This document shows, one piece after another, positions 1 to 64,000 of a stretch of 64,000 nt of DNA. Below the pieces are notes generated by a model. The model did no database searches and was not told the origin of the DNA. It saw only the letters and a program-made list of their open reading frames with translations. Made by a program: the position numbers and the translations under genes. Within the stretch, counting starts at the first letter, position 1. Each line of letters begins with the position of its first letter. This DNA comes from SAR86 cluster bacterium (GTDB taxonomy: Bacteria > Pseudomonadota > Gammaproteobacteria > Magnimaribacterales > TMED112), in contig CP097967.1 in assembly GCA_023703535.1 (NCBI GenBank), positions 796,156 through 860,155 of the forward strand. Reading direction: 5' to 3'.

Positions 1-14
1 AGATAAATAATTTA

Positions 15-761
15 TTGCAAACCTTTAAGAAGTTGAGAGACCCATCACAGGGCTGTCCTTGGGATAAGGAACAAGATTTTAAATCAATAGCTAATTGTTC
101 TATTGAGGAGGCATATGAAGTTGCCGATGCTATTGAAAGAGAGGATTTTAATGATTTAAAAGAAGAATTAGGTGATTTATTTTTTCAAATTATTTTTCAT
201 TCGGGCATGGCTGAAGAAAAGAAACTTTTTAATTTTGAAGAAGTTGTTAAAGAATTAAATGATAAATTAATCAGAAGACATCCCCATGTTTTTGACAAGA
301 AGCAAGAAATGAGTGCATCTGAAAGTTTGGAAATTTGGGAGAAAGAAAAAAAGAAGGAAAGAGAGAAAAAAAACTTAATTTCACTGATGGATGATATACC
401 AAAAAATCTTCCAAGCTTAACAAGAGCAAAGAAAATTCAAAAAAGAGCAAAATCTGTTGGTTTTGACTGGCAAAATGAAAGTGATGTTATAAGAAAAATT
501 GATGAAGAGATTGATGAACTAAAAAGAGCAAAGGTTTCTCAAAAAAAAGAGGATATTTCTGAAGAAATTGGTGATCTTTTCTTTACTCTCGTAAATTTAT
601 CAAGGCACTATAATCTCGAACCAGAAGATATTATAAGAAAAGCTAATTTGAAGTTTGAAAAAAGATTTAGAAAAATGGAAGATGAAGCAAACAAAACTAA
701 GGTTAACTTAGAAGATCTTGAAATTAATGAGTTAGAAGCATTATGGCAAAAAATTAAATGA
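15..761 (+). CDS. mazG: Nucleoside triphosphate pyrophosphohydrolase MazG (5' end probably lies upstream of the window)
   Basis: LRDPSQGCPWDKEQ, EEAYEV, EELGDL, KLIRRHPHVF and a second EEIGDL motif. The frame is open back to base 3, so TTG at 15 is unlikely to be the true start. Confidence 0.95.
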   Translation: MQTFKKLRDPSQGCPWDKEQDFKSIANCSIEEAYEVADAIEREDFNDLKEELGDLFFQIIFHSGMAEEKKLFNFEEVVKELNDKLIRRHPHVFDKKQEMSASESLEIWEKEKKKEREKKNLISLMDDIPKNLPSLTRAKKIQKRAKSVGFDWQNESDVIRKIDEEIDELKRAKVSQKKEDISEEIGDLFFTLVNLSRHYNLEPEDIIRKANLKFEKRFRKMEDEANKTKVNLEDLEINELEALWQKIK

Positions 762-1654
762 AAAGATTTTTCATAGGATCAATTACTTTTGTTTTAGTTT
801 TATTTAATGCTATTTGGATAATATTAGCAGTAACTCCTATAGGACTTTTAAGATTTCTCCCCTCAAGGAGAATAAAAATTGGCGTTCTTAAATTTAATGA
901 AAGACTTGGGGAGTATTATTTAAATGGTAATAAATTTATTCAAGATTTGATGCATAAACCAAAATATCGGGTTGAGGGAATGGAGCACTGCAAAATGGAT
1001 GTATGGCAATTTACTACAATTAATCACCTAAGTTGGGCTGACATTTTTTTATTTCTTTACTTCACTAATTTTAAAGCTACCTGTCCAAGAATATTTATGA
1101 AAGCTGAACTTTGGTGGTTGCCAATAACTTGGGCTGCAAATATTGGTTTAGGTATGCCTTTTGTTAAGCGTAGGAAAAAGGAGGATATTATTAAAAATCC
1201 TCAACTTGCTCTCCATGATAAAAACGCAACTATTAAAGCTTGTGAAATTTATAAGCTATTTCCTACAAATGTATGCGGTTTTATTGAAGGCACTAGAATT
1301 GATAAAGAAAAATATGATAATTCAAAAAGTAAGTTTAAAAATCTAATGCCTCCAAAAATTGGTGGCATGGGCTATACCCTTGAGGTAATGCCTTACATTG
1401 ATACTTTGACTGATATTACTTTGATTTATAAATCCTCAAAAAGAACATTTTGGAATTTCTTATGTGGTGATATGAATGAAGCAACTGTGTTGATTAATTC
1501 ATTTGATATCCCAAATCATTTAAGAGGGAAAGATTATTCCGTTGATAATGAAGGTAGAGAAGAATTTAGAAATTTCCTTGAAGAGATTTGGCAAAAGAAG
1601 GATGAAGCAATTGAAAGAGAGAAAAAGAAGTTTGGGATTGAAAAAGTTTTTTAA
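758..1654 (+). CDS. Lysophospholipid acyltransferase (PlsC/YihG-like)
   Basis: NHLSWAD (HX4D) and FIEGTR motifs, N-terminal TM helix; ATGA overlap with mazG. Confidence 0.85.
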   Translation: MKRFFIGSITFVLVLFNAIWIILAVTPIGLLRFLPSRRIKIGVLKFNERLGEYYLNGNKFIQDLMHKPKYRVEGMEHCKMDVWQFTTINHLSWADIFLFLYFTNFKATCPRIFMKAELWWLPITWAANIGLGMPFVKRRKKEDIIKNPQLALHDKNATIKACEIYKLFPTNVCGFIEGTRIDKEKYDNSKSKFKNLMPPKIGGMGYTLEVMPYIDTLTDITLIYKSSKRTFWNFLCGDMNEATVLINSFDIPNHLRGKDYSVDNEGREEFRNFLEEIWQKKDEAIEREKKKFGIEKVF

Positions 1655-3584
1655 GTTATCTCTATTAACAATACTAGTAAGTTGTGCAGCAGAAAATAAG
1701 CCTGAGGTTAATTATGCTGAGGAATTTAAATCGATTTTAGCAGCCTTTGAAAGTTCTTCTATATTAGATTTAGAGAACTCTTATTTTGAAAAAGAGGATT
1801 TTTTAGAGGCTTATCTTGATCAGCTTGATTCACAAAAAAACTATTTTTCCCAAAATGATGTGAGTTTAATTAAAGATTTCAACGAAGAAAATAAAGATAT
1901 CTTTTTAACATTAAATTTAGCTACTAACTCTTTTTACAATATTTATGAGGAATCGCTTAGAGTCAGGAAAAGTTTGCTCAATAAACATAAGTTTGATTTT
2001 GAAAAAATTGAATATGTTGGATTAGAAAATAGAGTTGACTACTTCATTAATGAAGATGAAAGGAAAGATTTTTACAGAAAAATCGTGAAGAACGAATTAC
2101 TAAATCTTCTTATCGAAGATGAAAATTTCAATGAAGCAAAAAATGTTTTAAATAAAAGATATTCAGACAGAATTTCCTACATTAAGAAAACAAGATCAGA
2201 AGATAAATTTTCAGTTTTAGCAAATAATTTCCTTTCACTAATAGATCCTCACGCAACTTATTTCTCAGATAGAGATCTAGATGATTGGAATTTAAGGATG
2301 AACTTGTCTTTTGAAGGGATTGGCGCAGTCTTAAGTTATAAAAATGAAACTGCAAGAATTGAAGAGTTAATGTCTGGAGGGCCAGCTCTGAAATCAAAAG
2401 AGATAAATGTTGGTGACAAGGTGCTTGCTGTTGGGCAAGGAAAAAAAGGGAAACTTACTAATGTAATTGGATGGAGATTAGATGATATTGTTGAAATTAT
2501 CAGGGGTGAGGAAGGTAGTTTCGTAAGACTGAAAATCGAAAATGAAAATGAGAAAAAAATAGTTACTCTCGAAAGAGGACAAATTATTTTAGAAGAAAGT
2601 GATGTCTCCTCAGAAATTATAAATTATGGTGGAAAAAATCTTGGTTATATAAAAGTTCCGTCTTTTTATAGTGATATTGAATGTTTCAGAAATCAGGGAT
2701 TCTCATGTAAAAGTGTTTCTTATGATGTAAGAGACTCTTTATTAGAATTTAACAGAAAAGATATCAATGGAATAGTTATAGACCTTCGAAATAATTCTGG
2801 TGGATATCTGCATGAAGCCGATCAATTAACAAGACTTTTCATTGATTACGGGCCAACTGTCCAAGTTAAAGGGACTGAAGATGATGTCGATGTTTATACA
2901 GCCTGGAGATCAATTAAAACTTGGAATAAGCCAATGATTGTTTTAGTAAATAAATTTTCTGCATCTGCATCTGAAATTTTTGCTGGAGCAATACAAGATT
3001 ACAACAGGGGTTTAATTATTGGTCAAAATACTTTTGGAAAAGGAAGTGTTCAAGGATTTAAAAAAACAAATCTAGGTCAAATCAAACTTACTGAGTCACT
3101 TTATTATCGTGTGACTGGCAAGCCAACTCAGATTTTTGGAGTACAGCCAAATCTTGAAATACCAACTTTACTAGATGTTGAAGAATTTGGAGAAAGCAAA
3201 TATTCTGCAGCCATTAAACCAACAACAATATCTGAAGCTGCTTTTTTTAAAAAGACAGCAATAAATGAAAGCAAATACAAAAAAATTCTTGATCAAAATA
3301 TTGCTGAATCTTCATACTATCAATCACTTAGTGATATTAAAAAATCTAGAGGAGTACAAAAGACTAAACTTTCTTTAAATCTTGAGGAAAGAAAGCAGAT
3401 TTATAAAGACAATAGAGCGAATTCACTAGAATTAGTAAATCAAAGAAGAAGCTTATCTAACCTCGAGCCATTTTCATCATATGAGGACTTTGAGAATTTT
3501 ATTGATGATGAAGACTTTGAAATCGATGCTGAAATTGATCAATCAGCTAAAATTCTATATGAGATAATTGAGACAAAAATCTAA
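1638..3584 (+). CDS. prc: Carboxy-terminal processing (tail-specific) protease, S41 family, probable lipoprotein
   Basis: PDZ region (GIGAVL), DLRNNSGG, SASASEIFAGAIQDY, GKGSVQ. Likely start is TTG at 1638 (LKKFFKLSLLTILVSC lipobox) rather than 1542. Confidence 0.9.
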   Translation: MKKFFKLSLLTILVSCAAENKPEVNYAEEFKSILAAFESSSILDLENSYFEKEDFLEAYLDQLDSQKNYFSQNDVSLIKDFNEENKDIFLTLNLATNSFYNIYEESLRVRKSLLNKHKFDFEKIEYVGLENRVDYFINEDERKDFYRKIVKNELLNLLIEDENFNEAKNVLNKRYSDRISYIKKTRSEDKFSVLANNFLSLIDPHATYFSDRDLDDWNLRMNLSFEGIGAVLSYKNETARIEELMSGGPALKSKEINVGDKVLAVGQGKKGKLTNVIGWRLDDIVEIIRGEEGSFVRLKIENENEKKIVTLERGQIILEESDVSSEIINYGGKNLGYIKVPSFYSDIECFRNQGFSCKSVSYDVRDSLLEFNRKDINGIVIDLRNNSGGYLHEADQLTRLFIDYGPTVQVKGTEDDVDVYTAWRSIKTWNKPMIVLVNKFSASASEIFAGAIQDYNRGLIIGQNTFGKGSVQGFKKTNLGQIKLTESLYYRVTGKPTQIFGVQPNLEIPTLLDVEEFGESKYSAAIKPTTISEAAFFKKTAINESKYKKILDQNIAESSYYQSLSDIKKSRGVQKTKLSLNLEERKQIYKDNRANSLELVNQRRSLSNLEPFSSYEDFENFIDDEDFEIDAEIDQSAKILYEIIETKI

Positions 3585-4384
3585 TGAAAATAATATCTTT
3601 TAATATCAACGGTATGAGGGCTAGACCACATCAGCTTGAGGAAATAAAGAAAAAATATGATCCAGATGTAATAGCTTTACAAGAAATTAAAGTAAGTGAT
3701 GAGGATTTTCCTCCTGAAATTCCTGAGAGCTTAGGCTTCAAGTATTTTAATTATGGGCAAAAATCTTTTCATGGTGTTGCGATTTTTTCTAAAGAGGAAC
3801 CGATTAAAGTAGTCAAGGGCTTAGATGGCGGTAAAGACGAAGAACAAAAAAGATTTATTCAATGTGATTACGAAACTGAAATAGGCACAATTTCAATATG
3901 TAATTCCTACTTTCCTCAAGGTGAAAACCGTAAACATCCATTAAAATTTCCCTATAAAGATAGATATTACAAAAGAATTACTGAGTACTTATCAGGGTTA
4001 GATAATCATATTGTCCTAACAGGAGATTTTAATATTGCACCAAACCGTAATGACATTGGGATGAATGAGGATGGGATTAAGAGATGGTTACGTGAGGGTC
4101 ATACTGCCTTTTTACCTGAAGAGCTGGAATGGTATGAAAAACTCACAAATATCGGTCTTAAAGATGTCTGGAGAGAGAAAAATAGTGAATCTCTGAAATG
4201 TACCTGGTTTGATTACAGATCTAGAGGCTTCGATCAAAATCCCAAAAGAGGTTTAAGAATTGACCATTTCTTACTTTCTGAAGGACTTCAAGATAAGTAT
4301 GTTTCATCAGAAATAGATCACGAGATAAGGGCGATGGAAAAGCCATCAGATCACTGTCCTGTCTCTTTAGAAATAAAAGTTTAG
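3584..4384 (+). CDS. xthA: Exodeoxyribonuclease III / AP endonuclease
   Basis: SFNINGMRAR, LQEIK, YFPQGE, GDFNIAP, GLRIDH, SDHCP motifs. Confidence 0.95.
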   Translation: MKIISFNINGMRARPHQLEEIKKKYDPDVIALQEIKVSDEDFPPEIPESLGFKYFNYGQKSFHGVAIFSKEEPIKVVKGLDGGKDEEQKRFIQCDYETEIGTISICNSYFPQGENRKHPLKFPYKDRYYKRITEYLSGLDNHIVLTGDFNIAPNRNDIGMNEDGIKRWLREGHTAFLPEELEWYEKLTNIGLKDVWREKNSESLKCTWFDYRSRGFDQNPKRGLRIDHFLLSEGLQDKYVSSEIDHEIRAMEKPSDHCPVSLEIKV

Positions 4385-4390
4385 CGCAGC

Positions 4391-4696
4391 CTAAAAAATC
4401 TTGTGCTTGCCTTTCAGGATTTCCCAAAACATCATATAGTCGCTAAGCAAGCTGTAAAAGGGATAGGTAAATGTTGCTGGTTTATTTTTTTCAACAAAAA
4501 AATGACTTACCCATGCAAATCCATAACCAGAAAGTAAGGCGAAAACAAAATTTATAGGCTCAAGCGTGATGACTAATCTGATAATAAAAAAAATTGAAAG
4601 CGCTGTTCCAATAAAATGAAATAGCTTTGTTGTTTTATCTGAATGTTCAGTTAGATAATACGGATAAAATTCTTTTAAAGTTTTATATTTTTTCAC
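4391..4696 (-). CDS. DUF962/Mpo1-like small membrane protein
   Basis: FYPYYLTEH, HFIGT, GYGFAWVSHFFVEKNKPATF pattern; GTG start. Confidence 0.85.
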   Translation of the reverse strand: MKKYKTLKEFYPYYLTEHSDKTTKLFHFIGTALSIFFIIRLVITLEPINFVFALLSGYGFAWVSHFFVEKNKPATFTYPFYSLLSDYMMFWEILKGKHKIF

Positions 4697-4702
4697 AATT
4701 AA

Positions 4703-4711
4703 ATTATAACA
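4703..4711 (-). promoter_or_regulatory. Extended -10 promoter (TGTTATAAT) 6 nt before the GTG of the DUF962 gene; leaderless-type
   Basis: Minus strand reads TGTTATAAT-TTAATT-GTG; no Shine-Dalgarno between. Confidence 0.55.
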
Positions 4712-4762
4712 ATCCTTTATTGTATTTTAGTAAAAAAGTTATAGATAAACTAAAATACAAGA

Positions 4763-6907
4763 ATGAAAAATCATCTTATTATAGTCTCAGTCTTATCTCT
4801 TCTAAGTGGCTTAATTTTAGCTCAAGAAGATGTTCAAATTATTAAACCAGGTGCGCCTGGACAAAGTAGTGAAATCATTGGAGAAGAACAAGCTATCCAA
4901 ATTGCTGACTCCTCATACATTAAAGCTGATGTTGACTTTCTGCAGGGTATGATAATGCATCATGAGCAAGCAGTATTAATGTCTTCCTACGTGCAGTCCA
5001 GAACAAATTCAAAAAATATTAATGATTTAGCAGGCAGAATTGACGCTTCACAAAAAGATGAAATTGATTTTATGCAATCCTGGTTAAGTGATAGAGATGA
5101 AAAAACAATGGGCATGATGAAAATGATGAAAGGTATGGCAACTGATTATCAATTAGAACAATTGAGAGGTTCAGTAGGAGTTGAGTTTGATCGTCAATTT
5201 TTACAACTAATGATTAATCACCATGATGGTGCGGTAGAGATGGTTAAAGACCTAAGAGACTATCGTGGTTCGGCCTACGATCCAGTCTTAAATCAATTTG
5301 TCTCAGATCTTGTTAATGATCAGGGAGTTGAAATAGAGAGAATGAATCTTCTTCTTACAGGCCTTTCAACTGATCCAAGAGCAGGTTTATCAGCGGGTTT
5401 ATACACAGCTGAAGAAGCCATTTTAAATTTAGAATTAGTTGCCACATTGAAAAAGCCAACTGGTTTTTATGATCCTAAGAACCCTGAAATGAAAGGTTCA
5501 GAAGATGCTGACTCAAAAGATGATGATGAAGTATTAACTATTGAGGAGGCTTCAAGAAAACTAAGATCTCCAATGCTTTCCTTTTCAAATACTGATATGG
5601 CATTTAAAGATAATCTTTTGGTAGCTGGTAGTTACCATGGATTTAATATTTATGAACTTCAAGATAATGGCATACCAAACCTCATTACATCAGTAGTTTG
5701 TCCAGGAGGACAAGGCGATGTTTCAGTTGTAGAGAATATTTTAATTATGTCTGTTGAAGAAACTAGAGGTCGTGTAGATTGCGGCCTTGATGGAGTTGGA
5801 CCAGATGCAAGTCCAGAGCGCTTCAGGGGTATTAGAATTTTTGATATCTCAAATATTAAGAAGCCTAAACAAGTAGGTGCCGTCCAAACATGTAGAGGGT
5901 CACATACTCACTCTGTGGTTGCTGGACCGACTGCAGATAACAAAATTATTGTTTATAACTCTGGAACAGGGAGAGTTAGAGAAGAGGATGAACTGGATGG
6001 ATGCATTGGTAATATTGCTGGTGACACTCGCACAGCCTACTTCAGTATTGATGTTATAGAAATCCCTATAAATGATCCTGCGAGCTCAAGAATAGTAAGC
6101 AGTCCAAGAGTTTTTGCTGATAATGATAAGGGGATTATTGCTGGCCTGTGGAGAGGCGGTGACCATGGAGACGGAACCCAAGATACAAGACCTACGAATC
6201 AATGTCACGATATAACAGTATTTCCTTCTGCAGGAATTGCAGCAGGAGCATGCTCAGGAAATGGAATTTTATTTGATATTTCTGATCCTTATAAACCCAC
6301 AAGAATAGATGCAGTAACAGATCCAGGTTTTGCTTACTGGCATTCAGCAACATTCAATAATGACGGTACTAAAGTTGTATTTACAGATGAATGGGGTGGC
6401 GGTGGTCGAGCAAGATGCCGAGCTTGGGATCCACTTACATGGGGTGCAGATGCAATCTACGATATTGTTGATGGCAAACTAATATTTAAAAGTCATTATA
6501 AGATGCCAGCTCCACAATCAGAATCAGAAAATTGTGTTGCACATAATGGCTCAATCATTCCAATTCCTAACAGAGATATATTTGTTCAAGCTTGGTATCA
6601 AGGCGGGATGTCAATAATGGACTTTACTGACTCATCTAACCCAGTGGAAATAGCTTATTTTGATAGAGGTCCAATTTTTAAAGATACTCTTACGACTGGT
6701 GGATATTGGTCAACATATTTCTATGAAGGGTTCATTTACGGAACTGAAATAACAAGAGGTTTAGATGTTTTTAAACTAAAGCCTAGTGAATTTTTAAGTA
6801 AGGAAGAGATAGCAGCAGCAGCTAAAGCTCGACCAGTACTTGGTCCAGATAGAGTGTTTAATCCACAACAACAAGTTCCACTGACTTGGCCTGCAGGCTT
6901 GCAATAA
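4763..6907 (+). CDS. Secreted DUF305 (ferritin-like) plus LVIVD beta-propeller fusion protein
   Basis: Signal peptide; DUF305 motifs FLQGMIMHHEQA and FLQLMINHHDGA; C-terminal CPGGQGDVSV, CRGSHTH, CHDITV, WHSATFNNDG, CVAHNG, EIAYFDRG. Confidence 0.8.
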   Translation: MKNHLIIVSVLSLLSGLILAQEDVQIIKPGAPGQSSEIIGEEQAIQIADSSYIKADVDFLQGMIMHHEQAVLMSSYVQSRTNSKNINDLAGRIDASQKDEIDFMQSWLSDRDEKTMGMMKMMKGMATDYQLEQLRGSVGVEFDRQFLQLMINHHDGAVEMVKDLRDYRGSAYDPVLNQFVSDLVNDQGVEIERMNLLLTGLSTDPRAGLSAGLYTAEEAILNLELVATLKKPTGFYDPKNPEMKGSEDADSKDDDEVLTIEEASRKLRSPMLSFSNTDMAFKDNLLVAGSYHGFNIYELQDNGIPNLITSVVCPGGQGDVSVVENILIMSVEETRGRVDCGLDGVGPDASPERFRGIRIFDISNIKKPKQVGAVQTCRGSHTHSVVAGPTADNKIIVYNSGTGRVREEDELDGCIGNIAGDTRTAYFSIDVIEIPINDPASSRIVSSPRVFADNDKGIIAGLWRGGDHGDGTQDTRPTNQCHDITVFPSAGIAAGACSGNGILFDISDPYKPTRIDAVTDPGFAYWHSATFNNDGTKVVFTDEWGGGGRARCRAWDPLTWGADAIYDIVDGKLIFKSHYKMPAPQSESENCVAHNGSIIPIPNRDIFVQAWYQGGMSIMDFTDSSNPVEIAYFDRGPIFKDTLTTGGYWSTYFYEGFIYGTEITRGLDVFKLKPSEFLSKEEIAAAAKARPVLGPDRVFNPQQQVPLTWPAGLQ

Positions 6908-6945
6908 TTTTTCATTTCTTATAATTTTTTTATATAAGGAAAATT

Positions 6946-7260
6946 ATGAAAAAACTTTTTTTTACATTACTTGTTATTGCAACATCTATGATTTCTTTTG
7001 CTGATGATCATAAAGAAAAAAAAGATGTTGATATGAAAAAAATAAAGAGTGAATTAGGTTACTGGGAAGCTAAAGATTGCAAGGCAGTCAGTGATGCTGC
7101 TGGCTTAATGCTTTACCTTTCTTATCAAAGTTTAGAAGATTCTGATAAGTTTAAAAAAGAGGGTAATAAAAGAAAGGCAGATGAGCTTGCAAGTGAAGGT
7201 GTTGTCTTGGCTCAGCTTGCAGCTGATTATGCAACTACTTTTAGTGCTTTTTGCAAATAA
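6946..7260 (+). CDS. Small secreted hypothetical protein (predicted mature N-terminus DDH, two Cys)
   Basis: Signal peptide ending SFA; SD-like AAGGA upstream; 104 aa. Confidence 0.75.
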   Translation: MKKLFFTLLVIATSMISFADDHKEKKDVDMKKIKSELGYWEAKDCKAVSDAAGLMLYLSYQSLEDSDKFKKEGNKRKADELASEGVVLAQLAADYATTFSAFCK

Positions 7261-7263
7261 AAA

Positions 7264-8133
7264 TTAAAGACGAATTGTTAAACCAACTCTGAAGTTCCAA
7301 AAATCATCATCGCCACTAATGCTGGTTGGTCTTTGAGCATCTAAAGGGGTAAATGAACTCGCAACTCCTATGTTCCAATTTTCACTAATGTCATAGTGAA
7401 AACCAAAACTAAAAGTTTGTGTTGTGCCACTTGAATAAATAGTTACCATTTCTCTTCCTATTTCAAGAGGTGCGTCTATTTCAACAAAGTTATCCAGGTT
7501 ACTAGTTGCAAAAGATATCCAAGGATGAATTTCAGATGAGCTATTAAAGGATAGAAAAAGCTCTGCTCCCTCATGATCCATTTGTAATTTATCATCTGAC
7601 AGACCTACACATCCAGAGTTATTCTGAGGAGTATAAGGAGCGTATTTAATTTTATCTTCGTCGCATGTGACACTTGCTACTGCCCCTCCTCTTAGTAAAA
7701 ATAAACGTAATCCCAAAGCAACTTTTTCATTATTTATCAATGGCCTTGATAATGCAGCACCCCATAACCCAACTGGCTTAGCGCCATCAATTTCAAGGGG
7801 TGGCGTCCATGACATTTCGGCGTTTAAATTCCAAGGTAATCCAAAATTTGCTCTTAATCTTCCAAAGGCAGGAGATTTATTTAAATCTTCATCTTTCAAA
7901 CCGCCGAAGCCAATTTTTTGCTGCTCTTCAGTAAGATGAGGTATAGAGCTAAGCTCTGCTGAAATTGAAATATCACCAAAATCTACTGAGTGAGGTGGCA
8001 TTTGCCCCAGATTTTGTGCTGAAGTTGTCATGAAAGCCATGCCCCATCCTTCTGGGCTATCAATATCAACCTCCTGATTGCTAAATAGAAAATTCGAAAA
8101 TAATACTGCAAAAATTAATTTAAATTTTTTCAT
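7264..8133 (-). CDS. Secreted hypothetical protein, possible outer-membrane beta-barrel
   Basis: Signal peptide; alternating hydrophobic strands ending WNFRVGLTIRL. Confidence 0.6.
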   Translation of the reverse strand: MKKFKLIFAVLFSNFLFSNQEVDIDSPEGWGMAFMTTSAQNLGQMPPHSVDFGDISISAELSSIPHLTEEQQKIGFGGLKDEDLNKSPAFGRLRANFGLPWNLNAEMSWTPPLEIDGAKPVGLWGAALSRPLINNEKVALGLRLFLLRGGAVASVTCDEDKIKYAPYTPQNNSGCVGLSDDKLQMDHEGAELFLSFNSSSEIHPWISFATSNLDNFVEIDAPLEIGREMVTIYSSGTTQTFSFGFHYDISENWNIGVASSFTPLDAQRPTSISGDDDFWNFRVGLTIRL

Positions 8134-8229
8134 ATGAATGCTTAATAAAAATTGGATTATATTTGTTACCTATTTTTGAATATTTTGTCACAATAAATTT
8201 AGATAATAAAATTAATCATAGGAGAAAGT

Positions 8230-8679
8230 ATGACAAAATTTTTAATACAGTTTTCTTTAATTTTTTGTATTTCTATTTTGGCGGATGATCATATAGATGC
8301 AAATGCAAAATTTTCTGAGTGTAAGGGTAAGGTGGCGAACTACTATTTATCAAATTTGATAGATGGTGGTAGTGTTGAAGGATGGCTCAAAGCAGCCGCA
8401 ATGCATGAAAAATACTATAACGATCGTAACTTTAAGGTTGAGGTACTTACCGAAATGCAATATTCAGTTGATGAAGATGGTAATGTTTCCGATAAATTTG
8501 TATCTCTCGATACTTTAGTTGTTTGGAATAGTCTTAGTGCTAGAAATGAATTTCAAAAATATTTGGATAATAGAAGTTCTGAGCAAATAGAGAAGGATGA
8601 AAAAGAATTTTCTGCTTTTGTAAATCTTTATGAAAAGAATACAAAAGTTACTGAAAGAAAAAGACTCTGCATGTTATAG
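8230..8679 (+). CDS. Secreted hypothetical protein (predicted mature N-terminus DDH, two Cys)
   Basis: AGGAG SD; signal peptide ending ILA; 149 aa. Confidence 0.75.
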   Translation: MTKFLIQFSLIFCISILADDHIDANAKFSECKGKVANYYLSNLIDGGSVEGWLKAAAMHEKYYNDRNFKVEVLTEMQYSVDEDGNVSDKFVSLDTLVVWNSLSARNEFQKYLDNRSSEQIEKDEKEFSAFVNLYEKNTKVTERKRLCML

Positions 8680-8687
8680 GCAAATTT

Positions 8688-10211
8688 TTATTCCCACTCA
8701 ATAGTTGCTGGTGGTTTGGAAGTTACATCGTACACTACCCTACTTATACCACCTACTTCGTTAACTATTCGTGTTGAGACGTGTTGAATGAATTCATTTG
8801 GTAGATTAGAGACATTTGCTGTCATAAAATCTGTTGTTTCTACAGATCTCAAACCAATCACATCTGCGTAAATTCTATTATCTCCCACCACCCCAACGGA
8901 TTTTATTGGCAAATAGAAAGCATACGCTTGGCTAGCTTGATCATAAAGGTCATGCTTTTTAAGCTCAGATAAAAAGATATGATCTGCTTCTCTTAACTTC
9001 TCACATCTCTCCTCAGTTATTTCACCGATTATTCTTATGCCTAAACCAGGTCCAGGAAATGGATGTCTGCCTATTATTTCATTAGGTAGATCAATTGCCT
9101 TGCCAATTTTTCTAACCTCATCTTTAAACAACATCCTAAATGGTTCCAGCAATTTAAGATTCATCCTCTCTGGCAAACCCCCAACATTATGATGGGACTT
9201 TATTACTTTAGCTTTTGATTTTGAATTACCGGCAGACTCTATGACATCAGGATAAATTGTACCTTGTGCAAGCCAAACAATATCCTCATAGTTCTTTGCT
9301 TGCTCCTCAAAGACTTCGATAAAGGTTTTGCCAATTATTTTTCGTTTTTCTTCTGGATCTTTAATGCCTTTAAGGGCGCTAAGAAATCTATCCTGTGCAT
9401 TAACTAGATTAACTTCAAGGCCAATCTTTTCTGCTAGATTCTGGACGACATTTTGAGCCTCATTTTTTCTTAAAAGGCCATGATCAACCATTACACAAAT
9501 GAGTCTTTCACCTAAACTTTTGTAAAGCACACTAGCCAACACAGTAGAATCAACACCACCACTTAAAGCTAATAAAACTTTGCCATCTTGTACTTTTGTA
9601 TCTACTTCATCAGCAATAGTTTTTAAAATATCCTCTTCAGTCCATCTTCTCTCTACATCACATTCTTTAATAAAGTTATCTATAATTTCTAATCCTTTTT
9701 TTGTATGTGTTACTTCAGGATGGAACTGAAGTCCGAAATATTTTTTTTCACTGTTTTCAAATGCTGCTATTGGTGAATTATCAGATACCGCCACTGTCTC
9801 GTAACCATCTGGTAAAGAAGTCACTTTGTCGCCATGAGACATCCAAACATCTAAATTCTTATCTAAATTAGAAAATAAAGATGATTTATTTTGAAGAGAG
9901 ACCTGTGCATAACCAAATTCTTTCTTCCCTTCATTCTCAACACTCCCCCCTTCCTGAAAAGCTAGAACCTGCATCCCATAACAGATTCCTAAGACTGGTT
10001 TATTCGAATTAAAAATAGATTCATTAATAGTTGGATTTCCCTCTATATTTGATGTTTCCGGGCCTCCAGATAAGATGAAACCTTGTACTTCATCTAGTGC
10101 AGGAAGCTCATCCCAAGGGCAGACTTCTGAGTAAACTTTTAATTCTCTAAGTCTGCGTGCGATGAGTTGAGTGTATTGAGAGCCAAAATCAACAACTAAG
10201 ATTTTTTCCAT
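8688..10211 (-). CDS. guaA: GMP synthase (glutamine-hydrolysing)
   Basis: DFGSQYTQLIARR, GICYGMQ, QFHPEV, SGGVDS, IKSHHNVGGLP, KPPATIEWE. Confidence 0.99.
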   Translation of the reverse strand: MEKILVVDFGSQYTQLIARRLRELKVYSEVCPWDELPALDEVQGFILSGGPETSNIEGNPTINESIFNSNKPVLGICYGMQVLAFQEGGSVENEGKKEFGYAQVSLQNKSSLFSNLDKNLDVWMSHGDKVTSLPDGYETVAVSDNSPIAAFENSEKKYFGLQFHPEVTHTKKGLEIIDNFIKECDVERRWTEEDILKTIADEVDTKVQDGKVLLALSGGVDSTVLASVLYKSLGERLICVMVDHGLLRKNEAQNVVQNLAEKIGLEVNLVNAQDRFLSALKGIKDPEEKRKIIGKTFIEVFEEQAKNYEDIVWLAQGTIYPDVIESAGNSKSKAKVIKSHHNVGGLPERMNLKLLEPFRMLFKDEVRKIGKAIDLPNEIIGRHPFPGPGLGIRIIGEITEERCEKLREADHIFLSELKKHDLYDQASQAYAFYLPIKSVGVVGDNRIYADVIGLRSVETTDFMTANVSNLPNEFIQHVSTRIVNEVGGISRVVYDVTSKPPATIEWE

Positions 10212-11671
10212 TAATCTGCTCTATAATTTGGTGCCTCTTTGGTAATGCTGACGTCATGAACATGACTCTCTAAAACACCAGATCTAGTAATTTTTTGGAA
10301 TTGTACTTTCTTCTTTAATTCTTCAATATTTTTTGATCCTGTATAGCCCATGCCCTGTCTTAGACCGCCCTCTAACTGATACACAACATCTTTTAACCAA
10401 CCTCTAAAAGGCACCCTACCCTCTATTCCTTCAGGAACTAGTTTATCTGTATCGATATCTTCACCTTGCATATATCTATTTGCATCTGTTCTTTTTGACA
10501 TAGCGCCGATTGAACCCATGCCTCTATAAGTTTTAAAACTTCTGCCCTGATATAACTCAACCTCTCCTGGCGCTTCCTCTGTTCCAGCCAGTGCACTGCC
10601 TAACATTACTGAATCTGCTCCAGCTCCAATAGCTTTTACAATATCTCCAGAAAATCTTACTCCACCATCAGATATAACTGGAATATCTTTAGCTGCTTGC
10701 ACAACATTTAACACAGCTGATAGTTGCGGGACTCCAACTCCAGCAATTATTCTAGTAGTACAGATTGATCCCGGACCAACACCTACCTTCACTGCATCTA
10801 CTCCCGCATCAATTAGTGCTTTTGCACCTTCTGCAGTAGCAACATTACCACCAATAATTTCAATCTTTGGAAATTTCTTTTTTACTTCCTTTACAGCATT
10901 TATAACTCCTTCAGAGTCACCGTGGGCACTATCTAGAACAAATACATCTACACCTGCTGCTGAGAGCTTTTCTGCTCTTTCCATTAAATCACTACTTACT
11001 CCAAGTGCAGCACCAACAATGAGTCTTCCTTCAGAGTCTCTTGAAGCCAAAGGATAATCGATAGATTTTTCAATATCTTTCATTGTTATCATTCCCGAGA
11101 GTTTATTGTGATCATCTAAAATAAGGACTTTCTCAATTCTATTTTTGTACATAAGTGATTTAACAACATCCTGACTTTCTCCTTCTTTTACAGTTATAAG
11201 TTTTTCTTTGGGAGTCATAATTTCTGCAACTGTCTGTTCCATATCTCTCGCATATCTAAAATCTCTGCCAGTCACAATTCCCTTTAATTCATCCTCATCG
11301 ACTACCGGCATACCTGATATATTTAACTCAGAAGTAAGCTGTTTAAGTTCCTCTATGGTATTGCTACTTTTAATTGTTATAGGATCTTTCACTATTCCAC
11401 TCTCAAACTTCTTAACTTTTTTAACTTCTAATGCCTGCTCATCAGGAGAGTTATTTTTATGAATTATTCCTATACCGCCAAGAGAAGCTAGTGCAATTGC
11501 CATTTTGGATTCTGTAACCGTATCCATAGCAGCGGAACAAAAGGGAAGATTTAAAGAAATGTTTTTTGTAAATCTAGATTTGAGTAAAACTTGTTTAGGT
11601 AGGACATCAGAGTGCATTGGTAAAACCAATACGTCGTCAAAAGTTAATGCTTCTGCAAGTACCTTTTCCAT
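10211..11671 (-). CDS. guaB: IMP dehydrogenase
   Basis: LTFDDVL, CBS pair, [15 protein letters not shown]; TAATG coupling to guaA. Confidence 0.99.
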
Positions 11672-11706
11672 AATATAGTATATAACAAATGGTATTTTGA
11701 TTCCAT

Positions 11707-12444
11707 ATGGCCTTTAAGTTAGCGGTATTTTTAATGTTGGGAAGTATTCTCGCAAGCTGGGGAACTTATATTTATGATAATTATAGATTTCTTACTACAA
11801 CAAGTTACAAAAAGATACTTACTGCTAGATCAAAGTGCGATCACTGTGAAAAACAACTTAAATTAATCAATTTAATTCCTTTTTTCTCTTATATTTTTCA
11901 ACGAGGTAAATCATCTTGCTGCAACAAACCAATCAGCAGGAAATATTTCTACATAGAAAGTTTGGGAATTTTAGTTGGTGCGATAATGGCCTTTTTTGAT
12001 CAAATAAGCGTTGGCCTTCTCATAAGTTTATTAATATTTTTAATCTTCTTGGATGAAAGGTATAAAGAAATTCCGATTACACTCAACTTGCTAATTATTA
12101 TATTGGTGACTATTAGCATTCCTAATATTTCTCTAAATAATTTTGTTGCTCCTTTAATTGTTATGGCCTTTCTTTTATTGATTTACTTTGGGTTTTTGTT
12201 AATAAAAAAGAAAGAGGGAGTGGGCTTAGGAGACATCATACTTATTTTCAGCATCTCTCTTTTCATTGGCTTCCCTAATATTCTTTATTTAATAACCATT
12301 GCCTCATCATTACTACTTTTAAAAATAATATTCACCCAAAAGTATAAAGAGCAGCATGCATTTGGCTCATGGCTAGCTGGAGTATTTTTGACTTTTATTT
12401 TATTCCAAGAATTTTATGTGTTTGAAGGCTCAGTGACCATCTAG
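11707..12444 (+). CDS. Prepilin peptidase (A24, PilD/GspO-like)
   Basis: RSKCDHC...LIPFFSYIFQRGKSSCC Zn-binding N-domain, GLGD motif, multiple TM helices. Confidence 0.85.
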   Translation: MAFKLAVFLMLGSILASWGTYIYDNYRFLTTTSYKKILTARSKCDHCEKQLKLINLIPFFSYIFQRGKSSCCNKPISRKYFYIESLGILVGAIMAFFDQISVGLLISLLIFLIFLDERYKEIPITLNLLIIILVTISIPNISLNNFVAPLIVMAFLLLIYFGFLLIKKKEGVGLGDIILIFSISLFIGFPNILYLITIASSLLLLKIIFTQKYKEQHAFGSWLAGVFLTFILFQEFYVFEGSVTI

Positions 12445-13024
12445 GATTTTGCATACAAAAATCTAAAGAGGCTTTTAAATTTTTCGAATAACTCTTTGAA
12501 TCCATTGGTTGAATATAAAAATCATCAAAATCAAAACTCATAAAATCATTGGGATCATAATTTTCTTGGGGATGAATAACTTTTATTTCGTTTCCTGATT
12601 TAAGCTTTATATTTGTATTGGCTTTTGGACTCATACAAATCCAATCTATACCTTTAGGAGCTGGAAGAGTGCCATTCGTTTCGATAGCAATATAAAAACC
12701 TTCCTCTTTAAACGCAGAAATTAAATCACTATCAAGTTGAAGTAAAGGCTCACCGCCCGTACATAAAACTCTTATTTGTTTTGATGTGCTTAACCATAGC
12801 AATTTAACTCTTTTTATAAGTTCTTTTGCAGAGTAAACGCCTCCATTAATACCATCTGTCCCATAAAAATCTGTATCACAGAACTTACAAATTGCTGAAG
12901 CTCTATTTTTTTCTTTGCCACTCCACAAGTTACAGCCAGAAAACCTTACAAAGACAAAGTCTTTTCCAGTATTAGTTCCCTCTCCTTGTTGTGTGAAGAA
13001 AATTTCTTTAATTTTATAGGTCAT
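12395..13024 (-). CDS. queE: 7-carboxy-7-deazaguanine synthase (radical SAM)
   Basis: EIFFTQQGEG, RFSGCNLW...CKFCDTDF (long CX14CX2C variant), TGGEP, LQTHK. Confidence 0.93.
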   Translation of the reverse strand: MTYKIKEIFFTQQGEGTNTGKDFVFVRFSGCNLWSGKEKNRASAICKFCDTDFYGTDGINGGVYSAKELIKRVKLLWLSTSKQIRVLCTGGEPLLQLDSDLISAFKEEGFYIAIETNGTLPAPKGIDWICMSPKANTNIKLKSGNEIKVIHPQENYDPNDFMSFDFDDFYIQPMDSKSYSKNLKASLDFCMQNPRWSLSLQTHKILGIK

Positions 13025-13662
13025 AATGGATCTTCGATATTATTGATTTTAAATGCATTTTGCCTCTCTAGACATGCGCTACACTTACCGCAAGGATTCT
13101 CTTTTCCCTCATAGCAAGTCCAGGCTTTAGAATAATCTAAATCCATATTTAGACCCTCTTTTATAATTTCACCTTTAGTCATTCCCTTAAAGGGAGCTTC
13201 AAAAATAATTTCATGGTAATCACAAATTTTTAATACTTCTCCTAGTTTTGAAATAAATTCTGGTCGACAGTCTGGATAAATTTCATGATCGCCAGCATGT
13301 GCTGCATACCATAGATATTGAAGTTTATTCTTTATAGCTAGTGATGCAGCAATCGAAATCATTATCATATTTCTGTTTGGCACAATGGTTTGTTTCATTT
13401 TTTCTTTATCATAGTTCCCTTCAGGGATTTTTGAATCACCTACTAAGGCAGAGTTTGAAAGTAAATCAGCAATATCAAGTTTTACTACTTTGTGATTTAT
13501 ACCTAATTCAAGACAATTATTCTTTGCGTAATCAATTTCTTTTTTATGCTTTTGACCATAATCAAAAGTGATAGCCTCGACCTTTTTGAAATTTTGAAGT
13601 GCTTTATTTAAAAGAGTATATGAATCCAGTCCACCTGAATAAACTACTAATGCACTACTCAT
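13021..13662 (-). CDS. queC: 7-cyano-7-deazaguanine synthase
   Basis: SGGLDS, VPNRN, YPDCRPEF, CYEG..PCGKCSAC. Start at 13662 (MSSALV) gives an ATGA overlap with phhB. Confidence 0.95.
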   Translation of the reverse strand: MSSALVVYSGGLDSYTLLNKALQNFKKVEAITFDYGQKHKKEIDYAKNNCLELGINHKVVKLDIADLLSNSALVGDSKIPEGNYDKEKMKQTIVPNRNMIMISIAASLAIKNKLQYLWYAAHAGDHEIYPDCRPEFISKLGEVLKICDYHEIIFEAPFKGMTKGEIIKEGLNMDLDYSKAWTCYEGKENPCGKCSACLERQNAFKINNIEDPL

Positions 13663-13985
13663 GCAAGGGAATCTGTTTTGGCAGCACAAATAAAATCATT
13701 TTTATGTAGCCCTTCTATTTTATGGCTCCACCAATACACGGTAACTTTACCCCACTCAAGAATGATTTTAGGATGATGATCTTCTTCATCTGCCATTTCT
13801 GCAACTTTTTTAGTAAAGTCAACAGCCTCCATATATGATGAGAATTTAAAATCTTTAACAAGTTTTTCTACTCCGTCATCCAAAATATTCCAATCTGGCA
13901 ATTCTTTTAAAAAAGTCTTTTTTTCGTCATCAGTAACCTTTGGGGCTCCAATTCTGCAAGCTTCACACTTATTATTCTCAAGCAT
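13659..13985 (-). CDS. phhB: Pterin-4-alpha-carbinolamine dehydratase
   Basis: CEACR N-terminus, EEDHHP, WWSHKIEGLHKNDFICAAK. Confidence 0.92.
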   Translation of the reverse strand: MLENNKCEACRIGAPKVTDDEKKTFLKELPDWNILDDGVEKLVKDFKFSSYMEAVDFTKKVAEMADEEDHHPKIILEWGKVTVYWWSHKIEGLHKNDFICAAKTDSLA

Positions 13986-13986
13986 C

Positions 13987-15384
13987 TTAAAAATATGGTT
14001 TAGTTAGATTTTTTGGATCTAACAGAGTTTCAAGTTCACTTCTTTCAATCGTTGTCATTTCTTCTGCCACGTCTATTATTGAGCGCTTTTCTTTATAGGC
14101 CTTTTTTGCAATTTCTGCAGCTTTTTTATAACCAATGACCCTATTAAGAGCTGTTACAAGTATTGGATTTCTATTTAAATTTTCTGAAACATTCTTTTCG
14201 TTTACTTTGAAAGTTTTTATACATTTTTTTGCCAGTAATGGCATTGCATTACCAAGTAAATTTATGCTTTTAAGAAGGTTGTAGGCAATAACAGGAAGCA
14301 TTACATTCAGTTGGAAATTTCCACTTTGGGCAGCAATTGATATTGTTAAATCATTCCCGATTACATCTGCACTTGCCATAGCAACAGCCTCTGGAATGAC
14401 AGGATTAACCTTTCCTGGCATTATGCTGCTACCAGGCTGCAATGCTTCAAGCTCTATGTCTGATAAACCAGTTAAAGGGCCGCTATTCATCCATCTCAAA
14501 TCATTAGAAATCTTCATCAGAGCAAGTGCTAAATTTTTAAGAGCACTTGATGCTTCTGCTGCAACATCTTGTGCCGCTAAATGCTGATAAAAATTGCTTG
14601 CTGGTTTCACGCTTATACCAATTGTTTTTTTCACTTCTTGGCAAAAAACTTTTGGAAAGTCTTTATGTGAATTTATACCGGTTCCAATTGCTGTACCTCC
14701 TTGAGGCAGCTCAGAAAGTCTTTTAAAGGAGGAATTAAGTGAATTTTTACAACCTCTAAGCTGAGCAGACCAGGCAGAAAGTTCTTGAGAAAATTCTATT
14801 GGCATTGCATCCATAAGATGTGTTCTGCCAGTTTTTACTACTCCTTTTAACTTTACCTCCTTCTTATCAATTTCCTTAATCAAAACATCCAGTCCAGGTA
14901 GTAATAATTCTTTCATATCTAACAATGCGCTAATGCATATAGCTGTAGGGATAGTGTCATTGCTGCTTTGACTCATATTCACCTCATCATTAGGGCTAAT
15001 TTGATCCCTTAATTTTGCAGAGGCTAAATTAGCTATAACTTCATTTGCATTCATATTTGTGCTCGTTCCAGAACCTGTTTGAAAAATATCAATAGGAAAA
15101 TGATCATCAACATCTCCATTTATTACTTTTTTTGCTGCTGATTTTATTGCTTCGCTTTTTTTGTTATTTAGAATTCCTAGATCATTGTTTGCAATAGCTG
15201 CAGAATATTTAATTACACCTAAAGCTTTTAAAAAGGAGCGACCAAAAGGAAATTTAAATTTAATTCCACTTATGGGGAAATTCTCAATAGCACGTTGTGT
15301 TTGTGCTCCCCATAACGCATCTTTTGGGACTTTAATCTCACCAAGACTGTCAGTCTCGACTCTAGTTTTTAGATTTTTACTCAT
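13987..15384 (-). CDS. fumC: Fumarate hydratase class II
   Basis: WGAQTQR, QTGSGTSTNMNANEV, GRTHLMDA, GSSIMPGKVNP signature. Confidence 0.97.
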   Translation of the reverse strand: MSKNLKTRVETDSLGEIKVPKDALWGAQTQRAIENFPISGIKFKFPFGRSFLKALGVIKYSAAIANNDLGILNNKKSEAIKSAAKKVINGDVDDHFPIDIFQTGSGTSTNMNANEVIANLASAKLRDQISPNDEVNMSQSSNDTIPTAICISALLDMKELLLPGLDVLIKEIDKKEVKLKGVVKTGRTHLMDAMPIEFSQELSAWSAQLRGCKNSLNSSFKRLSELPQGGTAIGTGINSHKDFPKVFCQEVKKTIGISVKPASNFYQHLAAQDVAAEASSALKNLALALMKISNDLRWMNSGPLTGLSDIELEALQPGSSIMPGKVNPVIPEAVAMASADVIGNDLTISIAAQSGNFQLNVMLPVIAYNLLKSINLLGNAMPLLAKKCIKTFKVNEKNVSENLNRNPILVTALNRVIGYKKAAEIAKKAYKEKRSIIDVAEEMTTIERSELETLLDPKNLTKPYF

Positions 15385-15396
15385 GATTTCTTATGA

Positions 15397-15412
15397 ATTA
15401 TAATTTATTATA
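15397..15412. promoter_or_regulatory. Overlapping divergent -10 boxes between fumC and the aldolase gene
   Basis: ATTATAATTTATTATA carries TATAAT on both strands within a 35-bp divergent gap. Confidence 0.4.
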
Positions 15413-15419
15413 AATCCAT

Positions 15420-16256
15420 ATGGCTACTGCAGATAATTTAGATACACCTATTGCTAAGAAAATTGATCTTTCCAAGGGTAAACTACCTTTTAAAGGTAAG
15501 GGTCTTTCTGGTTGCGTAGACATAAATTCAAAATCAATTGAAGAGCAAAGAAGATATGGTGTGGAGCGTCTTGCAGCTGCATACAGAATATTTTCAAGTC
15601 ACGGATTTGACCTTGGTTTAGTAGGCCATATCTCTTTCAGAGATCCAGAATTTAAAGATTGCTTTTGGATAAACCCACTCGGATATCATTTTTCACAAAT
15701 GAAGGTTTCTGACCTTTGTTTAATGAATCAAAATGGTGAATTAGTTTATGGAAAAGAAAGAACAGGAGATGCTGCACAATCGATTCACTCTAATATCTAT
15801 AAGAGTAGACCTGATATAAATGCGGTAGCACATGCTCACCCAATGTATGGCAAAACATTTTCTACACTTAACAAAGAACTGAAACCAATCACTCAAGACT
15901 CATGCGCATTTTATAAGAGAACTGCAACATTCACAGATTATGATGGAGTGGCAAATGGACCTGACGAGGGAATTAATATCGCGAAAGCTCTAGCTGACAA
16001 AGATTTTCTTATCTTGCAGAATCATGGAATATTGACAACTGGAACTATGGTTGAGACAACGCTTTGGTATTTTCTTAACATGGAAGAGGCATGCAAATCT
16101 CAACTGCTAGCTGAAGCGGTTGGAGAGCCGATTGTTATTCCTGATAAAGTTGCAATTCACACTAGAGACTACGTTGCAAATGACTTATCTGCTTTTGCAA
16201 GTATCCAGCCTCTTCTAGATGTTCTTTGGGAAAAAGAGCCAGAATTTTTAGATTAA
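15420..16256 (+). CDS. Class II aldolase/adducin family protein
   Basis: RLAAAYRIF, GHISFRDP, IHS, HAH, LQNHG Zn-binding pattern. Confidence 0.88.
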   Translation: MATADNLDTPIAKKIDLSKGKLPFKGKGLSGCVDINSKSIEEQRRYGVERLAAAYRIFSSHGFDLGLVGHISFRDPEFKDCFWINPLGYHFSQMKVSDLCLMNQNGELVYGKERTGDAAQSIHSNIYKSRPDINAVAHAHPMYGKTFSTLNKELKPITQDSCAFYKRTATFTDYDGVANGPDEGINIAKALADKDFLILQNHGILTTGTMVETTLWYFLNMEEACKSQLLAEAVGEPIVIPDKVAIHTRDYVANDLSAFASIQPLLDVLWEKEPEFLD

Positions 16257-17671
16257 GTAATTACAGCTTGAACTTCTAAATATTCCTCTAGTCCAAAAGT
16301 GCCGTGCTCCCTTCCATTACCGGACATTTTAAATCCTCCAAATGGTGCAGGATAATCCCCACGCGAAATCCGATTGACTATTACTTGTCCGGCTCGAATT
16401 CTTTTAGCTATTTCATGTCCTTTGTCTATATCGGAGCAAGAAACCATACTCGATAATCCATACGGAGTATCATTGGCAATTTCGACTGCCTCATCTATGT
16501 CTTTATATGGAATTAGGCAAATAACTGGACCAAATATTTCTTCCTGAGCTATTTGCATTTCATTTTTAACATTTGTGAAAATTGTAGGCTTAACATAAAA
16601 ACCCTTGTCTAATCCATCTGGCCTGTCAACTCCACCTAAGGCTAATTCAGCTCCTTCATCTATACCTTTCTGAATTAGTGCTTGCACCTTCTCAAATTGT
16701 GTTTTATTTGAGATAGGGCCTAAAAAAGTTTCTTCATTATTAGGATCTCCAGTTTTCATTTTCTGTGTTGCAATGCATGCATATTCTGTTGCCTCTTTGA
16801 TCAAATTTTCAGGTATGAGCATTCTTGTAGGTGATGAGCATGACTGGCCAGTGTTGAAAAAGCATTGCTTGATTCCCATTTCAACAGCTTTTTCTAAATC
16901 TGCATCTTCAAGGATTATATTTGGAGATTTTCCCCCTAATTCTAATGAGACCCTTTTGATATTGTCTGCAGCATGTTTTTGTATATCAATACCAGCTCGA
17001 GTTGAACCGGTGAAAGATATCATCTCTAAATCATCGTGTTGGCTCATTGCTCTACCAACAATATCTCCTCTACCATGTATAAGATTAAAAATTCCTTTTG
17101 GTAAAGAAGTCTTATCAACAACTTCAGCAAGAAGATGAGCTGCACCAGGTGTTATTTCACTAGGCTTAATTACAAATGATGTCCCTGCAGCAATTGCCGA
17201 AGCAACTTTAGTACACATTTGATTTAGTGGCCAATTCCATGGAGTTATCATTCCAACTGGACCAATTGGTAATTTATTTAAAGTAATATTGTCATGCTTT
17301 TCATCAAAATCGAAGGTCTCTAAAACTGTTAAAGTATTTTTGAAATGGATTGTTCCACTACCAAATTGAGCTCCATAAGATATTTTTTTTGGTGCACCCA
17401 TTTCTTTTGATATTGCATCAGCAAATTCTTGTCTTCTTGATTCCATTCCCTCAATGATTTCACTAAGAATTTTCTTTCTTTCCTCAATAGATAGTTTTGA
17501 GGCAATTTCAAAGCTGTTCTTCGCAGAAGCAACTGCGGCATCTACATCCTTTTTGCTTCCGGAAATTACATATCCAATAATCTCCTCAGTTGATGGGTTT
17601 ATTAAATCAATTTTTTCATCGCCATCAGGAGTGATGAATTCACCATTGATGTAAAACTTATCTATATCCAT
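16253..17671 (-). CDS. Aldehyde dehydrogenase
   Basis: ITPWNWP, FTGSTRAG, LELGGKS, catalytic Cys in GQSC, EEIFGPV, PFGGFKMSG. Confidence 0.95.
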   Translation of the reverse strand: MDIDKFYINGEFITPDGDEKIDLINPSTEEIIGYVISGSKKDVDAAVASAKNSFEIASKLSIEERKKILSEIIEGMESRRQEFADAISKEMGAPKKISYGAQFGSGTIHFKNTLTVLETFDFDEKHDNITLNKLPIGPVGMITPWNWPLNQMCTKVASAIAAGTSFVIKPSEITPGAAHLLAEVVDKTSLPKGIFNLIHGRGDIVGRAMSQHDDLEMISFTGSTRAGIDIQKHAADNIKRVSLELGGKSPNIILEDADLEKAVEMGIKQCFFNTGQSCSSPTRMLIPENLIKEATEYACIATQKMKTGDPNNEETFLGPISNKTQFEKVQALIQKGIDEGAELALGGVDRPDGLDKGFYVKPTIFTNVKNEMQIAQEEIFGPVICLIPYKDIDEAVEIANDTPYGLSSMVSCSDIDKGHEIAKRIRAGQVIVNRISRGDYPAPFGGFKMSGNGREHGTFGLEEYLEVQAVIT

Positions 17672-17725
17672 GTGTCTATTTTAACTTATATAAGGAAACA
17701 TAATGCTATATCAACATTCATAAAA

Positions 17726-19132
17726 TTATAAATTCTTTAAGTCTTGAAATGCCTCTATTGCCTTTTGCCTCGATATTTTTAAGTCAACTAGAGGTTTAAA
17801 ATATCCATATTTCTCTGGCTCAGATGGCATATGAATTTCGCTTATTGGGCAATCTTTTAATTCTGGTATCCAAAACTTTATATAGTCACCTTTAGGATCA
17901 AATCTTAAGGACTGAGTTTCAGGATTCATTATCCTAAAATATGGGGCTGCATCTGTGCCTGTTGAAGCACTCCATTGCCAGCCTCCATTATTAGATGCTA
18001 TGTCACCATCAACTAAATTTTCCATAAAATACTTTTCACCCTCTTGCCAATTGATAAGAAGATTTTTACTCAAAAACATTGCTGTTATCATTCTCAAACG
18101 ATTATGCATCCAACCTGTTTCATTCATTTCTCTCATACCTGCATCAACAATAGGTATTCCTGTTTCCCCTTTTTTCCATCTATTCAGTGCACTTTCATCA
18201 ATATTCCATTTAATATTGGAAGTATTTGATATGAATGGTTTTCCCATCGAAACTTTAGGGAAGTTATAAATTATATGTTTATAAAACTCTCTCCAAAGAA
18301 TCTCTGATACCCAATGTACGATACCTTTATCGCCCTCATCTAAGAAACCATTATTATTTTCCATTGCCTTAACAAGACACCATTTTGATGAAACTATTCC
18401 AGAATTTATGTAGGGTGATAGTTTTGATGTTGCCTCTATACTTGGAAAATTTCTATCCTCTTTATACTTTGAGCCTTTAGTTGAAAGAAAACTTTTAATT
18501 TTTTCTTGAATAAATTCTTCACCAGTTTCCCAGTAATGAGAATTAGAAGTATCACTTTGAGAAATATATTCAGTAATGTCTGTACTTTTTAGATCTGAAG
18601 CTTCTTTTTTTTCAGGTATTGGCAAGAGCTTAAGTTGCTCATCTTTAAGTTCAGCAAACCACTTCCTCTTAAAAGGACTGTAGACACTAAAGTTTGTATC
18701 GCTTTGTGTTTTTAAAGTTCCAGGAGCATGTATTACTTGATCATGATAATTAAAAACCCCTATACCTTTTTCTTTAAGTTTAGAAAAAACTTTTCTATCT
18801 CTTCTTAGCTCATTAATTGGATATTCATTATTAAAATAGAGATTATCTACTTTATTATCCTGAGAAAATTTCAAAATTTTTTCTGCTATATTCTCATAAT
18901 CTTTAGTTTCTAAGATAACTAACGGGATGTTAAGTTTCTCTAAGCTATCTCTGAGTTTTAATAATGACCTAAACCAAAAATTAATTTTTACTTTTGCATC
19001 ATCGTGCTCTTTCCATTGAGATTGAGTAACAATAAAAATTCCAATGACTGATTTTGATGTAAGACAAGCATTATAGAGAGCAGGATTATCCTCAACTCTA
19101 AGGTCGTTTCTAAACCAACAAACTGATCTCAT
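17726..19132 (-). CDS. phrB: Deoxyribodipyrimidine (CPD) photolyase, class I
   Basis: WFRNDLRVEDN, TSKLSPY, WREFY, GWMHNRLRM, NNGGWQWSASTG. Confidence 0.95.
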   Translation of the reverse strand: MRSVCWFRNDLRVEDNPALYNACLTSKSVIGIFIVTQSQWKEHDDAKVKINFWFRSLLKLRDSLEKLNIPLVILETKDYENIAEKILKFSQDNKVDNLYFNNEYPINELRRDRKVFSKLKEKGIGVFNYHDQVIHAPGTLKTQSDTNFSVYSPFKRKWFAELKDEQLKLLPIPEKKEASDLKSTDITEYISQSDTSNSHYWETGEEFIQEKIKSFLSTKGSKYKEDRNFPSIEATSKLSPYINSGIVSSKWCLVKAMENNNGFLDEGDKGIVHWVSEILWREFYKHIIYNFPKVSMGKPFISNTSNIKWNIDESALNRWKKGETGIPIVDAGMREMNETGWMHNRLRMITAMFLSKNLLINWQEGEKYFMENLVDGDIASNNGGWQWSASTGTDAAPYFRIMNPETQSLRFDPKGDYIKFWIPELKDCPISEIHMPSEPEKYGYFKPLVDLKISRQKAIEAFQDLKNL

Positions 19133-20076
19133 ACTAATTTTATTAACTGTTCTCTAAGCTTTTGTCTATATTCAGTAACAAAACTATGAACACCGCCCTC
19201 ATACTTATCTTTTGAATGATGAAGTTCATTCAATCTCAAGATTTTCAATATCCCTTTTTTTTCGAAACCTTCGATTATGTCGTGGTGATGTTCTCTTTTT
19301 AAAGGGCCTCTAAGCTCAATGACATTTACGAAATATCCCCTTGAGATAATTTCTAAAATCATGCTGGTACTATCAGCAGTTACGAATATGTTGGAATGCG
19401 AATCTATGGCATTTTGTAAAATTTCAAATGAAGTATCTTTTAGATCTAGGAATTCGTGTTTTTTTCCAGCATTCTCCTTAAGATTTGCCCATGCAAATTT
19501 TGGAGTTCTTCGTGAATTTAAAAAAGTAGTATTGATATTTTTAAATTCATAAGAGAGTCTATACCAATCTTTTTCACCATAGTCGTAGCCACTACCATCA
19601 CCACCAAGCATTACTAAACTCTGTTTTTTAGGTTCGATTTTTTTTGAATAAGGTTTAAATTTTGTAGGTGGAATTACAGTTGAAATAACTTTAAAAGCAG
19701 AACTGATGTCTTCTTTTGTTGAAATTATTCCATTAAATTTTTTCATCACCCTAAATTTAGGAGTACCAATGTAGACAATTTTTGCCTTCGTTTTAATAGA
19801 TACAAGATATGCAGGCATCACAGTTCTGGAACCAGAGCATATAACTAGATCATACTTTTTGTCACCAATGCTTGGATTTAGCAATCTAAGAATAAATAAA
19901 TAAAAATTTTCTTTAAAAAAAGTAAAAAGCTTCTCTAGAAACCCAGGCAAAGAGATAAAATCTTTTCCCAAAAATAGGACATCTTTTTCATGATCATAAT
20001 CTTGAATCACATCTCTTAAGCCTAGACACTGTGTTAAATGACCTGACTTTTTATCAGCAACTACAGCAATCTTCAT
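19129..20076 (-). CDS. ELM1/GtrOC1-family putative glycosyltransferase
   Basis: KKSGHLTQCLGL, LGGDG, SRRTP, VTADSTSM family pattern. Confidence 0.8.
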   Translation of the reverse strand: MKIAVVADKKSGHLTQCLGLRDVIQDYDHEKDVLFLGKDFISLPGFLEKLFTFFKENFYLFILRLLNPSIGDKKYDLVICSGSRTVMPAYLVSIKTKAKIVYIGTPKFRVMKKFNGIISTKEDISSAFKVISTVIPPTKFKPYSKKIEPKKQSLVMLGGDGSGYDYGEKDWYRLSYEFKNINTTFLNSRRTPKFAWANLKENAGKKHEFLDLKDTSFEILQNAIDSHSNIFVTADSTSMILEIISRGYFVNVIELRGPLKREHHHDIIEGFEKKGILKILRLNELHHSKDKYEGGVHSFVTEYRQKLREQLIKLV

Positions 20077-20801
20077 ATTTTTCCATTAGAAAAGCTAACA
20101 GAATACCTGCTCTCTGAAATCTCTTCAAAATTTACTGAACCTCCTGCTTCTTCGATTAAAGAAATCCCTGCAGCAAAGTCCCATATATACACTCCTTTTT
20201 CAGTATAAAAATCGCATTTTCCAGAAGCGATGTATGCGCAAGATAAGGCTGCGCTTCCAAACATTCTTACCTTCTTAAATTCCTTTAGCAAAGATATAAA
20301 TTCTTCGTTAACTTTCATTTCCTTAGAAGAAGGGAAGCCTGTTGTCAGATATCCCTTCTCTCTTTTATCTACATCTGAGACCTTGATTTTTTGACCATTT
20401 AAAAATGCCCCCATTCCTTTTGCTGACTCAAACATTTCATCGGTATTGAAATTATAAATGACTCCAATTAACCCTTCTGTACCTTTGAGAAGTGCAATTG
20501 ACACACAACATTGATCAAGTCCTCTGAAATAATTTGAAGTGCCATCTAGAGGATCTATTACCCATAAATAAGAATTTTCTGAAATTGAATTTCCTCCAAA
20601 CTCTTCTCCAAGCACTGGAATTCCAGTATCTTTAAGTGATTTTTTAATTCTTGTTTCTGTAGCTCTATCAATTTCAAGCTTTATATCTCTGCCCTCTTCA
20701 GAAAAAATTTGTTTTGTCTTATTTTTATTATCAAGAAGGAAATTTCCTGCTTCACGAGCTATTTCTTTTGCAATACTAAGATTTTCCTTTAAATTCATCA
20801 C
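20073..20801 (-). CDS. suhB: Inositol monophosphatase family protein
   Basis: WVIDPLDGTSNY, RMFGSAAL, WDFAAG. Confidence 0.88.
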   Translation of the reverse strand: MMNLKENLSIAKEIAREAGNFLLDNKNKTKQIFSEEGRDIKLEIDRATETRIKKSLKDTGIPVLGEEFGGNSISENSYLWVIDPLDGTSNYFRGLDQCCVSIALLKGTEGLIGVIYNFNTDEMFESAKGMGAFLNGQKIKVSDVDKREKGYLTTGFPSSKEMKVNEEFISLLKEFKKVRMFGSAALSCAYIASGKCDFYTEKGVYIWDFAAGISLIEEAGGSVNFEEISESRYSVSFSNGKI

Positions 20802-21792
20802 TATTTTGAAAGGGCCTCCAAGAGTCTTCGCACATTTCTTTTAGACCAAACTTTGATTTCCAACTTATCATTTTATTTGATTTAGTTGGATCTGCATAAC
20901 ATACAGGAACATCACCTGCTCTTCTTGAGGAAAATTCTATAGGCACCTCTTTTCTACTAGCAGCCATGAAGGTTTTCAGTAAATCTAATACTGAAACTTT
21001 TTTTCCTGTCCCTAAATTAAGCTCAATAAATCCTTTACTATGCAAAATAAACTTTACAGCATCTAAGTGTCCAGAAATTAAATCTTCGATATGTATATAA
21101 TCCCTTTCAGCAGTGCCATCATTTGTTTCATAATCATTGCCAAATACAGTAAATTTTTTATCTACACCAAGAGCAACTCTAATAATTTTCGGCATTATAT
21201 TGCTCTGATTATCCGAGATACTTTCAACGATCAAGCCATCTTTGTGAGAGCCAATAGGATTAAAGTATCTTAGACTGGCAACGTTAATGAGGCTTTTTTC
21301 TGCAAGGTCTTTGAGGATGAACTCAATTGCCAGCTTAGTTTTACCATAAGTTGATTCAGGAATAAGATTTGTGTCCTCGGTCAGTGGTTGTATTTTTGAT
21401 TGTCCATAAACTGATGCAGACGAAGAAAAAACTAAAGCCTTTAATCCCTCATCCTCCATTGCTTTAAGAACATTAAAAGTTGAGTCAAGATTATTTCTCC
21501 AGTATTCATTAGGAATTTTTTCAGATTCTTCAACAGATTTTAATGAGGCAAAATGAATAACACATTCAATTTGTTTATTAGAAATAAAATTTTTAACTTT
21601 TTCTAGTTCAGTAGATAAGTCAATTTTTTCAAATATGAAATCATTTGGGAACTTGCTCTCTAGTATCTTTATATTTGTTTCATCGGAATTAATAAAATTA
21701 TCACAACCATAAACCCTAAAGCCTTTTTTTAATGCCTCATAGGAAAATGATGCTCCGATGTAGCCTGCCGCACCCGTAACTAACAAATTCAT
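20776..21792 (-). CDS. galE: UDP-glucose 4-epimerase
   Basis: GAAGYIG, FSSSASVYG, YGKTK, LRYFNPIG, DGTAERDYIH. Confidence 0.93.
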   Translation of the reverse strand: MNLLVTGAAGYIGASFSYEALKKGFRVYGCDNFINSDETNIKILESKFPNDFIFEKIDLSTELEKVKNFISNKQIECVIHFASLKSVEESEKIPNEYWRNNLDSTFNVLKAMEDEGLKALVFSSSASVYGQSKIQPLTEDTNLIPESTYGKTKLAIEFILKDLAEKSLINVASLRYFNPIGSHKDGLIVESISDNQSNIMPKIIRVALGVDKKFTVFGNDYETNDGTAERDYIHIEDLISGHLDAVKFILHSKGFIELNLGTGKKVSVLDLLKTFMAASRKEVPIEFSSRRAGDVPVCYADPTKSNKMISWKSKFGLKEMCEDSWRPFQNSDEFKGKS

Positions 21793-22826
21793 GTTTTAGA
21801 GAAAAAATCCTTGGGCGCCAATAAAAAATAAATAAAAAGATAAAACATAAAGAATATCAAACAAAGGATTTGAAGCATCGAGGTATCTTGAGAAAAATAG
21901 TTAGCGCCTAGCAAAAAGGGAAAGTACAGCACAAAAGTTAGCAAAGTGACTAAACTGTGATTCAGGTTCTCAGATGAGAAACTCATTTTTTTTACCCTTC
22001 TATAAATAAGATGATGTAGGTGTTTATTGTCTGGTTCAAGAGCAGAGTATTTAGAAATAATTCTCCTTGCTATAGAAAATATCACATCAGTCAGTGGATA
22101 AATCAACATCAAAAGAACATACCAAGGTGATAAATCATTTGATTGATAGTACTTGATGAGGCCCACTGAGATTGCAGCACCCAAAAAATATGCGCCACCA
22201 TCTCCAAGGAAAATTCTTCCTAAAGGGAAATTTAAAATAAATATCCCCAAAATTGATGAAAACAAAGCCACAAGATAGTAGTAAAACTCCAATGAAGTGG
22301 AGCTTTGAGGAAATACAATTATTGAAATACATGTTGAAAGGCAAAATAACAATAACAACCCATTTATTCCATCGAGCATATTGAATGCATTAATCATTCC
22401 AGATAAGGCAATGCAAATGAATATAATTACAAAAATTTCATATTGAAAAAGTAGATCTATAAATGGAATTTCTAAACTTTCAGCTTTAGTTCCTAGAAAG
22501 TAATAACACAATAATGAAGATGGGATGATTAACATCAATCTAACAAAGGGTGGAATAGAGATTTTCATATCATCAATAAATCCCACCAGGAATACTGGAG
22601 ATGTGCAAAGAAGTAAATTTCGTAAAAACTCGTATTCACTTTCATCTGATATATTTGAAGCTATTAGAAGGGATAAAAATATAGCAATGCCGCCAAATCT
22701 TGAGACAGATTGTTTGTGTAAGGTTTGAGGAGACTCTCTCAGGTTTTTAATGCCAGCACGCACCAGAAACATGTCAAGAAATATTAGAGAGCTTGCTACA
22801 AATAATGATATTAGAAAAACAGTCAT
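21789..22826 (-). CDS. Polyprenyl-phosphate N-acetylhexosamine-1-phosphate transferase (WecA/MraY family)
   Basis: Multi-TM; GFIDD, NAFNMLDGINGL, FLGDGGAY, HLHH. Confidence 0.9.
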   Translation of the reverse strand: MTVFLISLFVASSLIFLDMFLVRAGIKNLRESPQTLHKQSVSRFGGIAIFLSLLIASNISDESEYEFLRNLLLCTSPVFLVGFIDDMKISIPPFVRLMLIIPSSLLCYYFLGTKAESLEIPFIDLLFQYEIFVIIFICIALSGMINAFNMLDGINGLLLLFCLSTCISIIVFPQSSTSLEFYYYLVALFSSILGIFILNFPLGRIFLGDGGAYFLGAAISVGLIKYYQSNDLSPWYVLLMLIYPLTDVIFSIARRIISKYSALEPDNKHLHHLIYRRVKKMSFSSENLNHSLVTLLTFVLYFPFLLGANYFSQDTSMLQILCLIFFMFYLFIYFLLAPKDFFSKT

Positions 22827-23071
22827 TTGATTTTAATCCAAATTATTCTCTTTCATTACATAAATGAAAAATCGAAAACATTATAATTCATATACTTTCC
22901 CAAGGAAAAATAATTGTCTGGAACATAAGTAGTTATTAATTTCAAGATGATTCTTTTAATTCAATAAAAATTTCACATAAATGTAATTTAGTTTTTACTG
23001 GCATTTTGCTTGCAATATTGTTGTTAATGTCTAATATAAACAGATATCGTCTTGTTAGGGGGCTAGAGGAT

Positions 23072-23129
23072 AGTTGACTTAAAACCCAAATGTAGATGCT
23101 AAATTATTTACATTTTCGTTTTTTCAACT
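23072..23129 (+). promoter_or_regulatory. Long imperfect hairpin in the leader of the Pro/Thr-rich gene
   Basis: AGTTGA/TCAACT, AAAAC/GTTTT and AAATGTAGAT/ATTTACATTT stems nest (21 bp, 8-nt loop). Function unknown. Confidence 0.35.
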
Positions 23130-23204
23130 TATTATTTGCGATTCTAACTATAAGGATATAAACTGTTGTTTAGGAGAAACACGGTAGCTTAGGAGACTGA
23201 CAAT

Positions 23205-23753
23205 ATGAAAGATATTTTAAGAATAATTTTGGCAATAGCATTTTTGCCATACGCACAGCTAGTAGCTGACGAGGAAGCATCAACAGCCGCAACGAATAAT
23301 GATGAAGCAGTTGTTGAGGATGAAGTAGAAGTAGATGAAGATTCATCTGAAGACGGTGGATTACTTGATAATCTATCTGTAGGGCAAATTGCAGGTGCTC
23401 TAGCGGGATTAGTTGCAGCATCACAACTTGCTGACGATGATGATCCAGAACCTACACCGGCTCCTACACCAGCGCCAACACCGGCTCCGACACCAGCGCC
23501 AACACCGGCTCCGACACCCGCGCCTACACCAGCGCCTACACCGGCTCCGACACCAGCGCCTACACCGGCTCCGACACCAGCGCCAACACCGGCTCCGACA
23601 CCAGCGCCTACACCAGCGCCAACACCGGCTCCTACACCAGCGCCAACACCGGCACCGGAAGTGGTTAGCACAACTACAACTACTACAACTACAAGTACCA
23701 CATCAACAGGTACAAGTACTGCGACTGATACTGATACAACAGCGCAACTGTAG
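23205..23753 (+). CDS. Secreted Pro/Thr-rich protein, YjbE/GfcA-like
   Basis: AGGAG SD; signal peptide, acidic stretch, hydrophobic [13 protein letters not shown] segment, (PTPA)17, poly-Thr tail; next to yjbH. Confidence 0.75.
23451..23654 (+). repeat. Coding minisatellite, 17 x 12 bp (CCN ACA CCN GCN) encoding PTPA
   Basis: Read directly: 204 bp, units differ only at third codon positions; strongly GC-rich against the AT-rich background. Confidence 0.97.
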
Positions 23754-23770
23754 TAAGTTAATAAATATTG

Positions 23771-23801
23771 AAAAGAGCATCTTAGGATGCTCTTTTTTTT
23801 T
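23771..23801 (+). terminator. Intrinsic terminator, possibly bidirectional
   Basis: AAAAGAGCATC-TTAG-GATGCTCTTTT perfect hairpin followed by a T-run, 17 bp after the stop. Confidence 0.9.
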
Positions 23802-24066
23802 GGATATAGTTTTAATATTTTGATCATTACCTCAAGGGAAACTGTATAAATCTAATAAGCAGACATCTCTATAAGAAGAGATTTAATGATATGTGTGGCT
23901 CTAAAAGTAGCTTTTTTAAGAGCTAAAAAAATATTCACCTTTTGATGAGGAAGTTCATTTAAATTTAGGATCACTACGAATAATGAATATTCATTGGTGA
24001 ATGTTTATTTCAAGATTTCAGGGGTGCAGACAACTAAAATGAAAAAGGAAAATAAGTAGAAAGTTT

Positions 24067-26163
24067 TTAGTCGAAGATTGATGATTGTTCAACCATGAAA
24101 TACAGTTCACGGTTCATAGCAATTTTTGCGCCGCCATCTCTAGTTAGAGGCCTATAACCTGTTCCAACAACACCGGCAGCTCTATAGTTTTTAGACCTAA
24201 AAAGAGTGAAAAAATCTACAGGTATCATGACGTAAATACCTTTATCAAAACTTCCCTCTCCAAAATCCTCAAAACTAACATCTGTTCTTGTAAAGAAGGC
24301 GCCCATTCTAGAACCATTATCAAATGACCTTGATAGATCTACCGTATAACCAACATCCTTAGCTAAGTACTTACCATAGGATAACTTTAAATTTAATTTA
24401 AAAAATGGCTCTCTTGCATAAAAATTAATATTTGAAGTTGTTGTTTCATATTCTCTAAAACCTGATAATGACTTATCAAATGCTCTTTGCCTCACTCTTG
24501 CGGTATCAAAGCCTATAGCAAATTTACTGTTATATGGTTTATATAAATACTCTAATCTTAGTCCTCCAAACATAAGCTCAAAATGTCCGGCTGAAGCAAA
24601 AACGTAATGACCATTTTTAAAGCCTCTAACATAATCCAATTGTGCAAACTCAAAACCCTCTTTTCCTTGTTTTAGATATTGCTGTATTAAAACCCTAACA
24701 GGTTCTAACCTCGTAGTCTCAGGAAAGTAATTTAATTTCTTGTAATCATCAGTTAAAGGGTACGTATAAAGCGTATTAAATTCGAGGTGCCTATTAAAAA
24801 GAGCAACAAAATTTACATTCAATGATAACTCTCTAAATGCAAATTTATTGACCGAACCAACATGAGTTTTAAACCCTGGTCTGAAACCATATGTGAAGAC
24901 TGGATATTTTATAATTGGTTTAAAATCTTGAATTTTATTATTAGCAATGTATCCATCTTCAAACTTTTTATCCCAATCAAAAGTTACATCGGTGTTTTGT
25001 GCTAAAAGTACGTAAGGACCAAATTGCGGGACAGTAACTACGTTTTTAATGAAGCTGTATTTTCCTCTAACGTAATCTTCAACTACAAGTCTGGCATCAT
25101 CTTCATTGTTATAAAGGCTTTGAGCATAATTTATGTATAGTGTTTTTTCCTTTTCATCGTAATGCGCTTTTTGTACTAAAATTCCATTTGAGTTTAGATC
25201 TTCTAATAATGATAAGTAAACTTTGTACTCAAAATCTGAATAATCACCTTGGGTATTTAGAAGTACTGGATCTTTCTTTTTTGCAAAATTAAAACCAGCC
25301 TGCCATCTAAAAGCAAGTTGAGACATATTTTCATAATAAAGACCGAAGTTTAAATTCTTGTTTACTATCACCTCATATCCAAGACTTATTGGTGAGTCTA
25401 AAGATTCGAACCTATCTCCTTCACATTCCCTACAAAAATCAGCTAATTCATGATCAATGCTGTCATATTCTAATTTGATCTTAGAATTCACAGGATAAAA
25501 TCTAGCTTTTGGAATTACATATTCAACGCCACCAAATACTGAAGTAGTGCCTCTAAACCATGTTGATACTCCTGGAACACCTCCCATAAGTCCCAAACTG
25601 TAACCACTACCCCTTTGATCAAACTTATCAGTTAATATTGAAAGAGGATTTCCACCAATGTTGTCAGTACTGCCAAGAGCTCCCCAACCTAGACCTGCAG
25701 TAAGATCAAACCTTCCAAATGATTTACTTGCAACTACATATTCAGATGCTGTTAATGATGTGCCAGCAAAATCTACTAGTCCAACTGCTACATTAGGCAA
25801 ATACTCACAGAATGCGTAATCTAGGCCATAACATTCACCCTCTTTAAAAAGCCTTGCTTTCAAACTAAAGCCTTTATCTTTTTGAGATTGCATGCCTCCA
25901 GGTCCTCTTTCGAAGTCTGGATAACCTAATGAATTGATATCTGTATAGAATAAAGCACCTTCAAACCAGTCATATGGAGAAAATTGAAAAACATACTTTC
26001 CATAAGGATCGTATCTTGAGTAATTAAATGATACCTTGCCCTCATTATTAAACCTTGCATTAGGCATTTTAATAAGCCCAGAATAATCAACTAGAGAGCC
26101 TGTTAAAAATTCATTTGAATTTAAATTAAACGCAACTGCAAAAAGTAGAATAAGCTTTTTCAT
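24067..26163 (-). CDS. yjbH: YjbH/GfcD-family outer-membrane polysaccharide export protein
   Basis: GLIKMPNAR, QFSPYDWFE, DFAGTSL..SEYVVASK, YLAKDVGYTVDLSRSFDNG, GEGSFDKG, LTRDGGA. Confidence 0.9.
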   Translation of the reverse strand: MKKLILLFAVAFNLNSNEFLTGSLVDYSGLIKMPNARFNNEGKVSFNYSRYDPYGKYVFQFSPYDWFEGALFYTDINSLGYPDFERGPGGMQSQKDKGFSLKARLFKEGECYGLDYAFCEYLPNVAVGLVDFAGTSLTASEYVVASKSFGRFDLTAGLGWGALGSTDNIGGNPLSILTDKFDQRGSGYSLGLMGGVPGVSTWFRGTTSVFGGVEYVIPKARFYPVNSKIKLEYDSIDHELADFCRECEGDRFESLDSPISLGYEVIVNKNLNFGLYYENMSQLAFRWQAGFNFAKKKDPVLLNTQGDYSDFEYKVYLSLLEDLNSNGILVQKAHYDEKEKTLYINYAQSLYNNEDDARLVVEDYVRGKYSFIKNVVTVPQFGPYVLLAQNTDVTFDWDKKFEDGYIANNKIQDFKPIIKYPVFTYGFRPGFKTHVGSVNKFAFRELSLNVNFVALFNRHLEFNTLYTYPLTDDYKKLNYFPETTRLEPVRVLIQQYLKQGKEGFEFAQLDYVRGFKNGHYVFASAGHFELMFGGLRLEYLYKPYNSKFAIGFDTARVRQRAFDKSLSGFREYETTTSNINFYAREPFFKLNLKLSYGKYLAKDVGYTVDLSRSFDNGSRMGAFFTRTDVSFEDFGEGSFDKGIYVMIPVDFFTLFRSKNYRAAGVVGTGYRPLTRDGGAKIAMNRELYFMVEQSSIFD

Positions 26164-26181
26164 GAAGTATTATATTTTACT

Positions 26182-28794
26182 TTAATCACTTATAGCATTT
26201 AAAGATGCTGCAGCAAAAGCAATGTCTGAAACTGATCTTGTAATGACCTGTACTAATGGTAATCCTGAAATTCCCCCCAGCTTCTTCGGCACTACAATAG
26301 TATCGCCTGGCGCCAGTCTATAGAAGTCTGAAGAGAAGTAATTTCCACTAACTGGTCTAGCTGTTCCATCAGAGGAAATTACGTATACCTCTCTTTTATT
26401 GGCATATTTAGTAAATCCTCCAGTTGATTCTATGTAAAAATTAAGGTCTTTATTGTCTTGGAAAACAAGTGTTGAACTGGAGTTCACTTCACCTATAACA
26501 CTTATAATTTGTGGTTTATTAAAAACATATATCTCATCATCTTGCTCTAGAATCAATTCTTTTGCAGTTTTGCTCTCAGGTGATAGATCTCCAACAACTC
26601 TGCCAATAGGTTCAGTTTGATCAGCTAAATTGAATATGGAAACAAGTTCTCCGACTGAACCACCTGTTTGTGCTGAATTTGCGTTTGTAAGATTGTAAAA
26701 GATTCCATCCAATAACTTTTTCTTTGAGTTTTCTAAAGCTTCTTTTTCTGCTCTTTTAACTGATGCTCTTGAAAGGAAAATAGATTTGCTTGATGCAGTA
26801 CTTTTTAATCCACCTGATCGTCTGTAAAGCTCTTCGAGTGTAGTGCCCGGAAGCAATGTATATTCTCCAGGATTATTTACTTCTCCCATAACCTTAACTC
26901 TTACATATTTAGAGCTTATTGAAGGAACAGTGAGTGAAGCATTTATAGGATTTTTAACCAAATATCTTTTATCTGGTGATAAAACAGAGATATTGTTTGA
27001 TAAGTCGATATATTCGACCATACTTTTCTCTGCCATTGGGGTATAACCGCCAATAAAATCTATAATTTTATTTATCTCAACCGATCCAAAAACTGGATAC
27101 AGTCCATTTCTTGTAAACTCTCCCTCAACTGTAATTGCATGTGATTTCAAAAGTTTAAATATTTCTGGATTTGTAAGTAAAAATTCATACTTAAGGAGTT
27201 TAGAGCTTGCATCAGCCATCTTTCTTTGTTCTAGCTCTCTTTGATTTTTATAGTCTTCAAGAGCATCTTCGCCGACAATCTGAGATTCAAATCTAGATTG
27301 AACTGAATCCTCAATAAAGTTTTCATTAAATCTCTTTTCTATTTCCCTTTTTAACGCATTGGATGTTTGTGGCTGTGGAGCAGACAGATCAGATTCTTCT
27401 ACGGATTCAACTGCCACAACTTCAAAAAAGCTCTTAAGCAATCTATTCTCAAGTTTATCCAAGTCCTCCGCTGATTCCTGAAGAAGATCGTTAAATACTT
27501 TAATATCTTCATTAGCAAAAAATCTTATGACTGAATTAGGCTTCACTTCAATATCTCTGTAGGTATCTGCATCAGATAAGCTAAATGGAGAAAGCTTAAA
27601 ATTTCCAACATCATTCATTACCACTCCAAAGAAAGGATAGACATTGTCAGCAAACTCAAGATTTTTTATAAGCTCATTTAATTTAATATTTTCTGAATAA
27701 ATGAAATCATTTTGCTTTACGGGGCCCACTACAACTGGGTTTAGGTTTGTTTCCAAACCTTTGCCTCTTATATCCATTGATAAAATTTTTGTTACATCTT
27801 CAAATTGATCTGAAGCAGATATTTGTTTGTTTGTAATCTGATCTTGATCAACATAATTAATTACCAATCTATCCATATCAGCATCAAAAAGCGCTTCTTG
27901 TGCAAATGTAAGAATGTCACTAATAGTATCTGTTTTCTTTATTTCATAAGTTAAAGGTCTATTGACTTTTCCTTTAACTTCAACAAAGTTGATAGCAGGT
28001 GGAATGAATACTGTATCACCTGGTCTTAAAGTCTTATCACCTGATCTGTCTCCAAAAATTAACTGTTTATAAAAATCAAATGGATATGTTTCTTCCCCTC
28101 TTTTAATTTGCATGTTTCTTAATGAGCCATAATCCTCTACCCCGCCGGATAGAATTAATAAATTTGATGCAGTTGTTAGGGGATTTACGGTGTATGCTCC
28201 AGGATTTTTTGCAGCTCCTAATACAAAAACTTGAAATGGCTGTAAATCTTGCATAGAAATTATTACTTCAGTTCCAAGAGAAGTTTTTGAATATATTTCG
28301 TTAACCTTGATGTTTACTTGTTCAAGAGTTAATCCTGCAATTTGTACATCACCTATTACAGGCATTTGAAGAACACCATTTAGACCTACTCTCAACTGCC
28401 TTTTAAGTTGATCTGCTCCTACAGTTATTACCTCTAAAATATCGCCTGGATTGATTTGATAAGTATTAGGTATTGGTAAATCTATAAGAGGAGCATAAGA
28501 ACTTGGAGTTTTTGTAAAAAAGTCGTATCCAAATTTTCTCTTTGAACCAAGCAATGTTGATGCATAAGTGTTCTCAGTTTTATCAAATAATGAACTAGCG
28601 ACAGGAGGCATTGTAGCCATCATTCCCATGCCCAACATCCCTGCTCCAGCATCTCCAGCAGTTAATTGTCCTATAACCTGTGCTCTAGCCTCAGGTGGCA
28701 GCATATTCAAATAATTTAAATTTTCTTGTGAAAGGTTTTGTGAGCCCATTTTTAGTGATAAAAAAGAGGCAATTAAAATAAGTATAAGTCGCAT
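26182..28794 (-). CDS. Polysaccharide export protein with multiple SLBB domains (Wza/KpsD/OtnA-like)
   Basis: FGYDFF, YQINPGD, VFVLGAAKNPGAY, repeated V.GEVN.PG.Y units, LAPGDTIVVP. Confidence 0.9.
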   Translation of the reverse strand: MRLILILIASFLSLKMGSQNLSQENLNYLNMLPPEARAQVIGQLTAGDAGAGMLGMGMMATMPPVASSLFDKTENTYASTLLGSKRKFGYDFFTKTPSSYAPLIDLPIPNTYQINPGDILEVITVGADQLKRQLRVGLNGVLQMPVIGDVQIAGLTLEQVNIKVNEIYSKTSLGTEVIISMQDLQPFQVFVLGAAKNPGAYTVNPLTTASNLLILSGGVEDYGSLRNMQIKRGEETYPFDFYKQLIFGDRSGDKTLRPGDTVFIPPAINFVEVKGKVNRPLTYEIKKTDTISDILTFAQEALFDADMDRLVINYVDQDQITNKQISASDQFEDVTKILSMDIRGKGLETNLNPVVVGPVKQNDFIYSENIKLNELIKNLEFADNVYPFFGVVMNDVGNFKLSPFSLSDADTYRDIEVKPNSVIRFFANEDIKVFNDLLQESAEDLDKLENRLLKSFFEVVAVESVEESDLSAPQPQTSNALKREIEKRFNENFIEDSVQSRFESQIVGEDALEDYKNQRELEQRKMADASSKLLKYEFLLTNPEIFKLLKSHAITVEGEFTRNGLYPVFGSVEINKIIDFIGGYTPMAEKSMVEYIDLSNNISVLSPDKRYLVKNPINASLTVPSISSKYVRVKVMGEVNNPGEYTLLPGTTLEELYRRSGGLKSTASSKSIFLSRASVKRAEKEALENSKKKLLDGIFYNLTNANSAQTGGSVGELVSIFNLADQTEPIGRVVGDLSPESKTAKELILEQDDEIYVFNKPQIISVIGEVNSSSTLVFQDNKDLNFYIESTGGFTKYANKREVYVISSDGTARPVSGNYFSSDFYRLAPGDTIVVPKKLGGISGLPLVQVITRSVSDIAFAAASLNAISD

Positions 28795-28944
28795 AGTATG
28801 TGGATTTTATACCTTAAACATTAAAGTCTCAATGAAATGAGCCTCTAAAACGGCTTTATGTAAGAGAAATTAGCATATTTATCCCAATTTTCTGCATTTT
28901 TAGTGATTATCATGTGATAATTCCCTTTCATAAAAAAAGAATAG

Positions 28945-29958
28945 ATGAAAAAAGTTATTATTACAGGTTCTGCAGGCTTTATTGGCTTTCATACTGCACT
29001 AAGATTTCTCAAAGAAGGGTTTGAAGTATATGGAATAGATGATCTTAATGATTATTACGACCCAAATCTTAAAGAGGATAGAAATAAAATATTAGAACAA
29101 GATAAAAATTTTAATTTCATTAAAGCTGATATATCAAAAGTTGAAATTAAAAATAAATATAATGAGATAAATCCAGAATTGTTTATAAACCTTGCTGCGC
29201 AAGCAGGAGTCCGACACTCAATTACAAATCCAGAGGATTATATAAAAGCTAATATCGACTCTTTTTTGCACATAATGGAATTTGCAAAAGATAGCAAAAA
29301 CTTAGTTCGAACATTATATGCATCTACAAGCTCTGTTTATGGTGGAAATATTAGACAACCTTTTCAAGAATCACATGGAGTTGATCACCCTCTTCAATTT
29401 TATGCCGTATCTAAAAGAACAAATGAATTAATGGCGCATGCTTATTCAAATCTTTATGGAACAGAATGCATTGGATTAAGATTCTTTACTGTTTATGGTC
29501 CATGGGGCAGACCTGATATGGCATTGTTTAAATTTACAAAAAATATACTTGAAGATAAAGAAATTGATGTTTACAACAACGGCAATCACAGCAGAGATTT
29601 TACATATGTCGATGATATTGTTGAGGGAATCTATTTATCATCTATTTCAAAAAAAGAATTGATCGATTCAAATTTCGATTCGAAGGATCCTTCTAGATCT
29701 TTCTGTAAAAGCATTATATTTAATCTTGGAAGAGGAAAACCAGAAAATCTTGAAGATTTTATTGATGAGATTGAGAGTAATCTTGGAAAAAGAGCAAAAA
29801 GAAATTTAATGCCCCTTCAGCCTGGAGATGTGCCAGATACTAGTGCAGATATTTCTGGTTTGAAAGATTTTTCTGGTTATGAACCTAAAACATCCATTAA
29901 AATTGGAGTGAAAAACTTTATTGACTGGTACAAAGAATATTACAAGGTAAATTTATGA
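28945..29958 (+). CDS. NAD-dependent epimerase (UDP-glucuronate 4-epimerase, CapI-like)
   Basis: GSAGFIG, LAAQAGVRHS, ASTSSVYG, YAVSK, FFTVYGPWGRPDMA. Confidence 0.9.
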   Translation: MKKVIITGSAGFIGFHTALRFLKEGFEVYGIDDLNDYYDPNLKEDRNKILEQDKNFNFIKADISKVEIKNKYNEINPELFINLAAQAGVRHSITNPEDYIKANIDSFLHIMEFAKDSKNLVRTLYASTSSVYGGNIRQPFQESHGVDHPLQFYAVSKRTNELMAHAYSNLYGTECIGLRFFTVYGPWGRPDMALFKFTKNILEDKEIDVYNNGNHSRDFTYVDDIVEGIYLSSISKKELIDSNFDSKDPSRSFCKSIIFNLGRGKPENLEDFIDEIESNLGKRAKRNLMPLQPGDVPDTSADISGLKDFSGYEPKTSIKIGVKNFIDWYKEYYKVNL

Positions 29959-30923
29959 AAAAAATTCTAATAACGGGAGCTGCGGGATTTATAGGTTCCC
30001 ACTTAACTGAAAGATGTGTTGAAGAGGGATTCGAGGTTATAGCTTTTGATAGATATAACTCAGAAAATCATTGGGGATGGCTTGAGAATTCAAAACATAA
30101 AGGTAATTTTGAAATGGTTCTTGGTGATATAAGAGATTTTGATAGTGTAAGTAATTCAATGCAAAATGTGGATTGTATATTTCACCTAGCTGCATTAATT
30201 GGGATTCCATATTCATACAACTCACCTCTTGCATATATCAAAACAAATATTGAGGGGACATATAATGTGCTTCAATCGGCTAGAGAAAAAAGTGTTGAAA
30301 ATATCCTTATAACAAGTACCAGTGAGACTTATGGAACTGCTCAAAAAATTCCAATGGATGAGGATCATCCAAAGGTAGGGCAATCACCCTACTCTGCAAC
30401 AAAAATAGCAGCTGATCAATTAGCAATTAGCTTTCATAAATCTTTTGATCTTCCCATAAAGATAGTTAGACCTTTCAATACTTATGGTCCAAGACAATCC
30501 TCAAGGGCAATTATACCTAATATTACTTCACAACTTATCGTTGGTAACGAAGTTAACTTAGGAAATATTGAACCTACAAGGGACTTTACTTATGTAGAGG
30601 ACACCTGTTCTGGTTTTCTTCAGATAATGGAGTCAGCAAAGCTAATTGGAGAAGAGGTTAATATTGGAATGAATGAAGAAATTTCTATTAAGGAATTGGT
30701 TTCAAAAATTGCTGGAATATTAGGAAAGGAATACAAAATTGTTGGTCAGGACGAAAGAAAAAGGCCAGAAAATAGTGAAGTTGAGAGACTTAATTGTGAT
30801 AACTCAAAAATAATGGCTGCTACAGAATGGCAACCAAAATTTGATTTAGACTCAGGTTTAGAGGAAACAATTAAATGGTTAAAAGATAATTCATCTGAAA
30901 AAATGGGTGAATATAATGTCTAA
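29955..30923 (+). CDS. legB: NDP-GlcNAc 4,6-dehydratase (LegB-like)
   Basis: GAAGFIGSHL, HLAALIGIPYSY, TSTSETYG, YSATK, RPFNTYGPRQS. Confidence 0.85.
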   Translation: MKKILITGAAGFIGSHLTERCVEEGFEVIAFDRYNSENHWGWLENSKHKGNFEMVLGDIRDFDSVSNSMQNVDCIFHLAALIGIPYSYNSPLAYIKTNIEGTYNVLQSAREKSVENILITSTSETYGTAQKIPMDEDHPKVGQSPYSATKIAADQLAISFHKSFDLPIKIVRPFNTYGPRQSSRAIIPNITSQLIVGNEVNLGNIEPTRDFTYVEDTCSGFLQIMESAKLIGEEVNIGMNEEISIKELVSKIAGILGKEYKIVGQDERKRPENSEVERLNCDNSKIMAATEWQPKFDLDSGLEETIKWLKDNSSEKMGEYNV

Positions 30924-32064
30924 AAGGATACCTCTTTCAGAACCTTTTTTCTTTGGTAAAGAAAAAGACTATGTCCGGGATGCAATAGAATCTACTTGGA
31001 TTAGTGGTAGTGGCAAATATCTAGAAAAATTTGAAAGCTCAATTGGAGAAATAACTGACTCTCCTTATGTTGTCGCATGCATGAATGGAACATCTGCTCT
31101 TCATTTAGCTTTAACAGCTGCAGGTGTTAAAAGTGGTGATGAAGTGCTAGCACCAACACTAACATTCATCTCATCAATAAATTCAATTCTTTATTCAAAA
31201 GCTTCTCCTGTATTTTTTGATAGCGATGAATTTTTCAATATTGACCAAAATAAGGTGATTAATTTTTTAGAAAATAATTGTGAACAAAAAAATAGTGAAA
31301 CTTTTAATAAAAGAACTGGAAAAAGAGTTGCTGCCATAATTGTGGTGCATGTTTGGGGTAATGCTTGTAATTTTGAAAAACTGATAAAAATTTGTAAGGA
31401 AAGAAATATTTTAATAATTGAAGATGCAGCTGAAAGCCTTGGTACCACATATACATCAGGAGATTTTAAAGGGAAGCATACAGGCACAATCGGTGATTTT
31501 GGCTGTATTTCATTCAATGGAAATAAAATCGTCACTGCGGGAGTTGGTGGAGCTGTTCTCACTGCTTCAGAACATTCTTTTAAAAAAGTTGATTACTTAT
31601 CTAAACAAGCAAAAGATGATTCTTTTAATTATGTTCATAATGAAATGGGGTTTAATTATCGATTAAGCAATATTAATGCAGCTTTAGGGCTTGCACAGGC
31701 AGAAAATTTAAAAGCTATTTTAGAAAAGAAAAATGATATTCATAACTTATATAAAAAATACTTCAAAGAGAATGAGAAATTTGAAATCATGGATACTCCT
31801 GATTACGCCAGAAATAATAATTGGTTAAATATTTTAAAAGTTTTAAACGGGAATAAAGATGGGATCTTAAATAGACTTAACGACAATGGTATCGAAGCAA
31901 GACCAATTTGGAAATTATGTCACGAGCAAGAATATTTAAAACATTTTGAAGAGATTGATATTACAAATGCAATTGAACAAGCAAATAACTGTATTTGCTT
32001 GCCTTCTTCTGTTGGTCTTAATGAAGAAGATATAAAATATATTTCAGGAGTCATAAATGAGTAA
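30916..32064 (+). CDS. legC: PLP-dependent sugar aminotransferase (LegC family)
   Basis: NGTSALHLAL, EDAAESLG, SFNGNKIVT, GFNYRL; likely start ATG 30916. Confidence 0.88.
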   Translation: MSKRIPLSEPFFFGKEKDYVRDAIESTWISGSGKYLEKFESSIGEITDSPYVVACMNGTSALHLALTAAGVKSGDEVLAPTLTFISSINSILYSKASPVFFDSDEFFNIDQNKVINFLENNCEQKNSETFNKRTGKRVAAIIVVHVWGNACNFEKLIKICKERNILIIEDAAESLGTTYTSGDFKGKHTGTIGDFGCISFNGNKIVTAGVGGAVLTASEHSFKKVDYLSKQAKDDSFNYVHNEMGFNYRLSNINAALGLAQAENLKAILEKKNDIHNLYKKYFKENEKFEIMDTPDYARNNNWLNILKVLNGNKDGILNRLNDNGIEARPIWKLCHEQEYLKHFEEIDITNAIEQANNCICLPSSVGLNEEDIKYISGVINE

Positions 32065-32674
32065 AGTCCTTATTTTTGGATGTGGAGGTCATGCAGTCTC
32101 TTGTTTCGAAGTTCTAAAATGTGAGGGTCATGAAATAGCAGGTTTTGTTAAAAAATCTGACGAGGCTCTAGAAAAAAATATAATCAAATTTAATTCATCG
32201 CCAGAAATCCAAATCTTTTCAGAAACAGATGATCTTATGAAAATTAGTTCAAAAGCAGTTATTGGGATTGGCCAAATAAAAACTTGTGAGCCAAGAAAAA
32301 ATCTTTTTAAAAAATTAAGTTTAGATGGATTTGACCTAATAAATGTAATTTCTTCTCAAGCAAATTTGAGCAAATACACTTCTTTAGGAAAGGGTGTCTT
32401 TATTTTTAAGGAAGCAATAATTAACGCTAATGTAAGTATAGGAAATAATTGCATAATAAATACTGGCTCAATAATTGAACATGATTGTAATATCTCTAAC
32501 GATTGCCATGTATCAGTTGGTTCGATTATTAATGGAAATGTTGATGTAGGAGCAGGAACATTTATTGGGAGTGGTGCAGTTATAAAAAATGGTATATCAA
32601 TAGGTGATAGCTGTGTAATTTCTGCAGGAAAATATGTTTCTGAAAATGTGCCATCTGGAACAGTATTGAAATGA
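32057..32674 (+). CDS. Hexapeptide-repeat sugar acetyltransferase (NeuD/PglD-like)
   Basis: IFGCGGHA N-domain plus left-handed beta-helix repeats (INTGSIIEHDC). Confidence 0.9.
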   Translation: MSKVLIFGCGGHAVSCFEVLKCEGHEIAGFVKKSDEALEKNIIKFNSSPEIQIFSETDDLMKISSKAVIGIGQIKTCEPRKNLFKKLSLDGFDLINVISSQANLSKYTSLGKGVFIFKEAIINANVSIGNNCIINTGSIIEHDCNISNDCHVSVGSIINGNVDVGAGTFIGSGAVIKNGISIGDSCVISAGKYVSENVPSGTVLK

Positions 32675-33696
32675 GTACAATAATAATTGCAGAAGCAGGA
32701 GTAAACCATAACGGAGATGTTTTAATTGCCAAAGAACTTATAAATGTAGCCAAAGATTCAGGTGCTGATTACGTAAAGTTTCAAATTTTTAAAAGTGAAC
32801 TTCTTTCAACTGCCGAAGCTAAAAAAGCAGAATATCAAAAAAAAGATGATAAAAACGAATCTCAAAAAGAGATGTTAGAAAATCTTGAATTCGATTTTAA
32901 TGTATTTAAAGATCTAAAAAATTATGCTGACGAAATAGGAATTGGTTTTTTGGCATCTGCATTTGATAATGAATCCTTAGAATTTCTGATCGATTTAAAA
33001 CTTGATTTTATCAAAATTCCATCAGGAGAAATTAATAATGTGCCTTATCTTGAGAGGATTTCAAAAGAAAAGGTTGAATTGATTCTATCAACTGGTATGT
33101 CCACTATAGATGAAATATCCAGGGCATTGGAAATTCTACTAAAAGGCAAAAAAATAACTAAAGATAAAATAATTATCCTCCATTGCAATACAGATTATCC
33201 AACTAAAATTGAAGATGTAAATTTAAGAGCAATAGAAGAAATTAAGAAAAATTTTGGATGTAGGATTGGATATTCAGATCACACACTAGGAAATAATGTA
33301 TCAATGGGTGCAGTTTGTATGGGGGCAAAAGTTATCGAAAAACATATTACAACAAACAAAAATCTTTCTGGACCCGATCATAAAGCAAGTATGGATCCCG
33401 ATGAGTTTACGAAATTTGTTAAGGATATTAGAGATACTGAAATTTTTCTTGGAAAAAATAGAAAAGTACCATCTAAAAGTGAATTAAGAAACATTAAACA
33501 TGCTAGAAGATACATTGTTGCTCTTAAAAATATTAAAAAAGGTGAACAATTTTCTAAAGAAAATATTACTTCAAAAAGGACGAGCTCTGGTATATCAATT
33601 GAAAACTGGAATGATGTTATTGGAAAAGAGGCAGAACAAGACTTTTCTAAAGATTCAATTATAAAAATTCCAAATGGAGGTTTTTATGAAGACTAG
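32671..33696 (+). CDS. neuB: Nonulosonic acid synthase (NeuB/LegI)
   Basis: IAEAGVNHNGD, VKFQ, KIPSGE, LSTGM, LHCNTDYP, GYSDHT, EKH, C-terminal SAF domain. Confidence 0.95.
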   Translation: MSTIIIAEAGVNHNGDVLIAKELINVAKDSGADYVKFQIFKSELLSTAEAKKAEYQKKDDKNESQKEMLENLEFDFNVFKDLKNYADEIGIGFLASAFDNESLEFLIDLKLDFIKIPSGEINNVPYLERISKEKVELILSTGMSTIDEISRALEILLKGKKITKDKIIILHCNTDYPTKIEDVNLRAIEEIKKNFGCRIGYSDHTLGNNVSMGAVCMGAKVIEKHITTNKNLSGPDHKASMDPDEFTKFVKDIRDTEIFLGKNRKVPSKSELRNIKHARRYIVALKNIKKGEQFSKENITSKRTSSGISIENWNDVIGKEAEQDFSKDSIIKIPNGGFYED

Positions 33697-34828
33697 TATA
33701 TGTTTTGTATCCTCTACTAGAGCTGATTACAGCCTCCTATTACCTTCAATTAAAGAGTGTCTATCAAGAAAAAGTAAGGGTGTGAAAACAAGTGTCATTG
33801 TTACTGGCTCACATACGATTAAATCTCAAGGTGAAACAATTAATCATTTCAAAAAAGATAAAATTCCAATAAGTTATAGTTTCAAAATTCTTGATAAGAC
33901 AGATTCAAAAGGTGTAAAAGATAATTTTAAAAAATCCTTTGATGGCTTCTTTGCAGCATATGAAAAAATCAAACCTGATGTGGTTGTGCTGTTGGGAGAT
34001 AGATATGAAATTTTTTGTGCTGCTGTTACTGCACATATGAAAGGTATAAAAGTTGTTCATCTGCATGGTGGAGAATTAACACTTGGTGCATATGATGATG
34101 CCTATCGACATAGCATAACTAAATTTTCATACCTTCATTTCACAGCAAGTAAAAATTACAGAAAAAGAGTTATTCAATTAGGTGAGAACCCAAGAAAAGT
34201 ATTTAATGTCGGGCCGCTTGCAAGGGAGTCAATCAGTCATGTTAAGTTCCTTAAAAAGTCAGAACTTGAAAAAAGATTGAAGTTAAAACTCAAACAAAAT
34301 GTAATTCTTGCTACATTTCATCCTGAAATTGGAAGTGAAGAAAAGAATAAACAAAATCTGATGAACTTTATTAATGTTTTGGGCGAATTAGAAAATGTAT
34401 CAGTTTTATTTACGTCTCCAAATTTAGATTTCTTAGGCAATGAAGTAAAAAAACTTCTGAAAGAAAAAATTAAAGACTTTGAAAATATTGCATATTTTGA
34501 ATCTCTAGGCTTTGAACTTTATTACAGTTTAATGAGATTTACTAAATGTGTTGTAGGGAATTCTTCCAGTGGCATCATTGAAGCTCCAATAATGGGAGTA
34601 AGTTCTATTAATATTGGCAAACGACAGGAAGGAAGAGATCAAGAAAAAACCACTGTAAATAGCTCATTTAATAAAAGTGAATTGAAAAATAAGATAGAAA
34701 AAGTTTTACAACAAAAGAAGCAAAGCAAAAAAAATATTAAAAATGTTTCTAAACCATCTAAAATAATTGTTAACAAAATTATCGAGATGTGTAAAAAAGA
34801 TATTTCAAAGAAATTTTACGATTTATAA
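33686..34828 (+). CDS. neuC: Hydrolysing NDP-sugar 2-epimerase (NeuC/LegG)
   Basis: TRADY, LGDRYE, HLHGGE, GNSSSG, GKRQEGR; GGAGG SD supports start 33686. Confidence 0.93.
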   Translation: MKTSICFVSSTRADYSLLLPSIKECLSRKSKGVKTSVIVTGSHTIKSQGETINHFKKDKIPISYSFKILDKTDSKGVKDNFKKSFDGFFAAYEKIKPDVVVLLGDRYEIFCAAVTAHMKGIKVVHLHGGELTLGAYDDAYRHSITKFSYLHFTASKNYRKRVIQLGENPRKVFNVGPLARESISHVKFLKKSELEKRLKLKLKQNVILATFHPEIGSEEKNKQNLMNFINVLGELENVSVLFTSPNLDFLGNEVKKLLKEKIKDFENIAYFESLGFELYYSLMRFTKCVVGNSSSGIIEAPIMGVSSINIGKRQEGRDQEKTTVNSSFNKSELKNKIEKVLQQKKQSKKNIKNVSKPSKIIVNKIIEMCKKDISKKFYDL

Positions 34829-34830
34829 AA

Positions 34831-35871
34831 ATGGAAATTAATAAAAAACAATCGCTTAAGGATGCTTTAAAAAAAATGTCTATTGAAGGCAAAAAGTGTC
34901 TGATTGTAATTGATGATAAGAAAAAATTCTTAGGCACTTTAAGTGATGGTGATATCAGAAAGGCATTGCTAAAGGGAAAAAATCTAAAAACACTTATCAA
35001 AGATTTTTTTAATTCAAAATCTACCTTCTTTACAGAATCAAATTTTAAAGAATCCGATGCTAAAGAGCTGTTTCAAAAAGAAAGATTTGAGGTTATTCCG
35101 GTTATAAAAAAGAATGGAGAAATCTTGAAAATTCTTGAATGGACTGATTATTTTGGACCAAAACAAAGGGATAATGATTTAAAAGGAGTACCAGTAGTAA
35201 TAATGGCAGGTGGTAAAGGCACAAGGCTTAAACCTTTTACGCAAATTTTGCCAAAACCTTTAATACCCATTAATAATAAAACGGTTTTAGAGAGAATAAT
35301 TGAGCCATTCCATTTCTCTGGCGCTAATAATTTTTTTCTTACTGTAAATTATAAGGCTCGAATTTTAAAAGCTTTTTTTGAGGAACTTGAACCTGATTTT
35401 AAGGTAAATTTCATTGAAGAAAAAAAACCTCTTGGCACAGCTGGATCTATAAAGAATATTCCAAAAAAAATTAAGTCATCATTTTTTGTTACTAATTGTG
35501 ATGTAATTTTTAAAGTTGATAGTAAAGAGATAATGAATTTCCATAATACAAACAATTTTGATATCACTTTGGTTGCATCAACAAAAGAGATAACCATACC
35601 TTATGGTGTTTGCAATACTTTTAAAAATGGACAACTAAATAATATTGAAGAAAAGCCAACCTTTGACTATCTTGTGAACACGGGGCTATATATTCTTAAA
35701 CCAGAGTTATTAAAACTTATACCTAAAAATAAATATTTCGATATGACTGATCTTATTAATGCCGCGAAGAAAAGGAAGAAGAAAATTGGTGTATTCCCAA
35801 TTGATGAAAATGAATGGGTCGATGTTGGTCAATGGGAAGAATATGAAAAGGCTAAATCAAGATTAGAGTGA
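34831..35871 (+). CDS. CBS-domain nucleotidyltransferase (PtmE-like)
   Basis: N-terminal CBS pair (GTLSDGDIRK), MAGGKGTRL, PKPL, PLGTAG, NCD. Confidence 0.9.
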   Translation: MEINKKQSLKDALKKMSIEGKKCLIVIDDKKKFLGTLSDGDIRKALLKGKNLKTLIKDFFNSKSTFFTESNFKESDAKELFQKERFEVIPVIKKNGEILKILEWTDYFGPKQRDNDLKGVPVVIMAGGKGTRLKPFTQILPKPLIPINNKTVLERIIEPFHFSGANNFFLTVNYKARILKAFFEELEPDFKVNFIEEKKPLGTAGSIKNIPKKIKSSFFVTNCDVIFKVDSKEIMNFHNTNNFDITLVASTKEITIPYGVCNTFKNGQLNNIEEKPTFDYLVNTGLYILKPELLKLIPKNKYFDMTDLINAAKKRKKKIGVFPIDENEWVDVGQWEEYEKAKSRLE

Positions 35872-36782
35872 TAAAAAAAAAGGTTAGTCTATTAGGCTTT
35901 GGCTCAATTGGAAAAAAGCATTTTTCAAGTCTTAAAAAATTTATTCCTGAAAAAAATATTCAAATTATCTCGTCTCAAGATTTAGAAATTGAAAATATAT
36001 CCAAAAATATTCAAGATCTTGATAAGTTTGATCCTGATATAATTATAGACTGCACTCCGACACACCAACATCTTAAAAACTGCAACTACATTGAGAAATC
36101 TTTAAAAAATAAATACATACTTGTAGAAAAACCTATCTTCGTAAAAAACGAACAATTCTCAAGTGAAAATAATACGTATTTTTGTGCTTATAACCTGAGA
36201 TTTCACCCTTTTATCGAAATTATAAAAGAGAATATTTCTCAAAATAATATAGAAAAAATAATATTTAACTGTCTCTCTTACCTTCCAAACTGGAGGAAAA
36301 AAGACTACACAGAAAGTTATAGCTCAGATGCAGAAACTGGCGGAGGTGTAGCATTGGAGCTTAGTCATGAAATAGATCTTGCCCTTTCTATTTTTGGTTC
36401 CCTTCAAATAAAAAAATGTATTTATAAAAAGCAATCAGATTTAGATATACAGGCAAATGATTTTTTATTTTTGGATTTGGAAACTAAAAATAAAATTAAA
36501 TGTGAAATCACATTAGATATCGCAAATAACGACGAACAAAGAGATATAACTCTATTTTCTGATAAGGTAAAAATTAATTTAGATTTTCTTACATCAGAAA
36601 TTAAATATATTTCTCCTAAAACAAATGCAATCCTCGATACAAAAAAAACAAATTTCTTTATTCAAAATACTTATGATGAACAAATTAAATCTTTACTTGA
36701 TAATGATGTAAAAAAACTATGTACTTTAGAAGAAGCTTTAAAAGTTTTAGAGTTTATTGAGGGACTACAAGATAATGAATAA
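35868..36782 (+). CDS. Gfo/Idh/MocA oxidoreductase (PtmF-like)
   Basis: GFGSIGKKH, VEKP, YNLRFHP, YLPNWR, GGGVALELSHEID. Confidence 0.85.
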   Translation: MIKKKVSLLGFGSIGKKHFSSLKKFIPEKNIQIISSQDLEIENISKNIQDLDKFDPDIIIDCTPTHQHLKNCNYIEKSLKNKYILVEKPIFVKNEQFSSENNTYFCAYNLRFHPFIEIIKENISQNNIEKIIFNCLSYLPNWRKKDYTESYSSDAETGGGVALELSHEIDLALSIFGSLQIKKCIYKKQSDLDIQANDFLFLDLETKNKIKCEITLDIANNDEQRDITLFSDKVKINLDFLTSEIKYISPKTNAILDTKKTNFFIQNTYDEQIKSLLDNDVKKLCTLEEALKVLEFIEGLQDNE

Positions 36783-37461
36783 TTTATGTACGATTTGTGC
36801 ACGTTCTGGTTCAAAAGGTGTGCCAAATAAAAATATTAAGAAAATTGCAGGAAAACCACTGATTCAACACACCATAGAACAAGCAAAAAAAAGCAAAATT
36901 TTCTCAGATATCATTGTTTCATCTGATTGTAAAAAAATTTTAAAAATAGCTGAAAAACTTGGAGTTCATACCTTAAAAAGAACTAATCAATTATCAAAAG
37001 ACTTTGTTGGCAAAGTTGATGTAATTAGAGATGCAGCTATAAAAGCCCAAAAAATGTTGGACAAAAAATTTGATAATGTAATCGATTTGGATGTAACCTC
37101 GCCATTGCGTCAAGTTAGTGACATTCATAATTCTTTTAAAAAATTTCAAAATGGAAATTATCAAAATTTAATTACTGGCTGCGTGGCTAGAAAAAATCCA
37201 TACTTTAATATGATTGAAATTAAAAAAAATGTATTGAGCATTTCAAAAAGAACAAATAAAAAAATATATTCTCGACAAAAATCACCTCAGGTTTTTGAAA
37301 TGAATGCATCAATATATATCTGGAAGAATAAAGCCTTGATGAATAAAAGTAATTTAGTAACATCAAAGACTGCCTTTTATGAAATGCCTGAGGAAAGGTC
37401 AATTGATATCGATACGATGCTAGATTGGAAAATAGTTTCTTTCCTCATGGAGAAAAAATAG
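36775..37461 (+). CDS. Acylneuraminate cytidylyltransferase (NeuA/LegF/PtmB-like)
   Basis: CARSGSKGVPNKN, LDVTSPLR, MNASIY, SIDID; likely start 36775. Confidence 0.92.
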   Translation: MNNLCTICARSGSKGVPNKNIKKIAGKPLIQHTIEQAKKSKIFSDIIVSSDCKKILKIAEKLGVHTLKRTNQLSKDFVGKVDVIRDAAIKAQKMLDKKFDNVIDLDVTSPLRQVSDIHNSFKKFQNGNYQNLITGCVARKNPYFNMIEIKKNVLSISKRTNKKIYSRQKSPQVFEMNASIYIWKNKALMNKSNLVTSKTAFYEMPEERSIDIDTMLDWKIVSFLMEKK

Positions 37462-38222
37462 TGTCTATTAAAAATAAAAAAATTTACGTTTTAGGTGGTA
37501 GTGGAACAATAGGTTTACCTGTTGCAAAATTTCTTAAAGATAATGGGGCTAAAGTCATAAACCTAGATATTAATAATTCAAATAATGATTTTATTTTCGA
37601 AAAAATTGATGTCGCTGAATTAGAGGATATTGAAAAAAAATTATTAGAAATAACTGAAAAACATGGAGATCCTGACGTTTTCATAAATTGCTCTTACCCT
37701 AAAACTGATGAATGGGCAGATCTAACATTTAAAACCTCAAATTTAACTAATTTTAAAACAAATCTAGATCTTCATCTCTTAAGTTATATTTGGATTTCTA
37801 ATTTATTTGCGCAGCAAATGGTAAGAAAAAATACCAATGGAAGTATTATTTTAACAAGCTCAATATATGCAACTATTCCGCAAAAGCAAAATCTGTATGA
37901 AGGAACAAATTTAAGTGAAAATATTGCCTACCCAGTAATTAAGGCAGGAATTAATCAACATTGTAAGCAAATGGCATCTTTCTACGGAAAAAATAATATT
38001 AGAGTGAATACTGTTAGTCCAGGTGGTTTAGAGGGGAAAATTGCAGGAAAAGAATTGCAACAAGATGAAGCTTTCAAAGAAAAGTATATTTCTAGAACGC
38101 CGATGAAAAGAATGTGTAAGCCATCAGACCTTGTTCAAACATATCTGTTCCTATCTTCAAATGATTCCAGTTATATAACTGGTCAAGACTTTATAGTTGA
38201 TGGTGGATTTTCTTTAAATTAA
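37461..38222 (+). CDS. SDR oxidoreductase (PtmA-like)
   Basis: GGSGTIG, SSIY, YPVIKAG, IRVNTVSPGG, ITGQDFIVDGG; likely GTG start at 37461 after GGAG. Confidence 0.88.
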   Translation: MSIKNKKIYVLGGSGTIGLPVAKFLKDNGAKVINLDINNSNNDFIFEKIDVAELEDIEKKLLEITEKHGDPDVFINCSYPKTDEWADLTFKTSNLTNFKTNLDLHLLSYIWISNLFAQQMVRKNTNGSIILTSSIYATIPQKQNLYEGTNLSENIAYPVIKAGINQHCKQMASFYGKNNIRVNTVSPGGLEGKIAGKELQQDEAFKEKYISRTPMKRMCKPSDLVQTYLFLSSNDSSYITGQDFIVDGGFSLN

Positions 38223-39244
38223 TCCTTTATAAACTTAAAAGTGCAACCGAAAGGCTTTTCTCCCCATTTGGAAATCTTTTTTGACTCATTCTCCATAACT
38301 TTATGTACAGAAAAACCATTTTGACTGGCTTTTTCAACTATAAACTTTCTTGAAAGCAGCTGCACATGACTAGAGCAAAAAATTATTTCATCCTTCGATG
38401 AAAAGAAGCCATTTTTTTTGGAATTAGCATAATTTTCTGCAAGCTCTGCTAAGGGTGTTGAAAGATAAAGTGCTCCATTTTGCATTAAGTGATAATTTGC
38501 AGACTCAAAAAATGAAGAACAATCATTAAAATGCTCTATGCTATGGAAACTATAAATCAATGAAAAAGATTCTTTCTTAAATAAACTTTTTTCATAAAAT
38601 TCATTTTCAATGTCTAAATCTAAAAATTTCTTTGAAGCCTTATATTGCCCAACTGATGGCTCAACGCCTTTTACATCGAAACCTTTCTTTTTAATTAAAT
38701 CAAGAATTTCTCCAGTTCCTGAACCTACATCAAGGATTTTTTCATTTGGAAAATTATTTTTTGAGGACTCTTTGATTATAAAATCAGAAAATCTAGAAAT
38801 ATATTGATTGTGTTTTTCATTCGAATCTTTGATTTTTGAGAAATAGTGAATATCGTCGTCCCCTACTCTATTTGATCTATTATTTTTTAATATAAGATTT
38901 AGACTTCCACATTTTTGACACTTTTTATATTTCAATAAGTCGTTTTTACTGGTAATAAAATATTTATATTTTAAAAAACTTTGCCTAAGCCAAGGCCAAA
39001 AAAATAGAAACCTTAATCTATAAAATACTGATCCCAAGAAACTTGAATCTAATAAAGATACATAGCCAGCTAAATCAATTTTTGCTATTTGTTTGGCATC
39101 CAAACTGCCTGAACAAATATTGCAGTGATTCTGATCAGACTCAAATCTGTTTCGAAATTTTGCAAAATACCAAAAAAGACTGCAAAAAACTTTGAAATAA
39201 ATAAAAGCTAGAACTTTAAAAATCATATAAAAATTATATTCCAA
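38219..39244 (-). CDS. Class I SAM-dependent methyltransferase with N-terminal Cys pairs
   Basis: ILDVGSGTG, HSIEH, CNIC...CQKC; start may be ATG 39226. Confidence 0.8.
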   Translation of the reverse strand: MEYNFYMIFKVLAFIYFKVFCSLFWYFAKFRNRFESDQNHCNICSGSLDAKQIAKIDLAGYVSLLDSSFLGSVFYRLRFLFFWPWLRQSFLKYKYFITSKNDLLKYKKCQKCGSLNLILKNNRSNRVGDDDIHYFSKIKDSNEKHNQYISRFSDFIIKESSKNNFPNEKILDVGSGTGEILDLIKKKGFDVKGVEPSVGQYKASKKFLDLDIENEFYEKSLFKKESFSLIYSFHSIEHFNDCSSFFESANYHLMQNGALYLSTPLAELAENYANSKKNGFFSSKDEIIFCSSHVQLLSRKFIVEKASQNGFSVHKVMENESKKISKWGEKPFGCTFKFIKD

Positions 39245-39306
39245 AGGTTTTTTTTTAAAAACTTCAAATAAGGGCTCTATTATTTCTTATGTTTAACTTA
39301 ACAAAG

Positions 39307-39315
39307 TGTTAGAAT
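39307..39315 (+). promoter_or_regulatory. Extended -10 (TGTTAGAAT) upstream of the amidotransferase block
   Basis: 12 nt before ATG 39328 in a short divergent gap. Confidence 0.45.
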
Positions 39316-39327
39316 GTGGCATTTATT

Positions 39328-40437
39328 ATGGCTAAAGAAGTTTTTTGGTGCAGTTCCTGTCTAAATATGTCTACAAGACCTCGAATTACTTTCGATCAAG
39401 AGGGTAGATGTAATGCATGCCAATGGTCTGATGAGAAAAAGACATTTAATTGGAAAGAAAGAGAAGAAGAGCTTAAGAAAAATCTAAAAAAATATACTAA
39501 TGCCTCAGATAATTACAAAGTCATAGTTCCAGTAAGTGGTGGCAAAGATGGCTCATACATTGCTCACAAACTCAAAAGCGACTATGGCGTTGAGCCATTG
39601 TGTGTAACTGTAAGACCACCCTTAGAAACAAAAATAGGACAAGAGAATGTTTATAACTTTGTAAGTTCAGGTTTTTCACATGTACATGTAAGTCCCGATG
39701 AAGAGGCAATGGCTGCTCTGAATAAATATGGTTTTATCGAAAAAGGCTTCCCTTATTATGGATGGTTAATTTGTATTCATACTGCAGTTCTACAAATAGC
39801 TAAAAGGTTTAATATTGGACTTATTTTTTATGCTGAAGACGGAGAAATTGAATATGGCGGATCAACAGAAAAGAAATTTCAGGCTACTTATGATGTCAGT
39901 TATCAACGAAAGGTTTACCTTGAGGGAGGATATGAGAAAGTACTTGAAAAAGCTAGGCTTGATGAATCAAAGTTATTCTGGTTTAAATTTCCAAGTGAGG
40001 AAGATTGCAAAAAAATTACGCTTACGCATTGGTCTTATTATGAGGCTTGGGATTCATACAGGAATTATCTTGTTGCAAAAGAGCATTGTGGTCTGAAAGA
40101 AACTGAAGATACAAATACTGGAACCTTTACTAATTTTGCCCAGAATGACCAGGCACTTTATGCTTTACATGCTTATTTAATGTATCTGAAATTTGGATTT
40201 GGAAGAGCAACTCAAGATGCTGGAATTGAAATAAGAAGAGGTGCAATGACGAGAGATCAAGCAATCAGTCTCGTGAATTTATATGATAATAATTATCCAG
40301 AGAATTTCTTAGATCTATATCTCGATTATTATGAAATGACCGAAGACGATTTCAATAAAGTCATTGATAAATGGGTAAATAAGGATTTATTTGATAAAGT
40401 AAATGGAAGATGGCAACCAACATTTACCATTAAATGA
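39328..40437 (+). CDS. N-acetyl sugar amidotransferase (WbuX/PseA/WbpG-like)
   Basis: C..C...STRPRI....G.CNAC, VSGGKDGS PP-loop, EDGEIEYGG, KFGFGRAT; likely start 39328. Confidence 0.92.
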   Translation: MAKEVFWCSSCLNMSTRPRITFDQEGRCNACQWSDEKKTFNWKEREEELKKNLKKYTNASDNYKVIVPVSGGKDGSYIAHKLKSDYGVEPLCVTVRPPLETKIGQENVYNFVSSGFSHVHVSPDEEAMAALNKYGFIEKGFPYYGWLICIHTAVLQIAKRFNIGLIFYAEDGEIEYGGSTEKKFQATYDVSYQRKVYLEGGYEKVLEKARLDESKLFWFKFPSEEDCKKITLTHWSYYEAWDSYRNYLVAKEHCGLKETEDTNTGTFTNFAQNDQALYALHAYLMYLKFGFGRATQDAGIEIRRGAMTRDQAISLVNLYDNNYPENFLDLYLDYYEMTEDDFNKVIDKWVNKDLFDKVNGRWQPTFTIK

Positions 40438-41051
40438 CAACATCTTCTACTGCAATAATTGATTATAAAATGGGGAACATTTGGTCTCTAAAAAATGCTC
40501 TTGATAATTTAAAAATAAAATATCAACTTGTATCAGATCCAGAAAAAATAAATGATTTTTCTCATATAATTCTTCCAGGGGTAGGCTCTGCTAGAGAAGC
40601 TTATAACAGATTAGAAAAAAGTGGTTTTGTAGAGAGTATTAAAGAAGCTGTACTTGAGAAAGAAAGAAAAATTCTTGGTATCTGTGTTGGTATGCAATTA
40701 ATGGGTTCGTCAACAGAAGAGGATGGTGGATCAAAAGGCATTGGCTTCTTTAAAAATAAGGTGTTAAAACTAAAAGAAAACGGTGGTATTAAGCTACCAC
40801 ATGTAGGTTTTAATAATGTTCAAACAAATGAAAGTGTACTTTTTGATGGATTAAAGCAAAAAGACTTTTATTTTGTCCATTCGTATGCGATGGAGTCTAC
40901 AAGTGGTGACTATGAAGCAGGTACTACAGACTACAAACAAAAATTTGTATCCGTAGTTGAAAGAGAAAATATTTTTGGTACGCAATTTCACCCAGAAATT
41001 AGTCAGAAAAATGGCTTAATTCTACTAGATAATTTTTTTAAAAAATGCTGA
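40434..41051 (+). CDS. hisH: Glutamine amidotransferase, HisH paralogue (WbuY-like)
   Basis: GNIWSL, LPGVGS, GICVGMQ, PHVGFN, FVHSY, QFHPE. Confidence 0.9.
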   Translation: MTTSSTAIIDYKMGNIWSLKNALDNLKIKYQLVSDPEKINDFSHIILPGVGSAREAYNRLEKSGFVESIKEAVLEKERKILGICVGMQLMGSSTEEDGGSKGIGFFKNKVLKLKENGGIKLPHVGFNNVQTNESVLFDGLKQKDFYFVHSYAMESTSGDYEAGTTDYKQKFVSVVERENIFGTQFHPEISQKNGLILLDNFFKKC

Positions 41052-41815
41052 AAAAAAGAATTATATTTACTCTACATTATGATAAGGGCTTCTTTAACTT
41101 AAGTAGAAATTTCAGACTACAAAAGATTGGTGACCTCAATTGGTTATTAAAAAACTACAATTTCTTAAAAATTGCCGAGTCAATAGATGAATTAATCATA
41201 ATTGATGTTTCTAGAGATAATAGAGAGCACGATAAATTTTTGGAGAATGTATCAGAAATTACTAAAAATATTTTTGTTCCAGTATGTTTAGGGGGAGGCA
41301 TAAGAACACTTGAATATGCCAAGAAACTTTTTGAGTCTGGTGCAGATAAAATTAACTTAAATACCTCACTGTTTCATGACCCATCTTTAGTTGATGAAAT
41401 AAGTAAAACTTATGGAGCCCAAGCAATAATTGGACATATTGATTTTAGAAAAAAAGAGAATGATTACTATGTTTATACGAACAATGGAGCTAAAGAATTT
41501 TCAAAAATAGATATAGCTTTTATGGAAAAAATTCTTGAACTTAATTTTGGAGAGCTCCTTCTTCATTCTATGGACAAAGATGGTACTGGGATGAATTTTG
41601 ATTATGAAATTATGAAACATCTTCCCCAAAATAATAAAAAACCATTAATATTTAGCGGTGGTGCTGGGAACTATCACCACCTCAAAGAGGGTCTAGCACA
41701 TAAAGACATAGATGCAGTATCAACAGCAAATTTATTAAATTTTGTTGGAGATGGTTTAATAAATGCAAGAAAAATAATGTTAGATGAAAAATATCCTCTA
41801 GCTAAATGGGAATAA
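41045..41815 (+). CDS. hisF: HisF-like cyclase paralogue (WbuZ-like)
   Basis: KKRII, DELI, VCLGGGI, GADKI, MDKDGT, SGGAG; follows wbuX-hisH. Confidence 0.88.
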   Translation: MLKKRIIFTLHYDKGFFNLSRNFRLQKIGDLNWLLKNYNFLKIAESIDELIIIDVSRDNREHDKFLENVSEITKNIFVPVCLGGGIRTLEYAKKLFESGADKINLNTSLFHDPSLVDEISKTYGAQAIIGHIDFRKKENDYYVYTNNGAKEFSKIDIAFMEKILELNFGELLLHSMDKDGTGMNFDYEIMKHLPQNNKKPLIFSGGAGNYHHLKEGLAHKDIDAVSTANLLNFVGDGLINARKIMLDEKYPLAKWE

Positions 41816-43165
41816 ATGAAAAGAGTACTATTTATTGTTGATCACAAACATAGAGATCTCGCTGCTTCAGCTCTTATAGGATTTTATCTTAAAAAAGATG
41901 GTTATGAAGTCGCATATTGTGCACCATGGCACGAAGATAAAATTGTTAAAGAATTCTCTCCAAACATAATAGTTTTACCAAAACCGATATATAAAAATCA
42001 TATTTTCGCTAGTTGGAAAATTAATGATATTAAGGTAGCTGTCAACGATGTAGAGGGAAATTTACAACAGAAAGAGTTCGGATTTTTAAAGCCAAAAATT
42101 TTTCCAGATCAATATTTTTACTGGAACGAAATTTTTTATGAAAGGCAAGGAGAATTCTTTGAAAAAGAACAAAATGGGTTTACTGGTAAAGCTCCAGAAA
42201 GAATACTTATAGGTTGTCCAAGGATTGATTTTTTACACCCAAAGTTTGATTCAGTTAATAAAACCAAGAAAGAGCTATTAAATGAATTCATAATACCTTC
42301 AGATAAAAAAATTATCACAATAGCAACTGCTGGTTCAAGTGCTGATTTATCAGATGAAGACCTTCATAAAGTTCAAGAGAATGTAAATACGAGAAATTCA
42401 AACCCTCCTGACGTCTTTCTTGAGGCCTCAATATACAGAGAGTTAAGAGAAATGACAGTAAAAATTATCGAAGAAGTTGCTGCAAATTTTCCACAATATC
42501 ATGTTGTTTTAAAGCCACATCCTAATGAAGTTCCAAAATTTTGGGTCGAACTTGTTGAAGAAAAGAATCTCAAAAATATCACTATAATGAAATCAGGAAC
42601 AATAAATGATTTATTGAACTTGGCTGATATACATATGGCTCATAACGTATGCACATCAACTTTTGAAGCAATGATTAAAAGAGTTCCATCAATAGAAATG
42701 CAAACTGAAAGAAGTAAGATCTTGTTTTCTGAGAAAGATTTAAAATTACCATTATTTCCAGTGAAAAATGCTGATGAAGCACTCAGATCTATAATTAAGA
42801 TCGAAGATGATAGAAATAAATGTACTGATAAAGGCTTTTTGTTGGCTAATGAATTTTGTGAAAAATGGTACGGAAAGTTTGATGGGAAAAGATGCTTGGA
42901 ATATGCTGAAAATATCAAAAAGCTAAGCAATAAAAAGATTTTGCTTTCAAAACTATCGAAGACCAAGATGTATTTTAGATTTATTATTGGAAACGAAATT
43001 TCAAAGCTGATAGGGAAATTTCAAAGACTAAGCATGAAAAAGATTTTAGAAAAGGTTAAGGGGATTAAACAAAAGGATTGGACTGATGAAAGGCATGATA
43101 AAACTATACAACCTGGTGATGAAAAATTTTGGTTTGAGAAATTTGAAAAAATAATAAATGAGTGA
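41816..43165 (+). CDS. Surface carbohydrate biosynthesis protein, probable GT-B fold
   Basis: IVDHKHRD start, GCPRIDF, LKPHPNE motif; context. Confidence 0.6.
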   Translation: MKRVLFIVDHKHRDLAASALIGFYLKKDGYEVAYCAPWHEDKIVKEFSPNIIVLPKPIYKNHIFASWKINDIKVAVNDVEGNLQQKEFGFLKPKIFPDQYFYWNEIFYERQGEFFEKEQNGFTGKAPERILIGCPRIDFLHPKFDSVNKTKKELLNEFIIPSDKKIITIATAGSSADLSDEDLHKVQENVNTRNSNPPDVFLEASIYRELREMTVKIIEEVAANFPQYHVVLKPHPNEVPKFWVELVEEKNLKNITIMKSGTINDLLNLADIHMAHNVCTSTFEAMIKRVPSIEMQTERSKILFSEKDLKLPLFPVKNADEALRSIIKIEDDRNKCTDKGFLLANEFCEKWYGKFDGKRCLEYAENIKKLSNKKILLSKLSKTKMYFRFIIGNEISKLIGKFQRLSMKKILEKVKGIKQKDWTDERHDKTIQPGDEKFWFEKFEKIINE

Positions 43166-44108
43166 ACTTCATAGAAAAAATACATATCAAAATAAAACTA
43201 TATTTATTGATGGTATGTGGAGATGTGGAAAATCGTTGCTTACTCCTCTTGTAGGTGCTCTAGATAATGTAGATAAAGTAAAATTTGACTACCACTCTGA
43301 ATGGGTATCTGTTCTGCATTTTCTTGGGAAGGTGGATTTAAATACAACAAAAATTCTTCTAAATATGTATTCAGATCTTACAACTTATAATAATTTTCTT
43401 GGTAGAGAGATTAATATCAGACCAAAAGATGACTCTGGGATTTTTAAAAATCCAAAATCACTCAACTATTTATTAAGAATATTTAAAGATGATACCTCTG
43501 ATATATCAAAAGAAATTGAAATTAAAAAACCTATACAGCTTATTAATACTCATAATGTCTTTCAAATTAGTGAGCCACTAGTAGAAAGTTTTAATGAAAG
43601 GCTCCTTTTTCTAAGGTGTGTAAGAAATCCTGTTTATAATATCCTCGATTGGGCTGAATACTTCGAAAAAGTAGGCGAGGATCCAAGAGAAATGAATTTT
43701 TATTTGAGTAAGAAACAGATTCCATGGTTTGTTTCTCAAGATAATCAAGATTTATTTGCCAGCGTCTCTTTAATAGAAAAGGCTGCAATTATGTATATTG
43801 AACTTGAGTCACTCTCAGAAAAAATTGAGAGCAAAAAAATCTTTAATGAGAAAAATTTACTTGTAATTCCCTTTGAAAAATTAACTAAAGATCCAAACTT
43901 TTTTATGTCTGAAATTTGCAAAAGACTAGATATTGCAAATGACAAAAGTTACCAAAAACTTTATAAAAAATTAAAACTACCAAGACCTTCTAACTCAATT
44001 GATGAAAATAAAGCTCTTAAAGATAAGATAATTCAAAAAATTGAAAATCACTCTATAAAAAATAATTTAGAGAACCTTATTAGTATTTATGAATCAAAAT
44101 ATTCATAA
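43158..44108 (+). CDS. Sulfotransferase-like protein
   Basis: DGMWRCGKSLL (5'-PSB-like loop) and VRNP (3'-PB-like). Confidence 0.65.
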   Translation: MSELHRKNTYQNKTIFIDGMWRCGKSLLTPLVGALDNVDKVKFDYHSEWVSVLHFLGKVDLNTTKILLNMYSDLTTYNNFLGREINIRPKDDSGIFKNPKSLNYLLRIFKDDTSDISKEIEIKKPIQLINTHNVFQISEPLVESFNERLLFLRCVRNPVYNILDWAEYFEKVGEDPREMNFYLSKKQIPWFVSQDNQDLFASVSLIEKAAIMYIELESLSEKIESKKIFNEKNLLVIPFEKLTKDPNFFMSEICKRLDIANDKSYQKLYKKLKLPRPSNSIDENKALKDKIIQKIENHSIKNNLENLISIYESKYS

Positions 44109-44742
44109 GTTTGATACCTTAGAAACCTGGCAGCATGCTATTTGCAAACATCTTAGTCGTTTTAGCTCAGATGCTAATCTAATAGTTCCTGGAGGTTCAA
44201 CGCCTATTTTTTTATTTAAAAAATTTTTTAATGAAAAAAGATTTAACCAATTGATTTTAAGCGACGAAAGAATTACGAGTGATAAGGAGAGAAGTAATTT
44301 TCTTACAATATCTTCTTTAACAAATTCCAATATTTTTAAGTTATGTGATTTTCCAATTAGTAACCATAAAAATATTTCATTAAACAAGATCTCCGATGCT
44401 TTGAATAAGATCAAACATCCTGATATTGCTTTACTTGGATTGGGTGATGATGGTCACTATGCATCAATATTTCCCTCAACCGAAGTTATTGAAAATGATG
44501 AAAGTAATAATTTGAAAATAATTTCTACAAAAATTGGTGGTAGTTTTGAATATAGAATTACACTTTCAGAAAAATATATTAAGAGGACTAATGAGATTCT
44601 TTTTATAGCTAAAGGTAAGAATAAATATGATCTTATAAATAAAATTGAAAACAAATCTGAAGAGGTTACTAATTTACCAATCGGCAAGCTTATAAATAGT
44701 TATAATGGGAAACTTAATATAATGTATTGTGTAAATGACTAG
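44089..44742 (+). CDS. 6-phosphogluconolactonase-family protein
   Basis: PGGSTP, SDER, LGLGDDGHYASIFP, RIT. Confidence 0.85.
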   Translation: MNQNIHKFDTLETWQHAICKHLSRFSSDANLIVPGGSTPIFLFKKFFNEKRFNQLILSDERITSDKERSNFLTISSLTNSNIFKLCDFPISNHKNISLNKISDALNKIKHPDIALLGLGDDGHYASIFPSTEVIENDESNNLKIISTKIGGSFEYRITLSEKYIKRTNEILFIAKGKNKYDLINKIENKSEEVTNLPIGKLINSYNGKLNIMYCVND

Positions 44743-45661
44743 ATTGAAAGTTCATATAACTACCCTTCCATTTAATAAAGACAACTTGGCTTTTCTCGAA
44801 AAATCATTTGATGTGACAATAAATCCTCTTGGAAGAAAAATTAAGAATGAAGAAGTTTATGAACAAGTTAACAAAGCAGATTATGTTATTGCTGGAACTG
44901 AAAAATATGATCAAGAATTACTAAGCAAGCTAGTAAATTTGAAAGGTATATCAAGAGTTGGCATTGGAATAGATAATATCGATTTAGATATTGCAGCAAA
45001 AAATAATATAAAAATTTTTAATACTCCTGAAGAGCCAGCAATAGGAGTTGCTGAACTTACACTAACATTTATATTAAATTTGTTGAGGGAAATTTCTTCG
45101 CATCAACATAATTTAAATCAAGGCAATTGGAAGAGAACATTAGGTAAATCCCTTAATGAAGCAACTATCTCATTAATTGGAGGTGGAAGAGTTGCAAAAA
45201 ATGTTAGTAAATTTTTACTATCTGCAGGAGTCAAAAAAATAAAAGTTTTTGACATACTTGATTTAAGTACTGACCCAGACTGGAGACATGAAAGTATATC
45301 TATTTGTGGATTTGAAGAGTGTCTTAGCAATTCTGATATTGTTTCCCTGCATGTGCCTATGAATGAGGAAAATAAAAATATGATTTCTAAAAAAGAACTC
45401 TTAGTTATGGGTAAAAACTCATATTTGATAAATGTTAGTAGAGGTGGATTGGTTAACGAGGAAGATTTATACGAAGCTTTAAATTCCAATCTTATTAAAG
45501 GTGCAGCTTTAGACGTATTTGCAACTGAACCTTATGAGGGAAAGCTTTTAGAATGTAAAAATCTAATTGCAACACCACATGTAGCATCATCAACAGAATA
45601 TGTTCGAGACCAAATGGAACGAAGGGCTTGCGAAAATTTAATCAATTTATTGGATGAGTGA
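44735..45661 (+). CDS. D-2-hydroxyacid dehydrogenase (phosphoglycerate dehydrogenase-like)
   Basis: RVGIGIDNID, LHVP, NVSRGGLV, LDVF..EP, TPHVAS. Confidence 0.9.
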   Translation: MTRLKVHITTLPFNKDNLAFLEKSFDVTINPLGRKIKNEEVYEQVNKADYVIAGTEKYDQELLSKLVNLKGISRVGIGIDNIDLDIAAKNNIKIFNTPEEPAIGVAELTLTFILNLLREISSHQHNLNQGNWKRTLGKSLNEATISLIGGGRVAKNVSKFLLSAGVKKIKVFDILDLSTDPDWRHESISICGFEECLSNSDIVSLHVPMNEENKNMISKKELLVMGKNSYLINVSRGGLVNEEDLYEALNSNLIKGAALDVFATEPYEGKLLECKNLIATPHVASSTEYVRDQMERRACENLINLLDE

Positions 45662-46286
45662 TATTAAAGAATTAATTTTTAGTTCAAAAATCATCTTTTG
45701 GGACTTTGATGGAGTAATTAAAAAATCAAATCAAGTAAAAAACGACGCTTTCTTCAATTTATTTGAAGATATTAAAAAAGAGCAAAAAGAGTATATTCTC
45801 AGCCATCATATTAACAATCAGGGGTTATCAAGATTTAAAAAAATTCCTTATTACATGGAGTATTTAGGTATAGAGATAAAAGAAAGTAATGTTCAAGCAT
45901 ATCTTAATAGATTTTCGGAATTAGTATTCGATGGTGTGATCAATTCAGATTGGGTTGAGGGGGTGCTTGAAATATTGAGTGAGTTAGATAAATCGATATT
46001 GATTACTGCTACACCACAGGATGAAATTGAAAGAATTATTGAAAAAATTGAAATAGGGAAATTCTTCAAAAAAGTTTATGGCTCACCAAAAACAAAAATT
46101 GAGTGTGTTGAAGATTTTATCGAATCAAAAGATATAAATTTAAATAGCTGCCTATTCATTGGTGATTCAAAATCAGATCTTCAATGTGCTAATCACTTTG
46201 ATATGAAGTTTCTTTTTATCAAGAATGAATACAATAAACACGTGATTGTTGATGAGGATATTCCTCAAGTAGAGAATTTTTTATAG
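45654..46286 (+). CDS. HAD-superfamily phosphatase
   Basis: WDFDGV motif I, ITAT, GSP.K, FIGDSKSD. Confidence 0.88.
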   Translation: MSDIKELIFSSKIIFWDFDGVIKKSNQVKNDAFFNLFEDIKKEQKEYILSHHINNQGLSRFKKIPYYMEYLGIEIKESNVQAYLNRFSELVFDGVINSDWVEGVLEILSELDKSILITATPQDEIERIIEKIEIGKFFKKVYGSPKTKIECVEDFIESKDINLNSCLFIGDSKSDLQCANHFDMKFLFIKNEYNKHVIVDEDIPQVENFL

Positions 46287-46308
46287 CTTAGGTATATTAC
46301 AACTGGAG

Positions 46309-46314
46309 TATAAT
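46309..46314 (+). promoter_or_regulatory. Internal -10 box (TATAAT) upstream of the kdsB-like gene
   Basis: Perfect TATAAT 11 nt before ATG 46326, in the only sizeable gap of this operon. Confidence 0.35.
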
Positions 46315-46325
46315 GTTCAGAATTT

Positions 46326-47075
46326 ATGAATAATACAATCTGCATAATACCGGCTAGGATGGGCTCTTCAAGATTCCCTGGGAAAGCTTTAGAAAAGATT
46401 TGTGATATTGAAATGCTTCATCATTGCTTTATAAGGGCAAAGTTAGCAGAATGCTTTTCCGATATCTACATAGCTACTCCAGATCAGGAAATTCATGATT
46501 TTAGTAAATCTATTGGTTGCAAATCTATAGATACTAAAGATACTCATACAAGATGTACCGAAAGAATAGCTGAAGCAATTACAAAAATTGATGATTCTTT
46601 TGAAAATGTTGTACTTTATCAAGGAGATGAGCCTTTATTTTCTCCTGAAATTTTGAAAATGCTTGCAAATTACATTTCGAATAATGCTGACAGAACAGTT
46701 ACTCTTATGGATGAGATCTCAGAAGAACAAGCCGAAGATTTAAATAATCCAAAAGTAGTAGTTGATCTAAATAATTATGCTGCATTCTTTTCTAGAGCTG
46801 CAATACCAGGATCTCTTAAAGGTCATAGTGAAAAGTTCTTTAAACATATAGGAGTTGTAGCTTTTAAGAAGTCTCTTCTTTATGAATATGCCAATATGGC
46901 TGAGGGTCCTTTAGAACGTGCAGAAAGTATCGATATGTTAAGATTCACTGAACATAGTGTTCCAATTAAAATGCTTTTATGTGAATCTAAAACAATAGGT
47001 GTTGATACGCCTAAAGATTTGGAAGATGTAGAAAAGCTTATGGTCAATGATAGTTATTATTTAAGGTATAAATAA
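46326..47075 (+). CDS. kdsB: CMP-Kdo synthetase-family cytidylyltransferase
   Basis: IIPARMGSSRFPGKAL, QGDEP, LERAESIDMLR, GVDTPKD. Confidence 0.88.
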   Translation: MNNTICIIPARMGSSRFPGKALEKICDIEMLHHCFIRAKLAECFSDIYIATPDQEIHDFSKSIGCKSIDTKDTHTRCTERIAEAITKIDDSFENVVLYQGDEPLFSPEILKMLANYISNNADRTVTLMDEISEEQAEDLNNPKVVVDLNNYAAFFSRAAIPGSLKGHSEKFFKHIGVVAFKKSLLYEYANMAEGPLERAESIDMLRFTEHSVPIKMLLCESKTIGVDTPKDLEDVEKLMVNDSYYLRYK

Positions 47076-47076
47076 A

Positions 47077-47955
47077 ATGGCAAAAAAGGTATTAGTTGTA
47101 GGTGGCTCAGGTTTCTTAGGAAGCCATGTTGCAGATGAACTTACTGAGAAAGGTTATGAAGTAACTATATTCGATCAGAAAAAATCAACTTGGATAAATG
47201 ACAATCAGAAATTTATAGAAAGCGACTTACTTGACAGAGAACATGTAATTAAAAGTCTAGAAGGATTTAACTTTGTCATTCATTTTGCTGGTATCGCAGA
47301 TATTGGAGAGTCAAAAGAAAAACCGCTTGAAACTATCGAAACAAATATTATTGGGACAGCAAATCTTCTTGAAGGATGTAGAAAAAATAAAATTGAAAAA
47401 TTTATTTTTGCTTCATCTGTCTATGTATTCAGCAAATATGGTTCCTTTTATGGAAAATCAAAACAGGCCTGTGAATTACTGATTGAGGAGTATCAAAATG
47501 AGTTTAACCTCGACTATATTCATGTTAGGTATGGCTCTTTATATGGTCCTAGAGCGCAAGAATGGAACGGTTTAAAAAAATACATATCAGAAATTATAAA
47601 AAATAAACAAATAGATTTTTCAGGAAATGGTGAGGAAAAGAGAGAGTACATTCATGTTAAAGATGCTGCAATTATGACGGCAAGTCTTTTAGAGAGCGAT
47701 GAAAAAAATATTGCTGTGAATATTACAGGCCATCAAGTAATAAGCACCTTGGATTTATTTAAATTAATCTTTGAGGTACTGCAACTTGAAGAAAAGATTA
47801 ATTTATCAAAAGAATCAAATGTTGTTTCTCATTACAAAATTAGCCCATATAGCTTTCAACCTAAAGAATCAAAGAAACTTGTTCCTAAAAAATTTATAGA
47901 TATTGGCCAAGGAGTATTAGAAATAATTCACGAAATAGAGGATTCTAAGAATTAG
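47077..47955 (+). CDS. NAD-dependent epimerase/dehydratase
   Basis: GGSGFLG, HFAG, ASSVY, YGKSK, RYGSLYGP. Confidence 0.88.
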   Translation: MAKKVLVVGGSGFLGSHVADELTEKGYEVTIFDQKKSTWINDNQKFIESDLLDREHVIKSLEGFNFVIHFAGIADIGESKEKPLETIETNIIGTANLLEGCRKNKIEKFIFASSVYVFSKYGSFYGKSKQACELLIEEYQNEFNLDYIHVRYGSLYGPRAQEWNGLKKYISEIIKNKQIDFSGNGEEKREYIHVKDAAIMTASLLESDEKNIAVNITGHQVISTLDLFKLIFEVLQLEEKINLSKESNVVSHYKISPYSFQPKESKKLVPKKFIDIGQGVLEIIHEIEDSKN

Positions 47956-48409
47956 ATTCTCTTAATTCCAAAACATAATCACTACAAACACCAAAAATTT
48001 CTTTATCTAATTTTATTTTTGAAACTTCCATATCCCATTCAGGCATCACCAAAATCGAGTTTTTCAGAAGTTTTTTTCCAGGATAAACCCATACAAAATT
48101 CTTAGAAGTTAGGGTGTAGTCATCTTCTTGATGCCAGAAATAATTTGCATCTTGAAATAAGTTGATATGGTTTAGCGCCTCTAAATCTTTGCAATGAATC
48201 CAAAACCTATCAATGCTATCAAGTAAAAAGTCTTTTGATATTGGATATTGATTATAATCGTGTCCCAAGAAAAGGTTATTACTCTCATCACATCTTAGAT
48301 CAATTTCAACATCGAAACCTTTTTCTAAAGCCTCACAGATTTGATCAGGATTATTTTCTTTATCTTTGTCAGGTCCTTGAAATAGACCCCGATGAGCTAT
48401 GAATTTCAA
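47945..48409 (-). CDS. PLC-like/glycerophosphodiester phosphodiesterase-like small protein
   Basis: IAHRG, EN, GFDVEIDL, LGHD, WIHCK, GVCSD. Confidence 0.75.
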   Translation of the reverse strand: MKFIAHRGLFQGPDKDKENNPDQICEALEKGFDVEIDLRCDESNNLFLGHDYNQYPISKDFLLDSIDRFWIHCKDLEALNHINLFQDANYFWHQEDDYTLTSKNFVWVYPGKKLLKNSILVMPEWDMEVSKIKLDKEIFGVCSDYVLELRESNS

Positions 48410-49776
48410 TTTTTAAAGTGATTATGATAAAAATCTAAATCTTCAGGTGTACCTAAGCCCCACATTTCTTCAACATCATAAATTTTTATCTTTTTCTTAT
48501 CTTCAATAGCTTGATTAAAGACAGGGCAAACATAGAATTCGTTATTTACACGTATGTCTTTTTGTATCATATCTTCAGCATATTTCACATAATCAGATCC
48601 TTTGCTCCAATAATAGACCCCAACAGTTGCATCTTCAGAAATCACTTGCTTTTCTGCAACTTCAGTTACAAATCCATCGTCACCTGATTTTGCATAAGAC
48701 CATTTTGGATGAGTTGCCTTAAAGGTTAAGATTCCTCCGTCTACTTTGCTTTCAGACATGTTGTACATGGTGTTTGAAGCATTCCATTTAATGTATTGAT
48801 CAGAATTAGCTATAACTAATGGATTGTCATTGTTTATAAATTCTTTAGCTAATAGTGTTGTGCAAGCTGCACCCTCAGTAACTCCGCTTATTTCAATTAC
48901 CTCACAATTAGGTCTTATGGCTTTCAAAAATGATTTCATATTATATTTTTCATTATGTTCTTTCTGAATAATGAATATGAATCTACCCTCTATAGCTAAC
49001 GACTCAACAACAACCTGTATCATTGGTTTGCCAAAAACTTCTATTAACGGTTTAGGAAACGTATATCCTGCTTGTGCAAACCTTGAGCCTGCTCCAGCGC
49101 ATGGAATAAGAACATTTATATTAGGATCAGTCCAAATTTGGTTCATGCTGCTATTATCAAACTTTTTAAGATAATTTGGTAGATTCTTCTCGACGAGATC
49201 TCTAGGATTTTTAACGGCAAATAGATTAGCTCCAGAATCTAGCGCTCCTTTTCTTCCAACAAAGGAATCCTCTATTATTACTGTTTGTTTGGGTGTAACT
49301 CCTGCTTTTAGCATGCACTGCCAATACATCTCAGGATAAGGTTTAGGAAATTTTACATCATCATTACTCACAAAATAGTCAACATCATTTATTACATCAA
49401 TTTTCTGGAGCATTTTTTCTACTGTTGATCGAATGCTATTACTTGCGACCATTACCATATAATCCTTCGAAACTTCTTTAACGAGCTCTGTAATACCCTC
49501 AATTCTAATATCAATCTCATCAAGTACTTCAATGGTTCTTGTTTGCTTCTCTTCCCATATTTCTTTAAAAAACTTTTTATCTAAACCTTTTTCTTCATTA
49601 AGAATCTCAAGCTTTCTTTTAGTTGGTAGTCCATCATATTTTTCAAGATGCTCCTCGTAAGTGATAGATATATTAAATTTAGCTAATGATTTATTAAGTG
49701 CTTCGAAATGAAGCATTTTAGACTCCATTAGAACGCCATCAAGGTCGAAAATAACTAATATATCTTGGTTTTTCAT
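48406..49776 (-). CDS. HAD phosphatase plus sugar nucleotidyltransferase fusion
   Basis: N-domain FDLDGV...KPYP...IEDS; C-domain IPCAGAGSRF, FPKPLI, TEGAACT, NSDQ, GLGTPED. Confidence 0.88.
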   Translation of the reverse strand: MKNQDILVIFDLDGVLMESKMLHFEALNKSLAKFNISITYEEHLEKYDGLPTKRKLEILNEEKGLDKKFFKEIWEEKQTRTIEVLDEIDIRIEGITELVKEVSKDYMVMVASNSIRSTVEKMLQKIDVINDVDYFVSNDDVKFPKPYPEMYWQCMLKAGVTPKQTVIIEDSFVGRKGALDSGANLFAVKNPRDLVEKNLPNYLKKFDNSSMNQIWTDPNINVLIPCAGAGSRFAQAGYTFPKPLIEVFGKPMIQVVVESLAIEGRFIFIIQKEHNEKYNMKSFLKAIRPNCEVIEISGVTEGAACTTLLAKEFINNDNPLVIANSDQYIKWNASNTMYNMSESKVDGGILTFKATHPKWSYAKSGDDGFVTEVAEKQVISEDATVGVYYWSKGSDYVKYAEDMIQKDIRVNNEFYVCPVFNQAIEDKKKIKIYDVEEMWGLGTPEDLDFYHNHFKN

Positions 49777-49787
49777 AGAATTTGGTA

Positions 49788-49839
49788 ATTATATTGAACT
49801 TTCTGATTAATACAATTTAATTAGAACTTAACATATAAT
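49788..49839. promoter_or_regulatory. Divergent pair of -10 boxes
   Basis: TATAAT on minus (49788-49793) and plus (49834-49839), each 11 nt from its start codon. Confidence 0.4.
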
Positions 49840-49850
49840 ATTCGACTATC

Positions 49851-50819
49851 GTGAAATTTGGTCTAATTATCCAAGGCCCTCTATTATCAATAGGTAGAGG
49901 TGTAAGTTCGTACAAAAAAAAGGCAGAAACGAGCGAAAATGAAATCATTAAACACCAATGTGATGAAACAATAATTTCTAATATTGAAAACTATGGAAAT
50001 TTGTTCGAGAAAATAATTATTTCTACTTGGAAAGATGAAAAGATCTCAAAAAAATTATCAGAATATATAAAGTCTAAAAATAATGTTGAAATCTATCAAT
50101 TTTCCAAAAGTGATGTTCCAGAACTGCCAAAATTAAAAGTGCCATCTTCTTGGAGCAAAGAGATGAGCTCTATTATGAATGTAAACAATAATTTAAATCA
50201 GTACACAGGATGCAAGTTGGGGTTGGTGAAATTAAAGGATGTTGATTTTGTTATAAGAGTAAGGACTGATCAAGAAATTAATATACAAAAATTAAAGGAA
50301 TTTATATTAGAAAACCCAAAAAAGATCGTAGTTCCTGGAATATTTTTTGAAAATTATATATATCAAATTGCGGACTTTTATTTTGGTGGCAGTTATAAAA
50401 ATATTCTTAATTTTTTTGAAGCATGTTCAAAAAATATTTTTGATTTTTCCCCACATATTAATCCGATATCTTGTCTAGCAAATAGTAAATACCTTGATGA
50501 ATTAAATATGAATTCTGAGGTACTTTATTATTCAAAGGAGTCTTTTCAGTACAAAATTATGCAAAATTTCGTAATTAGTAAGGCATTGTTACCAAGTCCC
50601 AGCAGCATTTATCAAAAAATTTCTTGGCGAGGAGAAAAGGCTGGAACAGAGTGGAAAAATCAAAATAAAAACATATATTTCTATGAAAATTTCTCAGATA
50701 TTAAACAATTGGTATTGCCTGAGTCTAATAGAATAATAGATTCAAAACTTTATAGCTCTAAATCAAACTTTTTTACTAAAGTACTAAGAAGATTAATTAA
50801 ATTAGAATTATTCAAATGA
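49851..50819 (+). CDS. WavE-like LPS synthesis protein
   Basis: LIIQGP, IISTW, NNN..Q, RVRTD pattern; GTG start. Confidence 0.65.
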   Translation: MKFGLIIQGPLLSIGRGVSSYKKKAETSENEIIKHQCDETIISNIENYGNLFEKIIISTWKDEKISKKLSEYIKSKNNVEIYQFSKSDVPELPKLKVPSSWSKEMSSIMNVNNNLNQYTGCKLGLVKLKDVDFVIRVRTDQEINIQKLKEFILENPKKIVVPGIFFENYIYQIADFYFGGSYKNILNFFEACSKNIFDFSPHINPISCLANSKYLDELNMNSEVLYYSKESFQYKIMQNFVISKALLPSPSSIYQKISWRGEKAGTEWKNQNKNIYFYENFSDIKQLVLPESNRIIDSKLYSSKSNFFTKVLRRLIKLELFK

Positions 50820-52561
50820 AAGAATATTTAATACGTATTTACTCATTACTTTATGAAGATAAAAAAAGACTTCCATTACTGCTTGTACTGTTTTTACTTA
50901 CTTCATTTTTTGATGCGTTAAGCCTAGCGATTTTATTTCCATTTATACAAATACTTGTGAATTTTCAGGATTTTCAATCTAGTTATGGATGGTTTTTTGA
51001 GAGCATAAACCTTACTTCGAAATCGGAAATTATTACATTCTTAGGCATTACACTTGTTTCACTATTCATTATTAAAGCTCTTGCTTCAATCTTGGTAAAC
51101 TGGGCCATTTTAAGAATAACCTACAATAGACAAGCAAAGATTAAAACATCTCTACTACATAAATACCTTAATATGCATTACAGAAAGTATATAGAAGGAA
51201 ATAGTGCCAGATACATTCAGATGATTCAAACAATGAGTATGCAATTCATTAAAGTTTTGCAAGGATTTTTAAGGCTTCTTTCAGATGGTCTTATTTTTCT
51301 TTCGATAGTAATTGTTTTAGCTATTGTTGAAGGCCCACTTTTAATTTATGTCGGCGGCATGATGATAGTTCTTCTTTTAATATATGACATTTTTTTCAAA
51401 AAACTTTTAGATAGCCAAAGTAGAGCTATTACTGACTCTAGTGTACAAGTCACAAAAACAGTAAATGAATCAATCCAAGGTCTTAAAGAAATTAAGATTC
51501 TTGGAAAACAAAACTTTTTTGAAGATATTCTTAAGGAAAATGTAGACATTTATGCAAAAAATAATATTTATGCTGATCTAATAAGAACGCAGCCAAAACA
51601 CATTATTGAGTTGATATTTGTAATTGCTTTTACTTTGGCAGTTGTGTTCTTTACTCCATTACAAAACGATTTTCAGAGCTTAATACCCACGCTTGGAGTA
51701 TTTCTCTTTGCTGCAATTAGGTTAATGCCTACCCTTAATCAAATGCTTGCTTCTGTAAATGTTCTTAGAATAGGCTACTATCCCACTACCCTTCTTTTTG
51801 AGGACATGACAACAAAACAAGACCTTGAAGAAGATGATTATAAAGCAAATGTCTTAAAAGATGGCTTCACCTCCATGCTTTTGAAAAATGTATTTTTCTC
51901 ATATAAAAATGATAAAGAACATCAATTAAATGGTATTTCATTACAGGTTGATAAAAATAAATCGATAGGTCTTTTTGGACAATCTGGATCAGGAAAAACA
52001 ACTCTTGTCGACGTGATGTTAGGTCTACTAGAGCCAAGTAAAGGCGAGATTCATTTAAATAACAAAATTGTAAAAAATAATAAAGAATTTAGAAATTTAG
52101 TGGCATATATTCCACAAGATATTTTCATAATTAACGACTCAGTAAAAAACAATATAACTTTAACTGGGAGGGATGAAGTTATTGATGATGTTTTATTAGA
52201 AGATGTAGTGTTGAGATCAAGACTTAAAGAGGTTATCAATAATCTCCCTGAGGGAATTAATACAAATATTGGAGAAAGAGGAGTAAAGCTTTCTGGAGGT
52301 CAAAAACAAAGAATTGCTATAGCTCGAGCACTCTATAACAAAAGAGAAGTTCTTATTATGGATGAGGCAACTAGTGCTTTGGATAATAATACGGAAAAAG
52401 AAATAATTGATGAAATAAGAAAGCTAAAAGGTAAAGTTACTATGGTAGTAATAGCGCATAGGCTTACAACACTGCAGCACTGTGATGAAATTTATGAAAT
52501 TAGTAATGGAAGAATTAGTGAAAAATATAACTATGAAGACATAAGTAAAAGTAAAAAATAA
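50816..52561 (+). CDS. ABC transporter permease/ATPase (MsbA/PglK-like glycolipid flippase)
   Basis: TM domain, GQSGSGKT, LSGGQ, MDEATSALD, IAHRL. Confidence 0.92.
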   Translation: MKEYLIRIYSLLYEDKKRLPLLLVLFLLTSFFDALSLAILFPFIQILVNFQDFQSSYGWFFESINLTSKSEIITFLGITLVSLFIIKALASILVNWAILRITYNRQAKIKTSLLHKYLNMHYRKYIEGNSARYIQMIQTMSMQFIKVLQGFLRLLSDGLIFLSIVIVLAIVEGPLLIYVGGMMIVLLLIYDIFFKKLLDSQSRAITDSSVQVTKTVNESIQGLKEIKILGKQNFFEDILKENVDIYAKNNIYADLIRTQPKHIIELIFVIAFTLAVVFFTPLQNDFQSLIPTLGVFLFAAIRLMPTLNQMLASVNVLRIGYYPTTLLFEDMTTKQDLEEDDYKANVLKDGFTSMLLKNVFFSYKNDKEHQLNGISLQVDKNKSIGLFGQSGSGKTTLVDVMLGLLEPSKGEIHLNNKIVKNNKEFRNLVAYIPQDIFIINDSVKNNITLTGRDEVIDDVLLEDVVLRSRLKEVINNLPEGINTNIGERGVKLSGGQKQRIAIARALYNKREVLIMDEATSALDNNTEKEIIDEIRKLKGKVTMVVIAHRLTTLQHCDEIYEISNGRISEKYNYEDISKSKK

Positions 52562-53430
52562 TGAGAGCCTTCTGTTACATTCAAAAAAAATACTATAAGT
52601 GGAAGATTGATCTAATAGCAGATGATTTATTTAAAGGCGAAAAGAAAAATTGTGAAATTGAAATAGTTTATCCAGAAAATTTTTCATTAAATACTCTTTC
52701 CAAAAAGAAGAAATATGATTTTCTAGTTGGCTGCAATGTTGATGATTTTAAATTCCAGCTACTGTATAAATTTTTAGATTTCGATAAATTTATTACCTTT
52801 GATGAGGGTCAAAGAAATATAAATGAAAATGATAAATATTATTCCAAGAATTTTTCTTTTGAAAATCAAAAAAAGTTTTATTTTTTGAATAAAATTTGTG
52901 GCTTTCCATTACCTTTTGGAAAGCTCCTGGAGAAAAGTGATAAACACTATTCGTTTTTTGACCCAAAAATTTTTAATCATCCTATTAAATCGACCACGTT
53001 TCTTAAGAAGAAAAAAATTACAAAAAAGATTACAAAGATATTCTTTGGAGTAAGTAGCAATTGGGTTTTTAGTCATAGAGAAGATCTTTTGAATAAACCA
53101 AAAATCATAGAGAAGAAAATAAATGAAGCAGCTTTGAAAATAAATAAACTGTGTCCTGATCTATACATCCCCCACCCCAGAGAAGATGAGAGAATACTAG
53201 AATTACTTAATGAGAATATTACTGTTGTAAATTGTCCAAATGGAAGTGAGGATTTTGTTAATAAATTAGCTTTAAATAATGAAATTGAGGTATTTACAGA
53301 AAAATCAGGGATAGTTTTTGATCTTAACAAAAAAATAAAAATTTCTTTTATTGATTTATTTAATAGGTTTAGTAAATCTGAATACGACAAGTTTAAAAAT
53401 CAATATAAAGAATTTAAGAAAAGCAATTAA
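52561..53430 (+). CDS. GT52-like CMP-ulosonate (sialyl-type) transferase
   Basis: TFDEG (D/E-D/E-G motif) and PHPRE (HP motif), as in Lst-type sialyltransferases. Confidence 0.7.
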   Translation: MRAFCYIQKKYYKWKIDLIADDLFKGEKKNCEIEIVYPENFSLNTLSKKKKYDFLVGCNVDDFKFQLLYKFLDFDKFITFDEGQRNINENDKYYSKNFSFENQKKFYFLNKICGFPLPFGKLLEKSDKHYSFFDPKIFNHPIKSTTFLKKKKITKKITKIFFGVSSNWVFSHREDLLNKPKIIEKKINEAALKINKLCPDLYIPHPREDERILELLNENITVVNCPNGSEDFVNKLALNNEIEVFTEKSGIVFDLNKKIKISFIDLFNRFSKSEYDKFKNQYKEFKKSN

Positions 53431-53674
53431 ATCGAAATGTTAGGTAAACTGTTGTAAATTGTCCAAATGGAAGTGAGGATTTTGTTAATAAATTAGCTTT
53501 AAATAATGAAATTGAGGTATTTACAGAAAAATCAGGGATAGTTTTTGATCTTAACAAAAAAATAAAAATTTCTTTTATTGATTTATTTAATAGGTTTAGT
53601 AAATCTGAATACGACAAGTTTAAAAATCAATATAAAGAATTTAAGAAAAGCAATTAAATCGAAATGTTAGGTAA
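53221..53674 (+). repeat. Exact tandem duplication, 2 x 227 bp (53221-53447 and 53448-53674)
   Basis: Copies compared base by base with no mismatch seen; unit spans the last 69 codons plus stop of the GT52-like gene and the start of the next gene. Confidence 0.95.
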
Positions 53675-54542
53675 AGATAGTAAAAAAAATATTCAATTTC
53701 CCGTACAAAAACAAGGCACACCAAGTGTAGTAGTTTTAGAAGACTTTTTTAATGAAGAATTTATAAGAGAAGCTAATAATGATTTTGAAGAGTTTATAAA
53801 AAAATCATCTGAGGTCGATTTTCTTAGTTTTGGAGAAACACGAAAAAATCTATCTTCAAGAGGATCTAGATATGAGGAAATTGTCAAATCGTCAAAATCT
53901 ATCAACAAAATTTGTGAATATATTAAGTCTGAGGAATTCTTTAAAAAATGTATTAAAAATTCGACTGAAGCATTCAATAAAAAAGGATTAAAAATAAAAA
54001 TTCCAAAATTTAATCAAAATTCCTTTGACTCTCTTAGGTTTGCTAAAAAATTCTCTATCTTATGGGCACTTAATAAGCTTCGCTTTGTTTTGTTTCGAAT
54101 TCCCTTTTTTGGAGACTTATTTGAGAGATTAAGTTTATCTATTTTTGGAAACGTAGCTCCTACTATTGATGTTGCACAATCTGCAATGGGTTATGAAGTT
54201 GGAATGCATACTGATAGCAGATTTAAACTCATGGCCGGAATTATTTATTTAAATACAACAAAAAATGATAGTGACGGGGAAACAGAGTTTTGGAGCTCCG
54301 AAGGTCTTTCAAACCTTGAAAATCAAAAAAGATATCCAGATAAGGAGGATATTAACAATTCCAAACTTTTAATGAGTGTTAAACCTAAGGCGGGAAGAAC
54401 TGTTTTATTCATAAACTCAAATGATGCTTATCATAGTGTTAAGAAATTTAAAGGAGATAAAAGGAACATCATATATTTTTCCTTTTCTGTTCCTATTTTA
54501 GATAATATCTGGAAAACAGATTTTAAAGTTAAATCTCTTTAA
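53664..54542 (+). CDS. 2OG-Fe(II) oxygenase superfamily protein
   Basis: HTD, GIIYLN, GETEFW, AYHSV, R (HXD...H...R triad). Confidence 0.8.
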   Translation: MLGKDSKKNIQFPVQKQGTPSVVVLEDFFNEEFIREANNDFEEFIKKSSEVDFLSFGETRKNLSSRGSRYEEIVKSSKSINKICEYIKSEEFFKKCIKNSTEAFNKKGLKIKIPKFNQNSFDSLRFAKKFSILWALNKLRFVLFRIPFFGDLFERLSLSIFGNVAPTIDVAQSAMGYEVGMHTDSRFKLMAGIIYLNTTKNDSDGETEFWSSEGLSNLENQKRYPDKEDINNSKLLMSVKPKAGRTVLFINSNDAYHSVKKFKGDKRNIIYFSFSVPILDNIWKTDFKVKSL

Positions 54543-55365
54543 TTGCTTCAAGCATGTGTTGATGAACAACATCCTCTTTGCCTACCAGATCATTAGCTAA
54601 ACAAAAGCCTATGACTGCCTGCATAAGATTCATTCGTGAGCCATCAATACAATTAAGAGAAAGAGAGCTTGCATCTCTTAATAGTTTTGAAGGACTGTTT
54701 ATATAATTAACATCGAATAACAGAGCTTCTTTGTTAATTAAACTTAATTGACTAGTTGAAAGAATAGAATCTTCATTATTTCCATCTTTACCTATAGAGG
54801 TGCAATTTATAAGAACATCATAGCTTCCTATATCAAAATTAAGCGAACCATAATCTTTAAAATTCATTCCAAAATCGGTAAATAAACCAGAAATTTCCTG
54901 ATTTCTTCCATAAACATCTACATCAAAATTTTTATTTTGATTAGAAAGTTGATAGCACAATGATTTTGAAACTCCTCCAGTTCCAAGAATGCATACCCTT
55001 TGAATATCTAAATCTTTTTTTACAGAACTAATTGATTCGAGTAAAGCTAAGGTATCAGTATTAGCTGCTGTAAACTTGCCTTCAGAATTAAAGAAACAAT
55101 TTTTTGGCTCAATAAAACTACCATTATCATCTGCAAAATAATTAGCAACAACTTCTTTAAGTGGTGCTGCTACGGCTCCACCAATAAAATCAGGTTTTGT
55201 TGTTTCTGAATCTAAGAATTCTATTGCATCGCTTTCATGCTCTATATCTACAGTAGTCATTTCTGCATCAATATCGAGCGCATTAAAAGCAGCATTCCAT
55301 AAAATAGGAGAACGAGCACCCTTTGAAACATCTTTCCCTATTATTACCGCCCTCTTCATCGTCAA
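54529..55365 (-). CDS. Divergent shikimate dehydrogenase-family protein
   Basis: RSP, PLK, NTD, LGTGG, MNLMQA; several substrate residues changed. Confidence 0.8.
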   Translation of the reverse strand: MTMKRAVIIGKDVSKGARSPILWNAAFNALDIDAEMTTVDIEHESDAIEFLDSETTKPDFIGGAVAAPLKEVVANYFADDNGSFIEPKNCFFNSEGKFTAANTDTLALLESISSVKKDLDIQRVCILGTGGVSKSLCYQLSNQNKNFDVDVYGRNQEISGLFTDFGMNFKDYGSLNFDIGSYDVLINCTSIGKDGNNEDSILSTSQLSLINKEALLFDVNYINSPSKLLRDASSLSLNCIDGSRMNLMQAVIGFCLANDLVGKEDVVHQHMLEAIKEI

Positions 55366-56237
55366 ATTACTTCTTTAGAAACTGCTTTTGCAACGTTATC
55401 CATTTTTTTCATGAGAGAATTAAACGTTTCAAAGTTGATTGGTTGCAAAGGATCAACAGCAGAATTTTCTGGATCTGGATGAACCTCTAACATTATTGAA
55501 TCAGCTCCAGATGCAATTGATGCAAGTGTCATTGGTTCGACCCAATCACGCCAGAAGGTTGCATGGGATGGGTCTGTAGCAACTGGAATATTTGTTATTT
55601 CTTGTGTTGCTGGAACAACTTGTAAATCCAATGAAAATCTAGAAGTTGCCCTGTGAGTATGTGGAATTGACATTCCTCTCTCACATAAAATTAATTTTGT
55701 ACAGCCCTCCTTAAGAGCGTACTCAGCTGCTCCCAACCAATCTCTTAATGAGGCACCATAATGTCGTTTAAGCATTATAGGGAAACCTGTCTTTGCTGAT
55801 TCTACAATTAGAGGATAATTTTGCATGTTTCTAGATCCAATCTGAAGAATATCTGTAGCATCGCATACTGCATCTAAATGTTTTTCTTCCATAACTTCAG
55901 TTATGACAGGTATTTCAACCTCCTCTCTGGCTGATTTTAACCACTTTAGACCATCTAAGCCCGTTTCTGTATATTTCTCATTTCTATAAGGAAAACTTAA
56001 AGGTTTGAAAGCTCCACCTCTTAGAAAACTAGCACCTGAAGCTTTTACTGACTTCGCAGTTTCTATGATGAGTTCTTCTGACTCAACCATGTTTGGACCT
56101 GCCATAACAGGAATCTTTTTACCATTAAAAACAACACCTGCTATTTCGAAAGGTTCTTTTGAAAAATTAGCTACTAAAGGTATTTTGGACTTTATATCCT
56201 CTTCAGTTATATCTTTTCCGGGAAACTTGTTATACAT
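55362..56237 (-). CDS. Divergent type I-beta DAHP/KDO8P synthase-family protein
   Basis: AGPNMVES, RGGAFKP, QIGSRNMQN, LKR, LCERG, DPSH, EVHPDP, AVD; no regulatory domain. Confidence 0.9.
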   Translation of the reverse strand: MYNKFPGKDITEEDIKSKIPLVANFSKEPFEIAGVVFNGKKIPVMAGPNMVESEELIIETAKSVKASGASFLRGGAFKPLSFPYRNEKYTETGLDGLKWLKSAREEVEIPVITEVMEEKHLDAVCDATDILQIGSRNMQNYPLIVESAKTGFPIMLKRHYGASLRDWLGAAEYALKEGCTKLILCERGMSIPHTHRATSRFSLDLQVVPATQEITNIPVATDPSHATFWRDWVEPMTLASIASGADSIMLEVHPDPENSAVDPLQPINFETFNSLMKKMDNVAKAVSKEVI

Positions 56238-57291
56238 CTTGCCCTAGTTTAGCTGATCTCACATCATCAGAAAATGAAATTATTGAATTATTCTCCACAG
56301 ATGAATATAAAGCATGAATATATTTTATTGAATCTAAACTGGATTCTGCACTTGTAGGAAAAATAATTTTTCCTGAATCATTAAAATTTTTACTAATTTC
56401 TTTAAGCATATGATAATGACCGTTACCATAACCATTTTTTACAGTTTCTGAGTTCTCTTTAAGTTCATTTGATAGCTCCACTCCATCAAGCTTAACTCTT
56501 GTAAGCTCATTTAAAGCGATACCTCCAACTGAAATTTGATATTTATCAGTCACCACTTCTAATGATGCTGAAAAATCTTCAGGTCTCACAGCGGTCGTTG
56601 CTTCAATTGTAAAAAATCCACCCTTTAAAAGTGTTCCAGACGCAACAAAAGTATCCTCAGCCTCAAGTTTATTATTGATATTTCCAGAGAAACCAGATAA
56701 AAATTGCGGAGGGCCAAATAAATAAAATAGAGCATCAATATGGTGTATTGCTTGTTGGCTAATTACTCCACCATCTGTTTTCCATCTCCCGTGCCATTCA
56801 TCATTGTAATAATCTTGAAACCTACACCACTGCAATTTAACACTTGCTGAAATGATTTTTCCAAAATCATTTTGTGAAAAGAGATTTTCAATATATTTAA
56901 TAGGTTTATTCAGTCTGTTTTGAAATACACCTCCGTAAAGAACATTTTTTTCTTTAGCAAGTGCCATATTTGCAACAACATCCTCTACGTTAAGACCTAT
57001 AGGTTTTTCACACAGAACATTAACTCCATTTTGTAAAAGTACCTTTGAGTTTTCAGCATGACTGCCTGATGGAGTAGTAATTATTGCAATATCAACATCA
57101 TCTTTGCTTACCTCATCTATTGAAGCAAAGGTCTTACCTGAATTCTCTTTTTCCCATTTGCTCCTTGATTCTGCATACTGGTCTATGCCTACAGAAAAAA
57201 TATATTCATCAGATAAATTTTCTTTAATAACTTCAGCATAATGTTGAGCTGCTCGCCCTAAACCTATGAAAGCTAGTTTTAATTTACTCAA
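56230..57291 (-). CDS. Gfo/Idh/MocA oxidoreductase (WlbA/WbpB-like)
   Basis: GLGRAA, CEKP, QNR, WCRFQDYY..WHGRWKTDGG, QAIHHID. Confidence 0.85.
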   Translation of the reverse strand: MSKLKLAFIGLGRAAQHYAEVIKENLSDEYIFSVGIDQYAESRSKWEKENSGKTFASIDEVSKDDVDIAIITTPSGSHAENSKVLLQNGVNVLCEKPIGLNVEDVVANMALAKEKNVLYGGVFQNRLNKPIKYIENLFSQNDFGKIISASVKLQWCRFQDYYNDEWHGRWKTDGGVISQQAIHHIDALFYLFGPPQFLSGFSGNINNKLEAEDTFVASGTLLKGGFFTIEATTAVRPEDFSASLEVVTDKYQISVGGIALNELTRVKLDGVELSNELKENSETVKNGYGNGHYHMLKEISKNFNDSGKIIFPTSAESSLDSIKYIHALYSSVENNSIISFSDDVRSAKLGQDV

Positions 57292-58609
57292 ATTTCACCT
57301 CAAACTTACTCATTTCTTCTTCAGTGCTTATTTCAATCATATCAGCTTGATTAAGTTGGGGGATAAGATTTACCCTTTTTTGTAAAAAGTTCCCATTCCT
57401 TAAATCTGATGCATTAAGTGTGCACCCAAAACCAAATGGACAAATCATCACTGATGATTCCTCCAATTCTCTTGGTAATAGCTGATTATTTATTGCTATT
57501 TCACTTTCCTCTCCTCTTGTAAAACATATTCTTTTTTCTTCATGGCTATAAAGTGTTGGTAGAAATGCTGATTCGTAAAAACTATCTACCAAATTTTTAA
57601 AACTACTCTGATCTCTAAAAGGGTAGTTAACAGAAGAAAGAGTAATAGAATTAGGTATATATTTTTGATTTTCAAAATCTAAAAGACAATCTTTTAATAC
57701 ATCATTTAAGGAGGTGTCATAGTCTTTTGTGCTTCTATCAAAAATATTGAGTCCAGATTCTTCTGCTTGCTTCAAAGCCTTTTTATCAATTCCACAAAAT
57801 ACTATGTCTTCAAAAACCGAACTTTTTTTTGCATCACTTATAACTTTTCGCAAAAGACCAAGACGAAAGTTGTCATATTTTTCTCTATCAAAAATAATAA
57901 GTATGTCTTTTGTTTTTCCTTTATATTCACAAAGATTTTCACTCTTAAATTCGTCTGCTTCCATTATTTGAACAATTTTTTTAGCTCTTTTTTTATCTGC
58001 TTCCTGATGTATGCCATGATGATGAAAAACTACTGCATCCGGCTCATATACAATCTTGAGTTTATTCTTTATAACTTCTTTTCCCCAAATTCTGTCCTCA
58101 ATATTAGTCACTTCATCATCGAAACGAAATTTCTCCCAGGTTTTTCTTGTAAATGCTGAGTTGGCGTTGTGAAAAAAAGAATCCTTTTCCTGAACTCTCT
58201 TATCATTTCCAAATGTCAAAAATAAATCCCTTTTATCGAGATAATGTGATGAACTTGTGGGTACTTGCTTTCCATAAACACCCGCAATTTTTTCATCTTC
58301 TAAATCACTTACTAAATTTTTAAGCCAATCTTTCTCTTTGGGAATGCAGTGAGCAGACAAACATATCAGATAATCTCCTGAAGAGTTTTCAATTCCATAA
58401 TTTATTGCGTTTCCTGGTTTAAATTCTTTGAGGGTAACTACTTTTACATTCCATTCTTTTGCTTTTTCAACAGTCTTGTCTGTGGAACAGTTATCTACAA
58501 TAATTACCTCAAAATTTTTGTAATCCTGTTTGAAAATTGCATTTAAACAAATAGAAATCCATTTTTCTTCATTCTTTGTTCTAATTATTATGGAAGCTTT
58601 TTTCATCAT
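57284..58609 (-). CDS. GT2 glycosyltransferase with C-terminal degenerate cytidylyltransferase-like domain
   Basis: SIIIRTKNE, VDNCSTD, LSAHC, NANSA, IEDRIW; C-half has YPFR and IEISTEEE echoing NeuA motifs. Confidence 0.75.
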   Translation of the reverse strand: MMKKASIIIRTKNEEKWISICLNAIFKQDYKNFEVIIVDNCSTDKTVEKAKEWNVKVVTLKEFKPGNAINYGIENSSGDYLICLSAHCIPKEKDWLKNLVSDLEDEKIAGVYGKQVPTSSSHYLDKRDLFLTFGNDKRVQEKDSFFHNANSAFTRKTWEKFRFDDEVTNIEDRIWGKEVIKNKLKIVYEPDAVVFHHHGIHQEADKKRAKKIVQIMEADEFKSENLCEYKGKTKDILIIFDREKYDNFRLGLLRKVISDAKKSSVFEDIVFCGIDKKALKQAEESGLNIFDRSTKDYDTSLNDVLKDCLLDFENQKYIPNSITLSSVNYPFRDQSSFKNLVDSFYESAFLPTLYSHEEKRICFTRGEESEIAINNQLLPRELEESSVMICPFGFGCTLNASDLRNGNFLQKRVNLIPQLNQADMIEISTEEEMSKFEVKFE

Positions 58610-59340
58610 ATTTTCTCTGGTACCGGAGGTAAATTGTCAAAATCATTCTCTTTGATCCATTCGGCTGCCTTATTAGCTAAAAATAAATCAAAATTATTAT
58701 GTATGTCTAACGCTGAAAAGCTTCTATTATCTGTTATCAGCTTAACATTGTCACCAATTCTACGCCCATTCCTCCAAAGGTTTGAACGAGATGCACAAGC
58801 TAACCCAGTATCTTCCCTGTATGATTTTCTTCTAACTTGTCTACTCTCATAAACACTCATCCATTCTTTTAGACGTATTGGATTATTATCAATTACCTCC
58901 CAAAAGTTTTTGTGAGTTTCATTAGCGACGAATACACTCTCTAATTCATTATTTTCTTCAAGTGCATCTATAGCATGATCTATCCATCCATCTCTTCTGA
59001 ACAAATCAGTACATGTTAAAAAAACGCATATATCAAAGCTTTGTTTAAATATTTTTTCTGACTCCAATAAAGAATACTTTAATGTCTCCTCAGTGGTTGT
59101 TAAATCACCTGAAACATCACTAGTACGCAAAAACGGAACTTCTGCACCATATTTTAAAGCAACCTCCCTTATGTCTTTATCGTCTGTAGAAACAACTATT
59201 TTCGAAAGTTTCTTAGATCTTTTAGCTGCCTCGATTGGCCATGCAATTAAAGGATGACCCAAGAATTCTCTTAAATTCTTTTTCTCAAGCCCTTTAGAAC
59301 CTCCCCTTGCAGGGATTATTGCTATACTATTACTCTGCAT
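58606..59340 (-). CDS. Acylneuraminate cytidylyltransferase-family protein (NeuA-like)
   Basis: IIPARGGSKGLEKKN, VVSTDD, GAEVPFLR, LDIH. Confidence 0.9.
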   Translation of the reverse strand: MQSNSIAIIPARGGSKGLEKKNLREFLGHPLIAWPIEAAKRSKKLSKIVVSTDDKDIREVALKYGAEVPFLRTSDVSGDLTTTEETLKYSLLESEKIFKQSFDICVFLTCTDLFRRDGWIDHAIDALEENNELESVFVANETHKNFWEVIDNNPIRLKEWMSVYESRQVRRKSYREDTGLACASRSNLWRNGRRIGDNVKLITDNRSFSALDIHNNFDLFLANKAAEWIKENDFDNLPPVPEKI

Positions 59341-59356
59341 TAAAGGTAGATTTTAC

Positions 59357-60523
59357 ATGATAAGTATAGTAATTCCATCTAGAAATGATGACATTGAAGT
59401 TTTTCAAAAAACCATTAACGCAATAAAAAAACAAACTGTATTGCCAAAAGAAATTATTATTGTTGATTCAAGTACTGATAATTCAATAAAAAACTTTTTA
59501 CAAAAGCAAAAATTAAAGCTAATTAATCTTATTTACAAAAAAATTGATGGGTCATTTGCAGGAAAAAGTACAAATATTGGAATGTCTCTTGCAACACAAA
59601 AGTTTATTGGTTTGCTTGATACCAAAACAATTCCAAATGATACATGGATAGAAAAATACATAAAACAATTGGAAAGAGATAACTCAGATTTGATTTTTGG
59701 AAATACAAAATTCTTCTCTAAAAATAGATTTCAAAAAATACTAAGAATTCTTTCATATGGTGACGCGTCACATGAAACAGTTCCTGGAACTATATTTAAG
59801 CGCAGTAAATTCGGCAAAAAAATGTTTTTCATTGAAAATGTCAGATCATCATATGATATTGAGTGGAGAGAGAGACAAAAAACTCTTTTGAAAACTTCTT
59901 TAGGTAATGAGATTGAAATAGAGTATGGAGAATTTCCAAATTCATTCTTGGATGCTGCAAAAAAATACTTTATTTATAGTTTTTATACTGCAATTGTAAA
60001 TGTTCAAAAGGATGCGAAAGATCTATATTTATCAATTTTTATAATCTTATCCGCATTAGTCATACCAAGATGGAATTTTTTTCTTGAAGGCTGGGATGAA
60101 AATCCGCTCTATATTGCAGATGTAACAAAAAAATACTTTTTATCACTATTGGTAATTTTTTTGAGTTTTTTAATTGCATCAAGATTTTTTCCTAAACAAG
60201 TAGAAAATAGGCTTCCATTTATTACTCTTAAATACACAGTTTTTCTTTTTATCTTTCTTTCTGTTTTTAATTGGAATGCAGTAGTGGCTGACTGGGTAGA
60301 GGATACTGTTTTTTACATTCCACATATCACGAAAATTTTTGTGGTTTTAGTTTTGGTTTCCTCTGTATTGGTTAGAGGACTTTTTAAACCAGTAAGCAAC
60401 AAAGTTAAATTAAATTATCTTCTTCCCTTTAGGTGGTTATTTATTGGCACTATTGGGCTAATACTGGATATTGTTAAAGCTCCTGGTTACATAATAGGTT
60501 CCTTGATTTCAAAATTTAGATAA
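59357..60523 (+). CDS. GT2 glycosyltransferase with C-terminal membrane domain
   Basis: SIVIPSRND, IIVDSS, LLD, followed by several TM helices. Confidence 0.8.
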   Translation: MISIVIPSRNDDIEVFQKTINAIKKQTVLPKEIIIVDSSTDNSIKNFLQKQKLKLINLIYKKIDGSFAGKSTNIGMSLATQKFIGLLDTKTIPNDTWIEKYIKQLERDNSDLIFGNTKFFSKNRFQKILRILSYGDASHETVPGTIFKRSKFGKKMFFIENVRSSYDIEWRERQKTLLKTSLGNEIEIEYGEFPNSFLDAAKKYFIYSFYTAIVNVQKDAKDLYLSIFIILSALVIPRWNFFLEGWDENPLYIADVTKKYFLSLLVIFLSFLIASRFFPKQVENRLPFITLKYTVFLFIFLSVFNWNAVVADWVEDTVFYIPHITKIFVVLVLVSSVLVRGLFKPVSNKVKLNYLLPFRWLFIGTIGLILDIVKAPGYIIGSLISKFR

Positions 60524-61253
60524 AACTTTTTATATCAAGAAACTCTGATTCAATGTTGTAAGATTTAGAAATTCTTTTTGGGATTTTTAATGCTTTAATT
60601 TTTAAGCTCTTTGAAAATGAATTCATAAATCTTAAGAAATTAAGTGGACTCCCATTTAAGTCATTTTTATACTCTTGTAATTGTTGAATTATGTAATCTT
60701 TCACAATAAAAATACTCTGATCTGCTAACCCCTCGTCCCAATTTATTTCTATTTTGTTATCAATTGAGAGATGAATATCCTTAACAAAGTCAGAATTTTC
60801 TTTGAGCACATATTTCACATAAGGATTTTTATCAAATATTAAGGGTACAAAAATGTCAGCACCCTCAGAAATATTTAAATGCTTTTCAAATGCAGATGTT
60901 GAATCGATAATAAAAGTATCGCCCCAGCACACAAATATTAGACTACCATTTGCTTTAAAACTACGTAATCCATCTAAAACAGCTTGTCCATCCCCTGAAC
61001 CAGACTCACTTTCAATGAATTTAATCTTAGATAAAAAATGATCCTCAATATTTTTGTTGAACAATTCTTTTGAAGATTTATCTTTAGGTATTGGTATTAT
61101 TATTGTTTCAAAATACTTATTAACTTCCTCTAAAAGATAATTTATCGCTGCTCTACCATTAATTTTTAGTAGTTGCTTTGGTACTGATGATTTCATTCTT
61201 GATGATTTTCCAGCACATGGAATTATAATTTTTCTCAAGAATCTGATCTCCAT
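60516..61253 (-). CDS. Nucleotidyltransferase (GlmU-N/IspD-like fold)
   Basis: IPCAGKSSRM, PKQL, GDGQAV, WGD. Confidence 0.8.
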   Translation of the reverse strand: MEIRFLRKIIIPCAGKSSRMKSSVPKQLLKINGRAAINYLLEEVNKYFETIIIPIPKDKSSKELFNKNIEDHFLSKIKFIESESGSGDGQAVLDGLRSFKANGSLIFVCWGDTFIIDSTSAFEKHLNISEGADIFVPLIFDKNPYVKYVLKENSDFVKDIHLSIDNKIEINWDEGLADQSIFIVKDYIIQQLQEYKNDLNGSPLNFLRFMNSFSKSLKIKALKIPKRISKSYNIESEFLDIKSFI

Positions 61254-63427
61254 TTCGAGCTATTTGCGCCCATTATTAATGATGAAATTTTTAAATTATC
61301 ATGTTTGCCTGAATCAATAGATTCAAAATCTTCAGCGAGTATTTCTTTAAGATCTAATTGATATAATTCACTCATATTTAACCTTATGTATCTGGAATCT
61401 TGTTTTGATGGAGAATTTGAGATAATTACATCAAAAAGTTCAGGTACCTGAAAATTAAGTTTTCCCTTTTGATTTAAATAAAACCTTGCCTGTTTAATTT
61501 GATCTGCAGCTGTAAATTCTGGCGTTTCATTATCATGATCAATATTTGTTATAAAAAACTTTTGTGCTGAAGATTTTGAAATCTCTTCAGTTAATCCTTT
61601 TGTCCAATAAGTTGGATATAAACTGCTGTATTGAGTACCAGGACCATATATTATTATGTCAGCTTTTCGAACTGCTAAAGCAGTATCTTGGCTAAGGTCA
61701 GGGAATGGTGATGATATATTTTCAAGAAATTGTTTTTTCTTAATAAGCCCTGTTAAAGATTCAAATTGTTTCTCTTCTTCTTCTGATAGTGGGTATGTTT
61801 TATAAAAAATTTCAAAAATTGGTGTTTTTCCCTCATAACCTACAATTTCTGACTCGTCTTTCAGAAGCTTTCCATCCTCTGTAAGACCAAAAAGATAACC
61901 AGCTTCTGATGAATTAAGGAAAACCTCATTTGGCAAATTGAAGGCATCTCTCACCATAAGTTCAACTTTCTTTATATCCCCATATTTATGCTCTAGAGAA
62001 CCATAAATAATATTAGACAAGGCAAAATCTTGGATTTCTAATGATTTATTTTGCTCTTCAGAAATTTTTTTAAAATGTGAAAGCGAATCACTAATTATCT
62101 CTTGCATCTGATAATTCATTTTTTGGTAATAAGGGAAAAACTCTGATTTATAATTTTGATTATCTAAAAGCTTAGAAATATCATTTTTAAAATCAAGAAA
62201 GTCACATGATGTACGGCTTTTAAAAAAATCGAGCCCCTCTCCTTCAGGATAATAAAATTCATATTGAGTTTCTTGGACTTTTCTTAAATCAGAAGGTCCT
62301 AAAATTTTGTAATCAAAAAAAGCTCTTATCGCGCCAGTTGAAAGGCCATCATCATAAGCATTAATAATATTTGTTAAATTTAAATTAACGTCATTTACTT
62401 TTGAAAACTCTCTAAGTCCATCACATAAGTTTATCGAGCCTCTTCCTCCTGAAAATACGACTACATTCAAACCATTTTGATTAATATCATAAAATCCTTT
62501 TTTTCCTTGAATACCATGAAGATATCCTTTGAAAAAATAGCGAAGATTTATTAGAAAATTGTGATAATTAGAATGAAAGAATAAAAAAAATAAGCCTGCA
62601 GTAAACTTTAAATTGTGAGCAAGCAAGTATAAAAACCACCCAACCGAGAATGATTTGAAGTTCTTTTTAAGAAATAATAATGATCCTCTTGTTGAGTAAT
62701 ATAACCATTGTTTATTTGCATATTTATTTTTGCTGCCTGTTTTAGTATCGTGATAACCAATAGCTTTCGGAGTAAAGCGATGAATATTTTTCGCTTTTAT
62801 AGAACGGTACATCAGATCATGATCGTCGTAATAGAGAAAGTAATCTTTATCAAACCAACCAATTTCTTTTTCTATTTTTCTGGAAATTAATACCATACAT
62901 CCATTTAGGGCATCAAGAGTTCTAGCTTCAGAGAATTTTTCGTGATTAGTCTCATTAACACCAATACCCTTTGCTATTGCATAGTAAGGTTTTAAGTCGG
63001 CACCAATAGCATGCAATGTATCCTTATTTTGAAAATAAAATACTTTTCCGCCAACAAAAGTATGTTTTTCTGATTTTTCTGCTTCATTAACTAGCTCAGC
63101 AACACAATCTTTATCAAGTACTACATCTTCGTCCATTTTTAGCATGTATTTCCAATCCTCACGAATAACCTTTAAGGCTTCAATATATGAACCTGATGAA
63201 CCAGAATTTAATTTTAAATCTAGAAGTTTTATTTTTTTGTTATCTATTTCCCTAGAAAAGATTTTTTTAATTTCAGATACTGTTCCGTCATTAGAGTTAT
63301 TGTCTACAACAATTACCTCAAATGAATCCTCTGGATAATTTTGTGAAAGAATGGATTGAATGCTTTCATTGATAATGTACTTTCTGTTATAACTTGCTAC
63401 AACGATGCTAACAAAAGGTTTTTTCAT
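61235..63427 (-). CDS. GT2 glycosyltransferase fused to CofD/YvcK (UPF0052) domain
   Basis: N: SIVVASYN, VVDNNSND, MDED, YYDDHD. C: SGGRGS, YDDGLSTG, GPSDLRK, GPGTQYSSLYP. Confidence 0.85.
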   Translation of the reverse strand: MKKPFVSIVVASYNRKYIINESIQSILSQNYPEDSFEVIVVDNNSNDGTVSEIKKIFSREIDNKKIKLLDLKLNSGSSGSYIEALKVIREDWKYMLKMDEDVVLDKDCVAELVNEAEKSEKHTFVGGKVFYFQNKDTLHAIGADLKPYYAIAKGIGVNETNHEKFSEARTLDALNGCMVLISRKIEKEIGWFDKDYFLYYDDHDLMYRSIKAKNIHRFTPKAIGYHDTKTGSKNKYANKQWLYYSTRGSLLFLKKNFKSFSVGWFLYLLAHNLKFTAGLFFLFFHSNYHNFLINLRYFFKGYLHGIQGKKGFYDINQNGLNVVVFSGGRGSINLCDGLREFSKVNDVNLNLTNIINAYDDGLSTGAIRAFFDYKILGPSDLRKVQETQYEFYYPEGEGLDFFKSRTSCDFLDFKNDISKLLDNQNYKSEFFPYYQKMNYQMQEIISDSLSHFKKISEEQNKSLEIQDFALSNIIYGSLEHKYGDIKKVELMVRDAFNLPNEVFLNSSEAGYLFGLTEDGKLLKDESEIVGYEGKTPIFEIFYKTYPLSEEEEKQFESLTGLIKKKQFLENISSPFPDLSQDTALAVRKADIIIYGPGTQYSSLYPTYWTKGLTEEISKSSAQKFFITNIDHDNETPEFTAADQIKQARFYLNQKGKLNFQVPELFDVIISNSPSKQDSRYIRLNMSELYQLDLKEILAEDFESIDSGKHDNLKISSLIMGANSSKWRSDS

Positions 63428-64000
63428 TTTGAAAGTTCCTCATAAATTGAAGTATATAACTTTAATCCTGACTTTAATGAAAATTCTTTTTTGCCAATTT
63501 CAATACACTTTAAATTTAGTTTCTCTTTATTATTATTTGGATTTACAAATTTAAAAACTTTCTCTATATCGCCTTTAGCAAAATTTGTAATAATTCCACA
63601 GCCTTGCTTAGTTAAGTATTCAATATCATCGTTAAACCGATTGCATATAATTGGGACTCCGCACATAAGAACCTCTCCTATTTTTGTAGGCATAGAGGCT
63701 TTAACTGAAAAGTTTTCATTCAAATAAAATATACATGCATTAAAGTTATTAATTTGACTAACTAGTTCTTTCTTATCTCTAATAAATTTAATTGAAATCT
63801 TTTCAAGATCTTTGAATCCAGTTTCTCTAGCTATACTCATTATCTTAGATTCAGGGGTTGAAGAATATATGTCTAGGTAAGCATCTCTATGCTTTTGAGA
63901 AAACAAATTGAAAAAATTTAAAACTTTTTGAAAATTATATGCTGTATCAAGAGTTCCCAAATAACCGAATCTTATAGTTTGATCCTCATCTTTTTTTATT
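63424..64000 (-). CDS. Glycosyltransferase (GT4-like), C-terminal part; gene starts beyond the window
   Basis: Frame open to the window end (FGYLGTLDTAYNF), SMPTKIGEVLMCGVPII. Confidence 0.7.
   Translation of the reverse strand, partial: IKKDEDQTIRFGYLGTLDTAYNFQKVLNFFNLFSQKHRDAYLDIYSSTPESKIMSIARETGFKDLEKISIKFIRDKKELVSQINNFNACIFYLNENFSVKASMPTKIGEVLMCGVPIICNRFNDDIEYLTKQGCGIITNFAKGDIEKVFKFVNPNNNKEKLNLKCIEIGKKEFSLKSGLKLYTSIYEELSK

Follow-up and report, generated by a model that had tools for sequence, protein, structure and literature searches.

A glycosyltransferase-CofD/YvcK-like fusion protein from a widespread gene module with a probable role in cell-surface sugar synthesis

A seawater SAR86 bacterium with a genome of 1.07 Mb (~30% G+C) encodes a protein in which a GT2 glycosyltransferase is fused to a domain of the CofD/YvcK superfamily. 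This fusion belongs to a distinct clade with a long CofD/YvcK-like domain (~410 aa) and exemplifies a gene module that is widespread and probably serves to build sugars of the cell surface. Our best guess is that the fusion and the adjacent nucleotidyltransferase (NT) are central to a self-contained set of enzymes that produces a single dedicated sugar donor and attaches the sugar to a surface glycan. The CofD-like domain is very probably a catalytic partner of the NT and the GT2 in glycan synthesis, whereas the proposal that it supplies the NT with sugar-1-phosphate, to be activated for the GT2, is tentative; the reaction of the module is read from its gene context. To our knowledge, only two branches of the superfamily have been studied, one in F420 synthesis and the other comprising the debated GlmR of Gram-positive cell-wall control. 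The long clade is a third branch, widespread and tied through a constant group of partner genes to the synthesis of surface glycans. Its reaction, be it anomeric phosphorylation, phosphosugar transfer or nucleotidyl transfer, would amount to a new enzyme class for glycan assembly. The features discussed below lie in a 64,000-nucleotide stretch of contig CP097967.1, referred to as the window (Table 1).

Table 1. Features of the fusion locus, in window positions
Feature	Position	Strand	Basis or remark
GT4-like glycosyltransferase (398 aa), 3' part	63424..64000	-	extends to window-equivalent 64620; family F5
GT2::CofD/YvcK-like fusion protein P0122, 730 aa	61235..63427	-	single ORF
GT2 domain, fusion aa 1-300; DxD = D99-E100-D101	62528..63427	-	PF00535, 2e-22
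Hydrophobic/amphipathic stretch, fusion aa 257-305 (GT2-CofD junction)	62513..62659	-	read from translation
Long CofD/YvcK-like domain, fusion aa 317-730	61238..62479	-	PF01933 (3e-24), AF2 model, structure comparison
Overlap of fusion stop and NT start, 19 nt	61235..61253	-	fusion TGA 61237-61235, NT ATG 61253
GlmU-N-like nucleotidyltransferase P0121, 245 aa	60516..61253	-	divergent member of module family F1

A preliminary description of this DNA had reported a single frame joining a GT2 and a CofD (UPF0052) domain and overlapping an NT gene, and this is confirmed by ORFs at the same coordinates and by Pfam. The GT2 model PF00535 matches residues 7-141 and the CofD model PF01933 residues 322-700, with both domains in one frame without stops. 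A related GT2 model, PF13632, reaches residue 283, and the hydrophobic stretch at the domain junction is possibly a membrane-interface segment. The overlap between the fusion and NT genes is laid out identically in four congeners and suggests that the two are translationally coupled. Metatranscriptome contigs cover the genes and bridge this overlap, a result compatible with either strand and with DNA carry-over. The full-length frame and its NT neighbor recur in four congeners (94-97% nucleotide identity) and on independent marine metagenome contigs, and the architecture is shared by 22 of the 260 family proteins collected, which form a single clade (SH-aLRT 92). An assembly artefact is therefore ruled out as the source of the fusion.

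The fusion is flanked by genes for a GT4, the NT, a GT2 and AsnB. Its own GT2 domain is orthologous to the separate GT2 gene of the module (family F3), with an E-value of 2.6e-100 against the separate GT2 of locus L003. It is a GT-A enzyme by its PF00535 match and its DxD motif, in which D99 and D101 are invariant across the F3 family along with N14, R15, N43, D47, H226 and Y244. In other phyla, the genes for CofD-like proteins are preceded by an F5 gene to which the GT4-like gene is homologous (E = 4e-19). F5 opens the conserved module and comes before the GT2 and CofD genes in metagenome loci. The closest solved relatives of its product are WaaG, sucrose-phosphate synthase, MshA and BshA.

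The CofD/YvcK-like domain carries the motifs GGRG (327-330), NAYDDGxSTG (356-365) and GPSDxRK (377-383), followed in its C-terminal half by GTQYSSLYP (597-605), NIxHDNE (628-634) and GxH (707-709). An alignment of 67 sequences contains 40 invariant columns, and the fusion keeps all 40 of these residues as well as the DxD motif of its GT2. Among the invariant residues are D359 and D360 of NAYDD and D380 of GPSD, which align with the DDG and PGD motifs of YvcK. Judged by motif position, they may be the counterparts of Asp45 and Asp57, the metal ligands of FbiA (PMC7253369).

By sequence and modeled fold, the domain is much nearer to YvcK/GlmR, the UPF0052 family known from B. subtilis and L. monocytogenes, than to CofD/FbiA. 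Its AF2 model (pLDDT 92.7), compared using VIA, scores Z 34 with 23-27% identity against YvcK (2ppv and 2o2z) and Z 20-22 against FbiA/CofD (3c3d, 6uw1 and 6uw7; Foldseek E = 3e-9), while the next structural neighbors, ribokinase-type sugar kinases, are weak (Z 8-9). Over the set of YvcK/GlmR structures (2hzb, 2o2z, 2ppv and 2q7x), the same fold is recovered with Z 28-34 and an rmsd of 2.1-3.2 Å over ~300 residues. In sequence, too, no solved structure is closer (E = 1e-33), and a PDB search with the family profile yields YvcK-type chains alone at E<1, with no CofD. Shared motifs include GGxG, DDGxSxGxxR, PxDxR, GxxxxSxxP, NxxxxxET and a C-terminal histidine, and the Asp-Asp pair required for GlmR activity is kept (PMC10128056).

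Nonetheless, the domain differs from YvcK/GlmR in several respects. It is ~410 aa long against ~320 (310-330), with a helical insert of ~60-100 aa that YvcK does not have, and it has GGRG in place of GGTG along with further family-specific residues. It scores 69.8 bits with the YvcK/GlmR model TIGR01826, under the NCBIfam cut-off of 196; the only models of the CofD superfamily matched in NCBIfam are YvcK-related and GAK CofD-like, both below cut-off, and the ESM Atlas gives just the generic labels 'gluconeogenesis factor' and 'CofD family'. GlmR resides in a yvcJ-glmR-yvcL operon (PMC10128056), whereas the long clade occurs in glycan clusters with NT, HAD and GT2 genes and, unlike YvcK/GlmR, is found fused to these partners. 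A clear activity in the long clade would inform the question of YvcK/GlmR function.

The preliminary description had likened the fusion and its neighbor to the CofC/CofD pair, in which a phospho-acid is activated and then transferred, but this analogy finds no support. CofD/FbiA (EC 2.7.8.28), the F420-synthesis transferase for 2-phospho-L-lactate, PEP or 3-PG, takes its phospho-acid from an NDP donor and sets NMP free (PMC7253369), and like the fusion domain it belongs to PF01933, is partnered with a nucleotidyltransferase and has metal-binding Asp motifs that appear conserved. However, its partner is CofC, while that of the fusion is GlmU-like and set in a surface-glycan context. The models for CofC (PF01983) and CofE (PF01996) find no match in the genome, and we reject a true CofD of F420 synthesis on these grounds and because the domain is nearer to YvcK.

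The NT itself matches PF12804 (NTP_transf_3; 3e-10) and IspD in Pfam and the F1 family HMM with an E-value of 1e-38. Against the PDB, the F1 profile aligns at full length (positions 5-241) with the uridylyltransferase domain of GlmU (4aaw, 9e-33), and CofC is missing from its best 60 matches, which led us to reject a CofC-like phospho-acid activator. The family invariants A14, G15, R19, P25, K26, W110 and D112 correspond to the GlmU-N-type signature (G-x-G-x-x-R, P-K and the metal Asp in WGD), and by homology the module NT is predicted to be of the sugar-1-phosphate type. P0121 is the most divergent member of its family (16-23% identity), missing a near-invariant Gln among other residues, and it aligns with the NT domains of the natural fusions P0101 (7e-12) and P0075 (2e-16). 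Because the genome also encodes a housekeeping glmU, the module NT appears specialized.

We defined the long clade by the motifs GGRG, NAYDDGxSTG, GPSDxRK, GTQ(H/Y)SSLxP, NxxxDxE and GxH and by an NT and a GT2 in the locus; the fusion has a domain of ~400 aa with every invariant column, and both genes are at its locus. The clade comprises ~656 clusters at 50% identity and occurs in 495 of ~185,000 species genomes, with carriers including Prochlorococcus/Synechococcus, Pelagibacteraceae, sphingomonads, Accumulibacter, Acidobacteriota and Bacteriovorax. In abundant ocean bacteria the module would add a variable cell-surface trait, and such islands shape interactions with phages and grazers. No characterized member was found, bearing out the earlier impression of an uncharacterized family. 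Genes for a GT4-like enzyme, a GT2 and a GlmU-like NT accompany the clade, in many cases joined by one for a HAD sugar phosphatase, and marine relatives keep the strict order GT4-GT2-CofD-NT.

The functional coupling to the NT that had been proposed is very strong, and the condition named as refuting it, an absence of the NT beside homologues, is not borne out. An NT is the next gene in 11 of 11 loci of the same architecture with downstream DNA, and 59 of 71 distant family loci have one on the same strand no more than 6 kb away. In 15 of the 260 collected proteins the NT and the CofD-like domain share one polypeptide, in five architectures with at least three independent origins in the tree. 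Across the 71 loci, which span many phyla, HAD_2 is present in 50, GT2_F3 in 43, GT4_F5 in 35 and GT2_F6 in 23; family F14, considered as a small PGT, is instead a hexapeptide acetyltransferase. Multi-domain forms include CofD-HADIIB-NT, HAD2-NT-CofD-GT2, NT-CofD-GT2 and CofD-HADIIB, with the CofD-HADIIB forms placed beside our fusion in the tree, and some four-domain proteins end in a GT2 resembling polyprenyl-phosphate-sugar synthases. Glycosyltransferases are the commonest fusion partners (105/260; two GT2 types, in both orders), and in half of cases the CofD-like domain is a stand-alone gene. This partner set and its natural fusions offer a ready experimental design.

No kinase or mutase is among the annotated recurrent families of the module, which leaves the step forming a sugar-1-phosphate without an enzyme. 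We propose that the CofD/YvcK-like domain fills this gap, using its Asp-Asp and Asp motifs for Mg2+-dependent phosphate chemistry on a nucleotide and a sugar, most likely with an NTP as donor of a phosphoryl or diphosphoryl group and the anomeric hydroxyl of a sugar or sugar phosphate as acceptor. The weak structural resemblance to ribokinase-type sugar kinases points the same way. Where a HAD enzyme is present, it may then trim an extra phosphate to leave the sugar-1-phosphate. By homology, the GlmU-like NT would convert this product and an NTP to an NDP-sugar, and the GT2 would move the sugar onto a lipid-linked glycan begun by a WecA-type enzyme. The HAD family is closest to sugar-phosphate phosphatases (TM1254, 7e-37; CbbY, 6e-27), and since the place is filled by either of two unrelated HAD subtypes, a phosphatase is indicated and a phosphomutase less likely. 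Its absence at the fusion locus and in several relatives implies that the HAD is dispensable.

This scheme follows the logic of the heptose nucleotide-sugar pathway, in which an HldA/HddA kinase, the HAD phosphatase GmhB and an HldC/HddC nucleotidyltransferase act in sequence. Kinase, HAD phosphatase, NT and glycosyltransferase are the four functions proposed for the module, although the comparison concerns only how the systems work; the heptose kinases have a PfkB or GHMP fold rather than that of CofD, and no sequence relationship links the two. Observed fusion architectures resemble a linear pathway, in favor of donor synthesis, and HldE demonstrates that non-consecutive pathway steps can also be fused. 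Conservation of the 40 residues across phyla suggests a fixed small-molecule substrate. In Clostridia, a CofD-like gene and a HAD lie beside a macrolide-type GT inside a polyketide cluster that has no NT, a setting that fits donor supply better than glycan decoration. Taken with the HAD phosphatase and the multi-domain fusions, it makes a sugar-donor role fit at least as well as the phosphodiester addition envisaged in the preliminary description. On the other hand, the step assigned to the CofD-like domain was reached by elimination and would be without precedent in the superfamily, in which we know of no kinase. Housekeeping sugar-1-phosphates could feed the NT with no kinase at all, and the many GT fusions are more natural for two enzymes acting on the same glycan.

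That last point leads to a somewhat unlikely but serious alternative, the model of the preliminary description with another donor, in which the NT makes an NDP-sugar and the CofD-like domain performs CofD-type chemistry on the glycan: a glycan hydroxyl would attack the β-phosphate, NMP would leave, and a sugar-1-phosphate or other phospho-group would be added as a phosphodiester to the residue just installed by the fused GT2. Reactions of this kind are carried out by TagF/TarL, LicD and Stealth, which transfer X-phosphate from NDP-X to a glycan hydroxyl with release of NMP; their folds are unrelated to the CofD-like domain, and no homology to them was detected in any search made. Such a role agrees with the superfamily and fold common to CofD/FbiA, with the apparent motif-level retention of the FbiA metal ligands, with an NT that is nearly always neighbor or fusion partner, as CofC is for CofD, and with fusion to two GT2 types in both orders as the commonest architecture, as expected of consecutive steps on one acceptor. 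Yet it leaves the recurrent, often fused HAD phosphatase without a role, sits awkwardly with the four-domain proteins and the NT-less polyketide cluster, and has to accommodate a domain nearer to YvcK and an NT that is not CofC-like. Very high conservation across differing sets of glycosyltransferases would also be unusual if the enzyme had to recognize a glycan that varies.

The closest characterized relatives being YvcK/GlmR, two further readings arise. Uridylyltransferase activity has been reported for GlmR (PMC10128056), and YvcK/GlmR proteins are reported to make UDP-GlcNAc in a manner that needs the Asp-Asp motif (PMC10128056, PMC13046274). The CofD-like domain might thus be an accessory nucleotidyltransferase that converts NTP and sugar-1-phosphate to NDP-sugar and PPi, in which case the two glycosyltransferases of the module, GT4 and GT2, would be supplied by a pair of NTs; the Clostridial HAD, CofD-like protein and GT1 would then make up a complete mini-pathway. 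We consider this improbable, as a second NT beside the GlmU-like one looks redundant in so streamlined a genome, all the more where both are fused in one polypeptide. Furthermore, GlmR activity in cells has been questioned for S. aureus (bioRxiv 10.64898/2026.06.23.733835), and GlmR Asn198, one of three co-mutated residues, aligns with Thr/Ser in the long clade in an alignment read by eye. YvcK binds UDP-GlcNAc and UDP-Glc (PMC5482804), and in alignment the C-terminal GxH falls in the region of B. subtilis R301, both consistent with a domain that has no catalytic role and controls the fused GT2 by sensing nucleotide sugars, as first proposed for YvcK. This is the least probable of the readings, given 40 invariant residues that are mostly polar or charged and include the putative metal-binding Asp motifs, and a domain that is often a stand-alone gene or fused to NT and HAD. 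The idea that the CofD-like domain is a soluble phosphoglycosyl transferase that initiates synthesis on undecaprenyl phosphate was set aside because a WecA-type enzyme is encoded after the NT in close relatives and another at 21789-22826 in the window.

A quite improbable variant of the donor-synthesis scheme would make the module a route to NDP-hexofuranose free of UDP-galactopyranose mutase. Phosphorylation of the anomeric hydroxyl by the CofD/YvcK-like enzyme would lock a sugar or sugar phosphate in its furanose form; removal of an extra phosphate by the HAD and activation by the GlmU-like NT would follow, and a furanosyltransferase-like GT2 would transfer the sugar. Three observations hint at this, none of them decisive. 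Of the 34 module GT2s, 32 match the GlfT1 galactofuranosyltransferase model below its cut-off (best E 2e-34), though the GT2 of the window fusion does not match it. The mutase is absent from 15 of 20 carrier genomes and from that of the fusion. Finally, in the literature searched, a single report links a CofD-family gene to a polysaccharide locus: the glucofuranan island of Mycoplasma fermentans PG18, thought to be of Clostridia origin, in which a GT2 synthase, a CofD-family gene and an NDP-sugar nucleotidyltransferase occur together (PMC11658790). There the CofD-family gene is described as split into two pseudogenes, in contrast to the intact fusion, and the polymer is an unsubstituted β-1,6-glucofuranan (PMC11658790).

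The preliminary description had read a frame joining GT2 and CofD domains next to a nucleotidyltransferase (NT) gene, and both the ORF listing and Pfam matches showed this arrangement to be real and located at the positions given there. The related model PF13632 extends the GT2 match of the fusion to residue 283, and the short 245-aa frame matches NTP_transf_3 and IspD. The NT begins with an ATG at 61253, 19 nt upstream of the TGA that ends the fusion. Contigs from four metatranscriptome studies cover both genes at 95-99% identity, and two bridge the junction; these RNA-library contigs are consistent with transcription of the pair and fall short of proof.

Features of the fusion locus, its glycan island and related loci
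Feature	Position	Strand	Source
GT2::CofD fusion, 730 aa	61235-63427	-	ORF listing
GT2 domain of fusion	aa 7-141		PF00535, 2e-22 (Pfam)
CofD domain of fusion	aa 322-700		PF01933, 3e-24 (Pfam)
NT, 245 aa	60516-61253	-	ORF listing
Sugar-acid cassette: PseF/KdsB-like cytidylyltransferase, GT2, Gfo/Idh/MocA oxidoreductase, DAHP-synthase-like, shikimate-dehydrogenase-like	54529-59340	-	
ABC exporter, GT52 (sialyltransferase-like), 2OG-Fe(II) oxygenase	50816-54542	+	
HAD_2 hydrolase/NTP_transferase fusion, 456 aa	48406-49776	-	
Sulfotransferase-like gene	43158-44108		
WecA-type initiating transferase	21789-22826	-	
UDP-glucose/GDP-mannose dehydrogenase-like ORF, 289 aa	L002:7079-7948	-	
Housekeeping glmU	G000:C1:1054781-1056131		
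Stand-alone CofD-like and HAD_2 genes, Clostridia	L063:9998-11882		

All-against-all clustering of 80 genome loci defined a cassette of a GT4-like glycosyltransferase (family F5), the CofD-like protein (F0), a HAD_2 hydrolase (F2), a GT2 (F3) and the NT (F1). Using family HMMs, we counted partners on the same strand and within 6 kb at the 71 loci with a called CofD-like ORF. The NT was the most frequent (59/71), followed by HAD_2 (50/71), the F3 GT2 (43/71), the F5 GT4 (35/71) and another GT2 family, F6 (23/71); of the 12 loci lacking an NT, 3 end early on the downstream side. In the window, the GT2 domain of the fusion is an F3 orthologue (E 2.6e-100 against the unfused GT2 at locus L003), the gene upstream is an F5 homologue (E 4e-19), and the NT matches the F1 model (E 1e-38) and can be aligned with the NT domains of fusion proteins. 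The NT co-occurrence predicted in the preliminary description held at most of these distant CofD-like loci, and also at all 11 same-fusion loci with downstream DNA, in 4 of which a WecA-type initiating transferase comes next. The fusion occurs in 5 of 30 genomes of the genus, and one further genome has an unfused GT2, CofD and NT trio in unchanged order. Contigs from marine metagenomes strictly keep the order GT4, GT2, CofD, NT, and in them CofD stands alone or is fused to either GT2 or HAD-IIB.

The family extends well beyond this genus. A profile search of 1.84 billion cluster representatives recovered 656 proteins at E<=1e-30, and scanning one genome per species found relatives in 495 species from many phyla. 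Records named Sphingomonas sp. Leaf33, Novosphingobium aquimarinum M24A2M and Geomonas limicola Red745 are among the culturable carriers of the module. Among 260 collected proteins, the CofD-like domain stands alone in 129 and precedes a GT2 of the AglJ or polyprenyl-phosphate-sugar-synthase-like type in 76, while 22 have the GT2-CofD architecture of the window. The remaining forms are CofD-HAD-IIB (9), NT-CofD-GT2 (7), CofD-HAD-IIB-NT (3), HAD_2-NT-CofD-GT2 (2), CofD-NT (2) and NT-CofD (1). The domain tree has three clades, with a single origin of the GT2-CofD fusion (support 92), whose clade adjoins the CofD-HAD-IIB forms (support 100), and at least three separate origins of NT fusions. Full-text literature searches found no characterised member of the long, ~410-aa clade to which the fusion's domain belongs; the sole related mention concerns a glucofuranan island in Mycoplasma fermentans, where a split CofD-family gene accompanies a GT2 synthase and an NT (PMC11658790). 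We conclude that the fusion is genuine and conserved and that, within the CofD/YvcK superfamily, it belongs to a third branch, one that is uncharacterised.

When we searched solved chains with a profile of the fusion's CofD-like domain and its stand-alone relatives, only YvcK/GlmR-type structures matched (2hzb, 2o2z, 2ppv, 2p0y and 2q7x; E 1e-33 to 1e-25), and no CofD chain did so at E<1. The AlphaFold model of the domain is confident (pLDDT 92.7), and in comparisons based on this model YvcK ranked first (Foldseek E 6.5e-20; VIA-align Z 34, rmsd 2.1-2.4 A), with FbiA and CofD second (E about 3e-9; Z 20-22). Unlike YvcK, the domain carries inserted helices that make it ~100 residues longer. Across 67 sequences sharing ~30% identity with the query, 40 columns are invariant, including GGRG, NAYDDGxSTG, GPSDxRK, GTQxSSLxP, NxxxDxE and GxH, a degree of conservation that argues for an enzyme rather than a passive binding domain. 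The uridylyltransferase activity reported for GlmR needs the Asp-Asp pair that this domain also has (PMC10128056, PMC13046274). FbiA, whose metal ligands are Asp45 and Asp57, works by hydroxyl attack on the beta-phosphate of the NDP donor (PMC7253369). At the motif level, Asp residues of the CofD-like domain are the likely counterparts of this FbiA pair.

The partner proteins speak against the phospho-acid side of the CofC/CofD analogy drawn in the preliminary description. Over its full length, the NT family aligns with the GlmU uridylyltransferase domain (E 9e-33); its best 60 matches do not include CofC, and Pfam models for CofC and CofE found nothing in the source genome. The donor chemistry is that of sugar-1-phosphate and NDP-sugar, not phospho-acid. 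For the HAD_2 partner, the nearest relatives are the sugar phosphatase TM1254, CbbY and beta-phosphoglucomutase; the window's clade has a Cof-type HAD-IIB domain in its place, or no HAD. Matches to the galactofuranosyltransferase GlfT1 model, scoring under its cut-off, were obtained for 32 of 34 F3 GT2s (loci L007-L082) but not for the GT2 domain of the fusion. UDP-galactopyranose mutase is missing from the source genome, and 15 of 20 carrier genomes lack it too.

The GT2-CofD architecture and the NT partnership are established and form the firm part of this account; the reaction of the CofD-like domain stays a proposal, with three mechanisms remaining. We tentatively favor one in which the domain would make a sugar-1-phosphate that the NT would then activate, because neither of the other two assigns a separate step to each of the four recurrent functions, an arrangement like that of the heptose pathway. 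Pathway-like fusions (CofD-HAD-NT and HAD-NT-CofD-GT2) and the very high conservation of the domain agree with this scheme, as do Clostridial polyketide clusters that combine CofD-like, HAD and macrolide-type glycosyltransferase genes without an NT. It is somewhat less likely, despite better chemical precedent, that the domain instead moves sugar-1-phosphate from an NDP-sugar onto the glycan, a transfer that would account for glycosyltransferase fusions being the commonest but leaves the phosphatase unexplained. A second, GlmR-type nucleotidyltransferase would follow from the closest homologue, yet we consider it improbable, as it implies redundancy within a streamlined genome and the activity of GlmR in cells has itself been questioned (bioRxiv 10.64898/2026.06.23.733835).

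A housekeeping glmU lies elsewhere in the source genome, outside the window. It was matched as two overlapping pieces, the C-terminal one reading through several stops, a pattern that may come from a frameshift, from faulty assembly or from the six-frame search itself. At L063 and L067 (Clostridium sp. KNHs205 and Lachnoclostridium), the stand-alone CofD-like and HAD_2 genes sit in an apparent trans-AT polyketide cluster, with a 2988-aa ORF, an HMG-CoA-synthase-like gene, an enoyl-CoA hydratase and a macrolide/rifamycin-type GT1; the module NT is absent. Here the family occurs outside a glycan setting.

The source genome is a single 1.07-Mb contig of ~30% G+C, and seawater and marine metagenome runs from many studies contain the stretch. 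Both genes are located in a large surface-glycan island, and the third branch works in surface-glycan synthesis. Upstream on the same strand are UDP-glucose-dehydrogenase-like, GT1, Wzz-like, AsnB-like amidotransferase and GT4-like genes; on its downstream side the NT is followed by a convergent GT2 and by the sugar-acid cassette, which starts only 16 bp from a divergent GT2 at 59357. The WecA-type transferase in the window is the only one in the genome besides MraY, and no Bac_transf-type initiating transferase was found anywhere in it. Just past the window end, the 289-aa dehydrogenase-like ORF has a partial N-terminal and a central domain without the C-terminal one, and may be truncated or have a miscalled start. 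The 456-aa HAD_2/NTP_transferase protein is a second, separate sugar-activation fusion of the same island. The exporter, GT52 and oxygenase row, along with the sulfotransferase-like gene, suggests a heavily decorated acidic glycan.
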